Virus record (IMG/VR): IMGVR_UViG_3300037067_014415
Coordinates: 21,692 to 85,691 of that record
Source: a virus
Taxonomy: Duplodnaviria; Caudoviricetes
Length of the DNA: 64,000 nt
Direction: 5' to 3' (one strand)
This document shows, one piece after another, positions 1 through 64,000 of this stretch. The notes under the pieces are model-generated. The model did not search any database. It was not told where the DNA came from and saw only the letters and a program-made list of their open reading frames with translations. A program made the translations under genes and the position numbers. How positions within the stretch are numbered: position 1 is the first letter of the stretch; each line of letters opens with the position of its first letter.

Positions 1-30
1 TATTTTGACTAAACGAGTATAGGAGGGTTT

Positions 31-1737
31 ATGAATCCAGTTATTTTTCAATCAGGGAATCAGGCAAGTCAACATTATATACCGGGTGCGTATTCCCGTA
101 TAGATTACAGGAAAAGTGCCGGAGGGTTGTCCAGTATAAATAATGCAGTCATTATGGGGGATTGTGAGGGTGGAGAGCCTAATACGTTATTGTGGTTTTC
201 TTCATATTCCGAAGCAAAGGATTTGTTAAAGAGTGGAAATCTTTTAAAGGGGATTCAGCATGCATTTACACCTGGGTCAGGGTTTTCACCGCAGCAGATA
301 GCTGCTTGGCGTGTAAATCCCGGTTTACAGGCAAGTTATGCTTATTTAAAGACAGCAGATGAAGTTATTCAGGTAAATGCTGTTGATTATGGCATCTATG
401 GTAATTTGCTTAAAACAAAATTAGAGGATGGTTCTTTATATACAGGTAAAAAGTTAACTATTCAGTACGGTTCAGAAGAGCCGTATATAGTTGATAATAT
501 TATTAGGGCATCTTTATCAGTTGTATATAATGGGTCAGAGGCGACATGTGTAATGTCAATTACAGATACAAAATTGACAACAATAACAGCAATAGGCACA
601 CAGCAGCTTGATATAACATTTGCTTCATACCCCAATATACAGCAATTGGTTGCATATATTAATGACCAACCAGGATATGCATGTACAATATCATCACTTA
701 ATCCTCTTGTAGAGTTAAGCAGTCAGTTGGATAAAGTAACATCACAGAGTATAAAAACTACTCCTTATGTTGCTTATTCTGACGTACAGGCGCTAATTGA
801 GGCAATAAATTTATGTGTTTGGACAAAGAACCAAGCATCATATAATGCAACAACATCTGGAAGAACTATGCCGGACAATATTACAAGTTTTGTGTATTTT
901 ACAGGTGGTACAAGTGGAGCGTATACATCATCTGAATGGGCGGATAGTTTGGAACTATTAGAAAATGAGGATATACAGTTTATTGGAAGTACATGTGAAG
1001 ATGATTCTATACATAGTTTAATTCAGGAACATTGTGATTCTATGAACAGTGTTACTGGGAAAAAGGAAAGACAGTTTATTTTAGGTGGTGCTTCTGGAGA
1101 AGATGTTGATGATGTTGTAGCAAGAGCACAGGCACTTAATAGTGCTGCTGGATCATTGGTATACCCTGAATTTCAGGATTATGATGATACTGGTGCAGTT
1201 GTTTGGTTTAGTCCTGCCTATTATGCGTGTAAATTGATTGGTTTAGTAACCTGTTTAGCAATTCCAGAACCATTAACCTGTAAAGTGGTATCAGTTTTAG
1301 GGTTCTTGTCATTAACAACAACACAAATCACAGAATGTATTAAACATGGTGTTGCTGTCGGTGGAAAAGATGGAACTGGTAATTTTGTTACAAAAAGAAT
1401 GATTACAACATATCAGGGCAATGTGTTACAGATGAATGAGTTTAGTATTATGAGAGAAGCATTATATATTACACGGGATCTCCGTACAGCATATGAAACA
1501 TCATTTATTGGCAGGGCCATGACAAATAATCTGCTTGGTGATGTGGATGCAACATTTAATATCAAGATGAGCCAATATGCTGCATTAGGTATGTTTTACG
1601 GAAGTCCTGGGTATGATGGATATGTGAGAACGATATCAGGGGATCAAATTAGGATTGAATTTAACGCGAATTTGACAGCGCCAGTTAACTTCATATTTAT
1701 TACGAGTCATATGTCTATCGCAGCTGCGGTAGCTTAA
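31..1737 (+). CDS. contractile tail sheath protein
   Basis: 568 aa; N-terminal YIPGAYSRID and GDCEGGEPN, C-terminal sheath-type region; strong RBS; precedes tube-sized ORF. Confidence 0.9.
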   Translation: MNPVIFQSGNQASQHYIPGAYSRIDYRKSAGGLSSINNAVIMGDCEGGEPNTLLWFSSYSEAKDLLKSGNLLKGIQHAFTPGSGFSPQQIAAWRVNPGLQASYAYLKTADEVIQVNAVDYGIYGNLLKTKLEDGSLYTGKKLTIQYGSEEPYIVDNIIRASLSVVYNGSEATCVMSITDTKLTTITAIGTQQLDITFASYPNIQQLVAYINDQPGYACTISSLNPLVELSSQLDKVTSQSIKTTPYVAYSDVQALIEAINLCVWTKNQASYNATTSGRTMPDNITSFVYFTGGTSGAYTSSEWADSLELLENEDIQFIGSTCEDDSIHSLIQEHCDSMNSVTGKKERQFILGGASGEDVDDVVARAQALNSAAGSLVYPEFQDYDDTGAVVWFSPAYYACKLIGLVTCLAIPEPLTCKVVSVLGFLSLTTTQITECIKHGVAVGGKDGTGNFVTKRMITTYQGNVLQMNEFSIMREALYITRDLRTAYETSFIGRAMTNNLLGDVDATFNIKMSQYAALGMFYGSPGYDGYVRTISGDQIRIEFNANLTAPVNFIFITSHMSIAAAVA

Positions 1738-1750
1738 AGGAGTATATATT

Positions 1751-2209
1751 ATGCCATTAATTGCAGGGGGCGGTTTTGCTCAAATTAGGATATTAGACAC
1801 AGATGGTGTGTGGAAAGCATTTGGTATGTGTACAGGTGCTTCTTATGATGAAGATTATGGGGTACAGCCTGCTAATTGTATAGGAGTAGTTGGACCATTT
1901 TCATATGCATCACAAAATTATTCGTGTAGATTGTCGATTAGTGCTTATGTACCTGAAAGGTCATTGGCTAATACAATATTACCGGATGGTGGAGAGATTA
2001 CATTAAATGAGATTTTACCAACCAGGTCGCAAATTCAGTTGACAGGTGAAGGTAAGATGTTTGCAGGTGTGCAGTTTTATAATAAAGTCACAGGTCAAAC
2101 ATTTAATGAGTTTAAAGATGTAATTATATCTACGAATGGTAGCCAGATTCAGCCAAATTCATTTGTGACAAATAATATTGGTTTGATGGCTGTTGAAAGA
2201 ATAAAATAA
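1751..2209 (+). CDS. tail tube protein
   Basis: 152 aa beta-rich protein directly after the sheath gene. Confidence 0.8.
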   Translation: MPLIAGGGFAQIRILDTDGVWKAFGMCTGASYDEDYGVQPANCIGVVGPFSYASQNYSCRLSISAYVPERSLANTILPDGGEITLNEILPTRSQIQLTGEGKMFAGVQFYNKVTGQTFNEFKDVIISTNGSQIQPNSFVTNNIGLMAVERIK

Positions 2210-2228
2210 GAAATAAGAGGAGAAGGGT

Positions 2229-2669
2229 ATGCAGGATATTTTTGAAGATTTATTAAATAAAAAGGATATTAAAGAAGTAATTGAAACATCAAGAGGGAAT
2301 TTTACAATAAAGTTCCCTCTTGGTAAAGATTACCGTACAATACAGTTATTGCTATTAAATAGATTTCCCGGAGTGAATTTGAATCATATACAAGAAGCTG
2401 TTTTACATGAATATCAGATATATGCTGTTTTGGATACTGTGGTGGTTGATTCTCCAAAATTTTGGAAAAAATTAGAATCAGCAGAAGAATGTCCGGACAG
2501 TGATTTGGTTATGGAATTATACAGGGGGTATCTTCGGTTTCGTAAAGAAATACAGGACAGAATACAATCAAGTAGTCCAGGAGCCGGAAAAGACAATCGA
2601 ACAGATGAATCTGCGGATAAAAAAGAAACTATGGATAATGGAGCATTACAGAAAGCTTCCGACAAGTAA
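2229..2669 (+). CDS. tail assembly chaperone (gpG-like)
   Basis: position between tube and tape measure genes; overlaps a +1-frame ORF. Confidence 0.7.
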   Translation: MQDIFEDLLNKKDIKEVIETSRGNFTIKFPLGKDYRTIQLLLLNRFPGVNLNHIQEAVLHEYQIYAVLDTVVVDSPKFWKKLESAEECPDSDLVMELYRGYLRFRKEIQDRIQSSSPGAGKDNRTDESADKKETMDNGALQKASDK

Positions 2670-2877
2670 AGAAATATTAGAGTTAAGTGATGAGCAAATA
2701 GACATTATGTTTGCTTATTACTTAACTAAACCAGAAGATGAGAATATAAAAAAAGCATATTTGGAATTAGTAAAGCAGGAAGAGAAGATAACTAATTTTC
2801 CTGTCGATGATTTCAAAGGTATGGGTTATACGGATGAAGAAATTGAACAAATTAAGAAGGATATGTTAATTGGCTGA
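2539..2877 (+). CDS. tail assembly chaperone downstream part (gpT-like), possibly reached by +1 frameshift
   Basis: LWIMEHYRKLPT motif; start uncertain (shift at 2538-2541 or ATG 2605 without a close RBS). Confidence 0.55.
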   Translation, partial: FVKKYRTEYNQVVQEPEKTIEQMNLRIKKKLWIMEHYRKLPTSKEILELSDEQIDIMFAYYLTKPEDENIKKAYLELVKQEEKITNFPVDDFKGMGYTDEEIEQIKKDMLIG

Positions 2878-4801
2878 TATAGGGATTCGATTAAATGTAA
2901 CTGAAACTGCTTCACAGGTTGGACCGCGAGTAAACGATGTGCTTCGTGGAATTGGTGCAACAGGTGAGGCAGTCGGTGAACAAATACAAAAATCTTTTGA
3001 TATGACTCAAATCGAGGGGCAATTCTCTAAATTTGCCAAACAGGTGGAACAGCTACATGAAGTAAAGTATGGAAAAGAAAAAGAGCTTAAAATACGCGCT
3101 ATGGAACTACGTAATGAAGCTATGGAAAGGAAAGCAAATGAAGTTGAAAAAAATGCTGCTATAAAAGATAAAACGGGTGCTTATGGTGTACAAAATGCAG
3201 GTGGTGTGATTAATCGTGCTGGAAACAATATTGCTTCTTTGGGTAGTACTGGTAATTTAATGGAACCAGGCACGGATGTAATGACACAAATTGGTAGTTC
3301 TGTGTCAAAGGCAGGTGCTACTGGAATGGTTATTGGAGGGGTTATATCTGCATTTGCTGGCATTGGTATAGTGGTGGATACATTATCAAAACAGTATGAG
3401 CAGTTTATTCCAACATTAATGGATACTTCTGCTGCTATGGGTGATTTAGGAAAGTCGTCAAAAGAAAATTCCCTTGCATTACAGCAGAATTTGAATAAGG
3501 CAAGTAATGCTGCTGGCAAGTTTGGGTACACTTTAGAAGAAAGCATGAATATGTATTCTGCTATTTCAAAAGGTGGCTTGTCTAGTACAGAATCAAATAA
3601 TCGTGTTTTGAATGCTATGAGTTATGGAAGGGGATTTGGAGTTAATCCAAATAATTTAATGGGGACACAGATATTAGCAGGACGGTATAATCAAGGTAAT
3701 GTGTTAGGTATGACGGCTGGTGGATTAAGCGCATCTGGAATGGAAGCTGGCAGATTTGAAGAATATTTAACGGCCATGACTGGGACGTTTGAAAGTGCGT
3801 TATCATCTGGAATAGTGAAAGGGTTTGGAGAGATAAGTCAAACTATGAACTTTTTTTCGGGTATTGGTGAGACATGGAAAGGGCAGTTAGGGGCAAATAG
3901 AATCAATCAATTAAGTGGATCAGTATCCAGTGCAACAGGATTGCAAAAAGAAACAGACGTTTTGATGTATCGGGCAGCGCAAAGTTTACCTAAAGGAAAA
4001 GGTGATTACATCAATACTATGTTAGAATTGGAAAAAGGTATGACACCTGAAATGTTTATGGCATTTGGAAAACAGGCAGAGATGACAACAGGTGGTGGTC
4101 GTACAGACATGGTAGAGATGTTTAAAGAGGCATTTAATAGTAATTATCGAACTGCTGTTGATTTGGTGGATGCTTATATGAATGATGCATTAACCCCTAG
4201 CTTATTAGAAAAAGCAGCACCAACAGCGGATTCTCCTGAAATGCAGTTAGCGAGTGAGCAGAATGCACTAAGATTGCAGGTGATTGAATTAGGAAAGAGT
4301 TTGTTAAATACAAAATTAGGAATTGTGTTTGCTGCAGGAGATGTGGTAAGTGCAATTGATAAATGGATTGGAATTGACATAAAAGAACAAGAAAAGAATT
4401 TAAATCGAGAAATAAAATTAAAAGAAATAACAGAAAAGATAACTCCATTTAATGCTGATATTAGAGACAAGATGACCATGGTTGATGAAAAAGGAAATCC
4501 AGTAAGTACAAGTGATTTGTTAAAAGGGATGTCTGAAAAAATCACTGGTAGTAAATCTGGAAAAAGCACTGGTAGTAAAACCGACAATATAAAAAATAAG
4601 TCAATGAGTATGGAATTTATAGGAGTTGTTGGGCTTGAAGGTGCTACTGTAGATCCAAAATTTGCAACAAAGAATGATACTGTAAAAATAGAAACGGTAA
4701 ATTTAATAAAAGCAATTGAAAATAATACAAAGGCACTTCTTTCACCAACAACCATCACAACATATGATAATACACCAATACAAATTGGAGGACGTAAATG
4801 A
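2870..4801 (+). CDS. tape measure protein
   Basis: 643 aa, Ala/Gly-rich helical, TTG start, follows the chaperones. Confidence 0.8.
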   Translation: MADIGIRLNVTETASQVGPRVNDVLRGIGATGEAVGEQIQKSFDMTQIEGQFSKFAKQVEQLHEVKYGKEKELKIRAMELRNEAMERKANEVEKNAAIKDKTGAYGVQNAGGVINRAGNNIASLGSTGNLMEPGTDVMTQIGSSVSKAGATGMVIGGVISAFAGIGIVVDTLSKQYEQFIPTLMDTSAAMGDLGKSSKENSLALQQNLNKASNAAGKFGYTLEESMNMYSAISKGGLSSTESNNRVLNAMSYGRGFGVNPNNLMGTQILAGRYNQGNVLGMTAGGLSASGMEAGRFEEYLTAMTGTFESALSSGIVKGFGEISQTMNFFSGIGETWKGQLGANRINQLSGSVSSATGLQKETDVLMYRAAQSLPKGKGDYINTMLELEKGMTPEMFMAFGKQAEMTTGGGRTDMVEMFKEAFNSNYRTAVDLVDAYMNDALTPSLLEKAAPTADSPEMQLASEQNALRLQVIELGKSLLNTKLGIVFAAGDVVSAIDKWIGIDIKEQEKNLNREIKLKEITEKITPFNADIRDKMTMVDEKGNPVSTSDLLKGMSEKITGSKSGKSTGSKTDNIKNKSMSMEFIGVVGLEGATVDPKFATKNDTVKIETVNLIKAIENNTKALLSPTTITTYDNTPIQIGGRK

Positions 4802-6198
4802 TAGAAAAGTACACACGTACTCCATATTTTGAGATAGAGGTAAGAAGACCCCGTTACAATATTGCGACATATCGTGATGATTTGATTGTTGTTTTTGGAG
4901 TGTCTAATAGCAAGGGAATGTCTACTGCATGTATTGCATACTCATTTAATGAAAGTTTGAGCAGCCCAGACACTGACTTTTCTATAACATTGACGTTAGA
5001 AAAAGATTTAAATGGAAATACCTGGTATGATAAAATTAAGGTGAGGGATTTAGTTTTTATCAAAACACATGGTAGTACTAAATTTGTTGGATATGTTACA
5101 GATAGACGATTGTCCGCTAGAATGGCAGAAGGTCCACAAAGAGAAATAACAATATCTGGTAAAAATTTATGTGGATTATTGATAAATTTTTCTATTATTT
5201 TGGATCAGCATATTTTGTCTGCTAGTACAACGGCACAGTCAGCATCAAAGCAGTTTATGGCTGACGTTGCGGGAAAAGTAGAAGTTAATCAAACATTATC
5301 TGAATTAATGAAAAAAATTGTAGTGTCTTATTTTAATTTGATGGATGAAATTGGCGGAACACAAAACATAGGAATAAGACAAATAATTGAACATTTTTTT
5401 GATTATACTTCTAAATTTTCAAACAGGATTGTAGCTAAGTATCCGATGGCAATCTCCCTGTATCAGACTGGAGAAAATAGTTTATGGGAAGTCTTACAGT
5501 CTATGATAACACCACCGTTTCATGAATTTTTCTGTAAATGGGATAGTGTAAATAGTAAGTATCAAGTGAATCTTAGACCAACTCCTTTTGATGCTGTTGA
5601 TTGGAAAAATTTATCAATTACATATATTCCAGAAAATATACCTGCTCTATTAGTACAAGATTATTCTATTGGTGATTCTGATAGTGAAACAAAGACTTTT
5701 TTTGGTACTTTTCTTCCAGGTAGTGCGTATAGTAAGGAAAAAGTTTTAACATTGGAAGATTTTGCATACACTGTAAAAAAAGATTATGAAAAATGGCCAT
5801 ATTATGGGTACAAACCATTATTTGTAGAAATGCAGTATTATAACAGAAATCCTGCAAATGATGTGTCATTTACAGGTGCTGCATCTTTAATGAACGTATT
5901 AAGCACACAATTGTTTGATTGGTTTAAAAATAATGCTTTGTTTTTAACAGGTTCTATAACTATTATGGATGTTAAAAATGCGGATTATACATACTACCCT
6001 AATATTGGAGAGAGAATAGGGTTTTTAGGTGGAGAATTTTATATTGAGGATGTACAAAGAAGTTGGCGGTATGGTGGGTCAATGACAGCAACATTAGGAA
6101 TATCACGAGGATTTACATATAATAAAGATGGCAGTCAAATGCAACCAATAGAAAATGTAGGTCAAAAATTAGGAATGTTGGAGGTGGTTAATGGCTAA
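4798..6198 (+). CDS. baseplate hub protein (gp27-like)
   Basis: 466 aa between tape measure and spike; C-terminal YYPNIGERI...FYIEDVQRSW hub-type pattern. Confidence 0.65.
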   Translation: MIEKYTRTPYFEIEVRRPRYNIATYRDDLIVVFGVSNSKGMSTACIAYSFNESLSSPDTDFSITLTLEKDLNGNTWYDKIKVRDLVFIKTHGSTKFVGYVTDRRLSARMAEGPQREITISGKNLCGLLINFSIILDQHILSASTTAQSASKQFMADVAGKVEVNQTLSELMKKIVVSYFNLMDEIGGTQNIGIRQIIEHFFDYTSKFSNRIVAKYPMAISLYQTGENSLWEVLQSMITPPFHEFFCKWDSVNSKYQVNLRPTPFDAVDWKNLSITYIPENIPALLVQDYSIGDSDSETKTFFGTFLPGSAYSKEKVLTLEDFAYTVKKDYEKWPYYGYKPLFVEMQYYNRNPANDVSFTGAASLMNVLSTQLFDWFKNNALFLTGSITIMDVKNADYTYYPNIGERIGFLGGEFYIEDVQRSWRYGGSMTATLGISRGFTYNKDGSQMQPIENVGQKLGMLEVVNG

Positions 6199-6859
6199 TA
6201 TAAAAATCATTCGAGGTGCAAAGCCATCATCAATAGACCAGAATATTTTAAAAAAAGCGGATAAACGATTAGACAGGTCTTCTTTTGGAGAGTTAGGAAA
6301 TATTCCGCCTATTTGGGGGAAAGTAGTTCAAGTGTCTGGTAAAAATCATGTGGATGTGGAATTGACCAATGGTTTAAGGTTAGTGTATGTGCCTGTGAGA
6401 AGTGAGCGATGGGTGAAAAAAGTAAGCAGTGAATCCACAGGACATAAAGATATACCTGGTGTTGGAAGTAAAGTATTACTTGTGTTCCCAGATGGAATTA
6501 TTGAGAATGCATTAATATTGTGTTCTGGTTTTGATTCCTTAGATGATAGTCAAAAAGAAGTGTTGTTAAAAGATGATGAACGTGAATTGGAAATTGATAT
6601 AGATGAATTTGGATGGAAAATAACAAAGGATAAAGAGACCGGTGAAATCACAATTGAAAGTCCGGATGACACATATAAAGTTACAATAAGTATAGATATC
6701 GCAGGAAAGGAAATTAATATAAACCAGGATTTTACCGGTTCGGAGAATGATGTTATGATGGATGCTAATGGAATAAATATATCTGACAAAAACGGAAATA
6801 CAATTGAAATGTCTTCTACTAGTATTTTGATGAATAATAATTTGGAGATTTTAAGATAA
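6191..6859 (+). CDS. baseplate central spike (gpV/gp5 OB-fold type)
   Basis: WGKVVQV...VDVEL...P.VGSKVLLVF OB-fold pattern, short beta-repeat C-terminus. Confidence 0.7.
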   Translation: MANIKIIRGAKPSSIDQNILKKADKRLDRSSFGELGNIPPIWGKVVQVSGKNHVDVELTNGLRLVYVPVRSERWVKKVSSESTGHKDIPGVGSKVLLVFPDGIIENALILCSGFDSLDDSQKEVLLKDDERELEIDIDEFGWKITKDKETGEITIESPDDTYKVTISIDIAGKEININQDFTGSENDVMMDANGINISDKNGNTIEMSSTSILMNNNLEILR

Positions 6860-7230
6860 TGGAAAACTTATTTACACAAAATGGAAGTATAGAACATTCG
6901 GTAGGGTCTACGGTGAGTGGTGGGGTGTTTACAATAGCATCATTGGCATCGACAAAGGTAAAGGCTGTTAATGGTTTTGTGTATGTTGGAACGATTAATA
7001 TTTCGTTTGTTGGTGGTAATATGGCTGGAATGGTGCCAGGAAGTGTGAGTGGATCGGGAACAATAACGGCCACTTCGATGGTAGTTAAGCTGGGAGTTAA
7101 CTTTGCATTACGTGATGAAGATGCTGGTCAATTAGTGGGTACGGGCACACCTGTTGCAGGTCCTCCACCAGTGCCTGTGACAATACCATGCAAATGTGTG
7201 GATAATCAAAGCAAGGTGAAAGGGAATTAA
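6859..7230 (+). CDS. spike tip protein (PAAR-like)
   Basis: 123 aa Gly-rich beta protein directly after the spike; no literal PAAR motif. Confidence 0.5.
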   Translation: MENLFTQNGSIEHSVGSTVSGGVFTIASLASTKVKAVNGFVYVGTINISFVGGNMAGMVPGSVSGSGTITATSMVVKLGVNFALRDEDAGQLVGTGTPVAGPPPVPVTIPCKCVDNQSKVKGN

Positions 7231-8909
7231 TGTATAATCCAAATTTATATTTAAAGTCCATCCTATTCGAAATTGTCAATAAAAAGAATCCTTCTATTGC
7301 AGAGGATGCTTTTACACTAACAATCCCACCTGAAAGCTTTGAAATTGTACAAAGTCAAAGAATTACCCGGACAAATACTTTTGGTGGTGTGTTTGAAGAT
7401 GATTATGGATTAGGTACTGCAAAAATTACGATTTCAGGCAATACTGGTAATTCAGAACTACGATCTACTTTTATTCCTGGTAAAGGATCTCCACAACAAT
7501 ATACAGGACAGCAGGCAATACAAGCCATTCGAGACAAGATTATAAGGTACAAAGTTAATTATGAAAGCAGGGGATTGGAAAATTTTGAGATAAGAATGTA
7601 TGATTTATCATCTGTAACAATTGATATTTTGAGTAATATTAATGTTGCTGCTGGGGATGCATGGATAGTGTCATTAGATGATTGTAAGATATCAAAAAGT
7701 AAAGAAAAGCCATTATGGTATTCTTATTCTTTAGAAATTTTAGGAATAAAACCACTTGGTGTTTATCGAAAGGAAAAGCCTGCTACTGAAAAGGAACCGT
7801 CTCCATTTGCAGAACCGTATCCGGATGTGTATGAGAATGTTGCTTTAGAGCTTAATCAAGCTGCGGTAAAAGTAAAGGTTACAAAAGACTGGTTAAAGGA
7901 TGGAATGGGCAGTCTTAAACGATGTTTGAATGCAGTAAGTGGTGCTTTTGCCTGGGGGCAGAATCTAATGAACAGTATAAATAATGTATTTGAGCTGATA
8001 TCTGATTTAGAGAACCAGGTAGAAGAATATGTACATGCTGCTGGGAATATTGTGACTACTGGGTTTGGTGTGTATAAAAGACTGTTTGAAGTTGCCAAAT
8101 TTCCTGGTGCTGTTGCAAAGGCTGTTATGCAGGAAACTGTAAGTGTTATGAATGAGTTAAAAGACACTGTTGAATACTCGGCAGCAATTACAGCATCTTT
8201 AGGTGATGATTATCTACAGATTGCACAATTAGCAAATGAAACACAGCGTATAGCAGCACAAATTGTGGCATTTGGAAAATCCAGTAATGTTGATACTGAA
8301 ATTACAATAAATGTAAACGGGACAGATATAACTATTTATGGTATTAGGAGTTATACAGTTTCAGATGGTGAAACATTAGAGCAAATAGGAATTAATCAAT
8401 ATGGTGATCCTTCTTTGAGTACATTGTTACTAATGTTTAACGGTGTATCAAATGATGATTTATATGCTGGTATGATTATTCAACTACCACAAACAGTAAG
8501 AAGTAGTTTAAATGAAGATAATGAAATTTATGCTTTAGACCGGTCAAATCAGTTTGGAGTTGATGCAAGAGTGGATGTTAATGGAAAGATTGTTTTTTCT
8601 GAAAATAGTGATTTTGCAACAGTGTCCGGTGAAAAAAACATGACACAGGCAATCAACCTAAGATTAAATGAGTCATTAGGAAAAAGATTGTACTTAACTA
8701 CGTATGGGTTAGCAACGAGTGTAGGGAATGCAAAAAGCAGCACCGCACCTATGGCATATATAACGACAAACATACTTGACACGTTAAAACAAGATCCACG
8801 TATTCAAAGTGTGGATAATATACGGGTAAATGGAGAAAATGATGTGATTAATGTATCACTTAACATACATACAATTGTAGGGCAGTTGTCATATAAAGGA
8901 GTGATTTAA
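7230..8909 (+). CDS. baseplate protein: tube-initiator-like N-terminus, LysM, gp25-like C-terminus
   Basis: YTVSDGETLEQIGINQYGD LysM motif; TLKQDPRIQSVDNI gp25-type motif. Confidence 0.65.
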   Translation: MYNPNLYLKSILFEIVNKKNPSIAEDAFTLTIPPESFEIVQSQRITRTNTFGGVFEDDYGLGTAKITISGNTGNSELRSTFIPGKGSPQQYTGQQAIQAIRDKIIRYKVNYESRGLENFEIRMYDLSSVTIDILSNINVAAGDAWIVSLDDCKISKSKEKPLWYSYSLEILGIKPLGVYRKEKPATEKEPSPFAEPYPDVYENVALELNQAAVKVKVTKDWLKDGMGSLKRCLNAVSGAFAWGQNLMNSINNVFELISDLENQVEEYVHAAGNIVTTGFGVYKRLFEVAKFPGAVAKAVMQETVSVMNELKDTVEYSAAITASLGDDYLQIAQLANETQRIAAQIVAFGKSSNVDTEITINVNGTDITIYGIRSYTVSDGETLEQIGINQYGDPSLSTLLLMFNGVSNDDLYAGMIIQLPQTVRSSLNEDNEIYALDRSNQFGVDARVDVNGKIVFSENSDFATVSGEKNMTQAINLRLNESLGKRLYLTTYGLATSVGNAKSSTAPMAYITTNILDTLKQDPRIQSVDNIRVNGENDVINVSLNIHTIVGQLSYKGVI

Positions 8910-9997
8910 TGTCATTATTTAGTGAAAAGACATATAGAGCAATTTATGCAGATTTAACTGATTGGATAATTGCTAATCAGGATAAAATAACAGACTTTAA
9001 TGAGGGTGGTGTTCTTACTTCATTTTGTGAGGCAACAGCAAGGGGAATAGAAGAAGTCTATTTGAGAGGAAAAATAGGGTTTATAAAATATTTACCAGAG
9101 TTGCCTTTTTATGCATTTGGTTTTTCAAAACAGACAGGTACAAAAAGTGCTGGTGAAGTTGTGTTTTCTAGAGATGTGGCAACAACAGATGAGATAACAA
9201 TCACATCTGGAACAATAGTGTCTACCCCGTCTGGATTATTGTTTGTGACAACAGAAACAGGGACTATTGCATCTGGGGGAACAGACAGTAATGCAGTGAG
9301 TGTGGAAGCACAATCAGTGGGAAGTGAATATAATGTACTTGCTGATAATATTACAATAATCACAACTCCTGTAATAGGAGTTAATTCTGTTACAAATACA
9401 GCAGCGTCCACAAATGGATTAAACGAGGAAACAAGTGTTGATTTTGAAAAAAGGTTTAAGGAATATGTTTTAGGACTAGCAAAAGGTAATGGGTATGGAA
9501 TAAAGTCTGGCGCAATGACCATAAATAACGTTAGGTCTGTAAGTGTGGTAGAACATTTTCCGCCGTTAACAGGATTATATAATTTTTCTGTATATATTGA
9601 TGATGGTGCTGGGAATGCATCGGCAGAATTAATTGCAGAAGTAGAAGCAGTTTTATTGGGTGATGGAACTACTGTAGTGCCTGGTTATAAATCAGTTGGG
9701 GTTAACATGCGGGTTTTGGCACCAACTAAAGTGACAATTGATATTGATATAGCAATTACAGATGATGGTAATTATGATAGAGCAGTTTTGTCTGTAAGTA
9801 TTGAAACAGCCATATCTGACTACATTAATAATTTACAACTTGGTGAAGATGTTATATGGAATGAAATAAGTACAGCAGTTATGAGTGTTCCAGGTGTGTA
9901 TGACCTGGTATTAACTACTCCGGCAGCTAATACAACTATAAGTAGTGTACAGATTGCAAGAACAGGTACAGTAACAATTGGTTATTATGTACCATAA
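8909..9997 (+). CDS. baseplate J-like wedge protein
   Basis: ITDFNEGGV, GLNEETSVDFEKRF, PGVYDL baseplate-J patterns; 362 aa. Confidence 0.85.
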   Translation: MSLFSEKTYRAIYADLTDWIIANQDKITDFNEGGVLTSFCEATARGIEEVYLRGKIGFIKYLPELPFYAFGFSKQTGTKSAGEVVFSRDVATTDEITITSGTIVSTPSGLLFVTTETGTIASGGTDSNAVSVEAQSVGSEYNVLADNITIITTPVIGVNSVTNTAASTNGLNEETSVDFEKRFKEYVLGLAKGNGYGIKSGAMTINNVRSVSVVEHFPPLTGLYNFSVYIDDGAGNASAELIAEVEAVLLGDGTTVVPGYKSVGVNMRVLAPTKVTIDIDIAITDDGNYDRAVLSVSIETAISDYINNLQLGEDVIWNEISTAVMSVPGVYDLVLTTPAANTTISSVQIARTGTVTIGYYVP

Positions 9998-10007
9998 AGG
10001 ATAACAA

Positions 10008-11168
10008 ATGAGAGATATTATTGAAATTTTGAACGGTTGTATGCCTACTATACTTAATAATGTAACAGATGAGTATAAGGCAATCTTTGGAGATAAGGAT
10101 TTTACTCCGTTGTCTCCTATTGAGATGAGTTCGGATTATAATTGTGGTGGGATTGCAAATGAATTAGAGTATTGCAGATCATTTTTAGATTATATCACTA
10201 GAACAAATTTGATTGATAATTTGTATAGTGATTATCTAGAGAGAGTGGTTGGCTTTTTTACAGGACTAAAAAGAACTGCTTTGGAGACAGATGCTAGTTT
10301 AATATTAAGGTTTAAGGTTTTATGTCAAAGACAGTTAAACACGTCGTGGATTACAAAGTGGATGATTCGTGATGTGTTTAAGTATTTTTTTGATGAGAGT
10401 ATTATTTATGTGATTGAGAATTATATTAATGATGAATACATGACCGATGGTGATTTTGAAAATAGCAGTGTTTTATGGACTATAACAGAGCCAGGTGCAA
10501 CAACAATTGATTTAGTAAATCATGATCATTTTATTGGGAATTACTGTATGGAATTTGTAGTTGATGCAGATGGTTCTTTGGCACAACTAAAACAAGAAAC
10601 AGCATCAACATTGCCAATTGGATACTATCAGTTTAGTTTTTTTGTGAATGATGATTTTGAATTAATACAGAATGACTTGTTAAAGGTATATGTACAAAGA
10701 AAAGATGATAATTATTATTATAATTTTTCTACCTGGCAATGGCAGGCAGATGTAACGTATTGGACAGTACAAAAGACAACAGAAAGTAGATATCAAATTA
10801 GGCAGGCATACATAGACAATCAGACAGTTGATAATTTAATCATTACTTTTGAAAACATAGGTGACACTGATATAGCACATACTTTTTGGGTAGATAATGT
10901 GCAATTAGGAACACAATTGGAGTATCCGTCTGTAAAGGTATTATTGATTAATGAAGGTCCTCAGGTTGATTTTATGAGTGCATTTCCAGGAACCACTGAT
11001 CCTGTACCGGGTGTGGATTATGATTTTGCAAGCTTTTATGGACAGTGTTTTTTATCAGGAATTGGTGGAGCGGGAACACTAATATACTATCAAAATTTAT
11101 TAAACATACTAAAGCCTACTGGTGTAAGTGCAGTGGTTGTGGTTGAAGAAAGAATATCGGAGGTTTAA
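10008..11168 (+). CDS. baseplate wedge protein with inserted carbohydrate-binding-like domain
   Basis: follows J; DGDFE...W CBM-like start; C-terminal LKPTGV motif. Confidence 0.55.
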   Translation: MRDIIEILNGCMPTILNNVTDEYKAIFGDKDFTPLSPIEMSSDYNCGGIANELEYCRSFLDYITRTNLIDNLYSDYLERVVGFFTGLKRTALETDASLILRFKVLCQRQLNTSWITKWMIRDVFKYFFDESIIYVIENYINDEYMTDGDFENSSVLWTITEPGATTIDLVNHDHFIGNYCMEFVVDADGSLAQLKQETASTLPIGYYQFSFFVNDDFELIQNDLLKVYVQRKDDNYYYNFSTWQWQADVTYWTVQKTTESRYQIRQAYIDNQTVDNLIITFENIGDTDIAHTFWVDNVQLGTQLEYPSVKVLLINEGPQVDFMSAFPGTTDPVPGVDYDFASFYGQCFLSGIGGAGTLIYYQNLLNILKPTGVSAVVVVEERISEV

Positions 11169-13373
11169 ATGGCAAATGTAATAGACTCATTAATTATTGA
11201 AGACAATGTGGTTGTAAAAGCAGTAGATATTAATTATATAGGAGAAAGCGCCGTAAATAATTTAAGTTTGCTTTTGCAACAATTATTGTATTCAAATAAA
11301 AACACAATTTTAAATGGATTAACAGTAAAGCAAAGAGGGACTCCCTCTCTGAATGTGGATGTTGAAGCAGGGTTGGCATTTGATGTGACTTTGAAACAAC
11401 TAATACATAATGGTGTTGAGTATGGACCTGTAGCATTTGAGGCAGCAGATGGATCAAATAGTAGGATTGATGTTGTACAAATCAGACAGGTTGAGGACAC
11501 ATATGATAATCAACAAAGGATATTCCGAGATCCAATTAATGGTGTTAATTCTTATGCTAATATTGATGTAAAGAATTCATATATAACAGAATTTGTTGTT
11601 AAAAAAGGAACTGCTGCGGGAAGTCCTGTTGCACCGACTGTGGATGCTGGATACATTAAATTGGCAGAGGTCACAATAGCAGCATTAGCTACTACAATTG
11701 TAAATGCAAATATTAAGAATGTCGATACTGGATATAATGGTGGAAGCAACACCGGATGGTCTACAGAGCCAACAGTGACTTTCAGGACAGAGAGTTTGTC
11801 CTTTTTAAAGGATATTTTCCGGTTAAAACATACTGAATCTGGAGATCATGGTGTCGATGTGATTCGAGATTCCAATATAGATTGGGGGATTAATGCCAAC
11901 CAGGTGGATGCAGATATTGTTCCTTTGGGTACTGCTATAAGTAATGTGCCTACTGGTGGAACTACTAGCACTTTAGCAAATACGTCATTTGTAAGAGCCG
12001 CATTAACAGAGTTATTTGCAAGGTTGCTTGATTTGTCTGGTGTTACAAATGATGCTGTAAAAGACAGACATATAGATTGGGGTGTTGGTGCTGGACAAGT
12101 AATGGCATCACGTATACCTATTTTAGATGCTGCTTTGCATTATACTGCTGCTAATATCGAAGCCGCCTTGTTAGAGGTTTGGACAAAATATGATTATGTG
12201 ATACAGAACGAAAAGGAACTTGGTGATACTGAATTGCCTGCCGGGTCAACCTATTGGAATTTCGGATCGCCTAACTTAACAAACAGCGCAGGCGTAGCAC
12301 CAACAATACGGCATAACGTTAGTTTTATACAGTCAACAGCAACACCTCCATTTTTTGCAAATCGTGGGTGTAGATATCTTAATAAAGGGTATGTTACTTG
12401 GCTGTACACATTCGCAAATGAGATGGTTTTAGCGTTAAGATTTCTTCCTAATTTTGCGTATGACTCTGGCACTGCTGTTTCTGTCTTTGATAACGGCAGC
12501 GCGTCGGGGAGCGAAGATAACGGAATGCGGCTGTATTTTTATAGTACTGCCGGAGGGTGCAAACTATGCCTGATAGTTCAGGATGATGCAACACATAGAT
12601 TTCTCATCAATACGAATGAGTATACAAATAATGGGCAATTACAAATTGAGCACTCTATATTTGTTAGAGTTTCAAAAGCAGGTAATAATGTTGACTTATA
12701 TGTAAACGGGGCGCTTATTGTCAACGGAGTAAATGGGACGGTAACAATATTAGGAGGAGCAGCCGCCATAACAGGGATAGACCTAACTACAAAAACAGAA
12801 ATTGCGTTAGGGTGTGTTAGTTGGACGGAGGCGTATAGTTCCTTTTCAGCTACTAATTTTTATATACAAGATTTATGGATCAACCCCGTTTATGCGACAA
12901 CCTACCTTGCCGACTGGACACCCGCAACACAAAAACCCTATTTCATCCCCGCCTCATGGTTATCCGGATACAAACAAAACTGGCAAATAACAGCCGAGGG
13001 GGACTGCGGTTTTAGAAATGGATCATTTGAAACTATCAACATAAATAGTGTTGATACCGGTGGCGGACAGGAAAAAACTAAAAAAATACCAATTGGCGTA
13101 TGGGATATGAACGCAACAGCAACTGTAAATATTACACACGGGGTAGCTCTAAATAAAATTTTATCTATAACAGCAATGATTATCAATGATACGCTATCCC
13201 AAATATTTGATCTTGTATACAGTAGTGGAACAGCGAATGTAAATGGGTCTATTCAGTCCATTGATGGAAGCATAGTGATATTAGCAAGACACGCAGGAGC
13301 GGGGTTTACTAGTGCGTTATATAATGATGGAACGATAAATAGAGGATACGTTACTTTTAAATATTTAGTATAG
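11169..13373 (+). CDS. tail fibre / receptor-binding protein with LamG/ConA-like domain
   Basis: 734 aa; N-terminal SRIDVVQI attachment motif; duplicated IDWG...QV.A motif; LYVNG beta-sandwich segment. Confidence 0.75.
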   Translation: MANVIDSLIIEDNVVVKAVDINYIGESAVNNLSLLLQQLLYSNKNTILNGLTVKQRGTPSLNVDVEAGLAFDVTLKQLIHNGVEYGPVAFEAADGSNSRIDVVQIRQVEDTYDNQQRIFRDPINGVNSYANIDVKNSYITEFVVKKGTAAGSPVAPTVDAGYIKLAEVTIAALATTIVNANIKNVDTGYNGGSNTGWSTEPTVTFRTESLSFLKDIFRLKHTESGDHGVDVIRDSNIDWGINANQVDADIVPLGTAISNVPTGGTTSTLANTSFVRAALTELFARLLDLSGVTNDAVKDRHIDWGVGAGQVMASRIPILDAALHYTAANIEAALLEVWTKYDYVIQNEKELGDTELPAGSTYWNFGSPNLTNSAGVAPTIRHNVSFIQSTATPPFFANRGCRYLNKGYVTWLYTFANEMVLALRFLPNFAYDSGTAVSVFDNGSASGSEDNGMRLYFYSTAGGCKLCLIVQDDATHRFLINTNEYTNNGQLQIEHSIFVRVSKAGNNVDLYVNGALIVNGVNGTVTILGGAAAITGIDLTTKTEIALGCVSWTEAYSSFSATNFYIQDLWINPVYATTYLADWTPATQKPYFIPASWLSGYKQNWQITAEGDCGFRNGSFETININSVDTGGGQEKTKKIPIGVWDMNATATVNITHGVALNKILSITAMIINDTLSQIFDLVYSSGTANVNGSIQSIDGSIVILARHAGAGFTSALYNDGTINRGYVTFKYLV

Positions 13374-13384
13374 GAGTTTAAATT

Positions 13385-13801
13385 ATGGCATTGACAAAAA
13401 ATTATAATTACAAGGGTATTGAATTACCCGAAGCTTATTTTTCTCTTCACGATGTAAGGACAGATTACAAATTTAGAAAAAGTTTTACAGATGATAATGG
13501 AAATTCGACCAGCATAAAAGGCCGGGCTATGGTTGATATCGGAGTGTATCAAAATAAAGAGGCTTATCAAAGAGGCGATCAAGCATTAGAAGTTATCCCT
13601 GATATCCCGTTTGAAGGTGAAAACTTTGTGTATGATCCGGAAATTAGGCCAACAATCACCGGTGCAAAGTCTTATAAAAATGGTGGCGAGAAGGATAACC
13701 CCTACGATGTAAACGATCAAAGATGGCCCATATATTGCCAGTTAAAAAAATTAAAACCAAAAAATTCACAATTGGATTTTAGCACAGCAAAAGACTGTTA
13801 A
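13385..13801 (+). CDS. putative tail fibre accessory/chaperone protein
   Basis: small ORF after the fibre gene sharing its atypical base composition. Confidence 0.45.
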   Translation: MALTKNYNYKGIELPEAYFSLHDVRTDYKFRKSFTDDNGNSTSIKGRAMVDIGVYQNKEAYQRGDQALEVIPDIPFEGENFVYDPEIRPTITGAKSYKNGGEKDNPYDVNDQRWPIYCQLKKLKPKNSQLDFSTAKDC

Positions 13802-13814
13802 AAAAGGAGTAATC

Positions 13815-14237
13815 ATGGAAACAAAAGTAAAAACAAATCAGGTAAAAGAATTGCTTAAGCGAGCACCCTATCTATGTGGGTGTGTGGAGCCGGAACGTGT
13901 ATCACATATGTTTACACTACTGTATGATACTACAGCAGTGGGGGACAGTGCTTTTGATAGATCAAAGGCAGATATGACAATTGTGGATAATCGCATACGG
14001 TTAATTGACCTCACTAGTCCTTTTTTCCAGGCAGAAAAACCAGAAGTGGCTAAAAAGATCAAAGCGCTTTTGATTATTTGTATGTGGAGTGGGTATTTCC
14101 GGAAGGGGTATGTATCAAAAGAAGAGTTGGATAGTGTTATTGTTGCAAACAAGGAAGCAGCGCAGGCACCTATTCCAGAAGTGGATGCAATTATGGATTA
14201 TTCAGCCGCCTTGTCTATTTGGTGGTGGTTGATATGA
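13815..14237 (+). CDS. hypothetical protein
   Basis: 140 aa ORF with AAGGAG RBS. Confidence 0.6.
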   Translation: METKVKTNQVKELLKRAPYLCGCVEPERVSHMFTLLYDTTAVGDSAFDRSKADMTIVDNRIRLIDLTSPFFQAEKPEVAKKIKALLIICMWSGYFRKGYVSKEELDSVIVANKEAAQAPIPEVDAIMDYSAALSIWWWLI

Positions 14238-14851
14238 AAGAAGGCATGATTAAGCAAACCAGTATGTTATTGTTTATTGTTGGAATAATAACGCTAGTGT
14301 TTATATTAATATCATGCTATTTACAAGAACAAATTACAAGCACACAGGTATTTACTGTGTGCTTTCTTTTTGTTGGTGTTGTTTTTTCTTTGCTTGGCAT
14401 AAAATATACTGGTTTTTTAATAAAATTATTTCATGTTTTAACATGTTATAGTTGTTTAGTGTTTTCGCTACTAAATGACCCTCTTTCAATTGCAGCAATT
14501 GTTTTTTTAATTATTACATATTTTTTATGCAAAGAGTATGAATTTATTCAAAAGTATAAAAAGGTTATGATTGTCCTCATTATAGGATATGTGTACATTA
14601 CATGTTTCTCTGTGTTATTTTTTAAAAAAACATGGAGTAGTTTTTTATCATTCAATTTTTTGTCTGTGTTTCTTATTTCTTTTTTAGAAAACATGCAAAA
14701 AAGAAATGAAGATAATATAATCACAATACTGGAAAAAAGTGAAACAGTATTAGATAAAATGGTAGTTCACAGCAAAGAAATATTGCATAAATTGGAAAAG
14801 TATGAGCATATTATAATTGAAGAGAGTAATAAAAATGCCAATAGAAGATAA
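14234..14851 (+). CDS. multi-pass membrane protein (about 6 TM) with C-terminal coiled coil
   Basis: hydrophobic segments; ATGA overlap with the upstream stop. Confidence 0.65.
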   Translation: MKEGMIKQTSMLLFIVGIITLVFILISCYLQEQITSTQVFTVCFLFVGVVFSLLGIKYTGFLIKLFHVLTCYSCLVFSLLNDPLSIAAIVFLIITYFLCKEYEFIQKYKKVMIVLIIGYVYITCFSVLFFKKTWSSFLSFNFLSVFLISFLENMQKRNEDNIITILEKSETVLDKMVVHSKEILHKLEKYEHIIIEESNKNANRR

Positions 14852-15071
14852 AATTGATGCAATTCAAATGATTAAAGATATCGCTGCTTGTGCAACACGG
14901 CAAGAAGGGTATGAAAAAGAACAGGTACAGGTAAAAGCGGATATTGCAGAAATAAAAAACAGCCGAAAAGAAAGCACAAAATATTTAATCACAACAATTA
15001 TATCTATATTAGCATTTGCACTGGGTGCTTTAGGTGTCATTCAAAAATTGTTTGAAAAAAAGGCACCTTAG
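14835..15071 (+). CDS. holin-like small protein with C-terminal TM helix
   Basis: coiled N-terminus, one TM, basic tail, in lysis region. Confidence 0.5.
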   Translation: MPIEDKIDAIQMIKDIAACATRQEGYEKEQVQVKADIAEIKNSRKESTKYLITTIISILAFALGALGVIQKLFEKKAP

Positions 15072-15072
15072 T

Positions 15073-15792
15073 ATGAAAAAAGAATATACTGAATTTATTA
15101 AAGAGTGTGGTGGTTTGGAATTTCCAAACATCTTTTTTCATCCAGGGGCCAGGGAAATATCAGATTTTGGTTTAATTAATCATTATAAAATGATTGATGG
15201 TGTTCGGGTATGGGGATACCCTGGTATACACTTTGGCATAGACCTGGGTAATTCACACATCATAAAAGATGGATATATAAACCACTTATACTCTCCTTTT
15301 ATGTTTGAAAAATCCACTATGGTTTATCGATATATAAGTATGATTGAACTATTTCATAAATTTGGGTTTATAATGAAATTGTTTCATTGTAATCCTAAAT
15401 GGGTAGAATTAGAATTACTGCAAAGTGGAAAAGAAATAAAAAAAGGAACTAAATTAGGATTAATTGGAAACTATAATGCACCGGTTAATGAGACATTAGT
15501 GCATTCTGAAATAGTGTCTATTGATGGATATTGTATTTCTGATTTTTTAGAATATGTGTTAAGAGAAAAGTATGGTGATACTAATTTTCAAATAACTTTG
15601 AATGATGTTATTTCAGTGTATCGAAAATGTAGCAGAACATTATTTTGGAAAGAAGACCAAATAAAAAAAGATTATGAACAATTGCGTTTAGATAACAATA
15701 TTCGATTGTTGAATAAATTTAAAATTATATATAAAGACAGTACTGGAATTGAAAAAACATATTATTCCAGTAAATATTTGTTTGGAATATAA
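15073..15792 (+). CDS. M23-family peptidase-like protein
   Basis: HFGID (HxxxD) and IKKGTKLGLIGN...VHSEI motifs. Confidence 0.6.
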   Translation: MKKEYTEFIKECGGLEFPNIFFHPGAREISDFGLINHYKMIDGVRVWGYPGIHFGIDLGNSHIIKDGYINHLYSPFMFEKSTMVYRYISMIELFHKFGFIMKLFHCNPKWVELELLQSGKEIKKGTKLGLIGNYNAPVNETLVHSEIVSIDGYCISDFLEYVLREKYGDTNFQITLNDVISVYRKCSRTLFWKEDQIKKDYEQLRLDNNIRLLNKFKIIYKDSTGIEKTYYSSKYLFGI

Positions 15793-15805
15793 AAGGAGTA
15801 AGAGT

Positions 15806-16426
15806 ATGCAGATTAATAATGTACACGCAGTGAATTTTTTTATGAAAAAAGGGGAGCTTGATCCAGGAGCAAAGCTGATTGAAACACTATTGAATGAAAT
15901 CAATAAACCGGAACATTATCCGGGATATCCTAGATATAACACACTAAAATCTATTAGGAAAATGGGGTTGAGTCCTACACCCGGTATGGAGCCGGATACA
16001 ACATGGTGTATATATGTTGCATTTTATGTGATTGAAAAAATGGGATTTGATGCCAGACCATTTACAGACCAGGCACAACCAGAAGAGATTGCAATTTTCT
16101 ATACAGATGGGAATGAAATGCCACAGTGTGCCATCGATGCTACAAAAAAAGGTATTGTAAAAGAAGTAACTGAAAAAGAAGCATATGATTTAGCCAATAT
16201 TGGAATTCCTGTGTTATGTGCATCTCGTGGAAAAATGGGGGCAAATAATATAAGAGGAACAGGCCATGTTGCTATTGTAGCACCTGATTATAATAGTTAT
16301 ATGCCGAGTAGAATAATGATTGGTCAGGCTGGTGGTTCAAATGGCTTTTTCTCGGTAAATGAACAATTTCCTTTGAATTTAGTAGAAGCACCTCGGTATT
16401 TTGTACCAAACAAGCATAAAGCATGA
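15806..16426 (+). CDS. endolysin, CHAP/NlpC-P60-type cysteine peptidase
   Basis: TWCIYVA...GHVAIV Cys/His dyad. Confidence 0.7.
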   Translation: MQINNVHAVNFFMKKGELDPGAKLIETLLNEINKPEHYPGYPRYNTLKSIRKMGLSPTPGMEPDTTWCIYVAFYVIEKMGFDARPFTDQAQPEEIAIFYTDGNEMPQCAIDATKKGIVKEVTEKEAYDLANIGIPVLCASRGKMGANNIRGTGHVAIVAPDYNSYMPSRIMIGQAGGSNGFFSVNEQFPLNLVEAPRYFVPNKHKA

Positions 16427-16647
16427 AAAAGTTAAAGCTTGGTAAAACATTTACTACATTAATTGTACTTGCCTTTTGTGTGATAGGAATCATCATATTA
16501 TTTTCAAAAGAGTCAACAGAAAAAATGAGTAATTTTGAAAGATTGGTGCAGTTATTATTCCCTTACCTGATTCCTATTCTGGGGGGTGTTGCAATTAATG
16601 GTACAATAAAAAGCATCAAAAATTTATTAAAAAAGAGTGATAAATGA
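16423..16647 (+). CDS. holin-like two-TM protein
   Basis: 74 aa, two hydrophobic helices, basic C-terminus, next to the endolysin. Confidence 0.6.
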   Translation: MKKLKLGKTFTTLIVLAFCVIGIIILFSKESTEKMSNFERLVQLLFPYLIPILGGVAINGTIKSIKNLLKKSDK

Positions 16648-17342
16648 AAAAAGTATTACTTTTAGGTAATGGTATATCTAGATTACTGTACAAAGACTAT
16701 ATAAATAAGTGGAAAGGTGAAATTTGGGCATGTAATCGTGCTTTTTTAGAGTATGGAGATAGAATTACCAGGATTGCCGGACATGATGAGGTTATGGAAG
16801 AGGCAGCAGCATATAGAAAAAAGCATGGGTTTAGTTACAAAATATATGCAAAGAATAATGTAGCTGATATACAATTAACATGTCCAAAGCAATTTTGGGT
16901 GTGCAGTGGGATCACGCTAGTATCACAGGCATTATTTGAAGGGTATAACGTCTTTTTATGTGGTTTTGATATGGGAGGGAAAGATGTTCACTCTCCTAAC
17001 CATGATACCGTGAATGTCGTATTTTGGGTTCGTAATTGGAGAAAAGTAGCGGCAGCCTTTACTTTAGATAATGTAACTTTTATTGGGTATAACCATAAAC
17101 CATATATTTTAAGTGATGAGACCCCTTATAAGTATGAAAAATTGTATATTAATGGAATTGCACATATTCCGGGAGATGCATATTGTAAAATACATAAAGA
17201 ATTTGTGGAAAAAGAAGGTAAAGCATTTCCAATAAAGTCTGGTTGTGTACTGGTCAGGCACATTAATGGAACTGTCCGGCAACATGGAATTAAATTAGCA
17301 AATGTTTTGGTTGCTCAAAAGAAAGGAGTAATTGTATGTTAA
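16644..17342 (+). CDS. glycosyltransferase-like protein (Maf/DUF115 or sialyltransferase-type fold)
   Basis: LLGNGISR...CN...SG...LCGFD motif series. Confidence 0.55.
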   Translation: MKKVLLLGNGISRLLYKDYINKWKGEIWACNRAFLEYGDRITRIAGHDEVMEEAAAYRKKHGFSYKIYAKNNVADIQLTCPKQFWVCSGITLVSQALFEGYNVFLCGFDMGGKDVHSPNHDTVNVVFWVRNWRKVAAAFTLDNVTFIGYNHKPYILSDETPYKYEKLYINGIAHIPGDAYCKIHKEFVEKEGKAFPIKSGCVLVRHINGTVRQHGIKLANVLVAQKKGVIVC

Positions 17343-18034
17343 AAGGAGAAACTGGCGCAATACAAGTTGTTGATTTTGAAAGAAAAGGGGATATTGATAT
17401 TTATGGACTGACTATAGTTGAAGATAGTAATAGTGTTTCTGTAAAACCAGCTGCAAAAAAACATGGAAATTATGGGATGGAATTAAAGTGGTCTGGATCT
17501 AGTGCTATTAATCATATATATCAAAATATTGGTGAACAAAGTGAAGTTTATTTTCGGATGTATATAAAAATACTATCTGATTTTGTGATAGCAAAGGATG
17601 AGTTTATTGAAATTTGTTCATTAAATACAGATAATACTGGTTTAGGGGATGCTTTAATAACAGCATTATTATATCAAGGTAATTATTCAATTGGATTATT
17701 GTTTTTAAATGGTAGTTGGGACTCTGATAGTTCACCAGACAGTGACACTTTTTATGAGTTAGACCGTGATGTGTGGTATATGCTTGAGATAAGATTTAAA
17801 AAAGATTATCCAGGAGGCTCACAATTCTGGTTAGATAATGAATTAATGTATAGTGATTTGGGGAAAAGTCCCACAGATTCTATATATTACGTTGTAGTTG
17901 GAAATGTAAATGGTACAGATGTGCCAAATGCAGATTCAATTATCTATGTTGATGATATTGTGGTAAATGATGAAAAGGTTGGACCTTACGCAGTCAATCA
18001 ATCTGGAAATAAAATGATTTTTTTGGAGGATTAA
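17336..18034 (+). CDS. ConA-like lectin / polysaccharide-lyase-fold protein
   Basis: YFRMYI, WYMLEI, FWLDN, IYVDDIVV beta-sandwich pattern. Confidence 0.5.
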   Translation: MLKGETGAIQVVDFERKGDIDIYGLTIVEDSNSVSVKPAAKKHGNYGMELKWSGSSAINHIYQNIGEQSEVYFRMYIKILSDFVIAKDEFIEICSLNTDNTGLGDALITALLYQGNYSIGLLFLNGSWDSDSSPDSDTFYELDRDVWYMLEIRFKKDYPGGSQFWLDNELMYSDLGKSPTDSIYYVVVGNVNGTDVPNADSIIYVDDIVVNDEKVGPYAVNQSGNKMIFLED

Positions 18035-18304
18035 ATGGCAACAAGACAGCATGGAATACACACTTTGTCTGTAGCAGACGAAGAAATAAAAGGGATTGGT
18101 GGGAAGTTTAATTTACGGTGGGTGTCTGTTAGTGCAGATGCTGGGGATTCTCTTGTGCTGCAAGATGATGAAGGAAATAATATTTGGGAGTCTGTTGCTG
18201 GTGGGGCAAACCATATTGATGTTTTTCCAATAAAACTTAAAAAAAGTATGAATTTACTATTGAAAGTAATAGATTCTGGTGTATTATATATATACGAAAT
18301 GTAA
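18035..18304 (+). CDS. small beta-rich protein, possibly virion-associated
   Basis: 89 aa, last gene of the late operon before the terminator. Confidence 0.5.
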   Translation: MATRQHGIHTLSVADEEIKGIGGKFNLRWVSVSADAGDSLVLQDDEGNNIWESVAGGANHIDVFPIKLKKSMNLLLKVIDSGVLYIYEM

Positions 18305-18333
18305 AAAGCCACGCTCCTTCCTTTTATAACTTT

Positions 18334-18371
18334 GGGAAGCGCACTCCTCACCTGGTGCCTTCCCTTTTTTT
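18334..18371 (+). terminator. intrinsic terminator ending the structural/lysis operon
   Basis: GGGAAG-C-GCAC / GTGC-CTTCCC stem followed by T7. Confidence 0.75.
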
Positions 18372-18400
18372 GCACAAAATAAAAATAAATAAAAAAGTAC

Positions 18401-18429
18401 TTGACATTAACATTTAATTACATTATACT
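18401..18429 (+). promoter_or_regulatory. sigma70-type promoter P1
   Basis: TTGACA-17 nt-TATACT, A-rich upstream sequence. Confidence 0.9.
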
Positions 18430-18475
18430 TTTACTTATGCTGATTAAAAAGATCAGCTGGATAAGGAGTAAGGAA

Positions 18476-18691
18476 ATGAGAAAAATTATAGGAAGATTGA
18501 ATGGCAAAGAAATCGAAATGGCCACAAATGACAGCTCAAATAATCTATTTTTACGGCTACAGGATGGCAGCTGGATGCAAATGAATTCCGCTTCAAATGT
18601 CACCGTCAATGTAATCAAAAAGGAAATTAGAGCGAGATTTAATAATCTTGATATGGCCGGAAAAATAACATACGACTTAAAAAACTTTTAA
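18476..18691 (+). CDS. first early hypothetical protein
   Basis: ATG after AAGGAG/AAGGA, downstream of P1. Confidence 0.65.
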   Translation: MRKIIGRLNGKEIEMATNDSSNNLFLRLQDGSWMQMNSASNVTVNVIKKEIRARFNNLDMAGKITYDLKNF

Positions 18692-18745
18692 TGAATCACA
18701 CCGGCGCGAGCCAGTAAAGGAGAATGAGAATGAGGATGATAGAAG

Positions 18746-20455
18746 ATGAGATTAAGAGATTTTGAAACCGGGACAAAAGTATGGGTGTATAAAAATTGGA
18801 AATATCAAGATTTTTTTTCACCCCCAGAGAGAAAATATATCGGCCATATAATTTTTAATTTTATTAGAGATAATCGTAGATTAGGATGCTCTCATAATCA
18901 CAGAATTATGAAAGGTATTGTGATAGATGGAAAAGATGTCTTTGATGATCCTAATTATGATAAGATTAGTCAAAGTATGATTTCTAGAGATAAAATCATT
19001 AGGTTAAATTCCTTAAAATTGGTAAAGTTTGGATGTGATTATGAGGATTAAAAATAATTTAATAACGATTGAAATAGATTTTCATGCTTGGTTTTATAAT
19101 AATAATATGTTTATGGTTAATTTATCATTATTTAAATTAACCATAAAATATTGCGAGGATAAAAAAACCATCGATGAAATCTATATAAAAATATTAATAT
19201 TTTCAATTGATGTTTTGTTTAAATATTATAAAAAATGGGGGGATACATGAAACCTAAATCTATTACATTTAATATGCCTTAATGTAAGCCCGTCCTGCCG
19301 GGTAATAGGAAGGAAAAGGATTTTTTATGGATAAACTAAAAGCATTTGAATTGTTAAAGGTTAATTTTGGTGGGTGTATTAGTGACAATGAAAGTGGAAT
19401 TTCAATTTGGCAAAAAGGATTTTCTGATAAAGTTGTTACAGTAGAAAGTGTTTTTATAAACTCAGTAGAAACCTTACAGGTGAAAGTATCAGACAAACGA
19501 AATTCAATGCCAATTAGTACATCAATTATCGGATTGATCAGTATTATAGCAAAAATATTAAAAGTGGATATGGGGAAATTAAATTATGGAGTATGAGTCT
19601 AAATTATACATTGTGGAAAAATCATCTTGTTATGATTCAGAATTAGAAAAGGTGTTTGCACAAATAATTTGTATGTATAATTTATCAAACACTTTTCCAG
19701 AATTTAAACATTTTATAAATGAATGTTTACCAACTGATTGTTATATTTATATTGATTCAAAACGTACAATAAAAGATGAATATGATAGTCCTTTAGTGGA
19801 GTTGCCAATTAAAGACCTTTTAGAAGTGTTGGTTCAAGAAACAAAACATGAAGATAAACATTATCATAGCCAATTAATGCCATTAATTGCATTGCTAAAA
19901 GTATTTAAATCAAGGAAAAACATAGCAATTTTACATTATGGGTATTGAAAAAAAGGAGGAGTGTAAAAAAGTGAAAATTGAAAACAGTTCCAGGATAAGA
20001 ATTTTATTAAATGAACTAGAGCAGGTAAAGAAAAAGCTTAGTGATATAGACTTTTTTGAACGTGAAAAGAAAAATATTTCTAAACTTATTGCTTCTGGAT
20101 CAGATAATGTGGTTATAGATATTAATGCAAAACAAGCAGCTATAATTCTGAATGTCATTAAAAAAGACTTTTTAGAAGAACAACAGAAAATAGAAATTGA
20201 ATTAAGTGGTCTATAATGAATACTTTATATATAAGACCGTCAAAACACAGTGTTCTGAATTACATGAAAAGCCATATTGAACCATATAATTTAACCAAAT
20301 TTCTATCTGAATGTGATGTTGATGAACTGTTTGACCTGTTGAATAATTTTGTACCAACAGTATCCGCAGCACAGGCAGGAGAGATGATAAACGCTATTTT
20401 TGACAATTTAGAAGTTAAAATGGAACCAGAAGCATATAGAATATTGGAAGGGTGA
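18746..20455 (+). other. cluster of six small early hypothetical ORFs (18746, 19029, 19327, 19586, 19938, 20216)
   Basis: abutting or overlapping + strand ORFs of 73-120 aa; no recognisable family. Confidence 0.6.
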
Positions 20456-20585
20456 TTATAAGGCTGCCCAGCGCCTCTAAATAAGGGGTATTTTTAATCT
20501 TATAGGGTAGAGTGGTGTACAAGTATCACTTTATACTTGAACGTTTATTATAGAGCATTTTAGATGTGTTGAAAGGAGTAAATTT

Positions 20586-21044
20586 ATGATATTAAAAAAT
20601 GGTCGTTATTTCGATGAAAATAACAATAACTGGAATTCACAATGGTGCACAGAAGATCAAGCAAAAAGAAATTCAGAAAGTTTAATTAATTGCAGTGATT
20701 GCAGTGATTGCCATGATTGCAGAGGTTGTAGTGATTGCATTAATTGCAGAGGTTGCAGTTATTGCAGTGATTGCGGTGGTTGTAGTGATTGCCGTGATTG
20801 CCGTGATTTTAAAAACAATCCTCAAAGATATGTAACACTAAACATAGGGTCACGAAATTCACAAACATACTTTTACTTTAATACTGAAAAAAATCAAGTT
20901 ATTTGTGGGTGTTTTAATAGAACATTAGATGAATTTGAGAAAAAAGTTTTATCTGTTTATTCAGGTAATGAACAACATGGAATTGATTACAGAAAACAGA
21001 TTCAAATAATGCGGTATTTACTGGAACAAAATAATGGAAATTAA
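20586..21044 (+). CDS. protein with period-3 Cys repeat
   Basis: 13 Cys at xxC spacing; C-terminal IGSR...VICGCF domain. Confidence 0.7.
   Translation: MILKNGRYFDENNNNWNSQWCTEDQAKRNSESLINCSDCSDCHDCRGCSDCINCRGCSYCSDCGGCSDCRDCRDFKNNPQRYVTLNIGSRNSQTYFYFNTEKNQVICGCFNRTLDEFEKKVLSVYSGNEQHGIDYRKQIQIMRYLLEQNNGN
20688..20810 (+). repeat. degenerate 9-bp coding tandem repeat (TGCAGTGAT-like)
   Basis: encodes (C-x-x)n. Confidence 0.85.
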
Positions 21045-21351
21045 AAATTTTGACAGTATTCCTGAAAAATATAGATACCGAGGGTCCACAGAAATAAACA
21101 TTGACTCATATAATCCTGGTGTATATCGATGTAAAGAATGTAATTCCAACCAATTAGACCATTATTTTGAAAATCCTGGTGGGTTGTGCGGGTTTACTAT
21201 GGCAGTTCCCTGGTTACCTCCAGAAATTAGAGATGATGGTTATCACGAAAGATTTGGTCATGTGTGGGAGTGTCAAGAATGCTTTACTGTACAGTGGCAT
21301 CATATAGGTATTGACTTTATAAAAAAAGTTTTTGAGTGGAAAGATGATTGA
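21034..21351 (+). CDS. zinc-ribbon hypothetical protein
   Basis: CKEC and CQEC pairs. Confidence 0.6.
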   Translation: MEIKNFDSIPEKYRYRGSTEINIDSYNPGVYRCKECNSNQLDHYFENPGGLCGFTMAVPWLPPEIRDDGYHERFGHVWECQECFTVQWHHIGIDFIKKVFEWKDD

Positions 21352-21411
21352 TTTGTTTTAAAAGGTGTGATAGATTAAAAATGCGAGCAGAAATTTAACA
21401 AACAGGAGGAT

Positions 21412-21488
21412 AATCCAGACAGTTTTAGACAGCCCTTAATCCTGTAGGGTATGTTCGCCACATGGTCTAAACTGTCTGGATTTTTTTT
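21412..21488 (+). ncRNA. structured leader/attenuator (long stem enclosing two hairpins, then U-tract)
   Basis: AATCCAGACAGTTTTAGAC / GTCTAAACTGTCTGGATT inverted repeat with inner GCCCT/AGGGT and ATGT/ACAT stems. Confidence 0.6.
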
Positions 21489-21492
21489 ATTT

Positions 21493-21864
21493 ATGCAAAA
21501 CAAAGAAGATCCAATTAAAAAGACAACAGAAAGTGGCAACACAGAATTTGTCTTTCAATCAATGTACACCATAAAAGAGCTTTTAAAAATAAAAAATTTT
21601 GCAGAATTGTATGCTTTATATAGCTATTATACATATAAAGTATTAGAAAAAAAATCAGAATTTATTAAAATTCCAACAACAAATGTCATAAAAGATTTAA
21701 AATGGTCAATAGAAAAAATCAACAAGTATAAAAAAATATTAGTTTCTATTGGATTAATAAAAATATTAAATGATAGAAGTTTCGGTAATGGAAGGTTTTT
21801 AAATCAACAAATTGAGGTTAAATCTTATCCTTTCTCTTATTATGAAAAAGCAAGGACAAAATAA
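21493..21864 (+). CDS. winged-HTH DNA-binding protein
   Basis: KDLKWSIEKINKYKKILVSIGLI HTH pattern; start assumed at MQNKED. Confidence 0.55.
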   Translation: MQNKEDPIKKTTESGNTEFVFQSMYTIKELLKIKNFAELYALYSYYTYKVLEKKSEFIKIPTTNVIKDLKWSIEKINKYKKILVSIGLIKILNDRSFGNGRFLNQQIEVKSYPFSYYEKARTK

Positions 21865-21866
21865 TT

Positions 21867-23270
21867 ATGGAAAACACAAGTTATTATCGAAACACATTAA
21901 ATTATGGAAATTATATTAGCATAAATCGAACAATTCTCATATGTCTTGGTGATGCTGCTATTATTTTAACTGAATTAATTAAAAAAGAAGATGAATTAAT
22001 ATACAGTAAAAAAATAGAAAATAATGGTTTTTTTTATTTTCTTATTGGTGAATTTATTCAAAAAACTCCTTTTTACAAAAATAAAATAATTGATATTTTA
22101 TCACAATTGGAAAGTTTAAATCTTGTATTGAAAGAAAAAAGGGGGAAACCAGAAAAAACCTTTTATAAAATAAACTACAAAGTAATAGAAAAAATGCTTT
22201 CAGAAAAATGCATTTTAAATATAGACATGAATTCCCCACAAAGAAGAAAAAAACTCTGTACTGAAAAGTGCAAAGTGCTTAAAAGTAGGTTGCAGTCTGC
22301 AACTAACCTAGGTTGCAATCTGCAACCTACCCAGGATGCAGATTGCAACTCCTATCTTAGATCAGAATTTATTAATCAGAATTTAATTAATAGAAGAATT
22401 CAGACTTCAAAGAAGTCTGATAAACCAACATTTTCTATAAATAAATTTATTTATGAAACAATCAAAGATATAGTGCCTATGGGTAAATTTAAGAATAGGA
22501 TATCAGAATCCGCCGCCAGCTGCTCAAAGGTGGTTAAAAAGGCTGAAACGTTCCTTTTGGCATTAAAAAATGGCACTTTGAAAAGCGATTATGTGTTTGA
22601 TAGTAAATGGGCACATGAAAATGCAATTAGTTTTGACAGTTTAAGGAGTAAAGATTTTTCTAATGATGATGAATTTAAGGAATTTGTAGTAAAAGCTGTT
22701 AAACGGTTTGGAAGAATGAAAATGGAAGGGTATTCGCCTTATGATAAGAGAGTATTAACAAATAGTGTTGATGAGTTCTTTTACAGTCCATATGCAAAAA
22801 AGAGCTGGTTTTTGGTGTGTGTGTTTAATCAACCGGAAAAGGTGGGTGATAAAGCAGACCAGGTAAACAAAGAAAAGAATGATATTTTTGTTAATGAATT
22901 ATCAGATAAGGATAAAAAGGCTTTTTTGTCTGGATGTAAAAAGGATTGGCTGAATGATGTGTATATTGATAAAGCAAGAAAAATCTATGAATGGTATGCA
23001 AAGAATTGGCCAAGTATCAGGAAGTATTGGAAGTACAAGGATGAGCATTACCACGATTATTTACCTAAATTTGGTACTTTTATATTGTTTTTTGAAAAAT
23101 ATAATGAGTTTTCCAGTACGTGGAAAGATTGGAAGTTAAGTAATTTTGGGTATGGAAATAAGACCTGGGATATATTTGTGAAGTGGGCAAAGATAGCGCA
23201 TGAAATGGATTTGACTGTTCCAAATGATAGTGATATTGAAAAAGTAAAAAAGGCGTATGAAAGGAGATAG
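21867..23270 (+). CDS. replication initiator-like protein (N-terminal wHTH)
   Basis: AAIILTELI...ILSQLESLNLV...GKPEKTFYKIN Rep-type HTH; internal iterons. Confidence 0.65.
   Translation: MENTSYYRNTLNYGNYISINRTILICLGDAAIILTELIKKEDELIYSKKIENNGFFYFLIGEFIQKTPFYKNKIIDILSQLESLNLVLKEKRGKPEKTFYKINYKVIEKMLSEKCILNIDMNSPQRRKKLCTEKCKVLKSRLQSATNLGCNLQPTQDADCNSYLRSEFINQNLINRRIQTSKKSDKPTFSINKFIYETIKDIVPMGKFKNRISESAASCSKVVKKAETFLLALKNGTLKSDYVFDSKWAHENAISFDSLRSKDFSNDDEFKEFVVKAVKRFGRMKMEGYSPYDKRVLTNSVDEFFYSPYAKKSWFLVCVFNQPEKVGDKADQVNKEKNDIFVNELSDKDKKAFLSGCKKDWLNDVYIDKARKIYEWYAKNWPSIRKYWKYKDEHYHDYLPKFGTFILFFEKYNEFSSTWKDWKLSNFGYGNKTWDIFVKWAKIAHEMDLTVPNDSDIEKVKKAYERR
22286..22344. repeat. iteron-like repeats, candidate replication origin
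   Basis: GTTGCAGTCTGCAAC, GTTGCAATCTGCAAC and an inverted TGCAGATTGCAAC copy, clustered inside the Rep gene. Confidence 0.65.
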
Positions 23271-23272
23271 AT

Positions 23273-24334
23273 ATGGCAAAGGTGAAAAAAGAAGAGTTGG
23301 ACATATATTTATCGGAAAACAAAGAAAAATTTAAAACTTTTATTCGTGCATATAATAAGGAAAATGGTAAAATTCCAAATTATGAGGCATTTATGAAAGA
23401 ATTTGAGGTTACAAAATATCAGGCTGGGTTGATATATAGAATGTTGCAGGAACCAAAAGAAAATTTCTTTAAAATCAATTATAACAACAGAAAAATTGTG
23501 GAAGATAATAAAGTTGTAAAAGATGAGTTTCATTGGATTTTTAATATATTACGGTGGGTGATTGCTGTTGTGTGTTTTGGTGCAGGAGCGGTGAGTATAA
23601 ATAACACAGCAAAATGGGCAAATGAGTACTATGGGGTTTTTTGGGGTTTTGTGGTTGCTGTGACTGTTATTGTTGTCACAGCTTGCTCATTGGACATTGC
23701 AAAAATTTGTTTTTTGAGAAGAAGAAGGTTTTTAGGTGTTATGTTTGTTATTATAATGATAATTGGTTTGTGTATATCAATAACATCAACAATAGCATCT
23801 CAGTACAATGAGAAAATAAAGGTGTCAGATGTGGGTATTGTGAGAGAATCAAATGTTCTTGCAAAAAAGGGAGAGTTTGATATCTATCTAGACAAAGAGA
23901 ATCAAATTAGTGCATCTATTCAGGACAGGAAAGAGCAGAGATTGGGTTACAAAAATATAGTTGATAAATTTGATAGTGTTGAAAAGGTAAAAGCGGATAA
24001 AGGAATTTATGACAATACAATTAAAAAAATGGAAGCTTTAAATAAAGAGATAAAAGAATATGAAAAGGAATTAGAAGATGTTAGAAGTCTTAAACAGAGT
24101 TATTATGAAAAAGAAAAAAATGTTGTTAGTTTGGTTACAGGTGTTGATAATAGAAAATCGTTTTATGTGCAGATGGGAAAGATATTAGGTAATATTGATC
24201 CAATGTATGTGGAATTTTGGATGTCAGTGTTTGTGGCAATATTTTTTGATTTGTTGGTGCCATTTTCATTATCATTTGTTTTTTTAATTGGAGGAAAAGA
24301 TGACAAAAGAAGAGCTAAAGATACAGTTAAGTAA
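23273..24334 (+). CDS. membrane protein with coiled coil
   Basis: three N-terminal TM helices, long coiled coil, C-terminal TM. Confidence 0.65.
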   Translation: MAKVKKEELDIYLSENKEKFKTFIRAYNKENGKIPNYEAFMKEFEVTKYQAGLIYRMLQEPKENFFKINYNNRKIVEDNKVVKDEFHWIFNILRWVIAVVCFGAGAVSINNTAKWANEYYGVFWGFVVAVTVIVVTACSLDIAKICFLRRRRFLGVMFVIIMIIGLCISITSTIASQYNEKIKVSDVGIVRESNVLAKKGEFDIYLDKENQISASIQDRKEQRLGYKNIVDKFDSVEKVKADKGIYDNTIKKMEALNKEIKEYEKELEDVRSLKQSYYEKEKNVVSLVTGVDNRKSFYVQMGKILGNIDPMYVEFWMSVFVAIFFDLLVPFSLSFVFLIGGKDDKRRAKDTVK

Positions 24335-25294
24335 TTTAGAAAAAAAGCATGAAGCAGATAAAAAGGAGTTATTGCAAATATATGCAGAAAGTAATAATCC
24401 TTATAAGATCGATGATATTGTGACTGATCATAGGGGTTCAATAAAAGTGGATAAAATTACTTGTCACTATGATGGTACTTGTATTTATTGGGGTTTAAAA
24501 GTTAAGAAGGATGGTTCTTTTTATAGAACCATGCAGCGAGAATGTGTTTACCAAAAAAATGTTAGATGAGGGATAGTGGTATGAAGATTGAAGATACAAA
24601 AGGAAATGAGGTTGATTGTAAAATTGAGTTGCCTGGTAATGGTTTTAGTGTGGGTTGTGATATAAAAAGAAGTGCTATTAAACGCTTTTTTAAAACAAGA
24701 TTGAAAGTGTGGGTGTCTTTTGATAATTGCACAAAGTTACTGAGTGTGTATGTAAATGATAATTGTTTGTTTGAGGTTAGATTATGTTAACTAAAGCAGA
24801 ACTTATTAAAAAGCATTTAGACCAGGTGCATTATATAATAGACAAAGGGTATAAATACCTGAATGATAAAGATAAGGATTTAGTGTCCCATTGTCAGGTA
24901 AGATTAATTGGGGGAAGAGATACTTCATTCCATCAGCAAAAATGGATAAATGATATTATTAAGAAAGTTGAAAATAAACTAGGAGATGAGAGATATGGAA
25001 AATGAAGTTTTGGATGCAGTAAGAAATGTTAATGAGAAGTTATGGGAAAAATTTGGGGATGATTATGAGAGCACATTGAGATATCATACAGATGGATATA
25101 ATGATAGGGTAGTTTATTTAGGTGATAGAATTTGGTGTACAGATGATGAGGGTGATAGAAAGTATGAGGAAAATGATGAGGGAACTGATTTGGATTGTGT
25201 GGAGTCTTTGTATGATTTTCTTGTTAGAACAGTAAATGCTGTAAATAGAGCTTTGGCAGATAAGGTGTTGGAGGTGTCAAATGTTAAATTTTGA
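24288..25294 (+). other. four small hypothetical ORFs (24288, 24566, 24784, 24986)
   Basis: overlapping + strand ORFs of 73-102 aa. Confidence 0.6.
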
Positions 25295-25802
25295 AATCGA
25301 AGATGGGGATTGTGTGATTAGAGAGCAAATTGATTTTTTACTAGATTTAATTGACAATAAAAGAAATTTGTTTTTTGATGTTGGAAGTAGAGCGTATGGT
25401 GTTCAGACAGTGGAATCTGATTTTGATTTGCTTATACCAAGCAGTGATTGGTTTGATGTTGTTGATAAGTGGAAAGATAGACAGGGAGTTGAACTTAATA
25501 ATTGTATTTTTAATTTTTATAAAAAGAATATCAGTGCCTGGAATATAGAATTTAAAGTATATAGTTTTTATATGAAAATAGATGAAAAAACAATTGATGT
25601 GCTTATATGTTTTGGAGTGAATAATTTTAGAGCATGGAAAATGGCAACTAAATGGATGGAAGAATTGTGTTCAAAAGACATGCATTTTAAAGCTATGGTG
25701 AGAGATAATAAGCAGATTCGGTATAGATTATTTGAGCAGTTTGTTGATTCGTGGTTACAGGTAATTGGTGATGACCGAAATAATTGTTTATATAAGATGT
25801 AA
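25281..25802 (+). CDS. nucleotidyltransferase (Pol-beta superfamily)
   Basis: GSRAYG...SDFDLL signature. Confidence 0.7.
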   Translation: MLNFEIEDGDCVIREQIDFLLDLIDNKRNLFFDVGSRAYGVQTVESDFDLLIPSSDWFDVVDKWKDRQGVELNNCIFNFYKKNISAWNIEFKVYSFYMKIDEKTIDVLICFGVNNFRAWKMATKWMEELCSKDMHFKAMVRDNKQIRYRLFEQFVDSWLQVIGDDRNNCLYKM

Positions 25803-25810
25803 AAAGGAGT

Positions 25811-26065
25811 GTGTTTATGACAAGATATAAATTTCTAAAAAGAAATGTAGTAATTAATCATTATAGAATTTTAAGGGGTAATCGAGTGATTCGTGAAATG
25901 CTCCATGAAATTGATAAGTGTTTAAAGCTGGATAAACGTAAAGCTGAAAGTGAAGGTAAAAAATTATTTTTTATTAGAAATTATCAGTGGTTAAGTAAAA
26001 AGAACCAGGTTAAATATAAGCATATGCATGAGATGAGAATAGAATTATCAGGAATACTTTTATAA
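25811..26065 (+). CDS. hypothetical protein
   Basis: 84 aa, AAGGAG RBS. Confidence 0.55.
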   Translation: MFMTRYKFLKRNVVINHYRILRGNRVIREMLHEIDKCLKLDKRKAESEGKKLFFIRNYQWLSKKNQVKYKHMHEMRIELSGILL

Positions 26066-26071
26066 AAGTGC

Positions 26072-26100
26072 TTGACATTAACTATAATTTATGTTATGGT
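26072..26100 (+). promoter_or_regulatory. sigma70-type promoter P2
   Basis: TTGACA-17 nt-TATGGT with TG extension. Confidence 0.75.
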
Positions 26101-26110
26101 TTGAGGTAGT

Positions 26111-26320
26111 TTGGAGGGTGTGGTGATAGATAAAATAATTATTGATTTGGATGGATTCCTGTCTAAAGATCAGGAGTTGACCTCGTCTCCGGATATAACG
26201 ATAGAGAATAAGATTGGTGAAGAAGTGTGTTGTTTTGAATTAAATAATGAAGATGTGGTGAAAATTGTTTGTTTGTTGCATGAAATAGCAATTAATAAAA
26301 GGATTAACATATATGAGTGA
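26111..26320 (+). CDS. hypothetical protein
   Basis: 69 aa, TTG start after GAGGT. Confidence 0.55.
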   Translation: MEGVVIDKIIIDLDGFLSKDQELTSSPDITIENKIGEEVCCFELNNEDVVKIVCLLHEIAINKRINIYE

Positions 26321-26329
26321 GGTGTTATA

Positions 26330-27532
26330 GTGTTAAATAAGATACAAATACAGAATTTTCAAATACATGAAAATGTGGAATTGTCGTTCTGTCCTGGGAT
26401 AAACTTGATTGTAGGTGTGAGTGAGCATGGGAAGTCTGCTATTTTCAGAGCATTATATTGGTTAATCGAGAATAAACCAGATGGTTCTGAATACTGTTCA
26501 TTCTGGAATCGTGATTTAAAAGGAAATATTGTAAAAGATATATCAGTGTCCAGTTGGTGGGATAATGGTGTTTTAGCTCATAAAAGGGATAGTAAAGTAA
26601 ATGGTTATGTGTTAAATGACCAGGAATTTACAGCGTTAAATAGAGCAGTTCCAGATGAAGTTTTGAGAATGCTTAATTTGAATGAAGTAAATGTCCAGAA
26701 ACAAGACGACAGGCAGTACCTTCTATTTGAGACAGAAGGTGAAGTGGCCAGAGTTTTTAATAAAATGGTTCGACTTGATACAATTGATCTGGTGTTATCT
26801 AGTGTGAAGTCAAAGGCTAGAAAGGCAAGCAGTGAGTTAAAAGTTTTTGAAGAAGAGCAAGTGAGATTAGTAGAAGAGCTAGTGCAGTATAAAAATTTGG
26901 ATGCTGTTGTTAGTTTGATTGACAGTACTCAAATATTAGAAACAAGTAATCAGGAAGATGAAAAGCAAAAGACTGTTTTGAATGGGTTGTTAAGTGAGTA
27001 TGAGGTAAATGAGAAAATAATTGATGGTTTGGGGTTTATTGAGGAAGTCGATGATTTGATCAGTCAATTTGAAACATTGAATAGTGAAAATTTGGTGGAT
27101 AGACAGAGAGAGCTGCAGTTATCAGATGATTTAAAGGAATATGAAAATAATGTTAAAGTGATTGATGTGTGGGAACAGGTCAAAGAAGTAGAAGCATTAA
27201 TCAAGGAAGCAGAAGATATTCAGACTGATATTAATGATATAAGTAAACGGCAGGTTGGTTTAAGTAATGATCTGGAATATTTTAGAACACAGCGAAGAAT
27301 AAAAAAGGAACTGTTATTTGTTAATGAAATTGAAGTTGATATATTGAATTTAGAAAAAGAATATCAGGAGTTGGATAGAGATATGAATAAAAGGAAGGTG
27401 TTGATGTCTATGATGGTGGAATATAAGAATAGTGTGGTAGAAATTAAAGATTTTGAAGCAGAATATCTAGAATTGGAGTTAACATTACCGGATATATGCC
27501 CTTTGTGTGGATTGAAGAAGGAAGAAGTATGA
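26330..27532 (+). CDS. sbcC: SbcC/Rad50-like ATPase, N-terminal half with zinc hook
   Basis: Walker A GVSEHGKS, Q-loop VQKQ, coiled coil, terminal CPLCG. Confidence 0.85.
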   Translation: MLNKIQIQNFQIHENVELSFCPGINLIVGVSEHGKSAIFRALYWLIENKPDGSEYCSFWNRDLKGNIVKDISVSSWWDNGVLAHKRDSKVNGYVLNDQEFTALNRAVPDEVLRMLNLNEVNVQKQDDRQYLLFETEGEVARVFNKMVRLDTIDLVLSSVKSKARKASSELKVFEEEQVRLVEELVQYKNLDAVVSLIDSTQILETSNQEDEKQKTVLNGLLSEYEVNEKIIDGLGFIEEVDDLISQFETLNSENLVDRQRELQLSDDLKEYENNVKVIDVWEQVKEVEALIKEAEDIQTDINDISKRQVGLSNDLEYFRTQRRIKKELLFVNEIEVDILNLEKEYQELDRDMNKRKVLMSMMVEYKNSVVEIKDFEAEYLELELTLPDICPLCGLKKEEV

Positions 27533-28452
27533 AATTAATAGTAGTGTCTGATGATCATTTAAGGGATGATCTTCCTATTTGTCGAAATGATATTGATTGG
27601 ATTGGTGTGCAAAGGGACGCAGAAGAATTTGTGTACAAAAAGGCAATTGAACATGGTTGTACAATTGTTTGTAGGACAGGTGATATATTTAATCAATCAA
27701 TTGTAGTTCCAGAAATATACAATATGATGTTGGATGTTATTTGTAAGTATGGGGTTCAAGGAGTTGAAACATATATACTTCCAGGCAACCATGATTTATA
27801 TTTTCACAATTTTGATGCTATTAGTAAATCATCATTTGGTGGTTTGTGGAATATAGCAAAAAGTAGTGCGTTTTTACACACATACCATGATTTAAGAGAT
27901 TCTGTGGGAATACCTTATGGGAAATTGAATTTAAAAGATGGAAAGCCTGTTATTTCGTCTTCTGCAAAATATGTTTTTTTGCATGAATTGTCATTTAAGG
28001 ATGAGAAAAGCAGACCTATGCAGAAGGGGTTTATTGCACAGGAATTGTTGGATATGTTTCCTGTAGCACAGTATATTTTTATTGGTGATAATCATAGAAA
28101 TTATGTGTATGAAAATAATAACCGGTATGTAATTTCTCCGGGATGCCTAGTAAGACAGACAATAGACCTGGTTGATTATAAGGCTGGTTTTTATTTTGTG
28201 GATACTGATAAGGGGGATATTGAACGAATTGACTATGATGATGGAAAATTGTCATATGAATATTTGTCACAAAAAAAAGAAGATGCAAGATTTGATAAGA
28301 AAATTGAAAATTTTGTGGACTCCCTTTCCAGTGATGGTGAGGTATCTGTTGATTTTGTTGATAATTTGAAAAGAGAAGCAGATGCTAATTCAGAGGAATT
28401 AGGAACTGCTAGTGAAATAATTTATGAGGTTTTAGAGGAGTTATGTTTATGA
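27529..28452 (+). CDS. sbcD: SbcD/Mre11-like nuclease
   Basis: SDDH, TGD, GNHD, GDNH metallophosphoesterase motifs. Confidence 0.9.
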   Translation: MKLIVVSDDHLRDDLPICRNDIDWIGVQRDAEEFVYKKAIEHGCTIVCRTGDIFNQSIVVPEIYNMMLDVICKYGVQGVETYILPGNHDLYFHNFDAISKSSFGGLWNIAKSSAFLHTYHDLRDSVGIPYGKLNLKDGKPVISSSAKYVFLHELSFKDEKSRPMQKGFIAQELLDMFPVAQYIFIGDNHRNYVYENNNRYVISPGCLVRQTIDLVDYKAGFYFVDTDKGDIERIDYDDGKLSYEYLSQKKEDARFDKKIENFVDSLSSDGEVSVDFVDNLKREADANSEELGTASEIIYEVLEELCL

Positions 28453-28700
28453 AGGTGACTACAGTTGAAGATGTTACAAAAGTTAAAGCAAAAATGGCAA
28501 AGTTGAAAGCAAAAAGTGATAAAGCACAAGGAGTAATCGAGTCTATCCAGAAGAAATTTAAGGATGAGTATAAGCTGGATGATGTAAAAGCAGTGAAGTT
28601 GGAAATTGATACTTTAGATAAAAAGATTGAGAAGCGAAAAGAGCGGATGAGTGTTGTGTGTGAAAAGATTGAAAAAGTGTATGATTGGGAAAGTGTATGA
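28449..28700 (+). CDS. small coiled-coil protein
   Basis: 83 aa heptad-rich ORF between SbcD and the SbcC C-half. Confidence 0.65.
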   Translation: MKVTTVEDVTKVKAKMAKLKAKSDKAQGVIESIQKKFKDEYKLDDVKAVKLEIDTLDKKIEKRKERMSVVCEKIEKVYDWESV

Positions 28701-29320
28701 GAGAATTGTCTTTTTATTCAAAGAAAATAAATGAATTGAAGGGTAAAAAAGAATATCTTTTGAAACGACAGGTTGTTGTTGAAACGGGTATTGGTGATTT
28801 AAAAAAGCGAGTGCTTAATATTGAAAAGGCACAGGTGTTTATTCAGGATGTTGCTGCCAGGACGCAAAATGCTTTGAAGTTTAATGTGGAAGGGATTGTA
28901 CAGCTGGCATTAGATGCTGTGTTCCTAAAAGAGCAGTATAAATTTGAAATTAATTTTGTGATAAAAAGAGATAAAACAGAGGCATCTTTGTCAGTCAATA
29001 AAAATGGTTTTGAAATGACACCGAAAGATTCTAATGGTGGTGGTTTAAAGGACATCTTGGGATTGGCTTTACGGTTTGCTTTATGGAAGTATTCCAGATC
29101 AAGGAAATTAATTTTATTGGATGAGCCATTTAAAAACTTGTCTAAAGATTTACAGAGTAAAGCAGGTGAAATTTTAAAATTGTTAAGTCAGAAATTAGGT
29201 ATACAGATTATTATGATTACCCATGAACAGGAATTGATGGAAATTGCTGATAAAACATTTGAGATCCAAAAAGTCAAAGATGGTGAGTGGGAAAAGTCTG
29301 TGGTGGTTGTAAGGAATTAA
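28697..29320 (+). CDS. sbcC: SbcC/Rad50-like ATPase, C-terminal half
   Basis: SNGGG signature, LLDEPF Walker B, ITH H-loop. Confidence 0.85.
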   Translation: MRELSFYSKKINELKGKKEYLLKRQVVVETGIGDLKKRVLNIEKAQVFIQDVAARTQNALKFNVEGIVQLALDAVFLKEQYKFEINFVIKRDKTEASLSVNKNGFEMTPKDSNGGGLKDILGLALRFALWKYSRSRKLILLDEPFKNLSKDLQSKAGEILKLLSQKLGIQIIMITHEQELMEIADKTFEIQKVKDGEWEKSVVVVRN

Positions 29321-29781
29321 TGGATAAGTTATTTTTGCAGTATAAAAAATTGATTGATAAAAAAGCCTACCAGGTGTCCATGAAGTGGAAGTATGATGTG
29401 GATGATCTTAAATCAGAAGGTTATTTGATATTTTTAGAGTCATTAAAAAAATATGATGAGAGCAAAGCAAAGTTTTCTACATATTTGACATGGAATTTGA
29501 AACGATTAGAGAATATATGTAGAGATGATAAAAAGAAGCAAGAAGTTGTTTTCAGTATTGAAAATATAGATGATATTGGTATAAGTCAGGAGATGTTTAT
29601 TAAGTCAATTAATCAAATTGATAAATTGTCTATGGATGCCAGGAGAGTGCTTGAAATTGTGTTGGCTGATCCAGCTGGAAAGCATAATAAACATATTCAT
29701 TCAAAGATGTTAAAAAGGAATTTTGCTTGGGTAAGAGGAACATGGAATGAAATAAGAGAATGGTTAAAGGATGGGGATTGA
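29320..29781 (+). CDS. RNA polymerase sigma-factor-like protein (region 2, degenerate region 4)
   Basis: DDLKSEGYLIFLESLKKYDESKAKFSTYL region-2 motif. Confidence 0.75.
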   Translation: MDKLFLQYKKLIDKKAYQVSMKWKYDVDDLKSEGYLIFLESLKKYDESKAKFSTYLTWNLKRLENICRDDKKKQEVVFSIENIDDIGISQEMFIKSINQIDKLSMDARRVLEIVLADPAGKHNKHIHSKMLKRNFAWVRGTWNEIREWLKDGD

Positions 29782-30709
29782 TTTAATTGGATTGTTAGAT
29801 GAGTTTGGTGTTGAATGGATAGATGAGGGGGCAAACACACAAGCGGGTTGGATAAATGTTAATTGTCCTGTATGTGAAGATGATGATTTCCATATGGGAT
29901 GGAATTTAGATGGTGATTATTTTCACTGTTGGCGCTGTGGGGGACATCGAAATGAATATGTGTTGCAGCGGTTATTGCATGTATCATATAGTGAAGTACA
30001 AAAAAAATTAAATGAGTTTTCAGACAGGTCTTTTCTTTTGCATGACCTGAACAAAAAAAAGGTGGGAAATGTAAAAAAAATTGAATTGCCAGGTAGTGAA
30101 AGATTAGGAGAGTTGTGTAGGGAGTATTTGGAGAAAAGAAGGTTTGATCCTGATTATATTCAGGATAAGTATTTAATAAGAGATGGTGGAATATCAGGTG
30201 ATTACTGTTTTAGACTAATAATTCCTATAATTTATAAGGGGCAGGTGGTTACATTCACCAGTAGGGATGTGACTGATGAACAAGAGATAAGATATAAGCA
30301 GCAGCCTTTGGAAGAGGCAGTGATGAACCCTAAACATGTTTTGTACAATTTGGATAATATTGATGATAATGAGGGGTGGGTATGTGTTGTGGAAGGTCCT
30401 GTGGATGTATGGAGAATGGGAAGTAATTTTATCTGCCCGTTTGGTACAGCATATACCGATAAGCAAATCTTAGTGATTGTGCAGTTGTTAAGCAAAAGAA
30501 TTTCAAGGAGTTTTTGTATATTTATCATGTTTGATAGTGAGAAGCAAGCACAGATAATTGCAAGACAGATTGGATCTGAATTAAATGTGCTAGGTTTTAC
30601 GAATGTTTATCAGATAAATTTGGAGAGTAAAAAGGATCCTGCACAGTTATCTGACAAGAAAGCACAGAAAATAAGGAAACAGTTTATGGAAATTGTGAGG
30701 AATAAGTGA
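29771..30709 (+). CDS. DNA primase (Zn finger + TOPRIM)
   Basis: CPVC...HCWRC; VVEGPVD; FDSE. Confidence 0.85.
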   Translation: MGIDLIGLLDEFGVEWIDEGANTQAGWINVNCPVCEDDDFHMGWNLDGDYFHCWRCGGHRNEYVLQRLLHVSYSEVQKKLNEFSDRSFLLHDLNKKKVGNVKKIELPGSERLGELCREYLEKRRFDPDYIQDKYLIRDGGISGDYCFRLIIPIIYKGQVVTFTSRDVTDEQEIRYKQQPLEEAVMNPKHVLYNLDNIDDNEGWVCVVEGPVDVWRMGSNFICPFGTAYTDKQILVIVQLLSKRISRSFCIFIMFDSEKQAQIIARQIGSELNVLGFTNVYQINLESKKDPAQLSDKKAQKIRKQFMEIVRNK

Positions 30710-33240
30710 CAAAGAAAGTTGATTTTGATGGAACACATTTAATAATTTCATTTTCTACGAATGATCGTAATGATTTTGCAGATATGTTGGATTCTGTAAA
30801 GACTAATGTTAGTGGTAGGTGGTTTGATAAAGATAATCGAGTGTGGAAAGCACCATATAGTAAAAAAAGTATAGAGTTTTTGAAGGGGATGGAGTTTGAT
30901 TTTTCTGAAAGAGTGGAGGTAAGAAAGAAAAAGAGTAAAAAAGAAAAGCAGAGATTATTAGATATTGAGCAGGAGATTCAAGCAGCATATAAGAGTGTTG
31001 TGATTGATGAGTGGAAATTGGATAAACGTATACGAAATTTTCAGAAAGAAGCAGTCCAGTTTATGGAATGGAGAAAGGGCAGAGCAATTGTGGCGGATGA
31101 AATGGGATGTATTGATGGTGAGGCAGTAATTAGTATAAATAGAGGGGGGAATGGTAAAAAGGTAAAAATAAAGGACGCTTATGCAAGATTTAAGGGAATT
31201 TCTTGTAGGCATAATTGGGATAAGGAAATAAAGACGTATTGTAGATGTTTAAAAGAGGATTTAGGAATTTTTGGATTAAATGAAGTTGTTGATATTTTGT
31301 ATAAAGGAAAAAGAGAGATTATTGAGATTGTTTTGCAATCTGGTAAAGTGTTAAAATTGACACCGGATCACGAGGTGTTGGGTGTGGGTGGTCAATGGAA
31401 AAGAATAGATAGCTTTAGTGTGGGAGATAGTATTGTTGTTAATGGTGGTGTTGTTTGTAAGCAATGTAGTGGTGGGGAAAATATAATAACATATAAATAT
31501 TCAAAGTTTATTGGGTATTGTAAACCTTGTATGTATAAGTGTTTAAGAACGCACAAGAATGATATAGAGGGAATAAAAAAAATAAAAAGAAAAGATGGGT
31601 ATGTGTATTTGGTTGGAAAAGGTGTTAGATTTCATAAGAGAAAAGGAACATCTGGTGTATTGGAACATGTCTTTATTATGGAAAATTATTTAGGAAGAGA
31701 TATTGATTTTAGTAAAGAAGAAATACACCATATAAATGAGATTAAGGATGATAATCGAATTGAAAATTTGAGGGTGGTTAGTAAAAGTGAACATAAGCAT
31801 GAACATAAAGCATATGCTCGTTTTGGTAATTTTAGGCATAATAATGGAAATGAAATAGTTATTGTTCCAAAAGAGGATGTGATTTTAGAAATAAGAGTAA
31901 GAAATGAATTTATTGATGTGTATGATTTGGTAATGGATGACCCGTATAGAAATTTTGTAGTAAATGGAATTGTAGTGCATAATTGTGGAAAAACATGTGA
32001 GTCTTTAAATTATGTTAGATTACATGATGAATTTAAAAAAATATTAATTGTGTGTCCTGCAACGTTAAAAATAAATTGGAGTAGAGAAATATTTACGTGG
32101 ACTGGGTGTAGAGATGTTCATGTGTTTCAGGGAAGAACACAGACATATATAGATTGTGATAGATATAGGTTTTTTATCATTAACTATGATATTTTGCAGA
32201 ACTGGGTGGATTTTATATTGAAATTGAATTTTGATATTGTAATTGCAGATGAGGCACATTATTTAGGGAATAGCAAGGCAATTAGAACAGTGTCATTTCG
32301 AGAAATGTGTGAGAAAATAGATAAAGTTTTGTTTTTGTCTGGTACTCCAATTAAGAACCGTCCGGCAGAGTTTTATACTATGTTAAGTATGGTGGCACCG
32401 GATGTGTTTTCAGACCAAACAGCGTTTTTGTTTCGATATTGTGGTCCTCAGCATAATGGGTTTGGTTACTCTTTTAAGGGTGCAACGCATCAAAAGGAAT
32501 TGAGAGAGTTGATTTTACCTTATATGATTAGACGGGAAAAAAGTGAGGTTTTAACTGAATTACCTGGTAAGATTAAAAATGTAATATATTTAAGTAGTAC
32601 AGCAGCAGAATATAAAAAGTATACGAATGCTGTTAAGAATTTCAAAGATATTTTGGGATACTCTTCTAAAAATAAATTAGAGTTACAGAATAATATTGAA
32701 GCTGTGAAACAGGCAGCATATGAAGCAAAGAAAAGTTCGGTATATAAGTGGATTGATGATTTTTTGATGAGTGATCAGAAATTAGTTGTGTTTGCATATC
32801 ATCGAAAAGCAATAGATGAATTGTATGAGAAGTACCGGGATATTGCTGTCAGGGTGTATGGTGGTGTGTCTATGCAGGATAGACAGAAAAGTATAGACAG
32901 TTTTCAGGAAAAAGAAGAGGTAAAGATGTTTATATGTCAGATTAAAGCAGCAGAGGGTTTTAATTTGACAGCAGCGTCAAATGTGGCTATACTGGAATTT
33001 ACCTGGGTTCCTGCTGACCATGAACAGGCTGTTGATAGATGTGATCGAATAGGACAGAAATTTAGTGTAAATGTTTATTATTTGATTGCAGAAAACACGA
33101 TTGAAGATAAATTAGTGAAAATGTTACAGAAAAAGAAGAGAATAGTGTCAGGATTGATAAATGGAGAGGAAGAAGATTTTATCAGTGAAGAGGAGATTAT
33201 GAAGGGTGTGTTAGAGGAGTTGGTGAGTGGAAGTAAATAA
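30706..33240 (+). CDS. SNF2-family helicase with HARP-like N-terminus, intein-containing
   Basis: DEMG/CGKT, DEAH, SGTP, QAVDRCDRIGQ motifs. Confidence 0.9.
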   Translation: MTKKVDFDGTHLIISFSTNDRNDFADMLDSVKTNVSGRWFDKDNRVWKAPYSKKSIEFLKGMEFDFSERVEVRKKKSKKEKQRLLDIEQEIQAAYKSVVIDEWKLDKRIRNFQKEAVQFMEWRKGRAIVADEMGCIDGEAVISINRGGNGKKVKIKDAYARFKGISCRHNWDKEIKTYCRCLKEDLGIFGLNEVVDILYKGKREIIEIVLQSGKVLKLTPDHEVLGVGGQWKRIDSFSVGDSIVVNGGVVCKQCSGGENIITYKYSKFIGYCKPCMYKCLRTHKNDIEGIKKIKRKDGYVYLVGKGVRFHKRKGTSGVLEHVFIMENYLGRDIDFSKEEIHHINEIKDDNRIENLRVVSKSEHKHEHKAYARFGNFRHNNGNEIVIVPKEDVILEIRVRNEFIDVYDLVMDDPYRNFVVNGIVVHNCGKTCESLNYVRLHDEFKKILIVCPATLKINWSREIFTWTGCRDVHVFQGRTQTYIDCDRYRFFIINYDILQNWVDFILKLNFDIVIADEAHYLGNSKAIRTVSFREMCEKIDKVLFLSGTPIKNRPAEFYTMLSMVAPDVFSDQTAFLFRYCGPQHNGFGYSFKGATHQKELRELILPYMIRREKSEVLTELPGKIKNVIYLSSTAAEYKKYTNAVKNFKDILGYSSKNKLELQNNIEAVKQAAYEAKKSSVYKWIDDFLMSDQKLVVFAYHRKAIDELYEKYRDIAVRVYGGVSMQDRQKSIDSFQEKEEVKMFICQIKAAEGFNLTAASNVAILEFTWVPADHEQAVDRCDRIGQKFSVNVYYLIAENTIEDKLVKMLQKKKRIVSGLINGEEEDFISEEEIMKGVLEELVSGSK
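31108..31983 (+). mobile_element. intein (292 aa) with HNH homing endonuclease
   Basis: starts CIDG, block B LTPDHEV, ends VVHN followed by Cys; internal EH...HHINEIKDDNRIENL HNH motif. Confidence 0.92.
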
Positions 33241-34339
33241 AGTATATCGTGGTGATGCTGAAAGTGTTTTAAAGGAATTTCGTGTTAATTGTATTAATTG
33301 TACAGTTACTTCACCTCCATATTATAAACTACGGGATTATCAGGTAAAAGGACAAATTGGTTTAGAAGATAATTTTTTTGATTATTTAGAGAGATTAAGA
33401 TTAGTATTTGATCAAGTTTACCGGGTAACTATGGATGATGGCAGTCTATGGGTGGTGATTGGTGATACCTATGCAAAGCAAGGGTGTTGTGGGAATGATG
33501 GTAAAAACAAAAGTAAGTATTATGATGTAAATGATGTAAAAATTCAAAGAAAAATACCAATGGGGTTTAAAGCAAAGGAGTTGATGGGGGTGCCGTGGCG
33601 TGTGGCATTTATGCTGCAGGATATGGGGTGGTATTTAAGAAATGATATTATATGGAGTAAATTGTCTGTTCTTCCAGAGTCAGTTAAGGACAGATTTACG
33701 AAGGCGCATGAATATGTGTTTTTCTTTACGAAGTCGGAAAAATATTATTTTGACCAGGATGCTGTAAAAGAAGATATTTCTTATTCATCTTATGTTCGAT
33801 TAATGCAGGACATTGAAAATCAAAAGGGAAGTGATAGAGCATATGAGGGTGTAAACAATAAACAGATGAAGGCTGTATTTAAAGGAAATAGAAAAGAATT
33901 TAGGGGTGGTGGTAAGTATACAAAAGGTCAAAGTATGAATAATGATACTTTTGTTGAAAATGAGGTGAAAGGAAATAATGATAAGTTGTTGGCAAAGAAT
34001 GGGACTAATATAAAAGGGCATAGTGGATATAAGAATGCAGCAGGAGAATATGTTGTGGATGTGTTGACTATGAAGCGAAATAGACGGACAGTGTGGGAAG
34101 TGTCAACAGAGGGTAGTAAATTGGCACATTATGCAACGTTTCCGCAGCGATTGGCAGAAATATGTGTGTTGGCTGGGTGTCCTTCGGAAGGGGTTGTATT
34201 GGATCCATTTTTTGGTACGGGAACAACAGGATTGGTGTCATTAGGTGTGAATCGTAAGTATGTAGGGATTGATTTAAAAGAAGAATATGTGGAAATGGCA
34301 AGAAAAAGGATACAAAGTAAGTTTGGTTTGATTGTGTAA
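33227..34339 (+). CDS. DNA methyltransferase, N4C/N6A beta class
   Basis: TSPPY ... DPFFGTGTT. Confidence 0.9.
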   Translation: MEVNKVYRGDAESVLKEFRVNCINCTVTSPPYYKLRDYQVKGQIGLEDNFFDYLERLRLVFDQVYRVTMDDGSLWVVIGDTYAKQGCCGNDGKNKSKYYDVNDVKIQRKIPMGFKAKELMGVPWRVAFMLQDMGWYLRNDIIWSKLSVLPESVKDRFTKAHEYVFFFTKSEKYYFDQDAVKEDISYSSYVRLMQDIENQKGSDRAYEGVNNKQMKAVFKGNRKEFRGGGKYTKGQSMNNDTFVENEVKGNNDKLLAKNGTNIKGHSGYKNAAGEYVVDVLTMKRNRRTVWEVSTEGSKLAHYATFPQRLAEICVLAGCPSEGVVLDPFFGTGTTGLVSLGVNRKYVGIDLKEEYVEMARKRIQSKFGLIV

Positions 34340-34693
34340 TTGGAGGTGAAGGTGTGTGATGATAGTTCATATCCTGGGACAGGAAGTAATAAAGATTGTG
34401 TTTGGAATTTTGGAAAAAAGGCATATAATAATATACCAATAATGAATCATCCTTTAAGTAGGAGTACGGACCAACCAACACGAGAAGAAATTGTATTTGA
34501 TGGTGCGTTTGCGTATATGTCATGGGAAGTGTTTAAAAGATTGAGTGTGTATGAGTGTAGTATACCTACTGGTGCATGGCCAGGGAAAATATGGAGAAAT
34601 AGAGATTATTTGTGTTGGTTTTCAGAATCTGTTGAAGAGGGTTATTTGGATATACATAGAAAATTGATATTTGTGTTGGATAATATTTATTAA
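34340..34693 (+). CDS. hypothetical protein
   Basis: 117 aa; PTG...GKIWR motif. Confidence 0.55.
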   Translation: MEVKVCDDSSYPGTGSNKDCVWNFGKKAYNNIPIMNHPLSRSTDQPTREEIVFDGAFAYMSWEVFKRLSVYECSIPTGAWPGKIWRNRDYLCWFSESVEEGYLDIHRKLIFVLDNIY

Positions 34694-34713
34694 GTATAAA
34701 AGGAAATTGACAG

Positions 34714-36114
34714 GTGAAAATAGAAAAAATTGATTTGTCTCAAGAGAGATTGATTATTACTTATATGATTGTGTCCACTCCTTTTTTAGAGGGTGTGTCA
34801 AAGTTAGCAAAAACTAGTTTATTTGAGTCTAAATATGCCAGATTTTTGAGTGAGTGGGTGTTGGAGTATTGGGAGCGATATAAGCAGGCACCTGGTAAAA
34901 ACATCCAGGATGTTTATCATCAAAAAGTGAAAAAAGTAAGAAATGATGATGTAAAAGAGTTAATTTCTGTTTTTTTAGTGAGGCTGTCAAAAGAGTATCA
35001 GCAAACAAGTGAAACCACAAATGTTTCTTTTTTATTAACAACAGCATTAAGATTTTTCAGAGTGCAGTCATTAAAGGAAGCAAAGGAAAGACTGGAGTCT
35101 GCTATTGTCGAGGATGATCCAGAGAAAGGTGAGCATGTTATAGCAACATATAGTCGAATTGAAGAAAAACGTGGTAATGGTGTGTTTTTGTTGAACGATG
35201 CAAAGGCAATTGTAAAGGCATTAGCACAAGAAGATGAGGTTTTATTGAGATTGCCTGGTTTTTTGGGGGAAGTAGTGGGACCTTTATCCAGGTCTGATTT
35301 TGTTGCGTTTATGGCACCATTTAAGAGGGGCAAGTCTTGGTGGTCGTGGTATGTTGCACAGGTGGGTGTGTTTTATGGGTTGAAGTGTGCGTGTTTTAAT
35401 TTTGAAATATCAGAGAGAAAGTATAATAGGCGTGGGTGGGTGTCTATGATGGGACAACCAATGAAGGATAAAGAGGTCATGATTCCATTTTTTGAAAGTG
35501 TGGGAAATAATGAATTTTGTGTTTCTATTGAGTATAAAAAAATGGAAGGTTTGAAAAAAAGTATTAAGGATATTGAAAAAGAACAGAAGAAATTAAGGAT
35601 GCAGTTTAGGTCTGGTAATGTGTTTTTAAGTACGAGTGCTTCTGCTAGTAAGAAAGTTGAAGATATTGAAAAGGAGTTGGATAATTTAGCATATTATGAT
35701 CATTATATACCAGACATGATTGTGGTAGATTCTCCTGATTTAATGTTATTTGATAAAAGAATTAGAGAGCCCAGATTACAGATAGATGAGGTATGGAAAG
35801 GGTTAAGAAGAATTTCAACAGAGAGAAATTTGTTGATTGTTGCGCCTACTCATACTAATAAGAAAACTCTAGATCGAGATGTAAAAGAGGGGGATAGTAC
35901 TGAAGATATGATGAAAATGGCACATGTCACAAAGTCACTTGGTATTAATCTTAATGATACTGATAGAGCTATGTCTGCTGTTAGAATTAGTCATATTGTG
36001 GATCGTGAAGAAAAGAAGATGATGAAACAGGCATTAGTTTTGCAGTGTATAGACCTGGGGTTAGTGCATATTGATTCTAAAGATGTTAATACAGTAGTGG
36101 GGTTGAAAGAATAA
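34714..36114 (+). CDS. dnaB: replicative DnaB-like helicase
   Basis: Walker A APFKRGKS, IVVD, DnaB-like C-terminal motifs. Confidence 0.8.
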   Translation: MKIEKIDLSQERLIITYMIVSTPFLEGVSKLAKTSLFESKYARFLSEWVLEYWERYKQAPGKNIQDVYHQKVKKVRNDDVKELISVFLVRLSKEYQQTSETTNVSFLLTTALRFFRVQSLKEAKERLESAIVEDDPEKGEHVIATYSRIEEKRGNGVFLLNDAKAIVKALAQEDEVLLRLPGFLGEVVGPLSRSDFVAFMAPFKRGKSWWSWYVAQVGVFYGLKCACFNFEISERKYNRRGWVSMMGQPMKDKEVMIPFFESVGNNEFCVSIEYKKMEGLKKSIKDIEKEQKKLRMQFRSGNVFLSTSASASKKVEDIEKELDNLAYYDHYIPDMIVVDSPDLMLFDKRIREPRLQIDEVWKGLRRISTERNLLIVAPTHTNKKTLDRDVKEGDSTEDMMKMAHVTKSLGINLNDTDRAMSAVRISHIVDREEKKMMKQALVLQCIDLGLVHIDSKDVNTVVGLKE

Positions 36115-36863
36115 TGGAAAAGGTAGAATTGATTTTTGGTGATTGTTTAGATGAAATGAAGAAGATACCAAAAAATAGTGTTGATTTAATATTGTGTGAT
36201 TTACCATATGGGACTACAAAGTGTTCCTGGGATGTGCCTATTCCTTTTGATCTTTTATGGATGCATTATAAAAGGTTAATTAAGAAGAATGGAGTAATTT
36301 GTTTGAATGGTTGTCAACCATTCACTAGTTTATTGATAGTAAGTAATTTGAAGATGTTTAAGTATTGTTGGGTTTGGGTAAAAGAAAGACCTGTAAATAT
36401 ATTACAAATAAAGAAAAGAGCTGGAAAAAATACAGAGGATGTTGTTGTGTTTTATGAAGGTCAGTGTATATACAATGCACAAAAGATAAAGCATGATGGA
36501 AAGTTAAGGACAAATAGTATTAAGAATGGTTCTTTAGGGGTGTTAGTGGATAGTGCTAATAAAAAAGCAAGTTCTTATAGAGATGATAGAACTCGGTGGC
36601 CTTTGCAGACTTTGTATATCACAAGAGATATTCTAAAAAGTAATTTGCATCCAACACAAAAACCAGAAGAATTATGTGAGTATATGATTAAAACATATAC
36701 GAATGAGGGTGATTTGGTTTTGGATAATTGTATGGGTAGTGGTACGTCCGGTGTTGCAGCAGTGCATTTAAAAAGAAGATTTATTGGAATGGAAAATAAT
36801 GAGAAGTTTTTTAATATAGCAAAAGAAAGAATTATTAATGAGAGTTTGAAATTTAATATATAA
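36114..36863 (+). CDS. DNA methyltransferase, beta class
   Basis: DLPYG, HPTQKP, DNCMGSGTS. Confidence 0.9.
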   Translation: MEKVELIFGDCLDEMKKIPKNSVDLILCDLPYGTTKCSWDVPIPFDLLWMHYKRLIKKNGVICLNGCQPFTSLLIVSNLKMFKYCWVWVKERPVNILQIKKRAGKNTEDVVVFYEGQCIYNAQKIKHDGKLRTNSIKNGSLGVLVDSANKKASSYRDDRTRWPLQTLYITRDILKSNLHPTQKPEELCEYMIKTYTNEGDLVLDNCMGSGTSGVAAVHLKRRFIGMENNEKFFNIAKERIINESLKFNI

Positions 36864-36872
36864 GGAGTTTTT

Positions 36873-37967
36873 ATGTTAGTAAATCGTGAGAGTTTTTTAA
36901 CTGATTTGAAAAAAGCGGAAATTTGTGTTGATAAAAAGGCAAGTGGGTTTTATCAATTATTTTGTTTTGAAGGTGGATATGTGTATTCCTCGTTTTGGGA
37001 TAGAATGTTTTCTAAAGTTTTTTTAGGAAAACAGTATGAGGCAATTGAAGGAAATATATGTGCACGGGATCTGATTGAATTGTTGGCTTCTATGAAGGAA
37101 GTGGAAGTTGAAATTGTTACTGAAAATATGGAAATGAGGATTAATAGTGCGGGTAAGTCAAAGGCTGTTTTTCCTTTAGTGTCTAATCAGCATGTAAGTG
37201 AATGGCTGGAAGCATTAAAGGAAAAGAGGCGGTTGGTAGAAGAAGTGGATTGGAGGGTTGTTCCTGCTTTTTTTAAGGAAGCATTTGTTTATTGTTTTTT
37301 TAAATCGAATAATCAGAATGAAAAGTCAGGTGTGGTGGTAAAAGGGCATGATGTTGTTTATACGAATGGTAGTAGAGTGAATCATTTTACTATGGATTGT
37401 GCTATGGGCGAGTTTATGTTGTCGGATGTGATAGCACAAAGAATGTGTAAGTTTTTTGAAGTATTGAATGTAACTCAATATTGTTTGATGGAAGATTGCA
37501 TATTATTTAGAATGGTGGATGGAACAGTGATTGTGTGTGCATTGGGAAATATGAGTAATTATATTAATTTTACTGATTTTTTAAGAAATTATGAAATTGA
37601 TGAAATAGAACAAAAGTATGATTTTCCTATGGAAATTGATGATGTGATTGCACGGTGTTCTTTGTTTGCGGAGCATATTAATGTGTCAGATGCAGATTTG
37701 GTTTATTTGACTTTGACAGATGAAGGGATTATATGTAATTCACAACAGAAAGGAAAAAAGACATTTGAAGAAACAGTTAGATGGAAAAATAATGATGATT
37801 ATGTGTATTTGAGAAAATCACCTATAAAAATATGTTCTGATTGTAAACGGCTTCTCTATGGTTTGAGTAAATCGCACATAGTTTATTTGGCATTTGAGAA
37901 TAAAATGTGTTTTGTGAATAAAGAAAGTGAAACAATTATATCTTTGTTGTATGAGGTAAAGAAATAA
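36873..37967 (+). CDS. sliding clamp (beta-clamp-like)
   Basis: 364 aa, begins MLVNRESFL, located before the polymerase; a clamp loader lies downstream. Confidence 0.6.
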   Translation: MLVNRESFLTDLKKAEICVDKKASGFYQLFCFEGGYVYSSFWDRMFSKVFLGKQYEAIEGNICARDLIELLASMKEVEVEIVTENMEMRINSAGKSKAVFPLVSNQHVSEWLEALKEKRRLVEEVDWRVVPAFFKEAFVYCFFKSNNQNEKSGVVVKGHDVVYTNGSRVNHFTMDCAMGEFMLSDVIAQRMCKFFEVLNVTQYCLMEDCILFRMVDGTVIVCALGNMSNYINFTDFLRNYEIDEIEQKYDFPMEIDDVIARCSLFAEHINVSDADLVYLTLTDEGIICNSQQKGKKTFEETVRWKNNDDYVYLRKSPIKICSDCKRLLYGLSKSHIVYLAFENKMCFVNKESETIISLLYEVKK

Positions 37968-39797
37968 ATGAAGGACGGCTTTTTTGAAGAATTTAAAGAA
38001 ATATATGAGGTGTCAATAAGTAAAGAAAAGCCGTTAAAAACATATACTTGTGAAGATTGTAAATTATATCAGAGTTGTAAATCACCAAAGATAAAGGTGA
38101 CTGGTCAAGGAAGAAAAAGAATAATGCTTGTATTTGAGTTTCCAGGAAAGGAAGAGGGAATAGTAGGTAAGTTTTTAGTAGGTGAAACAAAGAGGTTATT
38201 AACAGGAATTTTCCTGAAATATGGAGTGAAAATAGAACAGGATTGCTGGATAACAAGTGCAGTTCGATGCACCCCATTTGATAAGAAAAATATGTTAAGA
38301 GTACCTACGAAAAAAGAAATAAGTATGTGTCGAAAGAATTTATTAAGTGATATTGAAACATTAACTCCAAATGTGATTATTGTTTTGGGTGATATTGCTT
38401 TGACCAGTTTGCTTGGTCATAGGTTAGTGGGGAGAATGAAAAAAGGGAAATATACTGATTGGTTAAATTTACAGGTGCCGGATCAAGAAATGAAAAAGTG
38501 GATATGTTGTGTTTTTTCTCCTTATTTTATTAAAAACAGAATGAATGATTCCAGGAAAGAATGGGACATTAATATTTATATGGGGATGTGGAAAAAGCAG
38601 ATAAAGAATGCTCTTTTGAAGTGGAATGTGGATGTTCCAATTATGAATTATAAGAGTAGAATAAAGACGATAACAGATGAAAAAAAGATTTATTCTGTTC
38701 TAGATAGATATATAAGAGAGAAATATAAGTGGATAGCATTTGACTATGAAACTACTGGAATAAAGCCACATCGAAAAGAGCAAAGAATATTATGTGTGTC
38801 TATTAGTAATGGAAATGAAAGTGTGTCTTTTCCTGTTCTTAATACATCTTTATTTAGAAGTAAGTTTAAGATGTTAATGGAATGTGAAGAGATAGGTAAG
38901 ATTGCGCATCAATTGTCATTTGAGGAGTTGTGGACAAAGGTGAAGTTGAATATGGATGTGTGTGGAAAACGGTATGATACGTTATTGGCGGCACACTGTA
39001 TTAATAATCGAAGGTCTTTAAGTTCTAATGGTTTGAAGTTTTTAGTATATGTGAATTTTGGTGTTTTGGGGTATGATGGGGATGTTGATAAATATATACA
39101 TAGGACTAAAGAAAATGAGATTAAAAAGTCAGGGAATGCTTTGAATTGTTTGGATGAGTTGGAGTTGGAAACGTTATTGAAATATAATGCAGAGGATTCC
39201 TATTTCACGTATTTGTTATTTAAGTTGCAAAGAAAAGTATTGAAGGGAAAAAAGAGAGAAGGGTTTAACTTTTTTATGGAGGGGCAGGCAGCATTGCTTT
39301 CTGCATCTGCCAGGGGTGTGAGTTTTAATACACAAATGGCGGTGAATGATGTTATTAAGTTGAAAAGAAAGTTGGATTGTATTGAGAAGAGAATAAAGAC
39401 AAATGAGAAGATTGTTAAGGAATATGGTGATAGTTTTAATTTTAATAGTACAACACAATTACGGGATTATTTGTTTAGAGTGGAAGGATTGTCAGGTTTT
39501 AAGCTTACAAAGACAGATTTGATGTCTGTGGATAAGGAAGTGATTGATGAGTTAAATAAACGAAATGATCTTCCTGTCTTACAAGATATATTGAAGTATA
39601 GGAAGTGGGATAAAGTTCTGAGTACATATTATGAACCATATTTGAGAGAAAAGTGTGATGATAGAATGAATTCATTTTTTGGATTGAGTAATGTAATTAC
39701 ATACCGGTCATCGTGTAGTAGTGTTAATTTACAGAACATACCTAAACGTGATTTGGAGATTAAGGGAATGATGAGAAGGTTGTTTCATGCAGAATAG
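37968..39797 (+). CDS. polA: family A DNA polymerase, N-terminal part (UDG-like domain, 3'-5' exonuclease, start of polymerase domain)
   Basis: CEDC...C Fe-S UDG-like start; FDYETTG ExoI; YNAEDS ExoIII; RSSCSSVNLQNIP. Confidence 0.88.
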   Translation: MKDGFFEEFKEIYEVSISKEKPLKTYTCEDCKLYQSCKSPKIKVTGQGRKRIMLVFEFPGKEEGIVGKFLVGETKRLLTGIFLKYGVKIEQDCWITSAVRCTPFDKKNMLRVPTKKEISMCRKNLLSDIETLTPNVIIVLGDIALTSLLGHRLVGRMKKGKYTDWLNLQVPDQEMKKWICCVFSPYFIKNRMNDSRKEWDINIYMGMWKKQIKNALLKWNVDVPIMNYKSRIKTITDEKKIYSVLDRYIREKYKWIAFDYETTGIKPHRKEQRILCVSISNGNESVSFPVLNTSLFRSKFKMLMECEEIGKIAHQLSFEELWTKVKLNMDVCGKRYDTLLAAHCINNRRSLSSNGLKFLVYVNFGVLGYDGDVDKYIHRTKENEIKKSGNALNCLDELELETLLKYNAEDSYFTYLLFKLQRKVLKGKKREGFNFFMEGQAALLSASARGVSFNTQMAVNDVIKLKRKLDCIEKRIKTNEKIVKEYGDSFNFNSTTQLRDYLFRVEGLSGFKLTKTDLMSVDKEVIDELNKRNDLPVLQDILKYRKWDKVLSTYYEPYLREKCDDRMNSFFGLSNVITYRSSCSSVNLQNIPKRDLEIKGMMRRLFHAE

Positions 39798-40566
39798 ATT
39801 AGTGGAATATGACTTTAAGCAGGCGGAGGTTTGTGCAATTGCGTGTTATTCGCTTGATCCAGTGTTAGTTGATTATATTACTGATTTGACATCTGATATG
39901 CATAAGGATGTTAGTTTTAGGTTGTTTTTAATGAAAAGAGAGGAGGTGACAAGTAGATTAAGGCAGATAGGGAAAAATAAATTTACATTTTTAGAGTTTT
40001 ATGGTGGATGGTTTAAACAAGCAGCAGAGGGAATTTGGAAGGATTTGATTGAAGAAGATAAACAGCATTTGAAGAAAAAAGGAATAAGACATTTGGATGA
40101 TTTTGTGGGGCATGTTGAGACTGTGGAAAAGTGGTTGTGGAAAAAATTTTGTGTGTATGCTGAATGGCGAAAGGAGACAATAAGAGAGTATTTGAAAAAA
40201 GGATATATTGATCTTTTAACGGGTTTTCGCTGCTATGGGCCTATGAAACGTAATGAAATATTTTCGTACCGTGCTCAAGGCACAGCGTTCCATTGGTTAA
40301 TGTATTGGTATATTCAGGTGTCAAAGAAGTTAAAAGAAAAAAGAATAACAAGGAGTTATTTTTGGGGTGAGATACATGATGCTGCTTTAGGAAATATACA
40401 TCCGGATGATGAAAAAGAGATTGATTATTGGGTATGGTTTTATGGGACACAAGAAATAAGGGAGCATTGGCCGTGGATTAATGTGCCACTATTAATTGAA
40501 AAAGAGAAATCAGAAATTGGTGGTACATGGGCAAAGATGGAAAAATGTGGAGTGTTAAAATTTTAA
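39787..40566 (+). CDS. polA: family A DNA polymerase, C-terminal catalytic part
   Basis: motif A EYDFKQAE, motif B K...FYG, motif C EIHD. Confidence 0.88.
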   Translation: MQNRLVEYDFKQAEVCAIACYSLDPVLVDYITDLTSDMHKDVSFRLFLMKREEVTSRLRQIGKNKFTFLEFYGGWFKQAAEGIWKDLIEEDKQHLKKKGIRHLDDFVGHVETVEKWLWKKFCVYAEWRKETIREYLKKGYIDLLTGFRCYGPMKRNEIFSYRAQGTAFHWLMYWYIQVSKKLKEKRITRSYFWGEIHDAALGNIHPDDEKEIDYWVWFYGTQEIREHWPWINVPLLIEKEKSEIGGTWAKMEKCGVLKF

Positions 40567-40584
40567 AATAAAAGGAGTACGGGT

Positions 40585-41022
40585 ATGAAAGAAAAGACTT
40601 TAGATGAAAAGGTAAATGAATTGAAAATGAAAAACAGTTTTGAGTACATGCACAAAATGAAAAAAAGGATTAACATGGTTAAATCAGTAGTGTTATTTGT
40701 TATATCTTTTGTGTTGTTGTTCGGGTTTGTACATGGGGTGGTGTTTAATAAGGTTGGTGTAGATAATTATGGTGATAATACATTATTATCTGTTCAATCA
40801 ATTTCGTTTGGCAGGTGGCCTTTTTGGTATATGGTTACTGGTGTATTTTTGTTTGGTATAGTTGTGGCATTTGCAATCATGTCCTGGGTGGATAATAAAG
40901 GAATTGATGATACTTTGTTAGATGTTAATTCAGAGTTTGGGTTAAGAGCGGTGATTGCAAATTGTAAGAAGATTTTGAAGGATAAAGGGAGTTGGACAGA
41001 AGAGGATGAAAAGAAGAAGTAA
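40585..41022 (+). CDS. two-TM membrane protein
   Basis: two hydrophobic helices. Confidence 0.6.
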   Translation: MKEKTLDEKVNELKMKNSFEYMHKMKKRINMVKSVVLFVISFVLLFGFVHGVVFNKVGVDNYGDNTLLSVQSISFGRWPFWYMVTGVFLFGIVVAFAIMSWVDNKGIDDTLLDVNSEFGLRAVIANCKKILKDKGSWTEEDEKKK

Positions 41023-41049
41023 ATAAATTTTTAGATAAAGGAGTAAAGT

Positions 41050-41334
41050 GTGAAAAAAGAATTGCCAAAATTTAAGGTGGGGGATGAGGTTATGTGGAGT
41101 AGCCAGGCATCTTCTTTTGAAAAGGTAAAACAAGGTGTTGTAGTTGGTATAGTGCCTAAGGGAGTACATGTACATCGTGGATTTTTGGTAAGGGGAACAG
41201 AGCATTTAATGAAATACAATAAGAGTAGACTTGGTGATGGATATGGACGTGACCATGAATCATATCTGGTGTTGGTGAATGATAAGTACTTGTATTGGCC
41301 AAGAGTTTCACAGTTAAATTTAGTGAGGGTTTAG
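41050..41334 (+). CDS. SH3-like hypothetical protein (paralogue of 56884)
   Basis: FKVGDEV.W...HESYLVLV...YWPRV. Confidence 0.6.
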   Translation: MKKELPKFKVGDEVMWSSQASSFEKVKQGVVVGIVPKGVHVHRGFLVRGTEHLMKYNKSRLGDGYGRDHESYLVLVNDKYLYWPRVSQLNLVRV

Positions 41335-41335
41335 T

Positions 41336-42247
41336 ATGTTTTTGTATGAAAAGCACAGGCCAACTAGTTTTGATCAAATGGTTGGTAGTAAAGAGAATTT
41401 AGAAGCATTAAAAAAAGTGTTTGCAAAGAAAAGTGAAGATAGACCACATGTTTTTCTATTTTGTGGGGATACTGGAACAGGTAAGACAACAGCAGCGAGA
41501 ATTTGTGTAAGTATGCTTGGTGTTCGTAATTCTATTGAGGTTAATGTTGCTGTTGATCGAGGAATTGACTTGTCCAGGAGTATAGAGGAGGATATTAGAA
41601 CGTCTCCATTATTGGATAAATATTGGGTGTATATATTGGATGAAGTGCATGAAATGACCAGGAATTTACAGGAAGCATTATTGAAGTTGTTAGAAGATGT
41701 TCCTGATTATGTGTATTTTTTTCTTTGTACTTCGGAAGAGAAAAAGATATTACCTAAAATTAAGCACCGGTGTGATGTTTATCGATTTGAAGTTTTTCAG
41801 GAGAAGTATATTAAACAGTTAGTAAATAGGGTGTGTAAAAAGGAAAATATTGAGCTCACAGAGAAAGTTTTAACTGTGTTATGTACAAATAGTGACGGTT
41901 CTGCCAGGAAAGCATTAACTTTATTGGAGAATGTATCTAATCTTGATGATGAAAAAAGTCAATTAAGTGTGTTGAAAAGGGATTCTGAGGATCCAGTTGT
42001 TTTGGATTTGTGTAGAAAGTTGTTAAGTAGTGATAAGTGGGAAGAGATTAGTGATATTTTGAAAGGGTTGTCAGAAGAGATTGAAAAGATAAGATATTGT
42101 GTGCTTGGTTATATGGCAGCAGTTATTTTAAAGGGAAGAAATAATAAAGCAGCATTTATAATTGAGTGTTTTTCTACTCCATTTTATAATGTTGGTAAAC
42201 CTGGTCTAGTTTTGGCGTGTTATCAATCTTTTTTTCTAAATAAATAA
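41336..42247 (+). CDS. clamp loader AAA+ ATPase (DnaX/RFC-like)
   Basis: KHRP, GDTGTGKT, LDEVH, ALLKLLED, GSAR. Confidence 0.9.
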   Translation: MFLYEKHRPTSFDQMVGSKENLEALKKVFAKKSEDRPHVFLFCGDTGTGKTTAARICVSMLGVRNSIEVNVAVDRGIDLSRSIEEDIRTSPLLDKYWVYILDEVHEMTRNLQEALLKLLEDVPDYVYFFLCTSEEKKILPKIKHRCDVYRFEVFQEKYIKQLVNRVCKKENIELTEKVLTVLCTNSDGSARKALTLLENVSNLDDEKSQLSVLKRDSEDPVVLDLCRKLLSSDKWEEISDILKGLSEEIEKIRYCVLGYMAAVILKGRNNKAAFIIECFSTPFYNVGKPGLVLACYQSFFLNK

Positions 42248-42316
42248 AAATATTTTGAAAAAAGAGTCGGAATTTGGGTATTTTTTTGTATAATGTTTAT
42301 AAGGAGAATAAAGATT

Positions 42317-42808
42317 ATGAAAGAAAAGGATGGTAAGTTTCCAGTTAATAGGTTTAAGCTGGAAATTGAGTGTGAAAGCCAGCATATGTTGTATCAGGAA
42401 TATTATGATAAAATGTTGGATGCTAAGGCTTTGAAAGATAAGGCAGTGACTTATTTAAGCAAGGTGATAGCTGAAAGGAGTTTGTATTATCAGCAGAACG
42501 CAGATACTGAGCCGAAGATGAAGGGGTTAAAAGCAACAATTCCTACAATTGAGGCATTGGTTGCGTGTGATGAGGGAGTGGTGAAGGCAAAGGATACATT
42601 AACTGAACATCAATTGTGTTTGGGGTGTGCAGAGCGGGATGTAAAAACTTTGGAGCAGCGGTGTAGTATGCTTAAATATTTGGTAATGTTGTTTTCAAAG
42701 GGGTATTATACTGTTGATGGACCAAAGCATTATGATGAATCAACAAATGATAGAATTAGAGATGAACAGAGGGAATCTCTGAATAAAAAAAGAAGGAATA
42801 AGGAGTAG
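42317..42808 (+). CDS. UvsY-like recombination mediator
   Basis: helical protein preceding SSB and RecA; uvsY-like pattern. Confidence 0.55.
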   Translation: MKEKDGKFPVNRFKLEIECESQHMLYQEYYDKMLDAKALKDKAVTYLSKVIAERSLYYQQNADTEPKMKGLKATIPTIEALVACDEGVVKAKDTLTEHQLCLGCAERDVKTLEQRCSMLKYLVMLFSKGYYTVDGPKHYDESTNDRIRDEQRESLNKKRRNKE

Positions 42809-42813
42809 TTTTT

Positions 42814-43851
42814 ATGGCAAGAAAATTGGATCCTGCGAGATATCAGGAACGTTATGATGAAAATGTGCAGGGTGGAACAGTAGTTCAGTTACCGGGTACA
42901 GTGAAGCGATATAAGATGGTTGAAGAAGAAGATGATGGTGAAGGGGAAAATAGAATTGTTATTGTTCCTTTTGTAATTAAGACTGATAGGCATCCGCTGC
43001 TTGCTTTGAATCCAGGAAGATATAAGGTGGGTGATTTGGACTTTGTTTTTTCTGTAATAATTCATAGAAATGTTGGTATTCAGAAGAAAACAATAATTTG
43101 TCCAACAACATATGGAAAAGAGTGTCCGGTGTGTGAACATTTAACTGATCTAAGAGATCAAGGTAAGGAAGAGACAAAAGAGTATAAAAACATTAATAAA
43201 TCGGGTCGTGTTTGGTATAATGTGTATAAGTATTCAAAGAAAAAAGATAGAAAACCAAAATTAGAGGTGCTTGAGGTATCACAATGGCAGTTTGAAAAAG
43301 AGTTGATGAGAGCTGCTAATAAAGCTGGTAAAGGTAGACCTGTGGCATATGCTGACCCGGAAGATGGGAAAGTTGTGTGTTTTAAGGCGGAAAAAATAAA
43401 GACTTATGGGTTTAAGTATAAAGAATTTTCTTTTAAGAAACGGGATAATAATTATGAAGATTCTTTGATTGATGCTGCTATAAGTTTTGATGAGTATGTG
43501 GATAAACTTCTTTCATATGAAGAAATTGCCATGATGTTGTTTGGTAAAAGATCAACAGAGAAAAAGGTGAGTAAAAAAAGAAAAGAAGAGGATGAGGACG
43601 AAGAAGATGAAGAAGATGAGGATGAAGTAGAGGACGAAGAAGATGAAGAAGATGAGGATGAAGAAGATGAAGAAGATGAAGAAGATGAAGTGAAGAAAAA
43701 ACCAGTAGAAAAAAAGAGTAAAAAAGAAGAAGATGTTTGTCCGGAAGGGCATAAATTTGGAATAGATGTAGATAAGAAAAAAGCATGTAAAAAGTGTATT
43801 TTGTGGGATAAGTGTAGTGATGCAAATGCCGCACTGTTAAAAGACGTGTAA
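42814..43851 (+). CDS. single-stranded DNA-binding protein (gp32-like) with acidic tract
   Basis: CPTTYGKECPVC Zn site; long D/E run; C-terminal CP...C..C motif. Confidence 0.75.
   Translation: MARKLDPARYQERYDENVQGGTVVQLPGTVKRYKMVEEEDDGEGENRIVIVPFVIKTDRHPLLALNPGRYKVGDLDFVFSVIIHRNVGIQKKTIICPTTYGKECPVCEHLTDLRDQGKEETKEYKNINKSGRVWYNVYKYSKKKDRKPKLEVLEVSQWQFEKELMRAANKAGKGRPVAYADPEDGKVVCFKAEKIKTYGFKYKEFSFKKRDNNYEDSLIDAAISFDEYVDKLLSYEEIAMMLFGKRSTEKKVSKKRKEEDEDEEDEEDEDEVEDEEDEEDEDEEDEEDEEDEVKKKPVEKKSKKEEDVCPEGHKFGIDVDKKKACKKCILWDKCSDANAALLKDV
43585..43690 (+). repeat. low-complexity GAA/GAT repeat encoding poly-D/E
   Basis: repeated GAAGAAGAT/GAGGAT units. Confidence 0.85.
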
Positions 43852-43865
43852 GGAGAGTAAGCAGC

Positions 43866-44237
43866 ATGGAAGAATGGATTGAACAAAAAAAAGCATTGGC
43901 ATATTTAAAAGAACATGAAATTATCCGAACAGGGAAAGCATTAAATTCTTTCATGCTGCGGAAAGGGAAGGGGGTTTTTGTAAAAAAGGCTAATGATGGG
44001 CACCATTGGGAATACTCTTTTAGTAAATTAAAAGAATATGTTGAATTAGTTAAAAAAGAGACTGAAATGGTTAAGTCTGGTAAATATATGTCAGTGTCCG
44101 ATTTGTCTAATCGTGATGGTGTTGTTAGGATTACAGTGTATCGAAATATAGAAGAATATGAAGTGGATACTGTTCAGATTGGAAAGGCACAATATGTGCT
44201 TATTGAAGAATATGATAAAAAGGTAAAAGGAATTTAA
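43866..44237 (+). CDS. putative DNA-binding protein (tandem HTH-like)
   Basis: YMSVSDLS...RITVYRNI MerR/excisionase-like pattern. Confidence 0.5.
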   Translation: MEEWIEQKKALAYLKEHEIIRTGKALNSFMLRKGKGVFVKKANDGHHWEYSFSKLKEYVELVKKETEMVKSGKYMSVSDLSNRDGVVRITVYRNIEEYEVDTVQIGKAQYVLIEEYDKKVKGI

Positions 44238-44238
44238 T

Positions 44239-45447
44239 ATGGAAGTACGTTATGTAACAGGGTGTGATTTATTGGGTGCTGTTGTGGGTGGTGGTGAGGG
44301 TCAATCAGGGTTTATACCCGGTATTTTAAATATAGTGGGTGATACAGGAACTGCTAAAAGTTTTTTAGCTTGTGAGATAGTTGCGGCTAATTATCATAAA
44401 TATGGTAAGAAGTTTAAGTGGATGTATGATCCTGCAGAAGGAAAAATCAAGATTGATACATTGTCTTTGTATGGCGTTGATATTGTGAAAAAGAAAGAAG
44501 ATGGTGGAGTTCGTTCAAAGACAGTTGAAGACTTTCATTATAATTATCATAATTTTTTGGAGAGTTTAGAAGATGATGAATGTGGTATTTATGTTCTTGA
44601 TTCTCTGGATGGAATCAATAGTGATGCTGCTAGAGCAAGAATGGAAAAGAAGATGCGTTTAATGGATAAAGGAAAAAAACTTGATAAAGGCACCTTTGCA
44701 TTAGAGACTCCAAAGTATTTATCACAGGAATTTTTTAAGAATATTACAAGTGATACAGAAGATAAAGGTTGTTTGTTGATTATAATTTCACAAACAAGAG
44801 ATGCAATTAACGCTATGTTTAAAACGCAGTGTAGAGCTGGTGGAAAAGCATTAGATTTTTATGCCAATTATATTATGTGGCTTGCTTCTATGCACAAGAT
44901 TGTGAAAAATGAGTTAGAAATTGGTAGGGTAATTAAGGCAAAAATGACAAAGACTAGGACTTCTAGGCCGTCTAGGAAGTGTATGTTTCCAGTTATGTAT
45001 GAGATTGGTGTTGATAATATTGGAGCAAATGTTGATTTTTTGTTTGACTTAAGAAGTGTAAAGACTGGAAAGCTTGAAAAGAGTAGTTCTATTGTGTGGG
45101 ATGGCGAAGTAAATACAAAGATTGCAGATGCAACAGTTAAGGAACTTACAAGTTTTTTAAAAGAAGTAAGTGCATATGATGTTTATCGTGAGTTCCTTAT
45201 AAAGAATGAATTGAAATCAACTAAAAAGTCATGTTTGCAGTATATAGAAAGTGAAAAAGGAACTGCTTTTTATGATAAGTTTGAAGAGGTATTTGGAAAG
45301 CAGGGTGTGTCTATGAAACGGGATGAATTGATTCTGTGGATTGAAGAGAGTGCGGAACGAAAGCAGGAGTTAACCAGGCGTGTTTTAGAGAAATGGGAAG
45401 CACGGGAAAAGTCTGTATTGTCAGGAAGAAAGAAAAAATATGAATAG
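44239..45447 (+). CDS. recA: RecA/UvsX-like recombinase
   Basis: TGCDLLGAVVGGG, GDTGTAKS, VLDSLD, GGKALDFYA. Confidence 0.85.
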   Translation: MEVRYVTGCDLLGAVVGGGEGQSGFIPGILNIVGDTGTAKSFLACEIVAANYHKYGKKFKWMYDPAEGKIKIDTLSLYGVDIVKKKEDGGVRSKTVEDFHYNYHNFLESLEDDECGIYVLDSLDGINSDAARARMEKKMRLMDKGKKLDKGTFALETPKYLSQEFFKNITSDTEDKGCLLIIISQTRDAINAMFKTQCRAGGKALDFYANYIMWLASMHKIVKNELEIGRVIKAKMTKTRTSRPSRKCMFPVMYEIGVDNIGANVDFLFDLRSVKTGKLEKSSSIVWDGEVNTKIADATVKELTSFLKEVSAYDVYREFLIKNELKSTKKSCLQYIESEKGTAFYDKFEEVFGKQGVSMKRDELILWIEESAERKQELTRRVLEKWEAREKSVLSGRKKKYE

Positions 45448-45673
45448 GATATCATTAAAAGAAGAAATGAAAGTAAGTGATTCTTCTTTATATAAATTAT
45501 TTTTGTCATTTATGTGTTTGGTTGCAAAAAAAGTTAAAGTGTGTGATATTATTAGAGTGTTAAAGATAAATAAAGACATAGATAAAAATGCTTTAGATTA
45601 TTTTACTTTGGTTGGATTAAATATGTTAGCAGAAGATATTGAAAAGGAAAATAATAAGGAAATAGTGGTATGA
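45440..45673 (+). CDS. hypothetical protein
   Basis: 77 aa ORF. Confidence 0.5.
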   Translation: MNRISLKEEMKVSDSSLYKLFLSFMCLVAKKVKVCDIIRVLKINKDIDKNALDYFTLVGLNMLAEDIEKENNKEIVV

Positions 45674-46188
45674 TTGAATTGAATAATAACGAGATAAGAG
45701 TTGTTTTGAATAGTATGGCAATGCTTAAAGGAAAAGTGTCGGCAGTTACAGATAAAAAGAAGTTTGACAGTTTGCATAAACGATTAAGCAAAGCACTTTA
45801 TCCAATTAAACCACGCAGTTGTAAAGCAAAGGGCCGTAGTTTTCAGCAGTGGGTGTGTAAAGAGATTGGAGAGTTGCTTGGAATTGAGTACAAACAATTA
45901 GATGATCAGTGTGAAATTCATTCCAGGGAAATGGGTTTGAGTGGCAATGATGTGGTTTTAAGAGGTGAGGCATTAAAGAAATTTCCGTTTTCAGTGGAAG
46001 TAAAGAATGTTGAAAAGTTTAATCTTTTGCAGACAATACGGCAGGTGGTGGCAAATCAGTCACAGGGAACTAATTGGATTATTTTTCATAAAAAGAATGG
46101 ATCTGTTCCTATTGTGGTTTTGGAGTGGGAAGTGTTAAAGAATGTTATGGCAGTTAGTTTTAGAAACAAAAACTATACAGGAGTATAG
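45670..46188 (+). CDS. Holliday junction resolvase (PD-(D/E)XK)
   Basis: KAKGRSFQ...D...SVEVKN. Confidence 0.8.
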   Translation: MIELNNNEIRVVLNSMAMLKGKVSAVTDKKKFDSLHKRLSKALYPIKPRSCKAKGRSFQQWVCKEIGELLGIEYKQLDDQCEIHSREMGLSGNDVVLRGEALKKFPFSVEVKNVEKFNLLQTIRQVVANQSQGTNWIIFHKKNGSVPIVVLEWEVLKNVMAVSFRNKNYTGV

Positions 46189-46197
46189 TGTTTGAAT

Positions 46198-46322
46198 AAG
46201 ACACTAGGTATCGGGTGGTCAAAGTAAATAGGTGCCGTAACGTTTGACCGTGAGACATCTATAAGTTGCCAATTGGGAATTAAATAACTTGTTGGTAACT
46301 CCCTGGTTCTGGTGTCTTTTTT
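46198..46322 (+). ncRNA. candidate structured RNA (three-way junction ending in U-tract)
   Basis: closing stem of about 17 bp; inner GGTCAAA/TTTGACC and AGTTGCCAA/TTGGTAACT stems. Confidence 0.55.
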
Positions 46323-46348
46323 GAATTATAATTTAAAAGGAGTGAATA

Positions 46349-47272
46349 ATGGTACGTAAAAGGATTAAGGAAGTTTTAAATAAGAAGTTGAATGATTGGT
46401 TAAAAAGTATTGATGATGGTGTACTGGTAGATAAGATTAGAAAAAGTGTTATTGTTACTGGTGGTGCAATTGTTAATATGTTGTTGGATGAAAAGGTGAA
46501 TGATTTTGATGTTTATTTTAAAGATGGGTATGTTTTGTTGGATGTGGTAAAGCATTATGTGGATAAATTTAATAAAGGAAATGATACTAGTTGTGCAAGA
46601 ATTAAAATAAGTAATGAAAAGGAAAGTATTTTTTTTATTGATGGTTGTAGTGTGGCAGAAGCAAACAGTTTATTGTTTAATGGTGCACATGTTAGTGTTT
46701 ATGTTAAAAGTAGTGGTGTTGCTGGAAACATGTATGGTGCTTTAGAAGATGCGGATGAGATTAGTGAAGATGATTTAGAAAAGGATGGTGAGAAATATCA
46801 ACCTGTTTATTTGTCATCAAATGCAATAACATTATCAAATAAGATTCAGTTAGTTCTTCGGTTCTTTGGGGAGCCGGAGGAAATACATAAGAATTTTGAT
46901 TTTGTTCATTGCACTTGTTATTGGACTTCTTGGGATAATCAATTGGTACTTCCCGCAGAGGCATTAGAGGCGATTATTAATAAGCAGTTGGTGTTTTGTG
47001 GAAGTAAGTACCCAATATGTTCTATATTACGGATGAGAAAGTTTATTAAAAGAGGATTTAATATTAATGCAGGACAGGTGTTGAAGATATGTATGGCAAT
47101 GTCAAAGTTAGATTTATGTAGTATTAGTGTGTTGAATGATCAATTAACCGGGGTGGATTCTAGTTATTTTTCTATGTTGATTGATGCTTTGCAAAAGAAA
47201 AAAGAAGAAGATAGTTCTTTTAATTTTGGTGCTGAGTATGTAACTACAATAGTTGATAGGATATTTGGATGA
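46349..47272 (+). CDS. nucleotidyltransferase (CCA/poly(A) polymerase head-like)
   Basis: TGGAI...NDFDVYF and FDFVHC motifs. Confidence 0.65.
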   Translation: MVRKRIKEVLNKKLNDWLKSIDDGVLVDKIRKSVIVTGGAIVNMLLDEKVNDFDVYFKDGYVLLDVVKHYVDKFNKGNDTSCARIKISNEKESIFFIDGCSVAEANSLLFNGAHVSVYVKSSGVAGNMYGALEDADEISEDDLEKDGEKYQPVYLSSNAITLSNKIQLVLRFFGEPEEIHKNFDFVHCTCYWTSWDNQLVLPAEALEAIINKQLVFCGSKYPICSILRMRKFIKRGFNINAGQVLKICMAMSKLDLCSISVLNDQLTGVDSSYFSMLIDALQKKKEEDSSFNFGAEYVTTIVDRIFG

Positions 47273-47793
47273 AAGATATAATGCTTGATTTGGAAACTAT
47301 GAGTACAGGCAGTTATGCCGCTATAATTTCGATAGGTGCTGTTTATTTTGATGGAGATAAGCTAGGGCAGCGGTTTTATGAGACTGTTTCTTTAGAATCA
47401 GTAATGGCAGCAAAGTTTAGTATTGATGCTTCCACTATATTATGGTGGATGCGACAGTCAGATGAGGCAAGGAAAGAATTTGGTAAAAGTAATAAATCAA
47501 TTATGATTGTTTTGGATGAATTTTCTAGTTTTTGTAAAAAGCGGGATAATGTTAGAATTTGGGGTAATGGTTCTGATTTTGATAATGTAATTTTAGGGAA
47601 TGCGTATAGAGTTTTTAAAATGGATATTCCTTGGAAGTATACAAATAATAGATGTTTCAGGACTGTAAAGAACATTCACCCATTAAAAATATATCCGGAT
47701 ACACATAACGCGCATAATGCATTATCAGATGCTGTGTGGCAAGCAGAATGTTTGATTGAAATTGTGAAAACATACAAATTTGATTTGAATTAG
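47269..47793 (+). CDS. DEDD 3'-5' exo(ribo)nuclease
   Basis: DLET, WGNGSDFD, HNALSDA. Confidence 0.85.
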   Translation: MKDIMLDLETMSTGSYAAIISIGAVYFDGDKLGQRFYETVSLESVMAAKFSIDASTILWWMRQSDEARKEFGKSNKSIMIVLDEFSSFCKKRDNVRIWGNGSDFDNVILGNAYRVFKMDIPWKYTNNRCFRTVKNIHPLKIYPDTHNAHNALSDAVWQAECLIEIVKTYKFDLN

Positions 47794-47800
47794 AGGGAGT

Positions 47801-48284
47801 ATGGAAGAAAAAGAAGTAGTTGTTTGTAAAGGGTGTGGTTATTTATTAGGTGCAGGGAATAATTTTTGTTTGTTTAAGGCTGAATTTGTAAATAAATCTA
47901 CGTATGTAAAAATTATAAATAGGTTTGACGTAAAGGGAGTGGTGTCTGCAGCAAGGCAGAATGTGAGGAACAATTGTAAGAATAAGAAGTCGATTGTTCC
48001 TTTTTATGTTTTTCAGATAAAGCGTTGGATTAGTAAAAAGGTGAGAAAGGAATTAAGAAGTGTCAAAAAAAGTAGTAAAAAAGAAAGATGATAAAATAAA
48101 AGTATACGATATTTCAGGTGAAATTAATATTGAATGTACCACAGTCATATCAAATGTAAAGAATGATATATGTACATCATCTGGAATTAATGTTGTCCTT
48201 ATGGAAGGAAAAAAGAATAAAACACGATTATTTAGGCTTAATGAAAATCAATTAAAACAGTTGTATTCATGGTTGGTGATGTAG
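47801..48284 (+). other. two small hypothetical ORFs (47801, 48060)
   Basis: + strand ORFs of 96 and 74 aa. Confidence 0.55.
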
Positions 48285-48285
48285 T

Positions 48286-48813
48286 ATGGATGTGGATGCT
48301 CTTATTGGTGGGTATATTGATGAAGATGTGGATTTGCCAGATATTAAAGATAATAGAATTGCTAGTTTTGCATTTCGATATGCAGTTGAGTTTAAAAAAA
48401 CTAGAGGTGTATGGGCATCAGAGTATGGAGTACATAAACATACAATAGATATGTGGCTTGCTAGAAAAGATGTTCGGGAATTTATATTTTGTATTCGTGT
48501 AAATCAGCGAAAAAAAATGAATGTGGTTGCACAAAGAATGAAAGAGCAGCCACTTATAAAGTTATTGGAATTGTTGGAAAAACCAGTTGATAATGCACAA
48601 ATGGCAGAAGTTGTTAGAAAGACAGCTGGTGATTGTTTGCGAATAGTAGTAAAAGGAAAACTACCATTAGATGAGAATGAAGAGCGTTTAGTGAGTGTTA
48701 ATGTAACAAATAATAATCAAGTACAGGCAGTTTCGGAATCTAATGTCTCAGTGGAGGAATTAAAACGTAGGGTTCAGGAGATAGAACTATTGGAGCAAAT
48801 TGTTGATGGATAA
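48286..48813 (+). CDS. terminase small subunit (putative)
   Basis: HTH-like N-terminus plus coiled coil directly before the large subunit. Confidence 0.55.
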   Translation: MDVDALIGGYIDEDVDLPDIKDNRIASFAFRYAVEFKKTRGVWASEYGVHKHTIDMWLARKDVREFIFCIRVNQRKKMNVVAQRMKEQPLIKLLELLEKPVDNAQMAEVVRKTAGDCLRIVVKGKLPLDENEERLVSVNVTNNNQVQAVSESNVSVEELKRRVQEIELLEQIVDG

Positions 48814-50632
48814 TGAGGGTGAGTTAAAAGCACAAATAGAGAATAAAACAAAACAAGCTAAAAAGAAGATTGAGACTAGTTGGCCTTTACTGTACTGGTC
48901 TATGGAGTATCATAGAAATAGTAAAGGTAAAAAGATGGATTTTAATGATGCTTGGTTTTTAATTGATTTATATAAAAATATTTTGAAATGGCCATATTTT
49001 GTTGCCAAGAAATCAGCACAGTGTTTTATTTCGGAGCTTATGATTGTGTTGTCACTATATGAAGCTGGTGTTTTGGGGTTTTGTATAATGTACAGTCTTC
49101 CTAATGATAATTTAAAGCGACGGTTTGTTAATAATAGAGTTGATAAAGCTTTGCGGGAAATCCCTTTTTATGTGAAATTGTATGATGATGCAAAGGGTGT
49201 AAAAAGAACAGAATTAAAGCATTTTGGTAGAGGGTCTATTGCATATATTAACTCTAGAAATGAGAAGGAATATATTGAGATCCCTGTTGATGCTTCTACT
49301 GTGGATGAAAAAGATAGATGTGATATGGCTAATCTTGAAATGATCAAGGATAGAATGATTGCGTCTGAGTATGGGTATCAAAGAGAGATATCAAATCCAT
49401 CTATAGAGGGGTATGGTGTTGATTATAGATATGAGCAGTACAGTACACAGGGAAAGTATAACATAAGATGTAATTGTGGTGAGTGGGTAGTTCCTGATTT
49501 TTTTGTTAATGTTGTTAGGCAGGTTGGTGAGAGAAAATGGGAAGCAATTGATCCAAATTACGTAAAAAACCAGACTCCTGATATAAATGTGTATTGCCAT
49601 CATTGCTGGAAACCGATAGACAGATTAAAAAAAGGTGAGTGGGTTGAAAAATACCCGGATAAATTATGGGTGGGAAGAGAGATAGGATCATTGATAAGTA
49701 AAGCAAAAGGGTGTAGACCTGGTGTGTTGGTTGATGAGTGGATTGATGTATGTGGACATGACCAAAAAACACAGTTGTTTTATAATTTTAAATTGGGTTT
49801 GGCATATACAAGCGCAGGGGCAAAAATAACTGAGACATCGTTATTGAGTTGCCAGGAGAGGTATTCCTTTCCTATACGAAAGGAAGATGTTAAGGGTGTG
49901 CTTTTTATGGGTGTGGATGTGGGATCTGTTTTGAATGTGGTTATTCGAGAAAGGATTATAATAGGAAGTGTGATTAAGTTACGGCTTGTTTTAGTGACGA
50001 CTGTGGCTTCATTTTCATTATTAAGGGATTTGATTACATATTGGAGTCCAAAAATTGTGGTGGTAGACTCAAAACCGGAAATTCATAGTGTTTTGGATTT
50101 AAAAGAGTGGAATAAACACGTGTATTTGACTAAATTTCAGCATGGTTTGTTGAAGATCCAAATAAATAAACAAGAGCGGATGATATCGATGGACCGTACC
50201 TGTTTATTAGACATGGTAAAAGAAAGTTTTGATAAACAAGTGTATGTGATACCAGAGGGGTTTGAAACAATAGATGGTGGTGACTATGTTGCACATTTAA
50301 AGGCATCTACCAGGGTGCTCTTGTTGGATGAAGCACATCCTGAAAAGAGTTATTATAGTTGGGAGCATAGTATGCCGGATCATTATTTTTTGTCGGAATC
50401 TTTTTGTCTCCAGGCTAGTATAATTGATCCGGGTGGAAATGTGTTGGATTTTTATAAAAAGTGGGTGGTAGAAATTAATACTGAAAAGGATAAAGTGGTT
50501 AAAGAAGTGGTAAGACAGACAAATGAGAGTGAAGATTCTGCCAGGTCAAAGCTGAATGTACCTATAGGTATTTCACCAACACATTATTTATCTATGTTAC
50601 AGAATAAATATGCAGAAAGAAAAAAGAAATGA
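48806..50632 (+). CDS. terL: terminase large subunit (lambda gpA-like)
   Basis: KSAQ Walker A, VDEKD, ISNPS, Zn ribbon, MGVDVG nuclease, DHY. Confidence 0.85.
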   Translation: MDNEGELKAQIENKTKQAKKKIETSWPLLYWSMEYHRNSKGKKMDFNDAWFLIDLYKNILKWPYFVAKKSAQCFISELMIVLSLYEAGVLGFCIMYSLPNDNLKRRFVNNRVDKALREIPFYVKLYDDAKGVKRTELKHFGRGSIAYINSRNEKEYIEIPVDASTVDEKDRCDMANLEMIKDRMIASEYGYQREISNPSIEGYGVDYRYEQYSTQGKYNIRCNCGEWVVPDFFVNVVRQVGERKWEAIDPNYVKNQTPDINVYCHHCWKPIDRLKKGEWVEKYPDKLWVGREIGSLISKAKGCRPGVLVDEWIDVCGHDQKTQLFYNFKLGLAYTSAGAKITETSLLSCQERYSFPIRKEDVKGVLFMGVDVGSVLNVVIRERIIIGSVIKLRLVLVTTVASFSLLRDLITYWSPKIVVVDSKPEIHSVLDLKEWNKHVYLTKFQHGLLKIQINKQERMISMDRTCLLDMVKESFDKQVYVIPEGFETIDGGDYVAHLKASTRVLLLDEAHPEKSYYSWEHSMPDHYFLSESFCLQASIIDPGGNVLDFYKKWVVEINTEKDKVVKEVVRQTNESEDSARSKLNVPIGISPTHYLSMLQNKYAERKKK

Positions 50633-51213
50633 TTTGTACAGGTGTATGTGAAAAAGAGTTTTTGGGTGATGTTTTTAAGATTGAGTACAATTGTAAAAAA
50701 ATTACTGTTTTTTTGAAACGGTATAAAGGGTTGCATGTTGAACTAGTTAGAGAAAATAGGGGTTTGTACACAGATTGTTGGGAATTGTGTAATCGTGCTT
50801 TGTGGGATGGGTATGGAAGAATTAAACATAAACAAAGGATGTACAAGGCTCATCGTTTTTTGTTTTCTTTTTTTTCTGGAATTGATATAGATAGTTTTAG
50901 TGGTAAATTATTAAATCATCAATGTGATAACAGAAAGTGTTGTAATCCGTATCATTTGTTGATTGGAACACATACGGATAATATGAATGAAAGAAGTGAA
51001 AGGAATAGATGTGCATGTGGTGTACAAAATGCAGCACACATATTAACCGAAGAGGATGTATTGTATATTCTGGGTAGTGAAATGATAGATGAATATCTTG
51101 CTGGTGTTTTGGGAGTAGTGGAAGAAACTATAAAAAGAGTGAGAAAAAGAGAGACATGGAAGCATGTTGAGGTAGAAGAAAAAGTTTGTGGAATTGATGT
51201 AGATATTTTATAA
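50629..51213 (+). CDS. HNH endonuclease
   Basis: KAHRF...HQCDNRKCCNPYHL...GTHTDN. Confidence 0.85.
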   Translation: MICTGVCEKEFLGDVFKIEYNCKKITVFLKRYKGLHVELVRENRGLYTDCWELCNRALWDGYGRIKHKQRMYKAHRFLFSFFSGIDIDSFSGKLLNHQCDNRKCCNPYHLLIGTHTDNMNERSERNRCACGVQNAAHILTEEDVLYILGSEMIDEYLAGVLGVVEETIKRVRKRETWKHVEVEEKVCGIDVDIL

Positions 51214-51219
51214 AAGTAA

Positions 51220-51248
51220 TTGACATTAACATTTTTATCTAGTATACT
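51220..51248 (+). promoter_or_regulatory. sigma70-type promoter P3
   Basis: TTGACA-17 nt-TATACT. Confidence 0.88.
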
Positions 51249-51423
51249 TTGGGTTATAGGAGTCAAGAGCATATGGTTTTAACAAAGCAGTTTCCTTAAA
51301 TGGAAGCAATTCCCATTTTTGTGGGAACAGTGTTAGAGAAGCATATATTTGTCGAGAAGTGGATGAGTGAATCTGTGTGCTTTGGAAATGAGCTTGGTAG
51401 TGTCTGAAACGATACATGATAGA

Positions 51424-51479
51424 AAGGAAGGTGGCATTCATGTATACCGGTTGTGGAACCAGCCACCTTCCTTATTTTT
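51424..51479 (+). terminator. terminator/attenuator hairpin
   Basis: perfect 12-bp AAGGAAGGTGGC/GCCACCTTCCTT stem followed by ATTTTT. Confidence 0.65.
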
Positions 51480-51511
51480 AAAAGGTTAGGTATGAGGGCA
51501 AAAGAGATAAA

Positions 51512-52118
51512 ATGAAGTTAAAAAGAAGTCAAATAAAGGCGTTGTCTGATTCAAAGAAAAGCATTTTTAAAGATATTTTAAGGATTCAGAGGTCTATACT
51601 TCATCATAAACGTATGAGAGATTGGGCGAAAACCGCATTTAGAGGTTTTACTGATGTTGCAATGAAAGATGCTATTGGAGAAGATTGGTACAGTAGTTGT
51701 TGTTCTTTGTGTTGTAAGTACAGGGGTGCCCGGTGTGTTGGATGTCCTTTGTTTATAAATAATTGTGGTTGTAGTGGATATAAGAAAATATATGGTGGTG
51801 ATCATTATTATATAGATACACCGTGGGTTATGCTAAATGAATCAATGACATGGAGTGTATTTGTTGAAAATGAAAATAAATATATGCTCCCTGCATTAGA
51901 TAAAGTGTTAGATTATTATTATAAGTTATTTGAGGAAGCTAGTGATGAATGATGATGTGAAGTTGGAACTAATAAAAGCAAAAGTAACAAATAAGCAGGT
52001 AATTGCATATCTAAAAAAGAACCATGAAATTGAGTGTGAATTTCCTATTCAGGCATGGAGAGTGGTTTTTAAGGAAAATTTAATGGATGAAATAATGCTT
52101 TTTTATGGCATTAAATAA
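51512..52118 (+). other. two hypothetical ORFs (51512 Cys-rich; 51945)
   Basis: CSLCC...CVGCPL motif in the first. Confidence 0.55.
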
Positions 52119-52137
52119 AATACAGTAAGGAGTTTTT

Positions 52138-52254
52138 ATGACAGGAAATGAAGATGATTTTGATGAAGATGATGATTTCGATGATGATTTCGATGATGAA
52201 GATGATGATGAAGATTTTGATGAAGATGATGATTTTGGGGATGACGACGAGTAA
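52138..52254 (+). CDS. 38-aa hyper-acidic peptide (not in ORF track)
   Basis: AAGGAG RBS; MTGNEDDFDEDDDFDDDFDDEDDDEDFDEDDDFGDDDE; followed by a terminator. Confidence 0.75.
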   Translation: MTGNEDDFDEDDDFDDDFDDEDDDEDFDEDDDFGDDDE

Positions 52255-52268
52255 AAGTATTTAAAGAT

Positions 52269-52298
52269 AAGCAAGCATGTTCTCATGCTTGCTTTTTT
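52269..52298 (+). terminator. intrinsic terminator
   Basis: AAGCAAGCATG-TTCT-CATGCTTGCTT followed by T-tract. Confidence 0.85.
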
Positions 52299-52313
52299 AT
52301 CTAGGGGGATAGA

Positions 52314-53177
52314 ATGAATTGTAGTGTTTCAAATAATGGTGTGTGTAAAAGTTTTAAGAAAGCAGATAACTGTATAGATTGTGCATTGAAATTGAAAAAA
52401 GAAATGGAAGATATAGGACATAAAGCACAAACACAAATATCTTTTTTTGCTGATATTGTTACTGCAATAAAGATGTATGAGAAAGCAAAGATAATTCAGT
52501 TAAAAGAGCAGTTATTGGCTGAATTGGCTAGCAGTTCTATGCAAAGAGTCCATGAAAAAATGGAAGCAATGATTAAAGAAATACCAGTGGAAGGTGAAGT
52601 AACAATTGAAAGTGATAAAGTGGTGATGCAGATTGTTTTGTCTGGGTTGTTACAAGCAAGTAATAAGGCATGTACGATTCTTAAATTGGAAAATGTAATG
52701 CAGTATTGGCATGAAATCAGGAGCCAGGTAATGTGGATAATGGGTAATCCTGATTTGGATGTTTTGGCACATGAAGCAGTAGAAGTGGTTATACATGAAA
52801 AGAAAGAAGATGTGAAAAAGGAAATTGATGATATTTTGGATGATTGTGTGCAGGTAACAGATGAAAAATTTAAATTAAGTAGTTTTAATAAGGTAAATGA
52901 AGATGAAAAAGGTATGCGGGATGATGCTTTATATGGTGAAGATTTATGTGAAAAAAATACATTTGATATTAGTGTGGATGTAAAAAAAACACAGGATGAA
53001 TTTTTACCATTCTGTTATGCTGAATGTGCTCATTTGTCATTAACTGAAAAATCACAAAATGAAGCAGAGAATGGTAATTTATTGTCACATATTTGTTATT
53101 TATATAACAAAAGATTGTTTCATAATTCTCATGCTCCAAAATTAGAAAGATTAAAGGAATGTACATACAGGCAGTAA
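52314..53177 (+). CDS. hypothetical protein with Cys motifs at both ends
   Basis: 287 aa ORF with RBS. Confidence 0.6.
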   Translation: MNCSVSNNGVCKSFKKADNCIDCALKLKKEMEDIGHKAQTQISFFADIVTAIKMYEKAKIIQLKEQLLAELASSSMQRVHEKMEAMIKEIPVEGEVTIESDKVVMQIVLSGLLQASNKACTILKLENVMQYWHEIRSQVMWIMGNPDLDVLAHEAVEVVIHEKKEDVKKEIDDILDDCVQVTDEKFKLSSFNKVNEDEKGMRDDALYGEDLCEKNTFDISVDVKKTQDEFLPFCYAECAHLSLTEKSQNEAENGNLLSHICYLYNKRLFHNSHAPKLERLKECTYRQ

Positions 53178-53218
53178 TTGACTATGATATAATATACTTA
53201 TCATAGGAGATGAAAGAC

Positions 53219-54760
53219 ATGAGAACAAAGCAAGCAAATAGAAAATTAGAAAACAAACGGTGGGAAAATACCGTTAAGCAAAAAAAGATAATAGAGAGTA
53301 CTTTGTACAATCCTGAATTTCTCACCTGGGTTAGGGGTGGTGGAACTAGAGGGATAAGAGACAAAGTACTCACTATAAATACAAATACGTTACGTGCTAT
53401 GGCGGATAAGACACCTCTTGTGAATTCTATTATAAACGCTAGAATCAATCAACATTATCCGTATACAAAATTTATCACCGAAGAAGAGGCAAAAGAGGGT
53501 TCTAAGGGGTTTATAATTAGGCATATTCAAAAGGGAAAAAAAGTAGATGACAATGATAAACGGATGGTGTCTCTTTTAGGGAAATATGTTCTACAAACGG
53601 GTTTTAAGTATGATCCCGAGAGGGAAGACGATTTTGCAGATTATATAAATATGACTGTGAGGGAAGAATTAATTATAGACCAACTGGCAACAGAGATTCA
53701 GATGAACCAGAAGGGACAACCGGTGGCATTTTGGGCAGTTGATGGTGGTACAATTAAGCGTACAAGTGAAGAATATCATAATAAAAGTGTTAAATTTGTA
53801 CAGGAAATAGAAGATGTGGTGGTTGCAGAGTACAGTCATGAAAATCTTATATTTGATTATATGAATAAACGTGTGGATTTAAACTTTCGAGGGTATGGGT
53901 ATTCTCCGCTGGAACAGGCAATAGATGTGATTACAACGCTTTTGTTTGGGTACAGCCACTTAAGGGGTCAGTTTACAAAAGATAAGATGCCTAAAGGGTT
54001 TATTTCGGTGATGGGTGAAATAGACTCTATTGGTATATCGGCAATACAACAGTATTGGTATTCTGCTATGTCTGGGGCAGGTGGGGAGTGGAATATTCCT
54101 ATTTTACCCTCTGGAAAAGATGGTGTGGGGCTGGATTTTAAGGCAATTGGATCCTCAAACAGGGATATGGAGTATCATAAGGGTATGATGTTTATTTCTA
54201 GCATAATTGCTGCGGTTATGTCTATTGATTTAGCGGAGATTGGAATTAAGGCAGACGATTCCACTTCATTAATTGGTGAGTCCTCAGAACCTAGGGTGAC
54301 TGCATCTAAAGAGAGAGGATTACATTCTCTTTTAATGTTTAATCAACAGTATGTAAATAAAAACATACGGAAAATGACAACGGATTATCAATTAGAATTT
54401 GTAGGTTATAATCCGGAAGATATGAAAATGAAGTCTGAAATCAGGCAGTTACAGTTGAAGACAGACACATCAATAGATGAATTGCGGATTAAGGATGGAA
54501 AAAAACCATATAAAAAAGAATGGTCTGAGATGCCATTAAATGAACAGGCTGTGATAATTTTTAATAATATGAAGGCAAGAGAGAAACAGGAGGAACAACA
54601 GAAAGCACAGATGGAACAACAAGGGCAACAAAATGATAATGAATTTTATGATGATGATTATCCAGAAGAGGATATGGAAAAAAGTATGAAGGTTGATTTT
54701 GATAAATTCATGGAATTTAAAGATTGGCAGAAGGAATTTGAAAAAAGAACAAAGAGGTGA
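53219..54760 (+). CDS. portal protein
   Basis: FWAVDGGTI, GYSPLE, MPKG, SNRDMEY portal-type motifs. Confidence 0.85.
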   Translation: MRTKQANRKLENKRWENTVKQKKIIESTLYNPEFLTWVRGGGTRGIRDKVLTINTNTLRAMADKTPLVNSIINARINQHYPYTKFITEEEAKEGSKGFIIRHIQKGKKVDDNDKRMVSLLGKYVLQTGFKYDPEREDDFADYINMTVREELIIDQLATEIQMNQKGQPVAFWAVDGGTIKRTSEEYHNKSVKFVQEIEDVVVAEYSHENLIFDYMNKRVDLNFRGYGYSPLEQAIDVITTLLFGYSHLRGQFTKDKMPKGFISVMGEIDSIGISAIQQYWYSAMSGAGGEWNIPILPSGKDGVGLDFKAIGSSNRDMEYHKGMMFISSIIAAVMSIDLAEIGIKADDSTSLIGESSEPRVTASKERGLHSLLMFNQQYVNKNIRKMTTDYQLEFVGYNPEDMKMKSEIRQLQLKTDTSIDELRIKDGKKPYKKEWSEMPLNEQAVIIFNNMKAREKQEEQQKAQMEQQGQQNDNEFYDDDYPEEDMEKSMKVDFDKFMEFKDWQKEFEKRTKR

Positions 54761-54764
54761 CAGT

Positions 54765-54935
54765 GTGGAAAGATATTATGTAGCAGATGGTTATTTCCCT
54801 AATGGAGAGTCAAGACCAAAAAGGGAAGTAAGTGTAGTTAAAGTGGGAGAAAAAACAACATTAGTGAGATATATTGATGATGGTACAGAAATTCATGTGT
54901 TTCATAAAAGTATTATGAGGGTGTGTAATGGGTAA
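54765..54935 (+). CDS. small hypothetical protein
   Basis: GTG start after GAGGT. Confidence 0.5.
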   Translation: MERYYVADGYFPNGESRPKREVSVVKVGEKTTLVRYIDDGTEIHVFHKSIMRVCNG

Positions 54936-55638
54936 GGCATTTGGGAATAGGCAGAAAAAGTACAAATTAGTACCTGGTGATGATTATCCAACAGCATATT
55001 CATTAACAGAGTTGTTGTTTAGTAATCAGAAGAAAATAGGGATTAAGTTTGATTGTAATAAGACAGTGTGGGAACCAGCAGCGGGTGACGGGCATATGGT
55101 GAAAGTGTTAAAGGATAAGTTTAATCATGTTGTGTCTAGTGATATTAGTCATGGGTATATGGAGTACGAAAAAGGTAAACTAAAAGAGAGTGATGGTGGG
55201 TATTTTTGTGATTTTTTAAATGTTGAGCATGAAATAAATAATGTTGATTATATTATAACAAATCCACCATTTTCTTTAGCGGATGAATTTATATTAAGAG
55301 CAAAAAAGTATGATCCAGAGATTATATGTTTTTTGTTGAGAACTAATTATTTATCAGGACAGTCTAGAGGGAATAAAGGAATATACGATGGTTTAGCACA
55401 TGTAGCAGTGTTTGATCGAATGCCTGATTTTAGGGCACCTATACGGGAAGATGGTAAGTTTCCTACTGCCATGAATGTGTATGCATGGTTTATATGGAGA
55501 AGGGGATGGAAAAAGAAAGCGGATTTTACAACAATAAAGTGTGGAGAATTTTGTTTAAAGAGTAAGGAGATGAGTGATAGTTATCGGAGAGGATTATATG
55601 AAATTATTGGATATCCAAAAAGGAAGGTGAAAATATGA
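54928..55638 (+). CDS. DNA adenine methyltransferase-like
   Basis: WEPAAGDG SAM motif followed by TNPPF. Confidence 0.85.
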   Translation: MGKAFGNRQKKYKLVPGDDYPTAYSLTELLFSNQKKIGIKFDCNKTVWEPAAGDGHMVKVLKDKFNHVVSSDISHGYMEYEKGKLKESDGGYFCDFLNVEHEINNVDYIITNPPFSLADEFILRAKKYDPEIICFLLRTNYLSGQSRGNKGIYDGLAHVAVFDRMPDFRAPIREDGKFPTAMNVYAWFIWRRGWKKKADFTTIKCGEFCLKSKEMSDSYRRGLYEIIGYPKRKVKI

Positions 55639-56306
55639 CGTATGAAGAGAGTAATGAAGTATTAGGTATCTATCAGGCATCTGTAATAATGGGTGATAAG
55701 GATTTATCGGAAAATAAGATGAATGTGTGCAAACATCCAGAAAAAGAGGGTGATTTTAGTGATGTTGTTAAAGGAAGTCCTGTAAATAGAGGCATTTTAA
55801 AATTTGACCAAATTGAAAAGGAATGGGATGAAAGAATTCAGGAGAATATTAAGGCACAATTGGATTATTATAGGGCACTTGGAAGAGATAGTTTTAAAAA
55901 TAGTTGGCTTGATAAAATAGATGAATTTGAAATAAGTAATAGAGTACATGAAGATGTTGTTAAAAAGCAGAAAAGAAATACATTTTGTTTCTTAAATAAT
56001 TTGTTGTTAAAACAAGACAGTAAACAAGATAGTGAAGAAAACAATGAACCAATTAAAGAAGAATATATAACAGACAGTGAAAAGTTGGGGTTTTTTAGAA
56101 GTGCTATACGGGTAAAATATGGTTTTATCCTTATTGATGAGAATCTTAGTGAGTTTTGTGTATATTTAAAGAATTTATTAGAAGGTCGTGTTGTTAGTAC
56201 TCCATTAGGTATTATGAAAGTAGTTTTAGTGGAAAATAAGAAGTATGATTTAGTGGTTAAACAGAAAGATAAATGGTATTGGACAGGATTTAATTTTTCT
56301 AAATAG
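55635..56306 (+). CDS. hypothetical protein
   Basis: 223 aa ORF. Confidence 0.6.
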   Translation: MTYEESNEVLGIYQASVIMGDKDLSENKMNVCKHPEKEGDFSDVVKGSPVNRGILKFDQIEKEWDERIQENIKAQLDYYRALGRDSFKNSWLDKIDEFEISNRVHEDVVKKQKRNTFCFLNNLLLKQDSKQDSEENNEPIKEEYITDSEKLGFFRSAIRVKYGFILIDENLSEFCVYLKNLLEGRVVSTPLGIMKVVLVENKKYDLVVKQKDKWYWTGFNFSK

Positions 56307-56341
56307 GCGAAATGAGGATTGAATAAGGAGAGTGTGGAGTA

Positions 56342-56608
56342 ATGGCAGTAGAGAGTGCTTATAACCAAATCTTAAATGAGCAGTTAGTTTGTGTTATTAA
56401 GAATTTCTTTATTAAAAAAAAGTGTACTAAATGGTATGAAGTGATTAAGTATAGATTTGGTTTAGAAGGTGAAAAACCACATACATTTAAGGAATGTAGT
56501 GTAATTTTTGGTGTGTCAAAAGAAAGGATTAGGCAGATAACAATAAAAGCTATTCGGGTTATTCGTGAAGATGCTAAAATTGTGAAAATATTGAGGGAGT
56601 TTTTATAA
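56342..56608 (+). CDS. stand-alone sigma70 region-4 domain protein
   Basis: VIKYRFGLEGEKPHTFKECSVIFGVSKERIRQITIKAI. Confidence 0.8.
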   Translation: MAVESAYNQILNEQLVCVIKNFFIKKKCTKWYEVIKYRFGLEGEKPHTFKECSVIFGVSKERIRQITIKAIRVIREDAKIVKILREFL

Positions 56609-56667
56609 ATAAAGAACATAAGTGTATTATAAATCATACATTTAAATTATGTAGATAATTAGTGTAT

Positions 56668-56699
56668 AAAAACCTTGTATATAAAACTACAAGGTTTTT
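56668..56699. terminator. perfect 12-bp inverted repeat (terminator or operator)
   Basis: AAAAACCTTGTA-8 nt-TACAAGGTTTTT. Confidence 0.6.
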
Positions 56700-56716
56700 G
56701 AAAAAGGAGTTTAAGT

Positions 56717-56887
56717 ATGGGGTTGTCTGAATATACCAGTAGAGAGTTGTTAAATGGGTTGATTGTTTCGATTAAGGGTGATATTGCCAATTTGCAGTTA
56801 GCAAATTGGTGTGCATTAAAGCAGGATAGAATGATTGAGTTAGGAAAGCTTTTGTGTGTTTTAGAGAAGGTAAAGGTGATATTGTGA
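56717..56887 (+). CDS. 56-aa hypothetical protein (not in ORF track)
   Basis: AAGGAG RBS; MGLSEYTSRELL...KVIL. Confidence 0.55.
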   Translation: MGLSEYTSRELLNGLIVSIKGDIANLQLANWCALKQDRMIELGKLLCVLEKVKVIL

Positions 56888-57186
56888 CAGTGTTTAAAAA
56901 AGGGGATTGTGTAACGTGGTGTAGTGGAGCAAATAATACTGAAACTGTTAAGGTGGGAGTAATAATTGCAGTAGTTCCTGCTGATTATAATTTATATTTC
57001 TATGATATGAAACTTGAAAAGGTTAGATTAAGAAATAGATTTATGTGGTTAAGAAAGTATAGTTTGAATATGATAAACAAATCAAGGAATAGTTTACCTA
57101 GGAATCATGAATCTTATTTGGTGTTGGTAAAGAATAAATATGTATACTGGCCAAGAGTGAAGTATTTAAGTATGTGGGAGTGGTAA
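56884..57186 (+). CDS. SH3-like hypothetical protein (paralogue of 41050)
   Basis: FKKGDCV.W...HESYLVLV...YWPRV. Confidence 0.6.
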   Translation: MTVFKKGDCVTWCSGANNTETVKVGVIIAVVPADYNLYFYDMKLEKVRLRNRFMWLRKYSLNMINKSRNSLPRNHESYLVLVKNKYVYWPRVKYLSMWEW

Positions 57187-57383
57187 AAATGACAGCAAGA
57201 CAGGTAATTGAAAAATTGTTAAAAGGGGAAAGTCATACATATAGAGCACATTTACATGATTATTTTATAGATGAGTTTAATAAATTTAAGTTAGAAAATA
57301 TGATTCCAGCTAATAAAAAGTTTTTAGTGACACGTGAAATTATTGATATTAAAATTGAATTGGTTAACATAAAAGGAGAATAG
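57174..57383 (+). CDS. hypothetical protein
   Basis: 69 aa ORF. Confidence 0.5.
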   Translation: MGVVKMTARQVIEKLLKGESHTYRAHLHDYFIDEFNKFKLENMIPANKKFLVTREIIDIKIELVNIKGE

Positions 57384-57386
57384 TTT

Positions 57387-57998
57387 ATGAATGATTTACA
57401 TGACAGATTTAAATTTCATCAATTGAATGAAAAACAGATTAAAAAGTGTAGTGAGGTTCGAGGGAAAGCATTGGAATATGCTGAAATGTTGGTGTTGAAT
57501 TGTCCAGAAGGTAGGGAGTTGTCATTAGCATTAACCAAGTTGGAAGAGGTAGTGTTTTGGGCAAATGCTGGAATAGCCAGGGAGAAACAGTTAGTGAAAC
57601 CAGTAAAGTATGTAGAAGATAAAGATATTAGAGTACATATGGTTGCTGCTTTAACAGAAAGTGTGGGTAAAAAATCAAATGATTTAATACAAGGTGTTTT
57701 GGATGTTTTACCTGCACAAAGAAAGTTAGAAATAGGGTTAACTTGTGCAGTATGTGGAAAAGGCGAATGTGAATGTGAAAATTTGAAAAAAATAGTGGAT
57801 GATGGTTTTGATTTTTATAAAGGTTCTTGGGAATGTAAAGGATGTAAAATAAAAGTGGGAAGAATGAAGGAAATAATTCATGAAAGTAATTGTTATGTAG
57901 GATATGCAATTGAAAGGATGAAAGTAAAGGCTGAACTTGAGAAAGATGCTCATTTATGTATGGGTTGTGGGACTGTGGGTTGTTTATGCGGTCAGTAG
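57387..57998 (+). CDS. Acb2/Tad1-like domain with Cys-rich C-terminal extension
   Basis: RFKFHQLNEKQ...CPEGRELSLALTKLEEVVFWANAGIAR. Confidence 0.65.
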   Translation: MNDLHDRFKFHQLNEKQIKKCSEVRGKALEYAEMLVLNCPEGRELSLALTKLEEVVFWANAGIAREKQLVKPVKYVEDKDIRVHMVAALTESVGKKSNDLIQGVLDVLPAQRKLEIGLTCAVCGKGECECENLKKIVDDGFDFYKGSWECKGCKIKVGRMKEIIHESNCYVGYAIERMKVKAELEKDAHLCMGCGTVGCLCGQ

Positions 57999-58219
57999 AA
58001 GAGATTGATAGACTGAATGCTGAGATTGTGCAAAAAAAGGAACAGTTAAAAAATGTGAAAGGTCGTGAGATCGAGGTGTATACCAGAATTGTAGGATATT
58101 ATCGTGCAATTAAGAACTGGAATCTAGGAAGAGCAGCAGAACAGAAGAAAAGAAAAGTGTTTGATATGAAAGCTTCTATGGATAAAAAAGAACTTGACAT
58201 TAACAATAAAATGCAGTAA
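57986..58219 (+). CDS. small protein matching the NrdD C-terminal motif
   Basis: EVYTRIVGYYRAIKNWNLGR.AE. Confidence 0.75.
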   Translation: MRSVEEIDRLNAEIVQKKEQLKNVKGREIEVYTRIVGYYRAIKNWNLGRAAEQKKRKVFDMKASMDKKELDINNKMQ

Positions 58220-58222
58220 GGT
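58194..58222 (+). promoter_or_regulatory. sigma70-type promoter P4
   Basis: TTGACA-17 nt-TAAGGT; shares the TTAAC extension. Confidence 0.6.
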
Positions 58223-58234
58223 TTAAATGGAGGT

Positions 58235-58702
58235 GTGGTAGTGAATAAGTTAGAGAAAATTAGGATTAAATATCCATTAACAGGATCGTGTTCGTTAGGA
58301 TGGAAATATGGACAAATAAAGTATCTTATTAATGGGTGGATAAGTAGACATCCGGATCCGTTAGTGCCTATTGCTTTTTGGATTAATAGTAAGTACCAAA
58401 TAGTAGAGTGTGAATATGAAGATGTTTGGAACAGGACACATAGTATATGTTATGTTGAACCAGATAAACCCCCAACATTGACAGCGTGTAAAAAGTCAAA
58501 AGAAATATTGAAGACTGATTTGAGTGGATTAGAAATTAGTGAGCTTGGGCAGGTTGTGGAAGCTGGTGGTGCAGTAAAGAATGGTGCTGTTTATGAGAAA
58601 ATGTGGAATAAGTTAAAGGAGACGTATAAACAATTTATTTGTCCTTCTAAAGCAGGTGAGTTGGCTATTATGAAAGTAATTGAAGAAAGGTATTTGGAGT
58701 AA
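58235..58702 (+). CDS. hypothetical protein
   Basis: 155 aa, GTG start after GGAGGT. Confidence 0.55.
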   Translation: MVVNKLEKIRIKYPLTGSCSLGWKYGQIKYLINGWISRHPDPLVPIAFWINSKYQIVECEYEDVWNRTHSICYVEPDKPPTLTACKKSKEILKTDLSGLEISELGQVVEAGGAVKNGAVYEKMWNKLKETYKQFICPSKAGELAIMKVIEERYLE

Positions 58703-59059
58703 ATGAACATTCAGTTTTTTCTTAATAATTTGTGGTTGTGGAAGTGTGGTATGTTGGAAGTAAATAATGAAAAAGAGGATTATAGTAGTATGATTAAGTC
58801 TGAATGGTCTAATGAATTTGAGAAATTTATGAGAAATAGGCTTTTAGTTGGTAGTTTAAGATATGGTAAGTTGAATAGTGAAAAACCTGTTTATGCTCGA
58901 GTAAGAAGTATTGAGAAAAGATTGAGTGCATTTAAAGAGACTAAAAATAAAGAGATTTTAGTTGATATTGCTAATCTATGTATGCTTGAATTTGAAGAGG
59001 GTGATGGTGAGTTTAATGCTCTGGATGGTTCAGAGCATACAAGTATAAAAGGAGTGTGA
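58703..59059 (+). CDS. MazG-like / dNTP pyrophosphohydrolase-fold protein (tentative)
   Basis: NRLLVGSLRYG...LVDIANLCMLEF helical motif. Confidence 0.4.
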   Translation: MNIQFFLNNLWLWKCGMLEVNNEKEDYSSMIKSEWSNEFEKFMRNRLLVGSLRYGKLNSEKPVYARVRSIEKRLSAFKETKNKEILVDIANLCMLEFEEGDGEFNALDGSEHTSIKGV

Positions 59060-59062
59060 AAG

Positions 59063-59728
59063 ATGAAATTAATTAAACCTTATTTTGAGATAATTACGCC
59101 GATAAATAGGATTGCTGTTTTAAAAAAGATAGAACAGTGTGGCAGAGTGTGTTATAAATCAGAGGATAGGATAACAGAGGATTCTGCCAGTGAGTTTGTT
59201 TTACAGATTGATAAAAGACAGCATTATTCTGTATTGGAGCATGAAATTATAACGGTGAAAATTGTGTGTGATCGTGGTGTTTCACATGAAATAGTAAGAC
59301 ATCGAATTGCTTCATTTAGTCAGGAATCAACCAGGTATTGTAATTATTCAAAAGATAAATTTGACAATCAATTAACGTTTATAATACCAAGTTGGTTGTG
59401 TATTGAACCAAATGAGGTAGATGCTTTGTTTTCTAATTGTGAAAAATATGATAGTGCGGAGTTGCAATGGATAAAAAGTATGAGCAAGGTGGAAAATGAA
59501 TATATTCAGTATATGTCTTATTATGGTTGGACACCGCAGCAAGCCAGGTGTGTGCTTCCTAATAGCTTAAAGACTGAAATTGTGATTACTGCTAATTTAA
59601 GAGAATGGCAGCATATATTTAGGCTGCGATGTGATAAAGCAGCACATCCACAAATGCGGGAGATAATGGTTCCTTTACAGGAAGTATTTAGAAAGGAATT
59701 GCCAGAAATATTTGGAGTATGTAAATGA
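59063..59728 (+). CDS. thyX: FAD-dependent thymidylate synthase
   Basis: HYSVLEH, RHRIASFSQESTRY, AHPQMR. Confidence 0.95.
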   Translation: MKLIKPYFEIITPINRIAVLKKIEQCGRVCYKSEDRITEDSASEFVLQIDKRQHYSVLEHEIITVKIVCDRGVSHEIVRHRIASFSQESTRYCNYSKDKFDNQLTFIIPSWLCIEPNEVDALFSNCEKYDSAELQWIKSMSKVENEYIQYMSYYGWTPQQARCVLPNSLKTEIVITANLREWQHIFRLRCDKAAHPQMREIMVPLQEVFRKELPEIFGVCK

Positions 59729-60384
59729 AAACACATTATGGTGCTGGAAAGATGGAAAGACTTTTAGAGAGTATTCTTGAACAGTTTAATGATAATGGCA
59801 TTAATGTGGAGGATATGGTTCCAGAACAGAAATTGATTGAATGGGCTAAAGATAAAGAAATAAATGGTATTTGGAGTGATAGGGATATTCAAGAATTTGC
59901 TTCTGAAAATTATGAACCAGGTGATGTCTTTACTAAAGAGCAGATTATAGAATGGTGTAAGAATAATCTGGAAAGTGGTGATTTGGTATGAAAGTGATAC
60001 ATGAAGAGTTTACAGCAGTATGTAAAAATTGTGATTTGTTTTCTATTGCAGGTGGAGTTCATAGTGAGAATTCCTTGAGGTTGGTGGCAGAAGTACATAG
60101 TAAGAATACAGGACATGATGTGCTTGTGACTATAGAAAAGAATTATGTGATAGAGGGAAAACATGATTGAAGTAGATTTGACAGAAGATGACCATATGTG
60201 TTTAGGATTTGCTTATAATGCAATATATGATAAGTATGTAAAGGCAAAAAGAAGTAGACCAAAAGAACCGGAAGATGTTTCCTTGAATAATTTAAGGATT
60301 GATACCTACGGGGATCAGTTAAGAAGGTTACAGGTTATTTTAAAAGACAAGTTAAAGATAAACTGTGAGTTTAAGGATTTATAA
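59725..60384 (+). other. three small hypothetical ORFs (59725, 59988, 60163)
   Basis: overlapping + strand ORFs. Confidence 0.55.
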
Positions 60385-60387
60385 TTA

Positions 60388-60416
60388 TTGCTTTTCTATA
60401 TTAAACTATGTATGAT
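60388..60416 (+). promoter_or_regulatory. candidate promoter
   Basis: TTGCTT-17 nt-TATGAT with TG extension, 20 nt before the ATG. Confidence 0.5.
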
Positions 60417-60435
60417 TAGTGCATTGGGGGAGTTT

Positions 60436-63336
60436 ATGGAAAACTATTCAGATTTGGATACTGTAAAAAAGCATTTATTAAGTGTTTTGAAAAAGAAAAG
60501 AATTGTGTTAGGTAAAGGAGAAACGGTGCTTTCTCCTTTGTTGTTTAAATCGTTTATGCAGAGTATGGAAAAATCAAAAGCATACCCTGTAGGTACTGTC
60601 CGGGAATGGAAGGGACATAGCTATAAGAAGATAGCACCGGGTAAATGGAGAAGGATGTATAGGGGAGACTCAAAAGGAAAGCGAATATCAATAGGTCGAT
60701 TAATGGCATCTATACAGAAAGCAGAATCATTTAAAGAACTTATGGATATAATTAAGAATAATTTCTCTAGGTTTCAAGATGAAGATAGGAAGATTGATCC
60801 TGTTGTTAAGCAGTTATTAACAGCGGCAAGAGGAAAGAAAGGTGAGATTGAGCCTAGAGTGCATGAGGTAAAAGAACCAGAGCCTGTGGTGAGTGTTGAA
60901 GAAACAGAGATTGAGAAGTTGCAGAAAGAAATAGCTGAATATGATGAGATAATCAAAACAGGTAAAGTAGGAACAGGTGCTTTATTGTCTTCTGCCAGTA
61001 TAAAGCAGATTGAAAAGTTAAGGGATGCGGCTAAAAAGCAGCTGGAAGGGTTGGAACCTAATAAAAAGAAAATAGATAGTGATTTGACAGAAAATGGATA
61101 TCATTTTTTAAATAGGGAGATGGATCATACAGATAAGTTGGTGGATAATCCAACAAAGCCTTATATTTCACCAAATGGTGGTGATATGCAACCATCATCT
61201 GATTTTTATATGAAATTACAATCAAAGGAGTATCCTCAGTATGATTTTCGTTTTGAAATTGAAAAAAGATCTTCCCCTTTTAAGGTAAAGGATAAAACAT
61301 TACGAACGTATTATGTACTTGTGGGGTATCCGAAGAAGGTTGATAATGAGGCAACAAAGGTGGAAAAATTACGAGGTGAATTAAGTGCTGTAAAGTCTGA
61401 ATTACAAAAGGATAGGGAAGAAAGAATTGCATATATAAATAAAGAAATAGCAAAGTATGAGAAAATGAGGGATTCTGGAGAAAGTGAGACTGGGAATAAG
61501 TTGTCTAATTTGGATATTAAAAAGGCAAAAAATATAATATCAATTCATAAGAACCAATTAAAAGAAATTGAGGGGTATATTGCGGCTGATAAGGAAAAGG
61601 AAGCAGTAAAGGAAGCAGTAAAGGAAGCAGTAAAGGAAGCAGTAAAGCCAGAAATAAAGCCAGAAGCAGAAAAGGAAAGTGAAGATGATAAAACTATTCC
61701 AGAAGAATTAACTTCACCAACTAAAGTTGATGAGCCAGATAAGATTGATGAAATTATAAATAAAGAACCGGAGAAGATAAAGGTTAAGGTGCCAAGGGTG
61801 AGGGATCCTAAGAAGATTCAAAAGGTGATTAATAAGGCCACTCCGGAGAATAGGAATGAGGTGAGTGCTATGATAAATGGGTTTGATCCGGCAGTAGAAA
61901 CGCAGGCAGCGGCTATGGAGAAGAAGCCGTATGTATTTTTACCAAAGACAAAAGAATATGAAGGGGTTGGTAAGGTTTTGGATTATACAGAAGTCCCACC
62001 TATTCATCTTCAATTGTTTAATGAAAAAACAATACTAAACAAAGAAAGACCTTCATTTGTGCCAGTGATAAATGAAGGTTATTTTGATTATTCTAACAAT
62101 CAAGTAGTTGCTGTAAAGATTGCAAAAAACAGATATCTTTTACGCACTGAACGGTTATTAGGGGGATCTGTTAATACAGAAAGTTCAGAGGGGGGTTATG
62201 CAGTTGTGTCTTTGGATGTTTTGGCGATAGCACAGCATTATTATTTAACAAAGAAAAAGGCAGAATATAAAATTGCAATCAAAGAGTCAGATGAAAAGTC
62301 AAAGAAATTTTATGCAAGGGCAATTGATGATGAATTAGCAAGTATTGAGAAGTTGAAAAAGGAAGTAGTTGTTCCAGGACAAGAAAATATATATAAAATG
62401 AGATTGAATGGAAAATTGGAAAATATAAAGGTTTATCAAGCATATATTGATGGTACACGTAAGATTAAGCATAGAGGTGGAGTAAAAGCACCTAAAATGT
62501 TAGGTAAGAATAAAATGTCATATGAACAGTCTGGTTTTTATTCAAACATGGGTGTTAAGAGTAGTACAGAAAAGTGGAGTAAACAAAGAGAGTTGATGGA
62601 AGATTTACAGAATAAAATGAATGATATGCAAATTCAATATGAAGATAATTTAGGAACGTATACAAAGGGTAAAGAAACATCATATGGTGATAAAGGTACA
62701 AAGGATACTATTTTAAAGTCACATGGTGTTAGAGTTAAAAGACAGAATGGTGATGAAATAAATGATAGTGAGGTGAAGCAAATATCAGATGCATTAGATG
62801 ATATATATGGTGTGTTTGGTAATCGTAGTGACATGGCAACTAAATTTGGATTAAAAATATCGCATAGTGGTGAGGTGTTGATGCATGCTAGAAAAGCAGT
62901 TGGTATATATACTCCACAGTATCGTGCAATTGGTGTGTCTGCAGCACATGGTGTTGGTGGTTTTGGGTTTACATTGTCTCATGAATGGGCACATTTTATG
63001 GATAACTATTTGGGGAATTCAAAAGGGTGTAATTATGCAAGTGATGATTATGGTGGTATAACATATGAGGTGGCTAATACATTCAGAAAGAATATGAAGC
63101 TTCCACAAGGTTCTGGTTATCAAAATAGAACGTGTGAGTGCTTTGCAAGAGCATTAGAGCAGTATTTTGCCCATAAAACATTTGCACAAGAAGTTTATCA
63201 GGAAAATAATAATTATAGAGGCAATCATCCATCCATTGAGGTGTTTGAGAAGGAAGTAAAGCCTTTGATTGAAAAATGGTTTCAGGAAAATGATAGTTTG
63301 TTGAAGTCTCTATATGTACCGGTGGTGATAAAATGA
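60436..63336 (+). CDS. large polyvalent protein with C-terminal zincin-like metallopeptidase
   Basis: KAYPVGTVREWKG N-terminal motif; HEWAHFMD...ECFARALEQY. Confidence 0.65.
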   Translation: MENYSDLDTVKKHLLSVLKKKRIVLGKGETVLSPLLFKSFMQSMEKSKAYPVGTVREWKGHSYKKIAPGKWRRMYRGDSKGKRISIGRLMASIQKAESFKELMDIIKNNFSRFQDEDRKIDPVVKQLLTAARGKKGEIEPRVHEVKEPEPVVSVEETEIEKLQKEIAEYDEIIKTGKVGTGALLSSASIKQIEKLRDAAKKQLEGLEPNKKKIDSDLTENGYHFLNREMDHTDKLVDNPTKPYISPNGGDMQPSSDFYMKLQSKEYPQYDFRFEIEKRSSPFKVKDKTLRTYYVLVGYPKKVDNEATKVEKLRGELSAVKSELQKDREERIAYINKEIAKYEKMRDSGESETGNKLSNLDIKKAKNIISIHKNQLKEIEGYIAADKEKEAVKEAVKEAVKEAVKPEIKPEAEKESEDDKTIPEELTSPTKVDEPDKIDEIINKEPEKIKVKVPRVRDPKKIQKVINKATPENRNEVSAMINGFDPAVETQAAAMEKKPYVFLPKTKEYEGVGKVLDYTEVPPIHLQLFNEKTILNKERPSFVPVINEGYFDYSNNQVVAVKIAKNRYLLRTERLLGGSVNTESSEGGYAVVSLDVLAIAQHYYLTKKKAEYKIAIKESDEKSKKFYARAIDDELASIEKLKKEVVVPGQENIYKMRLNGKLENIKVYQAYIDGTRKIKHRGGVKAPKMLGKNKMSYEQSGFYSNMGVKSSTEKWSKQRELMEDLQNKMNDMQIQYEDNLGTYTKGKETSYGDKGTKDTILKSHGVRVKRQNGDEINDSEVKQISDALDDIYGVFGNRSDMATKFGLKISHSGEVLMHARKAVGIYTPQYRAIGVSAAHGVGGFGFTLSHEWAHFMDNYLGNSKGCNYASDDYGGITYEVANTFRKNMKLPQGSGYQNRTCECFARALEQYFAHKTFAQEVYQENNNYRGNHPSIEVFEKEVKPLIEKWFQENDSLLKSLYVPVVIK
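61597..61644 (+). repeat. 4 x 12-bp tandem repeat AAGGAAGCAGTA (KEAV)
   Basis: four exact copies. Confidence 0.95.
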
Positions 63337-63719
63337 CTAGTAAAATAATTTGTTTTGATTTTGATGGTGTAATAGCAAAATTTGATTGTTCTGAGTGTAA
63401 AGTATGTATGAAAAACACCTGTAAAGGGTGTGATAACTTTGGCACACCTATTCAATCCACAATTGATGTAATAAACCGATTATATGATGAAGGGCATATC
63501 ATTTTAATATGGTCTGTGAGGCGGAAAAGTGGGGCACTAGAGCGATATTTACATGAAAGTGGTGTAAATTATCATCTTATAAACTCTTTGCATTACAACC
63601 CCGCTGGCACGTCTATAAAGCCATATTATGATGTGCTGGTGGATGATCGGGCAGTAGGGTTTGATGAAAATATGAATTTATATGAAGAGATTATGAAAAT
63701 ATTGAATAAAAGTAGTTGA
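63333..63719 (+). CDS. HAD-superfamily phosphatase
   Basis: FDFDGVI, WSVR, KP...DD. Confidence 0.8.
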   Translation: MTSKIICFDFDGVIAKFDCSECKVCMKNTCKGCDNFGTPIQSTIDVINRLYDEGHIILIWSVRRKSGALERYLHESGVNYHLINSLHYNPAGTSIKPYYDVLVDDRAVGFDENMNLYEEIMKILNKSS

Positions 63720-63744
63720 CATTAACATTATAATCTAGTATGAT
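63716..63744 (+). promoter_or_regulatory. sigma70-type promoter P5
   Basis: TTGACA-17 nt-TATGAT. Confidence 0.85.
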
Positions 63745-63770
63745 ATGAGAAGAGTTGAAAAGGGAAGGTG

Positions 63771-64000
63771 ATGGAAGATTTAATTGTAAGACCAAATATA
63801 GCTGATTTGTATCGGATGAAGTTAGAGTATTTGGAAAATATGAGTAAATTAGCTGTTTTGGATAGAGATATTCATAGTTTAATTACTCCATATAATGGTT
63901 ATCTTTCTTATGATATAAAGTGGGGGCATAATTTCAGAGAAAGTGGAAGAAATTTAAAAGCAGAAGAATGTAATGAAAAGTATATTGATAGAATTATATG
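63771..64000 (+). CDS. partial ORF running off the window end
   Basis: GGAAGGTG RBS; MEDLIVRPNIADLY... Confidence 0.6.
   Translation, partial: MEDLIVRPNIADLYRMKLEYLENMSKLAVLDRDIHSLITPYNGYLSYDIKWGHNFRESGRNLKAEECNEKYIDRII

What the first reader, a model, noticed from the sequence alone, without database searches (positions are those of the whole stretch)
52126..52298. Hidden 38-aa hyper-acidic peptide with spaced Phe residues: nucleic-acid mimic candidate
Seen: AAGGAG RBS, ORF 52138-52254 with 28 of 38 residues D/E, 5 Phe and no K/R, followed by a perfect terminator. It is below the ORF-track cutoff. Known: T7 Ocr, several acidic anti-CRISPRs, SSB acidic-Phe tails and the Bacillus RNAP delta tail act as polyanionic mimics. 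Inference: a minimal disordered DNA/RNA mimic inhibiting a host nucleic-acid-binding defence protein or RNAP.
Basis: partly seen in the sequence, partly recalled or inferred. Interest (0 to 1): 0.7.

Follow-up and report, generated by a model that had tools for sequence, protein, structure and literature searches.

The report
Orphan hyper-acidic 38-residue phage micro-gene
A phage genome carries a well-signalled gene for a 38-residue peptide that is three-quarters aspartate and glutamate; it is probably made and may act as a nucleic-acid-like decoy, but it has no relatives, so its function is still a guess.

Summary
ORF 52138-52254 encodes 38 residues (22 Asp, 6 Glu, 5 Phe, no Lys/Arg/His). 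AAGGAG lies 5 nt before its ATG. One of only three strong plus-strand intrinsic terminators in this 85.7-kb phage genome follows its stop.

It is the last cistron of a self-contained cassette: a phage-specific sigma70-type promoter, a structured leader, a 146-aa Cys-rich gene, a 57/62-aa gene and then the peptide. The cassette sits in a hypervariable accessory slot between the large terminase and portal genes.

Codon choice, and variation limited to synonymous or Asp/Glu third-position changes, favour coding in this frame.

No homologue exists. An exhaustive phmmer search found nothing, both larger neighbours are orphans, and eleven related phage loci lack the gene. Conservation therefore cannot be tested, and the tract is a degenerate GAT repeat.

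The nucleic-acid-mimic reading remains untested. Published work on ribosome destabilisation by N-terminal Asp/Glu runs offers another reason for the spaced Phe: bulky residues that let the ribosome finish.

Unrelated small hyper-acidic proteins occur in two clade relatives and in other viral contigs. This scan has noted similar microproteins on other DNA before. Interest is moderate.

The parts
51220..51248 (+). Sigma70-type promoter of the cassette: TTGACATTAAC, a 17-nt spacer counted from the TTGACA hexamer, then TATACT, with AAAAGTAA immediately upstream
   Evidence: 11/12 consensus match. The exact 11-mer occurs 8 times in the genome, all on the + strand, each with an AAAAG box upstream and a -10-like hexamer downstream.
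51255..51485 (+). Structured leader of about 230 nt ending in a 12-bp hairpin followed by TTATTTTT (attenuator or terminator-like)
   Evidence: MFE -63.9 kcal/mol, z = -2.9. No Rfam match at E <= 1. The sequence was read.
51512..51952 (+). First cistron: a 146-aa orphan with a basic N-terminal third and a Cys cluster
   Evidence: Only a self-hit among 5.8 billion proteins. No Pfam or PHROG family. The Atlas look-alikes are unnamed viral clusters.
51930..52118 (+). Second cistron: 62 aa from TTG, or 57 aa from the ATG at 51945, which overlaps the stop of the first cistron by 8 nt
   Evidence: ORF list. The gene caller chose the 57-aa form. No family found.
52127..52132 (+). Shine-Dalgarno AAGGAG, 5 nt before the ATG
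52138..52254 (+). Third cistron: the 38-aa hyper-acidic peptide (28 D/E, 5 F, net charge about -28)
   Evidence: Codon use matches the genome: GAT is 20 of 22 Asp codons against 0.89 genome-wide. All eight codons that differ from GAT by one base differ at the third position and still encode D or E.
52269..52300 (+). Intrinsic terminator (11-bp stem, 4-nt loop, T-tract) that closes the cassette, 14 nt after the stop codon

Best explanation
The ORF is a genuine but lineage-specific protein-coding micro-gene. It is the last of three translationally close-packed cistrons. They are transcribed from one of the phage's eight TTGACATTAAC-type host-RNAP promoters and stopped by a strong terminator just before the 287-aa and portal genes. 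The cassette, together with an HNH endonuclease gene and the 287-aa orphan, fills the terminase-portal junction, which in this phage clade is a hotspot for accessory genes. The product cannot fold. It is a free, disordered polyanion of about 4.5 kDa with a charge density like a short single-stranded nucleic acid. The most likely action is in trans. It would sit electrostatically on a basic nucleic-acid-binding surface of a host or phage protein and compete with DNA or RNA. This is how the disordered acidic segment of SPO1 Gp44 works, and how acidic SSB, Hfq and RNAP-delta tails work. The Phe residues probably serve one or both of two roles. They may be aromatic anchors, as in SSB-type tails. 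They may also be bulky residues that break the D/E runs so that the ribosome can complete a peptide that never leaves the exit tunnel. Shown here: the ORF, its signals, the operon layout, the coding-like substitution pattern, the absence from relatives and the variability of the slot. Inferred: translation, disorder, action in trans and any target.
For: Translation signals and tight fit: AAGGAG+5+ATG begins 19 nt after the previous stop, and the terminator begins 14 nt after the ORF's stop. A rare strong terminator (3 per genome) marks the end of a transcription unit. The promoter class is shared by eight sites. Codon usage is typical of the genome. All eight single-base departures from GAT are third-position and acid-preserving; in the other frames the same changes would be radical. 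No RNA structure lies over the ORF (z = -1.3) and no convincing Rfam family matches; the one match over the ORF, sR5 at E 0.11, is far below its gathering score. The slot between TerL and portal holds 1 gene in L032 and L033, 9 in L036 and L037, and 12 in L041. Other stand-alone hyper-acidic small genes with good signals exist. In clade relatives: L037 1118-1354, 78 aa, 60% D/E, with a GAGGAGG RBS and a stop overlapping the TerL start; and L032 17328-17663, 111 aa, ending in an acidic run plus Phe. In unrelated viral contigs: L006 (71 aa) and L018 (92 aa). In all of these free-standing proteins the longest D/E run is 8 or less. This genome's own long proteins tolerate runs of 14 and 20 (gp32-like SSB) and 14 (a 215-aa protein). 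That fits the published length and size rules for translating acidic runs. The precedent for a disordered phage polyanion acting as an ssDNA mimic is SPO1 Gp44 residues 56-122.
Against: No homologue is known, so there is no test of purifying selection. The tract is a degenerate trinucleotide repeat that could be young, and its duplicated 12- and 18-nt units make the substitution argument non-independent. N-terminal D/E runs abort translation in E. coli and in a reconstituted system, so yield may be low. Characterised DNA mimics are folded, or are tethered to a targeting domain; a free 38-mer would lack specificity. No expression data could be obtained.
Confidence: 0.35

Rival explanations
1. 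It is a young ORF with no selected function. A GAT-repeat expansion next to a terminator happens to be open behind an SD-like AAGGAG. It may be translated weakly or not at all, and it does nothing for the phage.
For: TRF finds periods of 9-24 nt with 63-79% matches. Two TTC Phe codons, rare in this genome (6%), sit in adjacent identical 12-nt units, which points to recent duplication. The tract is open in three frames. The whole 2-kb insert is orphan. No homologue was found in 1.84 billion representatives. Nine of eleven clade loci have no small hyper-acidic ORF (at least 33% D/E and under 10% K/R).
Against: The genome is about 96% coding, with only 14 gaps over 120 nt. Most + strand AAGGAG sites with a start codon 4-10 nt downstream head long ORFs. 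There are no in-frame stops and no non-D/E/F/G residues across 34 codons. The placement between the previous stop and the terminator is exact.
Confidence: 0.28
2. It is a cis-acting translational element. The ORF would be an intrinsically ribosome-destabilising (mgtL-like) leader. Whether a ribosome reaches the stop codon 14 nt before the hairpin would tune termination, and hence read-through into the 287-aa and portal genes, for example in response to Mg2+.
For: The D/E run starts at codon 5, the position of maximal destabilisation risk, and the effect is stronger at low Mg2+. Only about 20 nt separate the terminator from the 287-aa gene, which leaves no room for a promoter, so that gene needs read-through. 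The stop codon is close enough for a terminating ribosome to reach the base of the extended stem.
Against: No alternative antiterminator pairing was found; the ORF region is unstructured (z = -1.3) and the terminator hairpin stands alone. The core stem starts beyond the usual ribosome footprint. The Phe punctuation suggests selection for completing translation rather than aborting it. The portal gene may have its own extended -10 promoter (TGATATAAT at 53186-53194).
Confidence: 0.12
3. It is a partner within the cassette or the packaging module. The peptide would neutralise or chaperone a basic surface of a phage protein: the basic N-terminal third of the co-transcribed 146-aa Cys-rich protein, the adjacent HNH endonuclease, or the terminase. 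It would act like an immunity or antidote peptide.
For: It is co-transcribed and close-packed with the 146-aa protein, which has a +8 net charge over a 30-residue window. Acidic DDDF tracts are fused to Cys-rich, zinc-ribbon-like domains in other viral proteins (L030, L022). In relative L037 a hyper-acidic 78-aa gene is translationally coupled to TerL.
Against: None of these associations is homologous or conserved. The cassette proteins are only mildly basic overall (pI 8.7-8.8).
Confidence: 0.12

Closest known systems
Central disordered domain (residues 56-122) of Bacillus phage SPO1 Gp44
   Same: Both are phage-encoded and intrinsically disordered, with over half D/E and no basic residues. 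Gp44's segment is proposed to imitate ssDNA and bind RNAP beta/beta' non-specifically (PMC8208478).
   Different: In Gp44 it is a 67-residue segment inside a 237-aa protein, flanked by a folded DNA-binding N-domain and a required C-domain. Here the peptide stands alone, is 38 aa, is 74% D/E and is punctuated by Phe. There is no sequence relationship.
Small folded DNA mimics: T7 gp5.9 (RecBCD inhibitor), T7 Ocr, ArdA, phi29 p56
   Same: They are small, very acidic phage proteins that compete for DNA-binding sites (PMC9836394; PMC3711442, listed).
   Different: Those proteins are folded (gp5.9 is a parallel coiled-coil dimer) and make specific contacts. The peptide here has no hydrophobic core to fold around and matches no Pfam or PHROG family.
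Acidic C-terminal tails of SSB-type proteins (E. coli SSB tip, T7 gp2.5, T4 gp32 A-domain) and of Hfq and RNAP delta
   Same: Both show runs of Asp/Glu with Phe. Such tails bind basic pockets of partner proteins or fold back on the protein's own nucleic-acid site (general knowledge; PMC7913777 and PMC5606850, listed). A gp32-like viral protein ending in DDDF repeats was seen in L013.
   Different: Those tails are tethered to a folded domain, and the SSB-type tip ends in Phe with a free carboxylate. This peptide is free and ends in Gly-Asp-Asp-Asp-Glu.
MgtL-type ribosome-destabilising leader peptides
   Same: Both are very short ORFs rich in D/E from the first codons, placed upstream of other genes.
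   Different: MgtL is 17 aa and acts through alternative leader RNA structures. No alternative structure is predicted here, and bulky Phe residues interrupt every run.

Membership tests
Ocr / ArdA / other catalogued DNA-mimic families | Detectable sequence-family membership | tested here: not met
   No Pfam hit, no PHROG hit, and no phmmer hit in 1.84 billion representatives.
Ocr / ArdA / gp5.9-type folded DNA mimics | A folded scaffold that displays carboxylates in a DNA-like array | tested here: inconclusive
   No fold was run. A stable fold is judged implausible from composition: 28 of 38 residues are D/E, and the only hydrophobic residues are 5 Phe and the initiator Met. The Atlas holds no model.
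Disordered polyanionic nucleic-acid mimics (SPO1 Gp44 56-122, RNAP delta tail) | More than 50% D/E with no basic residues over tens of residues | tested here: met
   74% D/E and 0 K/R/H over 38 residues. Gp44's segment is 57%.
Disordered polyanionic nucleic-acid mimics (SPO1 Gp44 56-122, RNAP delta tail) | Tethered to a folded targeting domain | tested here: not met
   The ORF stands alone, bounded by in-frame stops at 52126 and 52252.
Disordered polyanionic nucleic-acid mimics | Binds a nucleic-acid-binding protein and displaces DNA or RNA | not testable with these tools
   This needs biochemistry. The complex-prediction job was lost and the tool then became unavailable.
SSB-type acidic tip | Acidic run ending in a C-terminal aromatic residue | tested here: not met
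   The last Phe is residue 33, and the C-terminus is acidic with no terminal aromatic residue.
Attenuator or leader peptide | Short ORF upstream of a terminator, with mutually exclusive RNA structures | tested here: not met
   The terminator is present, but no competing pairing was found and the ORF region is unstructured.
Conserved protein-coding gene | Homologues that keep frame and composition | tested here: not met
   None in 11 clade loci or in global searches. The two hyper-acidic genes in L032 and L037 are at other positions and cannot be aligned.

The most novel reading that the evidence does not exclude
A free 38-residue, almost pure Asp/Glu peptide is made early in infection. It acts as the smallest known disordered nucleic-acid mimic. 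It would strip a host DNA- or RNA-binding protein (a defence nuclease, RecBCD/AddAB-type enzyme, SSB client or RNAP) from its substrate. Its Phe residues would do double duty as binding anchors and as the device that lets ribosomes translate an otherwise self-aborting sequence. It would be one instance of a convergent class of aromatic-punctuated polyanionic microproteins in phages.
Probability: 0.2. Interest if true: 0.7.

Novelty: new variant of a known kind. Interest (0 to 1): 0.4.

Why it matters
If the peptide is made and active, electrostatic mimicry of nucleic acid would need neither a fold nor a targeting domain. That would widen the search space for phage counter-defence and host-takeover factors to micro-ORFs that annotation pipelines and homology searches miss. 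It is also a natural extreme test of how ribosomes cope with N-terminal acidic runs. If it is not made, it is a clean example of how repeat expansion beside good signals creates gene-like ORFs in phage plasticity regions.

Tried and rejected
Several searches and tests led nowhere.

- Megablast of 48800-54760 against 50,697 phage records gave no match.
- The search for related loci with the 287-aa and 146-aa proteins found no relatives. TerL and portal gave only L004 (29% identity) and L003 (50%) in IMG/VR, neither syntenic.
- Word-indexed protein searches with the 146-aa and 287-aa neighbours returned only themselves.
- An identical contig from another sample (L005) is 100% identical over 8,441 bp, so it shows no repeat-length polymorphism.
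- phmmer of the peptide against 1.84 billion representatives gave 0 hits, as expected for a low-complexity query.
- An exact look-up of the peptide and three other acidic proteins found none on record.
- The Atlas feature search gave only unnamed 40-69-aa clusters at 0.82-0.88, which is lead level only.
- Rfam gave nothing meaningful (sR5 at E 0.11).
- An RNA-level role for the GAU-rich tract was rejected because there is no structure.
- Classical attenuation was rejected because there is no antiterminator.
- No phage tRNA-Asp link exists: the phage has no tRNA genes in the window or in genome positions 1-20000.
- No bacterial-type SSB is present. The phage SSB is gp32-like, and its acidic tract lacks Phe.
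- Complex prediction (146 aa + 57 aa + peptide) was submitted, lost, and then unavailable, so there is no result of any kind.

Full report
What is there. The window is positions 21692-85691 of an 85,691-bp IMG/VR virus record rated complete. The record has a 127-bp terminal repeat, which probably reflects a circular assembly. All genes lie on the + strand. The base composition is extreme: A 36%, T 30%, G 23%, C 10.5%, with GC skew of 0.4-0.5 over most of the window.

It has 38 codons: 22 Asp, 6 Glu, 5 Phe, 2 Gly and one each of Met, Thr and Asn, with no basic residue. An in-frame TAA three codons upstream fixes the ATG as the only possible start.

AAGGAG sits 5 nt before the ATG. That hexamer occurs 46 times on the + strand against 9 on the - strand. 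In 33 of the 46 cases a start codon follows within 4-10 nt, and most of those head long ORFs.

Fourteen nucleotides after the stop comes an 11-bp perfect hairpin with a 4-nt loop and a T-tract. It folds at -18.1 kcal/mol, z = -4.9. A scan of the whole genome finds only three such strong + strand terminators.

Is it more than chance? It is the only ORF of at least 15 aa, out of 1,356, with at least 40% D/E. But the tract is a degenerate GAT/GAA repeat, so the composition is the product of repeat expansion and not of 38 independent events. It is also open in a second + frame and on the - strand.

The better argument for coding is the pattern of departures from GAT. The eight codons one step away (5 GAA, 1 GAG, 2 GAC) all differ at the third position and all still encode an acidic residue. 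The five two-step codons all encode Phe (3 TTT, 2 TTC). Under uniform single-base change only one change in three would keep the residue acidic, giving roughly 1.5e-4 for eight of eight. This is my own calculation. It is weakened by evident duplication of 12- and 18-nt units, so the number of independent events is perhaps four or five.

Codon choice matches the genome: GAT is 20 of 22 Asp codons against 0.89 genome-wide. The genome is about 96% coding, with only 14 gaps longer than 120 nt. Without this ORF the 195-nt stretch at 52119-52313 would be one more such gap.

Context. Upstream lie a gpA-type large terminase (48800-50632) and an HNH endonuclease gene that overlaps its stop (50629-51213). 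Downstream lie a 287-aa orphan (52314-53177) and the portal gene (53210-54760).

Between the HNH gene and the ORF sits a near-consensus promoter at 51220-51248. Its TTGACATTAAC 11-mer recurs eight times in the genome, always on the + strand, with an AAAAG box upstream and a -10-like hexamer downstream.

A structured leader of about 230 nt follows, ending in a 12-bp hairpin plus T-run. Next come a 146-aa Cys-rich orphan and a 57/62-aa orphan whose ATG overlaps the previous stop. Nineteen nucleotides after that, the acidic ORF begins.

The ORF is therefore the last cistron of a promoter-to-terminator cassette. The 287-aa gene starts about 20 nt after the terminator, so it depends on read-through. 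The portal gene may have its own extended -10 element at 53186-53194.

Relatives. The portal protein has more than 200 relatives at about 45-59% identity, many on contigs of 85-97 kb. I fetched eleven related loci: L003, L004, L032-L034 and L036-L042.

The terminase-portal interval is hypervariable across them:
- one small gene in the two closest relatives, L032 and L033;
- nine genes in L036 and in L037;
- twelve genes in L041;
- no terminase gene in the up to 10 kb upstream of the portal gene in L003, L034, L038, L039, L040 and L042.

None of these loci carries the cassette. The 146-aa and 287-aa neighbours have no homologue in 5.8 billion clustered proteins apart from themselves. The peptide has no phmmer hit in 1.84 billion representatives. 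An identical contig from another sample shows no variation. Conservation, the decisive computational test, therefore cannot be applied.

A recurring kind of gene. Two of the eleven clade loci hold unrelated small hyper-acidic genes:
- L037 1118-1354 encodes 78 aa at 60% D/E. It has a strong RBS, and its stop overlaps the TerL start.
- L032 17328-17663 encodes 111 aa at 45% D/E and ends in an acidic run plus Phe.

A pattern scan of IMG/VR for DDDFDDDFDD found 26 loci. They include free-standing hyper-acidic proteins of 71 aa (L006) and 92 aa (L018), acidic tails on zinc-ribbon-like proteins, and one on a gp32-like protein. Earlier notes of this scan describe similar aromatic-punctuated acidic microproteins on other DNA. 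I did not test those notes, and they are not independent support.

Translation constraint. Chadani et al. (bioRxiv 10.1101/2021.02.02.429294) report several relevant results:
- D/E-rich sequences at the very N-terminus destabilise the ribosome and abort translation, more so at low Mg2+.
- About 30 preceding residues in the exit tunnel suppress this effect.
- A few bulky residues just before the run also suppress it.
- N-terminal regions of bacterial ORFs are depleted in D/E/P.

A 38-residue peptide never emerges from the tunnel, so it is the worst case. In line with the size rule, its longest uninterrupted D/E run is 8, and the free-standing acidic proteins in L006, L018, L032 and L037 have runs of 7 or less. 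Long proteins of this same genome carry runs of 14 and 20 (the gp32-like SSB, from residue 258) and 14 (a 215-aa protein, from residue 49). This is a small sample. It does offer an explanation for the spaced Phe that does not involve binding. It also raises a rival reading in which the ORF is a cis-acting, mgtL-like element. I found no alternative RNA pairing that would link translation to the terminator, so I rank that rival low.

Mechanism. I commit, at about 0.35, to a translated peptide that acts in trans as a disordered polyanion competing with nucleic acid for a basic protein surface. The closest experimental precedent is the base-free, 57% D/E disordered segment of SPO1 Gp44, which behaves like ssDNA and binds RNAP (PMC8208478). 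Folded small mimics such as T7 gp5.9 (PMC9836394) work like it only in the electrostatic sense. The peptide is not a member of any catalogued family. It lacks the C-terminal aromatic residue that defines SSB-type tips, and it lacks the tethering domain of Gp44 and RNAP delta.

The rivals are:
- a functionless young ORF from repeat expansion (0.28);
- a cis-acting translational element (0.12);
- an intra-cassette or packaging-module partner (0.12).

The target, the timing of expression and even translation itself remain inferences.

Verdict. If the peptide is functional it would be a new, minimal, untethered variant of a known kind. Interest is moderate (0.4).

Noticed in passing
window 51255-51485 (+): A structured leader of about 230 nt lies between the promoter and the 146-aa gene. 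It ends in a 12-bp hairpin followed by TTATTTTT. This looks like a riboswitch or attenuator, or a small RNA. Fold z = -2.9; no Rfam match.
   Followed up: partly
window 18401, 26072, 51220, 58194, 63716; genome 2370, 4472, 10940: There are eight exact TTGACATTAAC sites, all on the + strand. The five in the window, which were inspected, each have an AAAAG box upstream and a -10-like hexamer 17 nt after the TTGACA hexamer. This is a phage-specific promoter class.
   Followed up: partly
window 50629-53177, compared with L032, L033, L036, L037 and L041: The terminase-portal junction is a hypervariable accessory slot in this phage clade, holding 1 to 12 genes. Here it holds an HNH endonuclease gene plus four orphan genes.
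   Followed up: yes
L037 1118-1354 (+); L032 17328-17663 (+): Clade relatives carry unrelated hyper-acidic small genes. One encodes 78 aa (60% D/E) and is translationally coupled to TerL. The other encodes 111 aa and ends in an acidic run plus a terminal Phe, like a T7 gp2.5 or SSB tail.
   Followed up: partly
window 42814-43851 (+): A gp32-like SSB (Pfam gp32, E 2e-8) has an internal acidic tract with uninterrupted D/E runs of 14 and 20. A basic, Cys-rich C-terminal segment follows. This is an unusual layout for gp32.
   Followed up: no
whole record (window 1-64000 and genome 1-21691): The strand composition is extreme (C 10.5%, G 23%; GC skew 0.4-0.56 from about 24 kb onward). Every gene is on one strand and there are no tRNA genes. 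Only three strong intrinsic terminators lie on the coding strand.
   Followed up: partly
window 57387-57998 and 56342-56608: Pfam confirms an Acb2/Tad1 hairpin domain (E 1e-17) at the N-terminus of a 203-aa protein. It also confirms a free-standing sigma70 region-4 domain in an 88-aa protein (E 8e-9).
   Followed up: partly
L035 (genome) 5187-8412: An ADP-ribosyltransferase (ADPrib_exo_Tox, E 5e-21) is followed by an 853-aa polyvalent protein with InPase, ART-PolyVal and DUF5661 domains. The relatives' loci carry similar large multi-domain proteins downstream of the portal gene.
   Followed up: no
window 53186-53194 (+): TGATATAAT, an extended -10 element, lies about 16 nt upstream of the portal gene's RBS. 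It could give the portal gene its own promoter downstream of the strong terminator.
   Followed up: no
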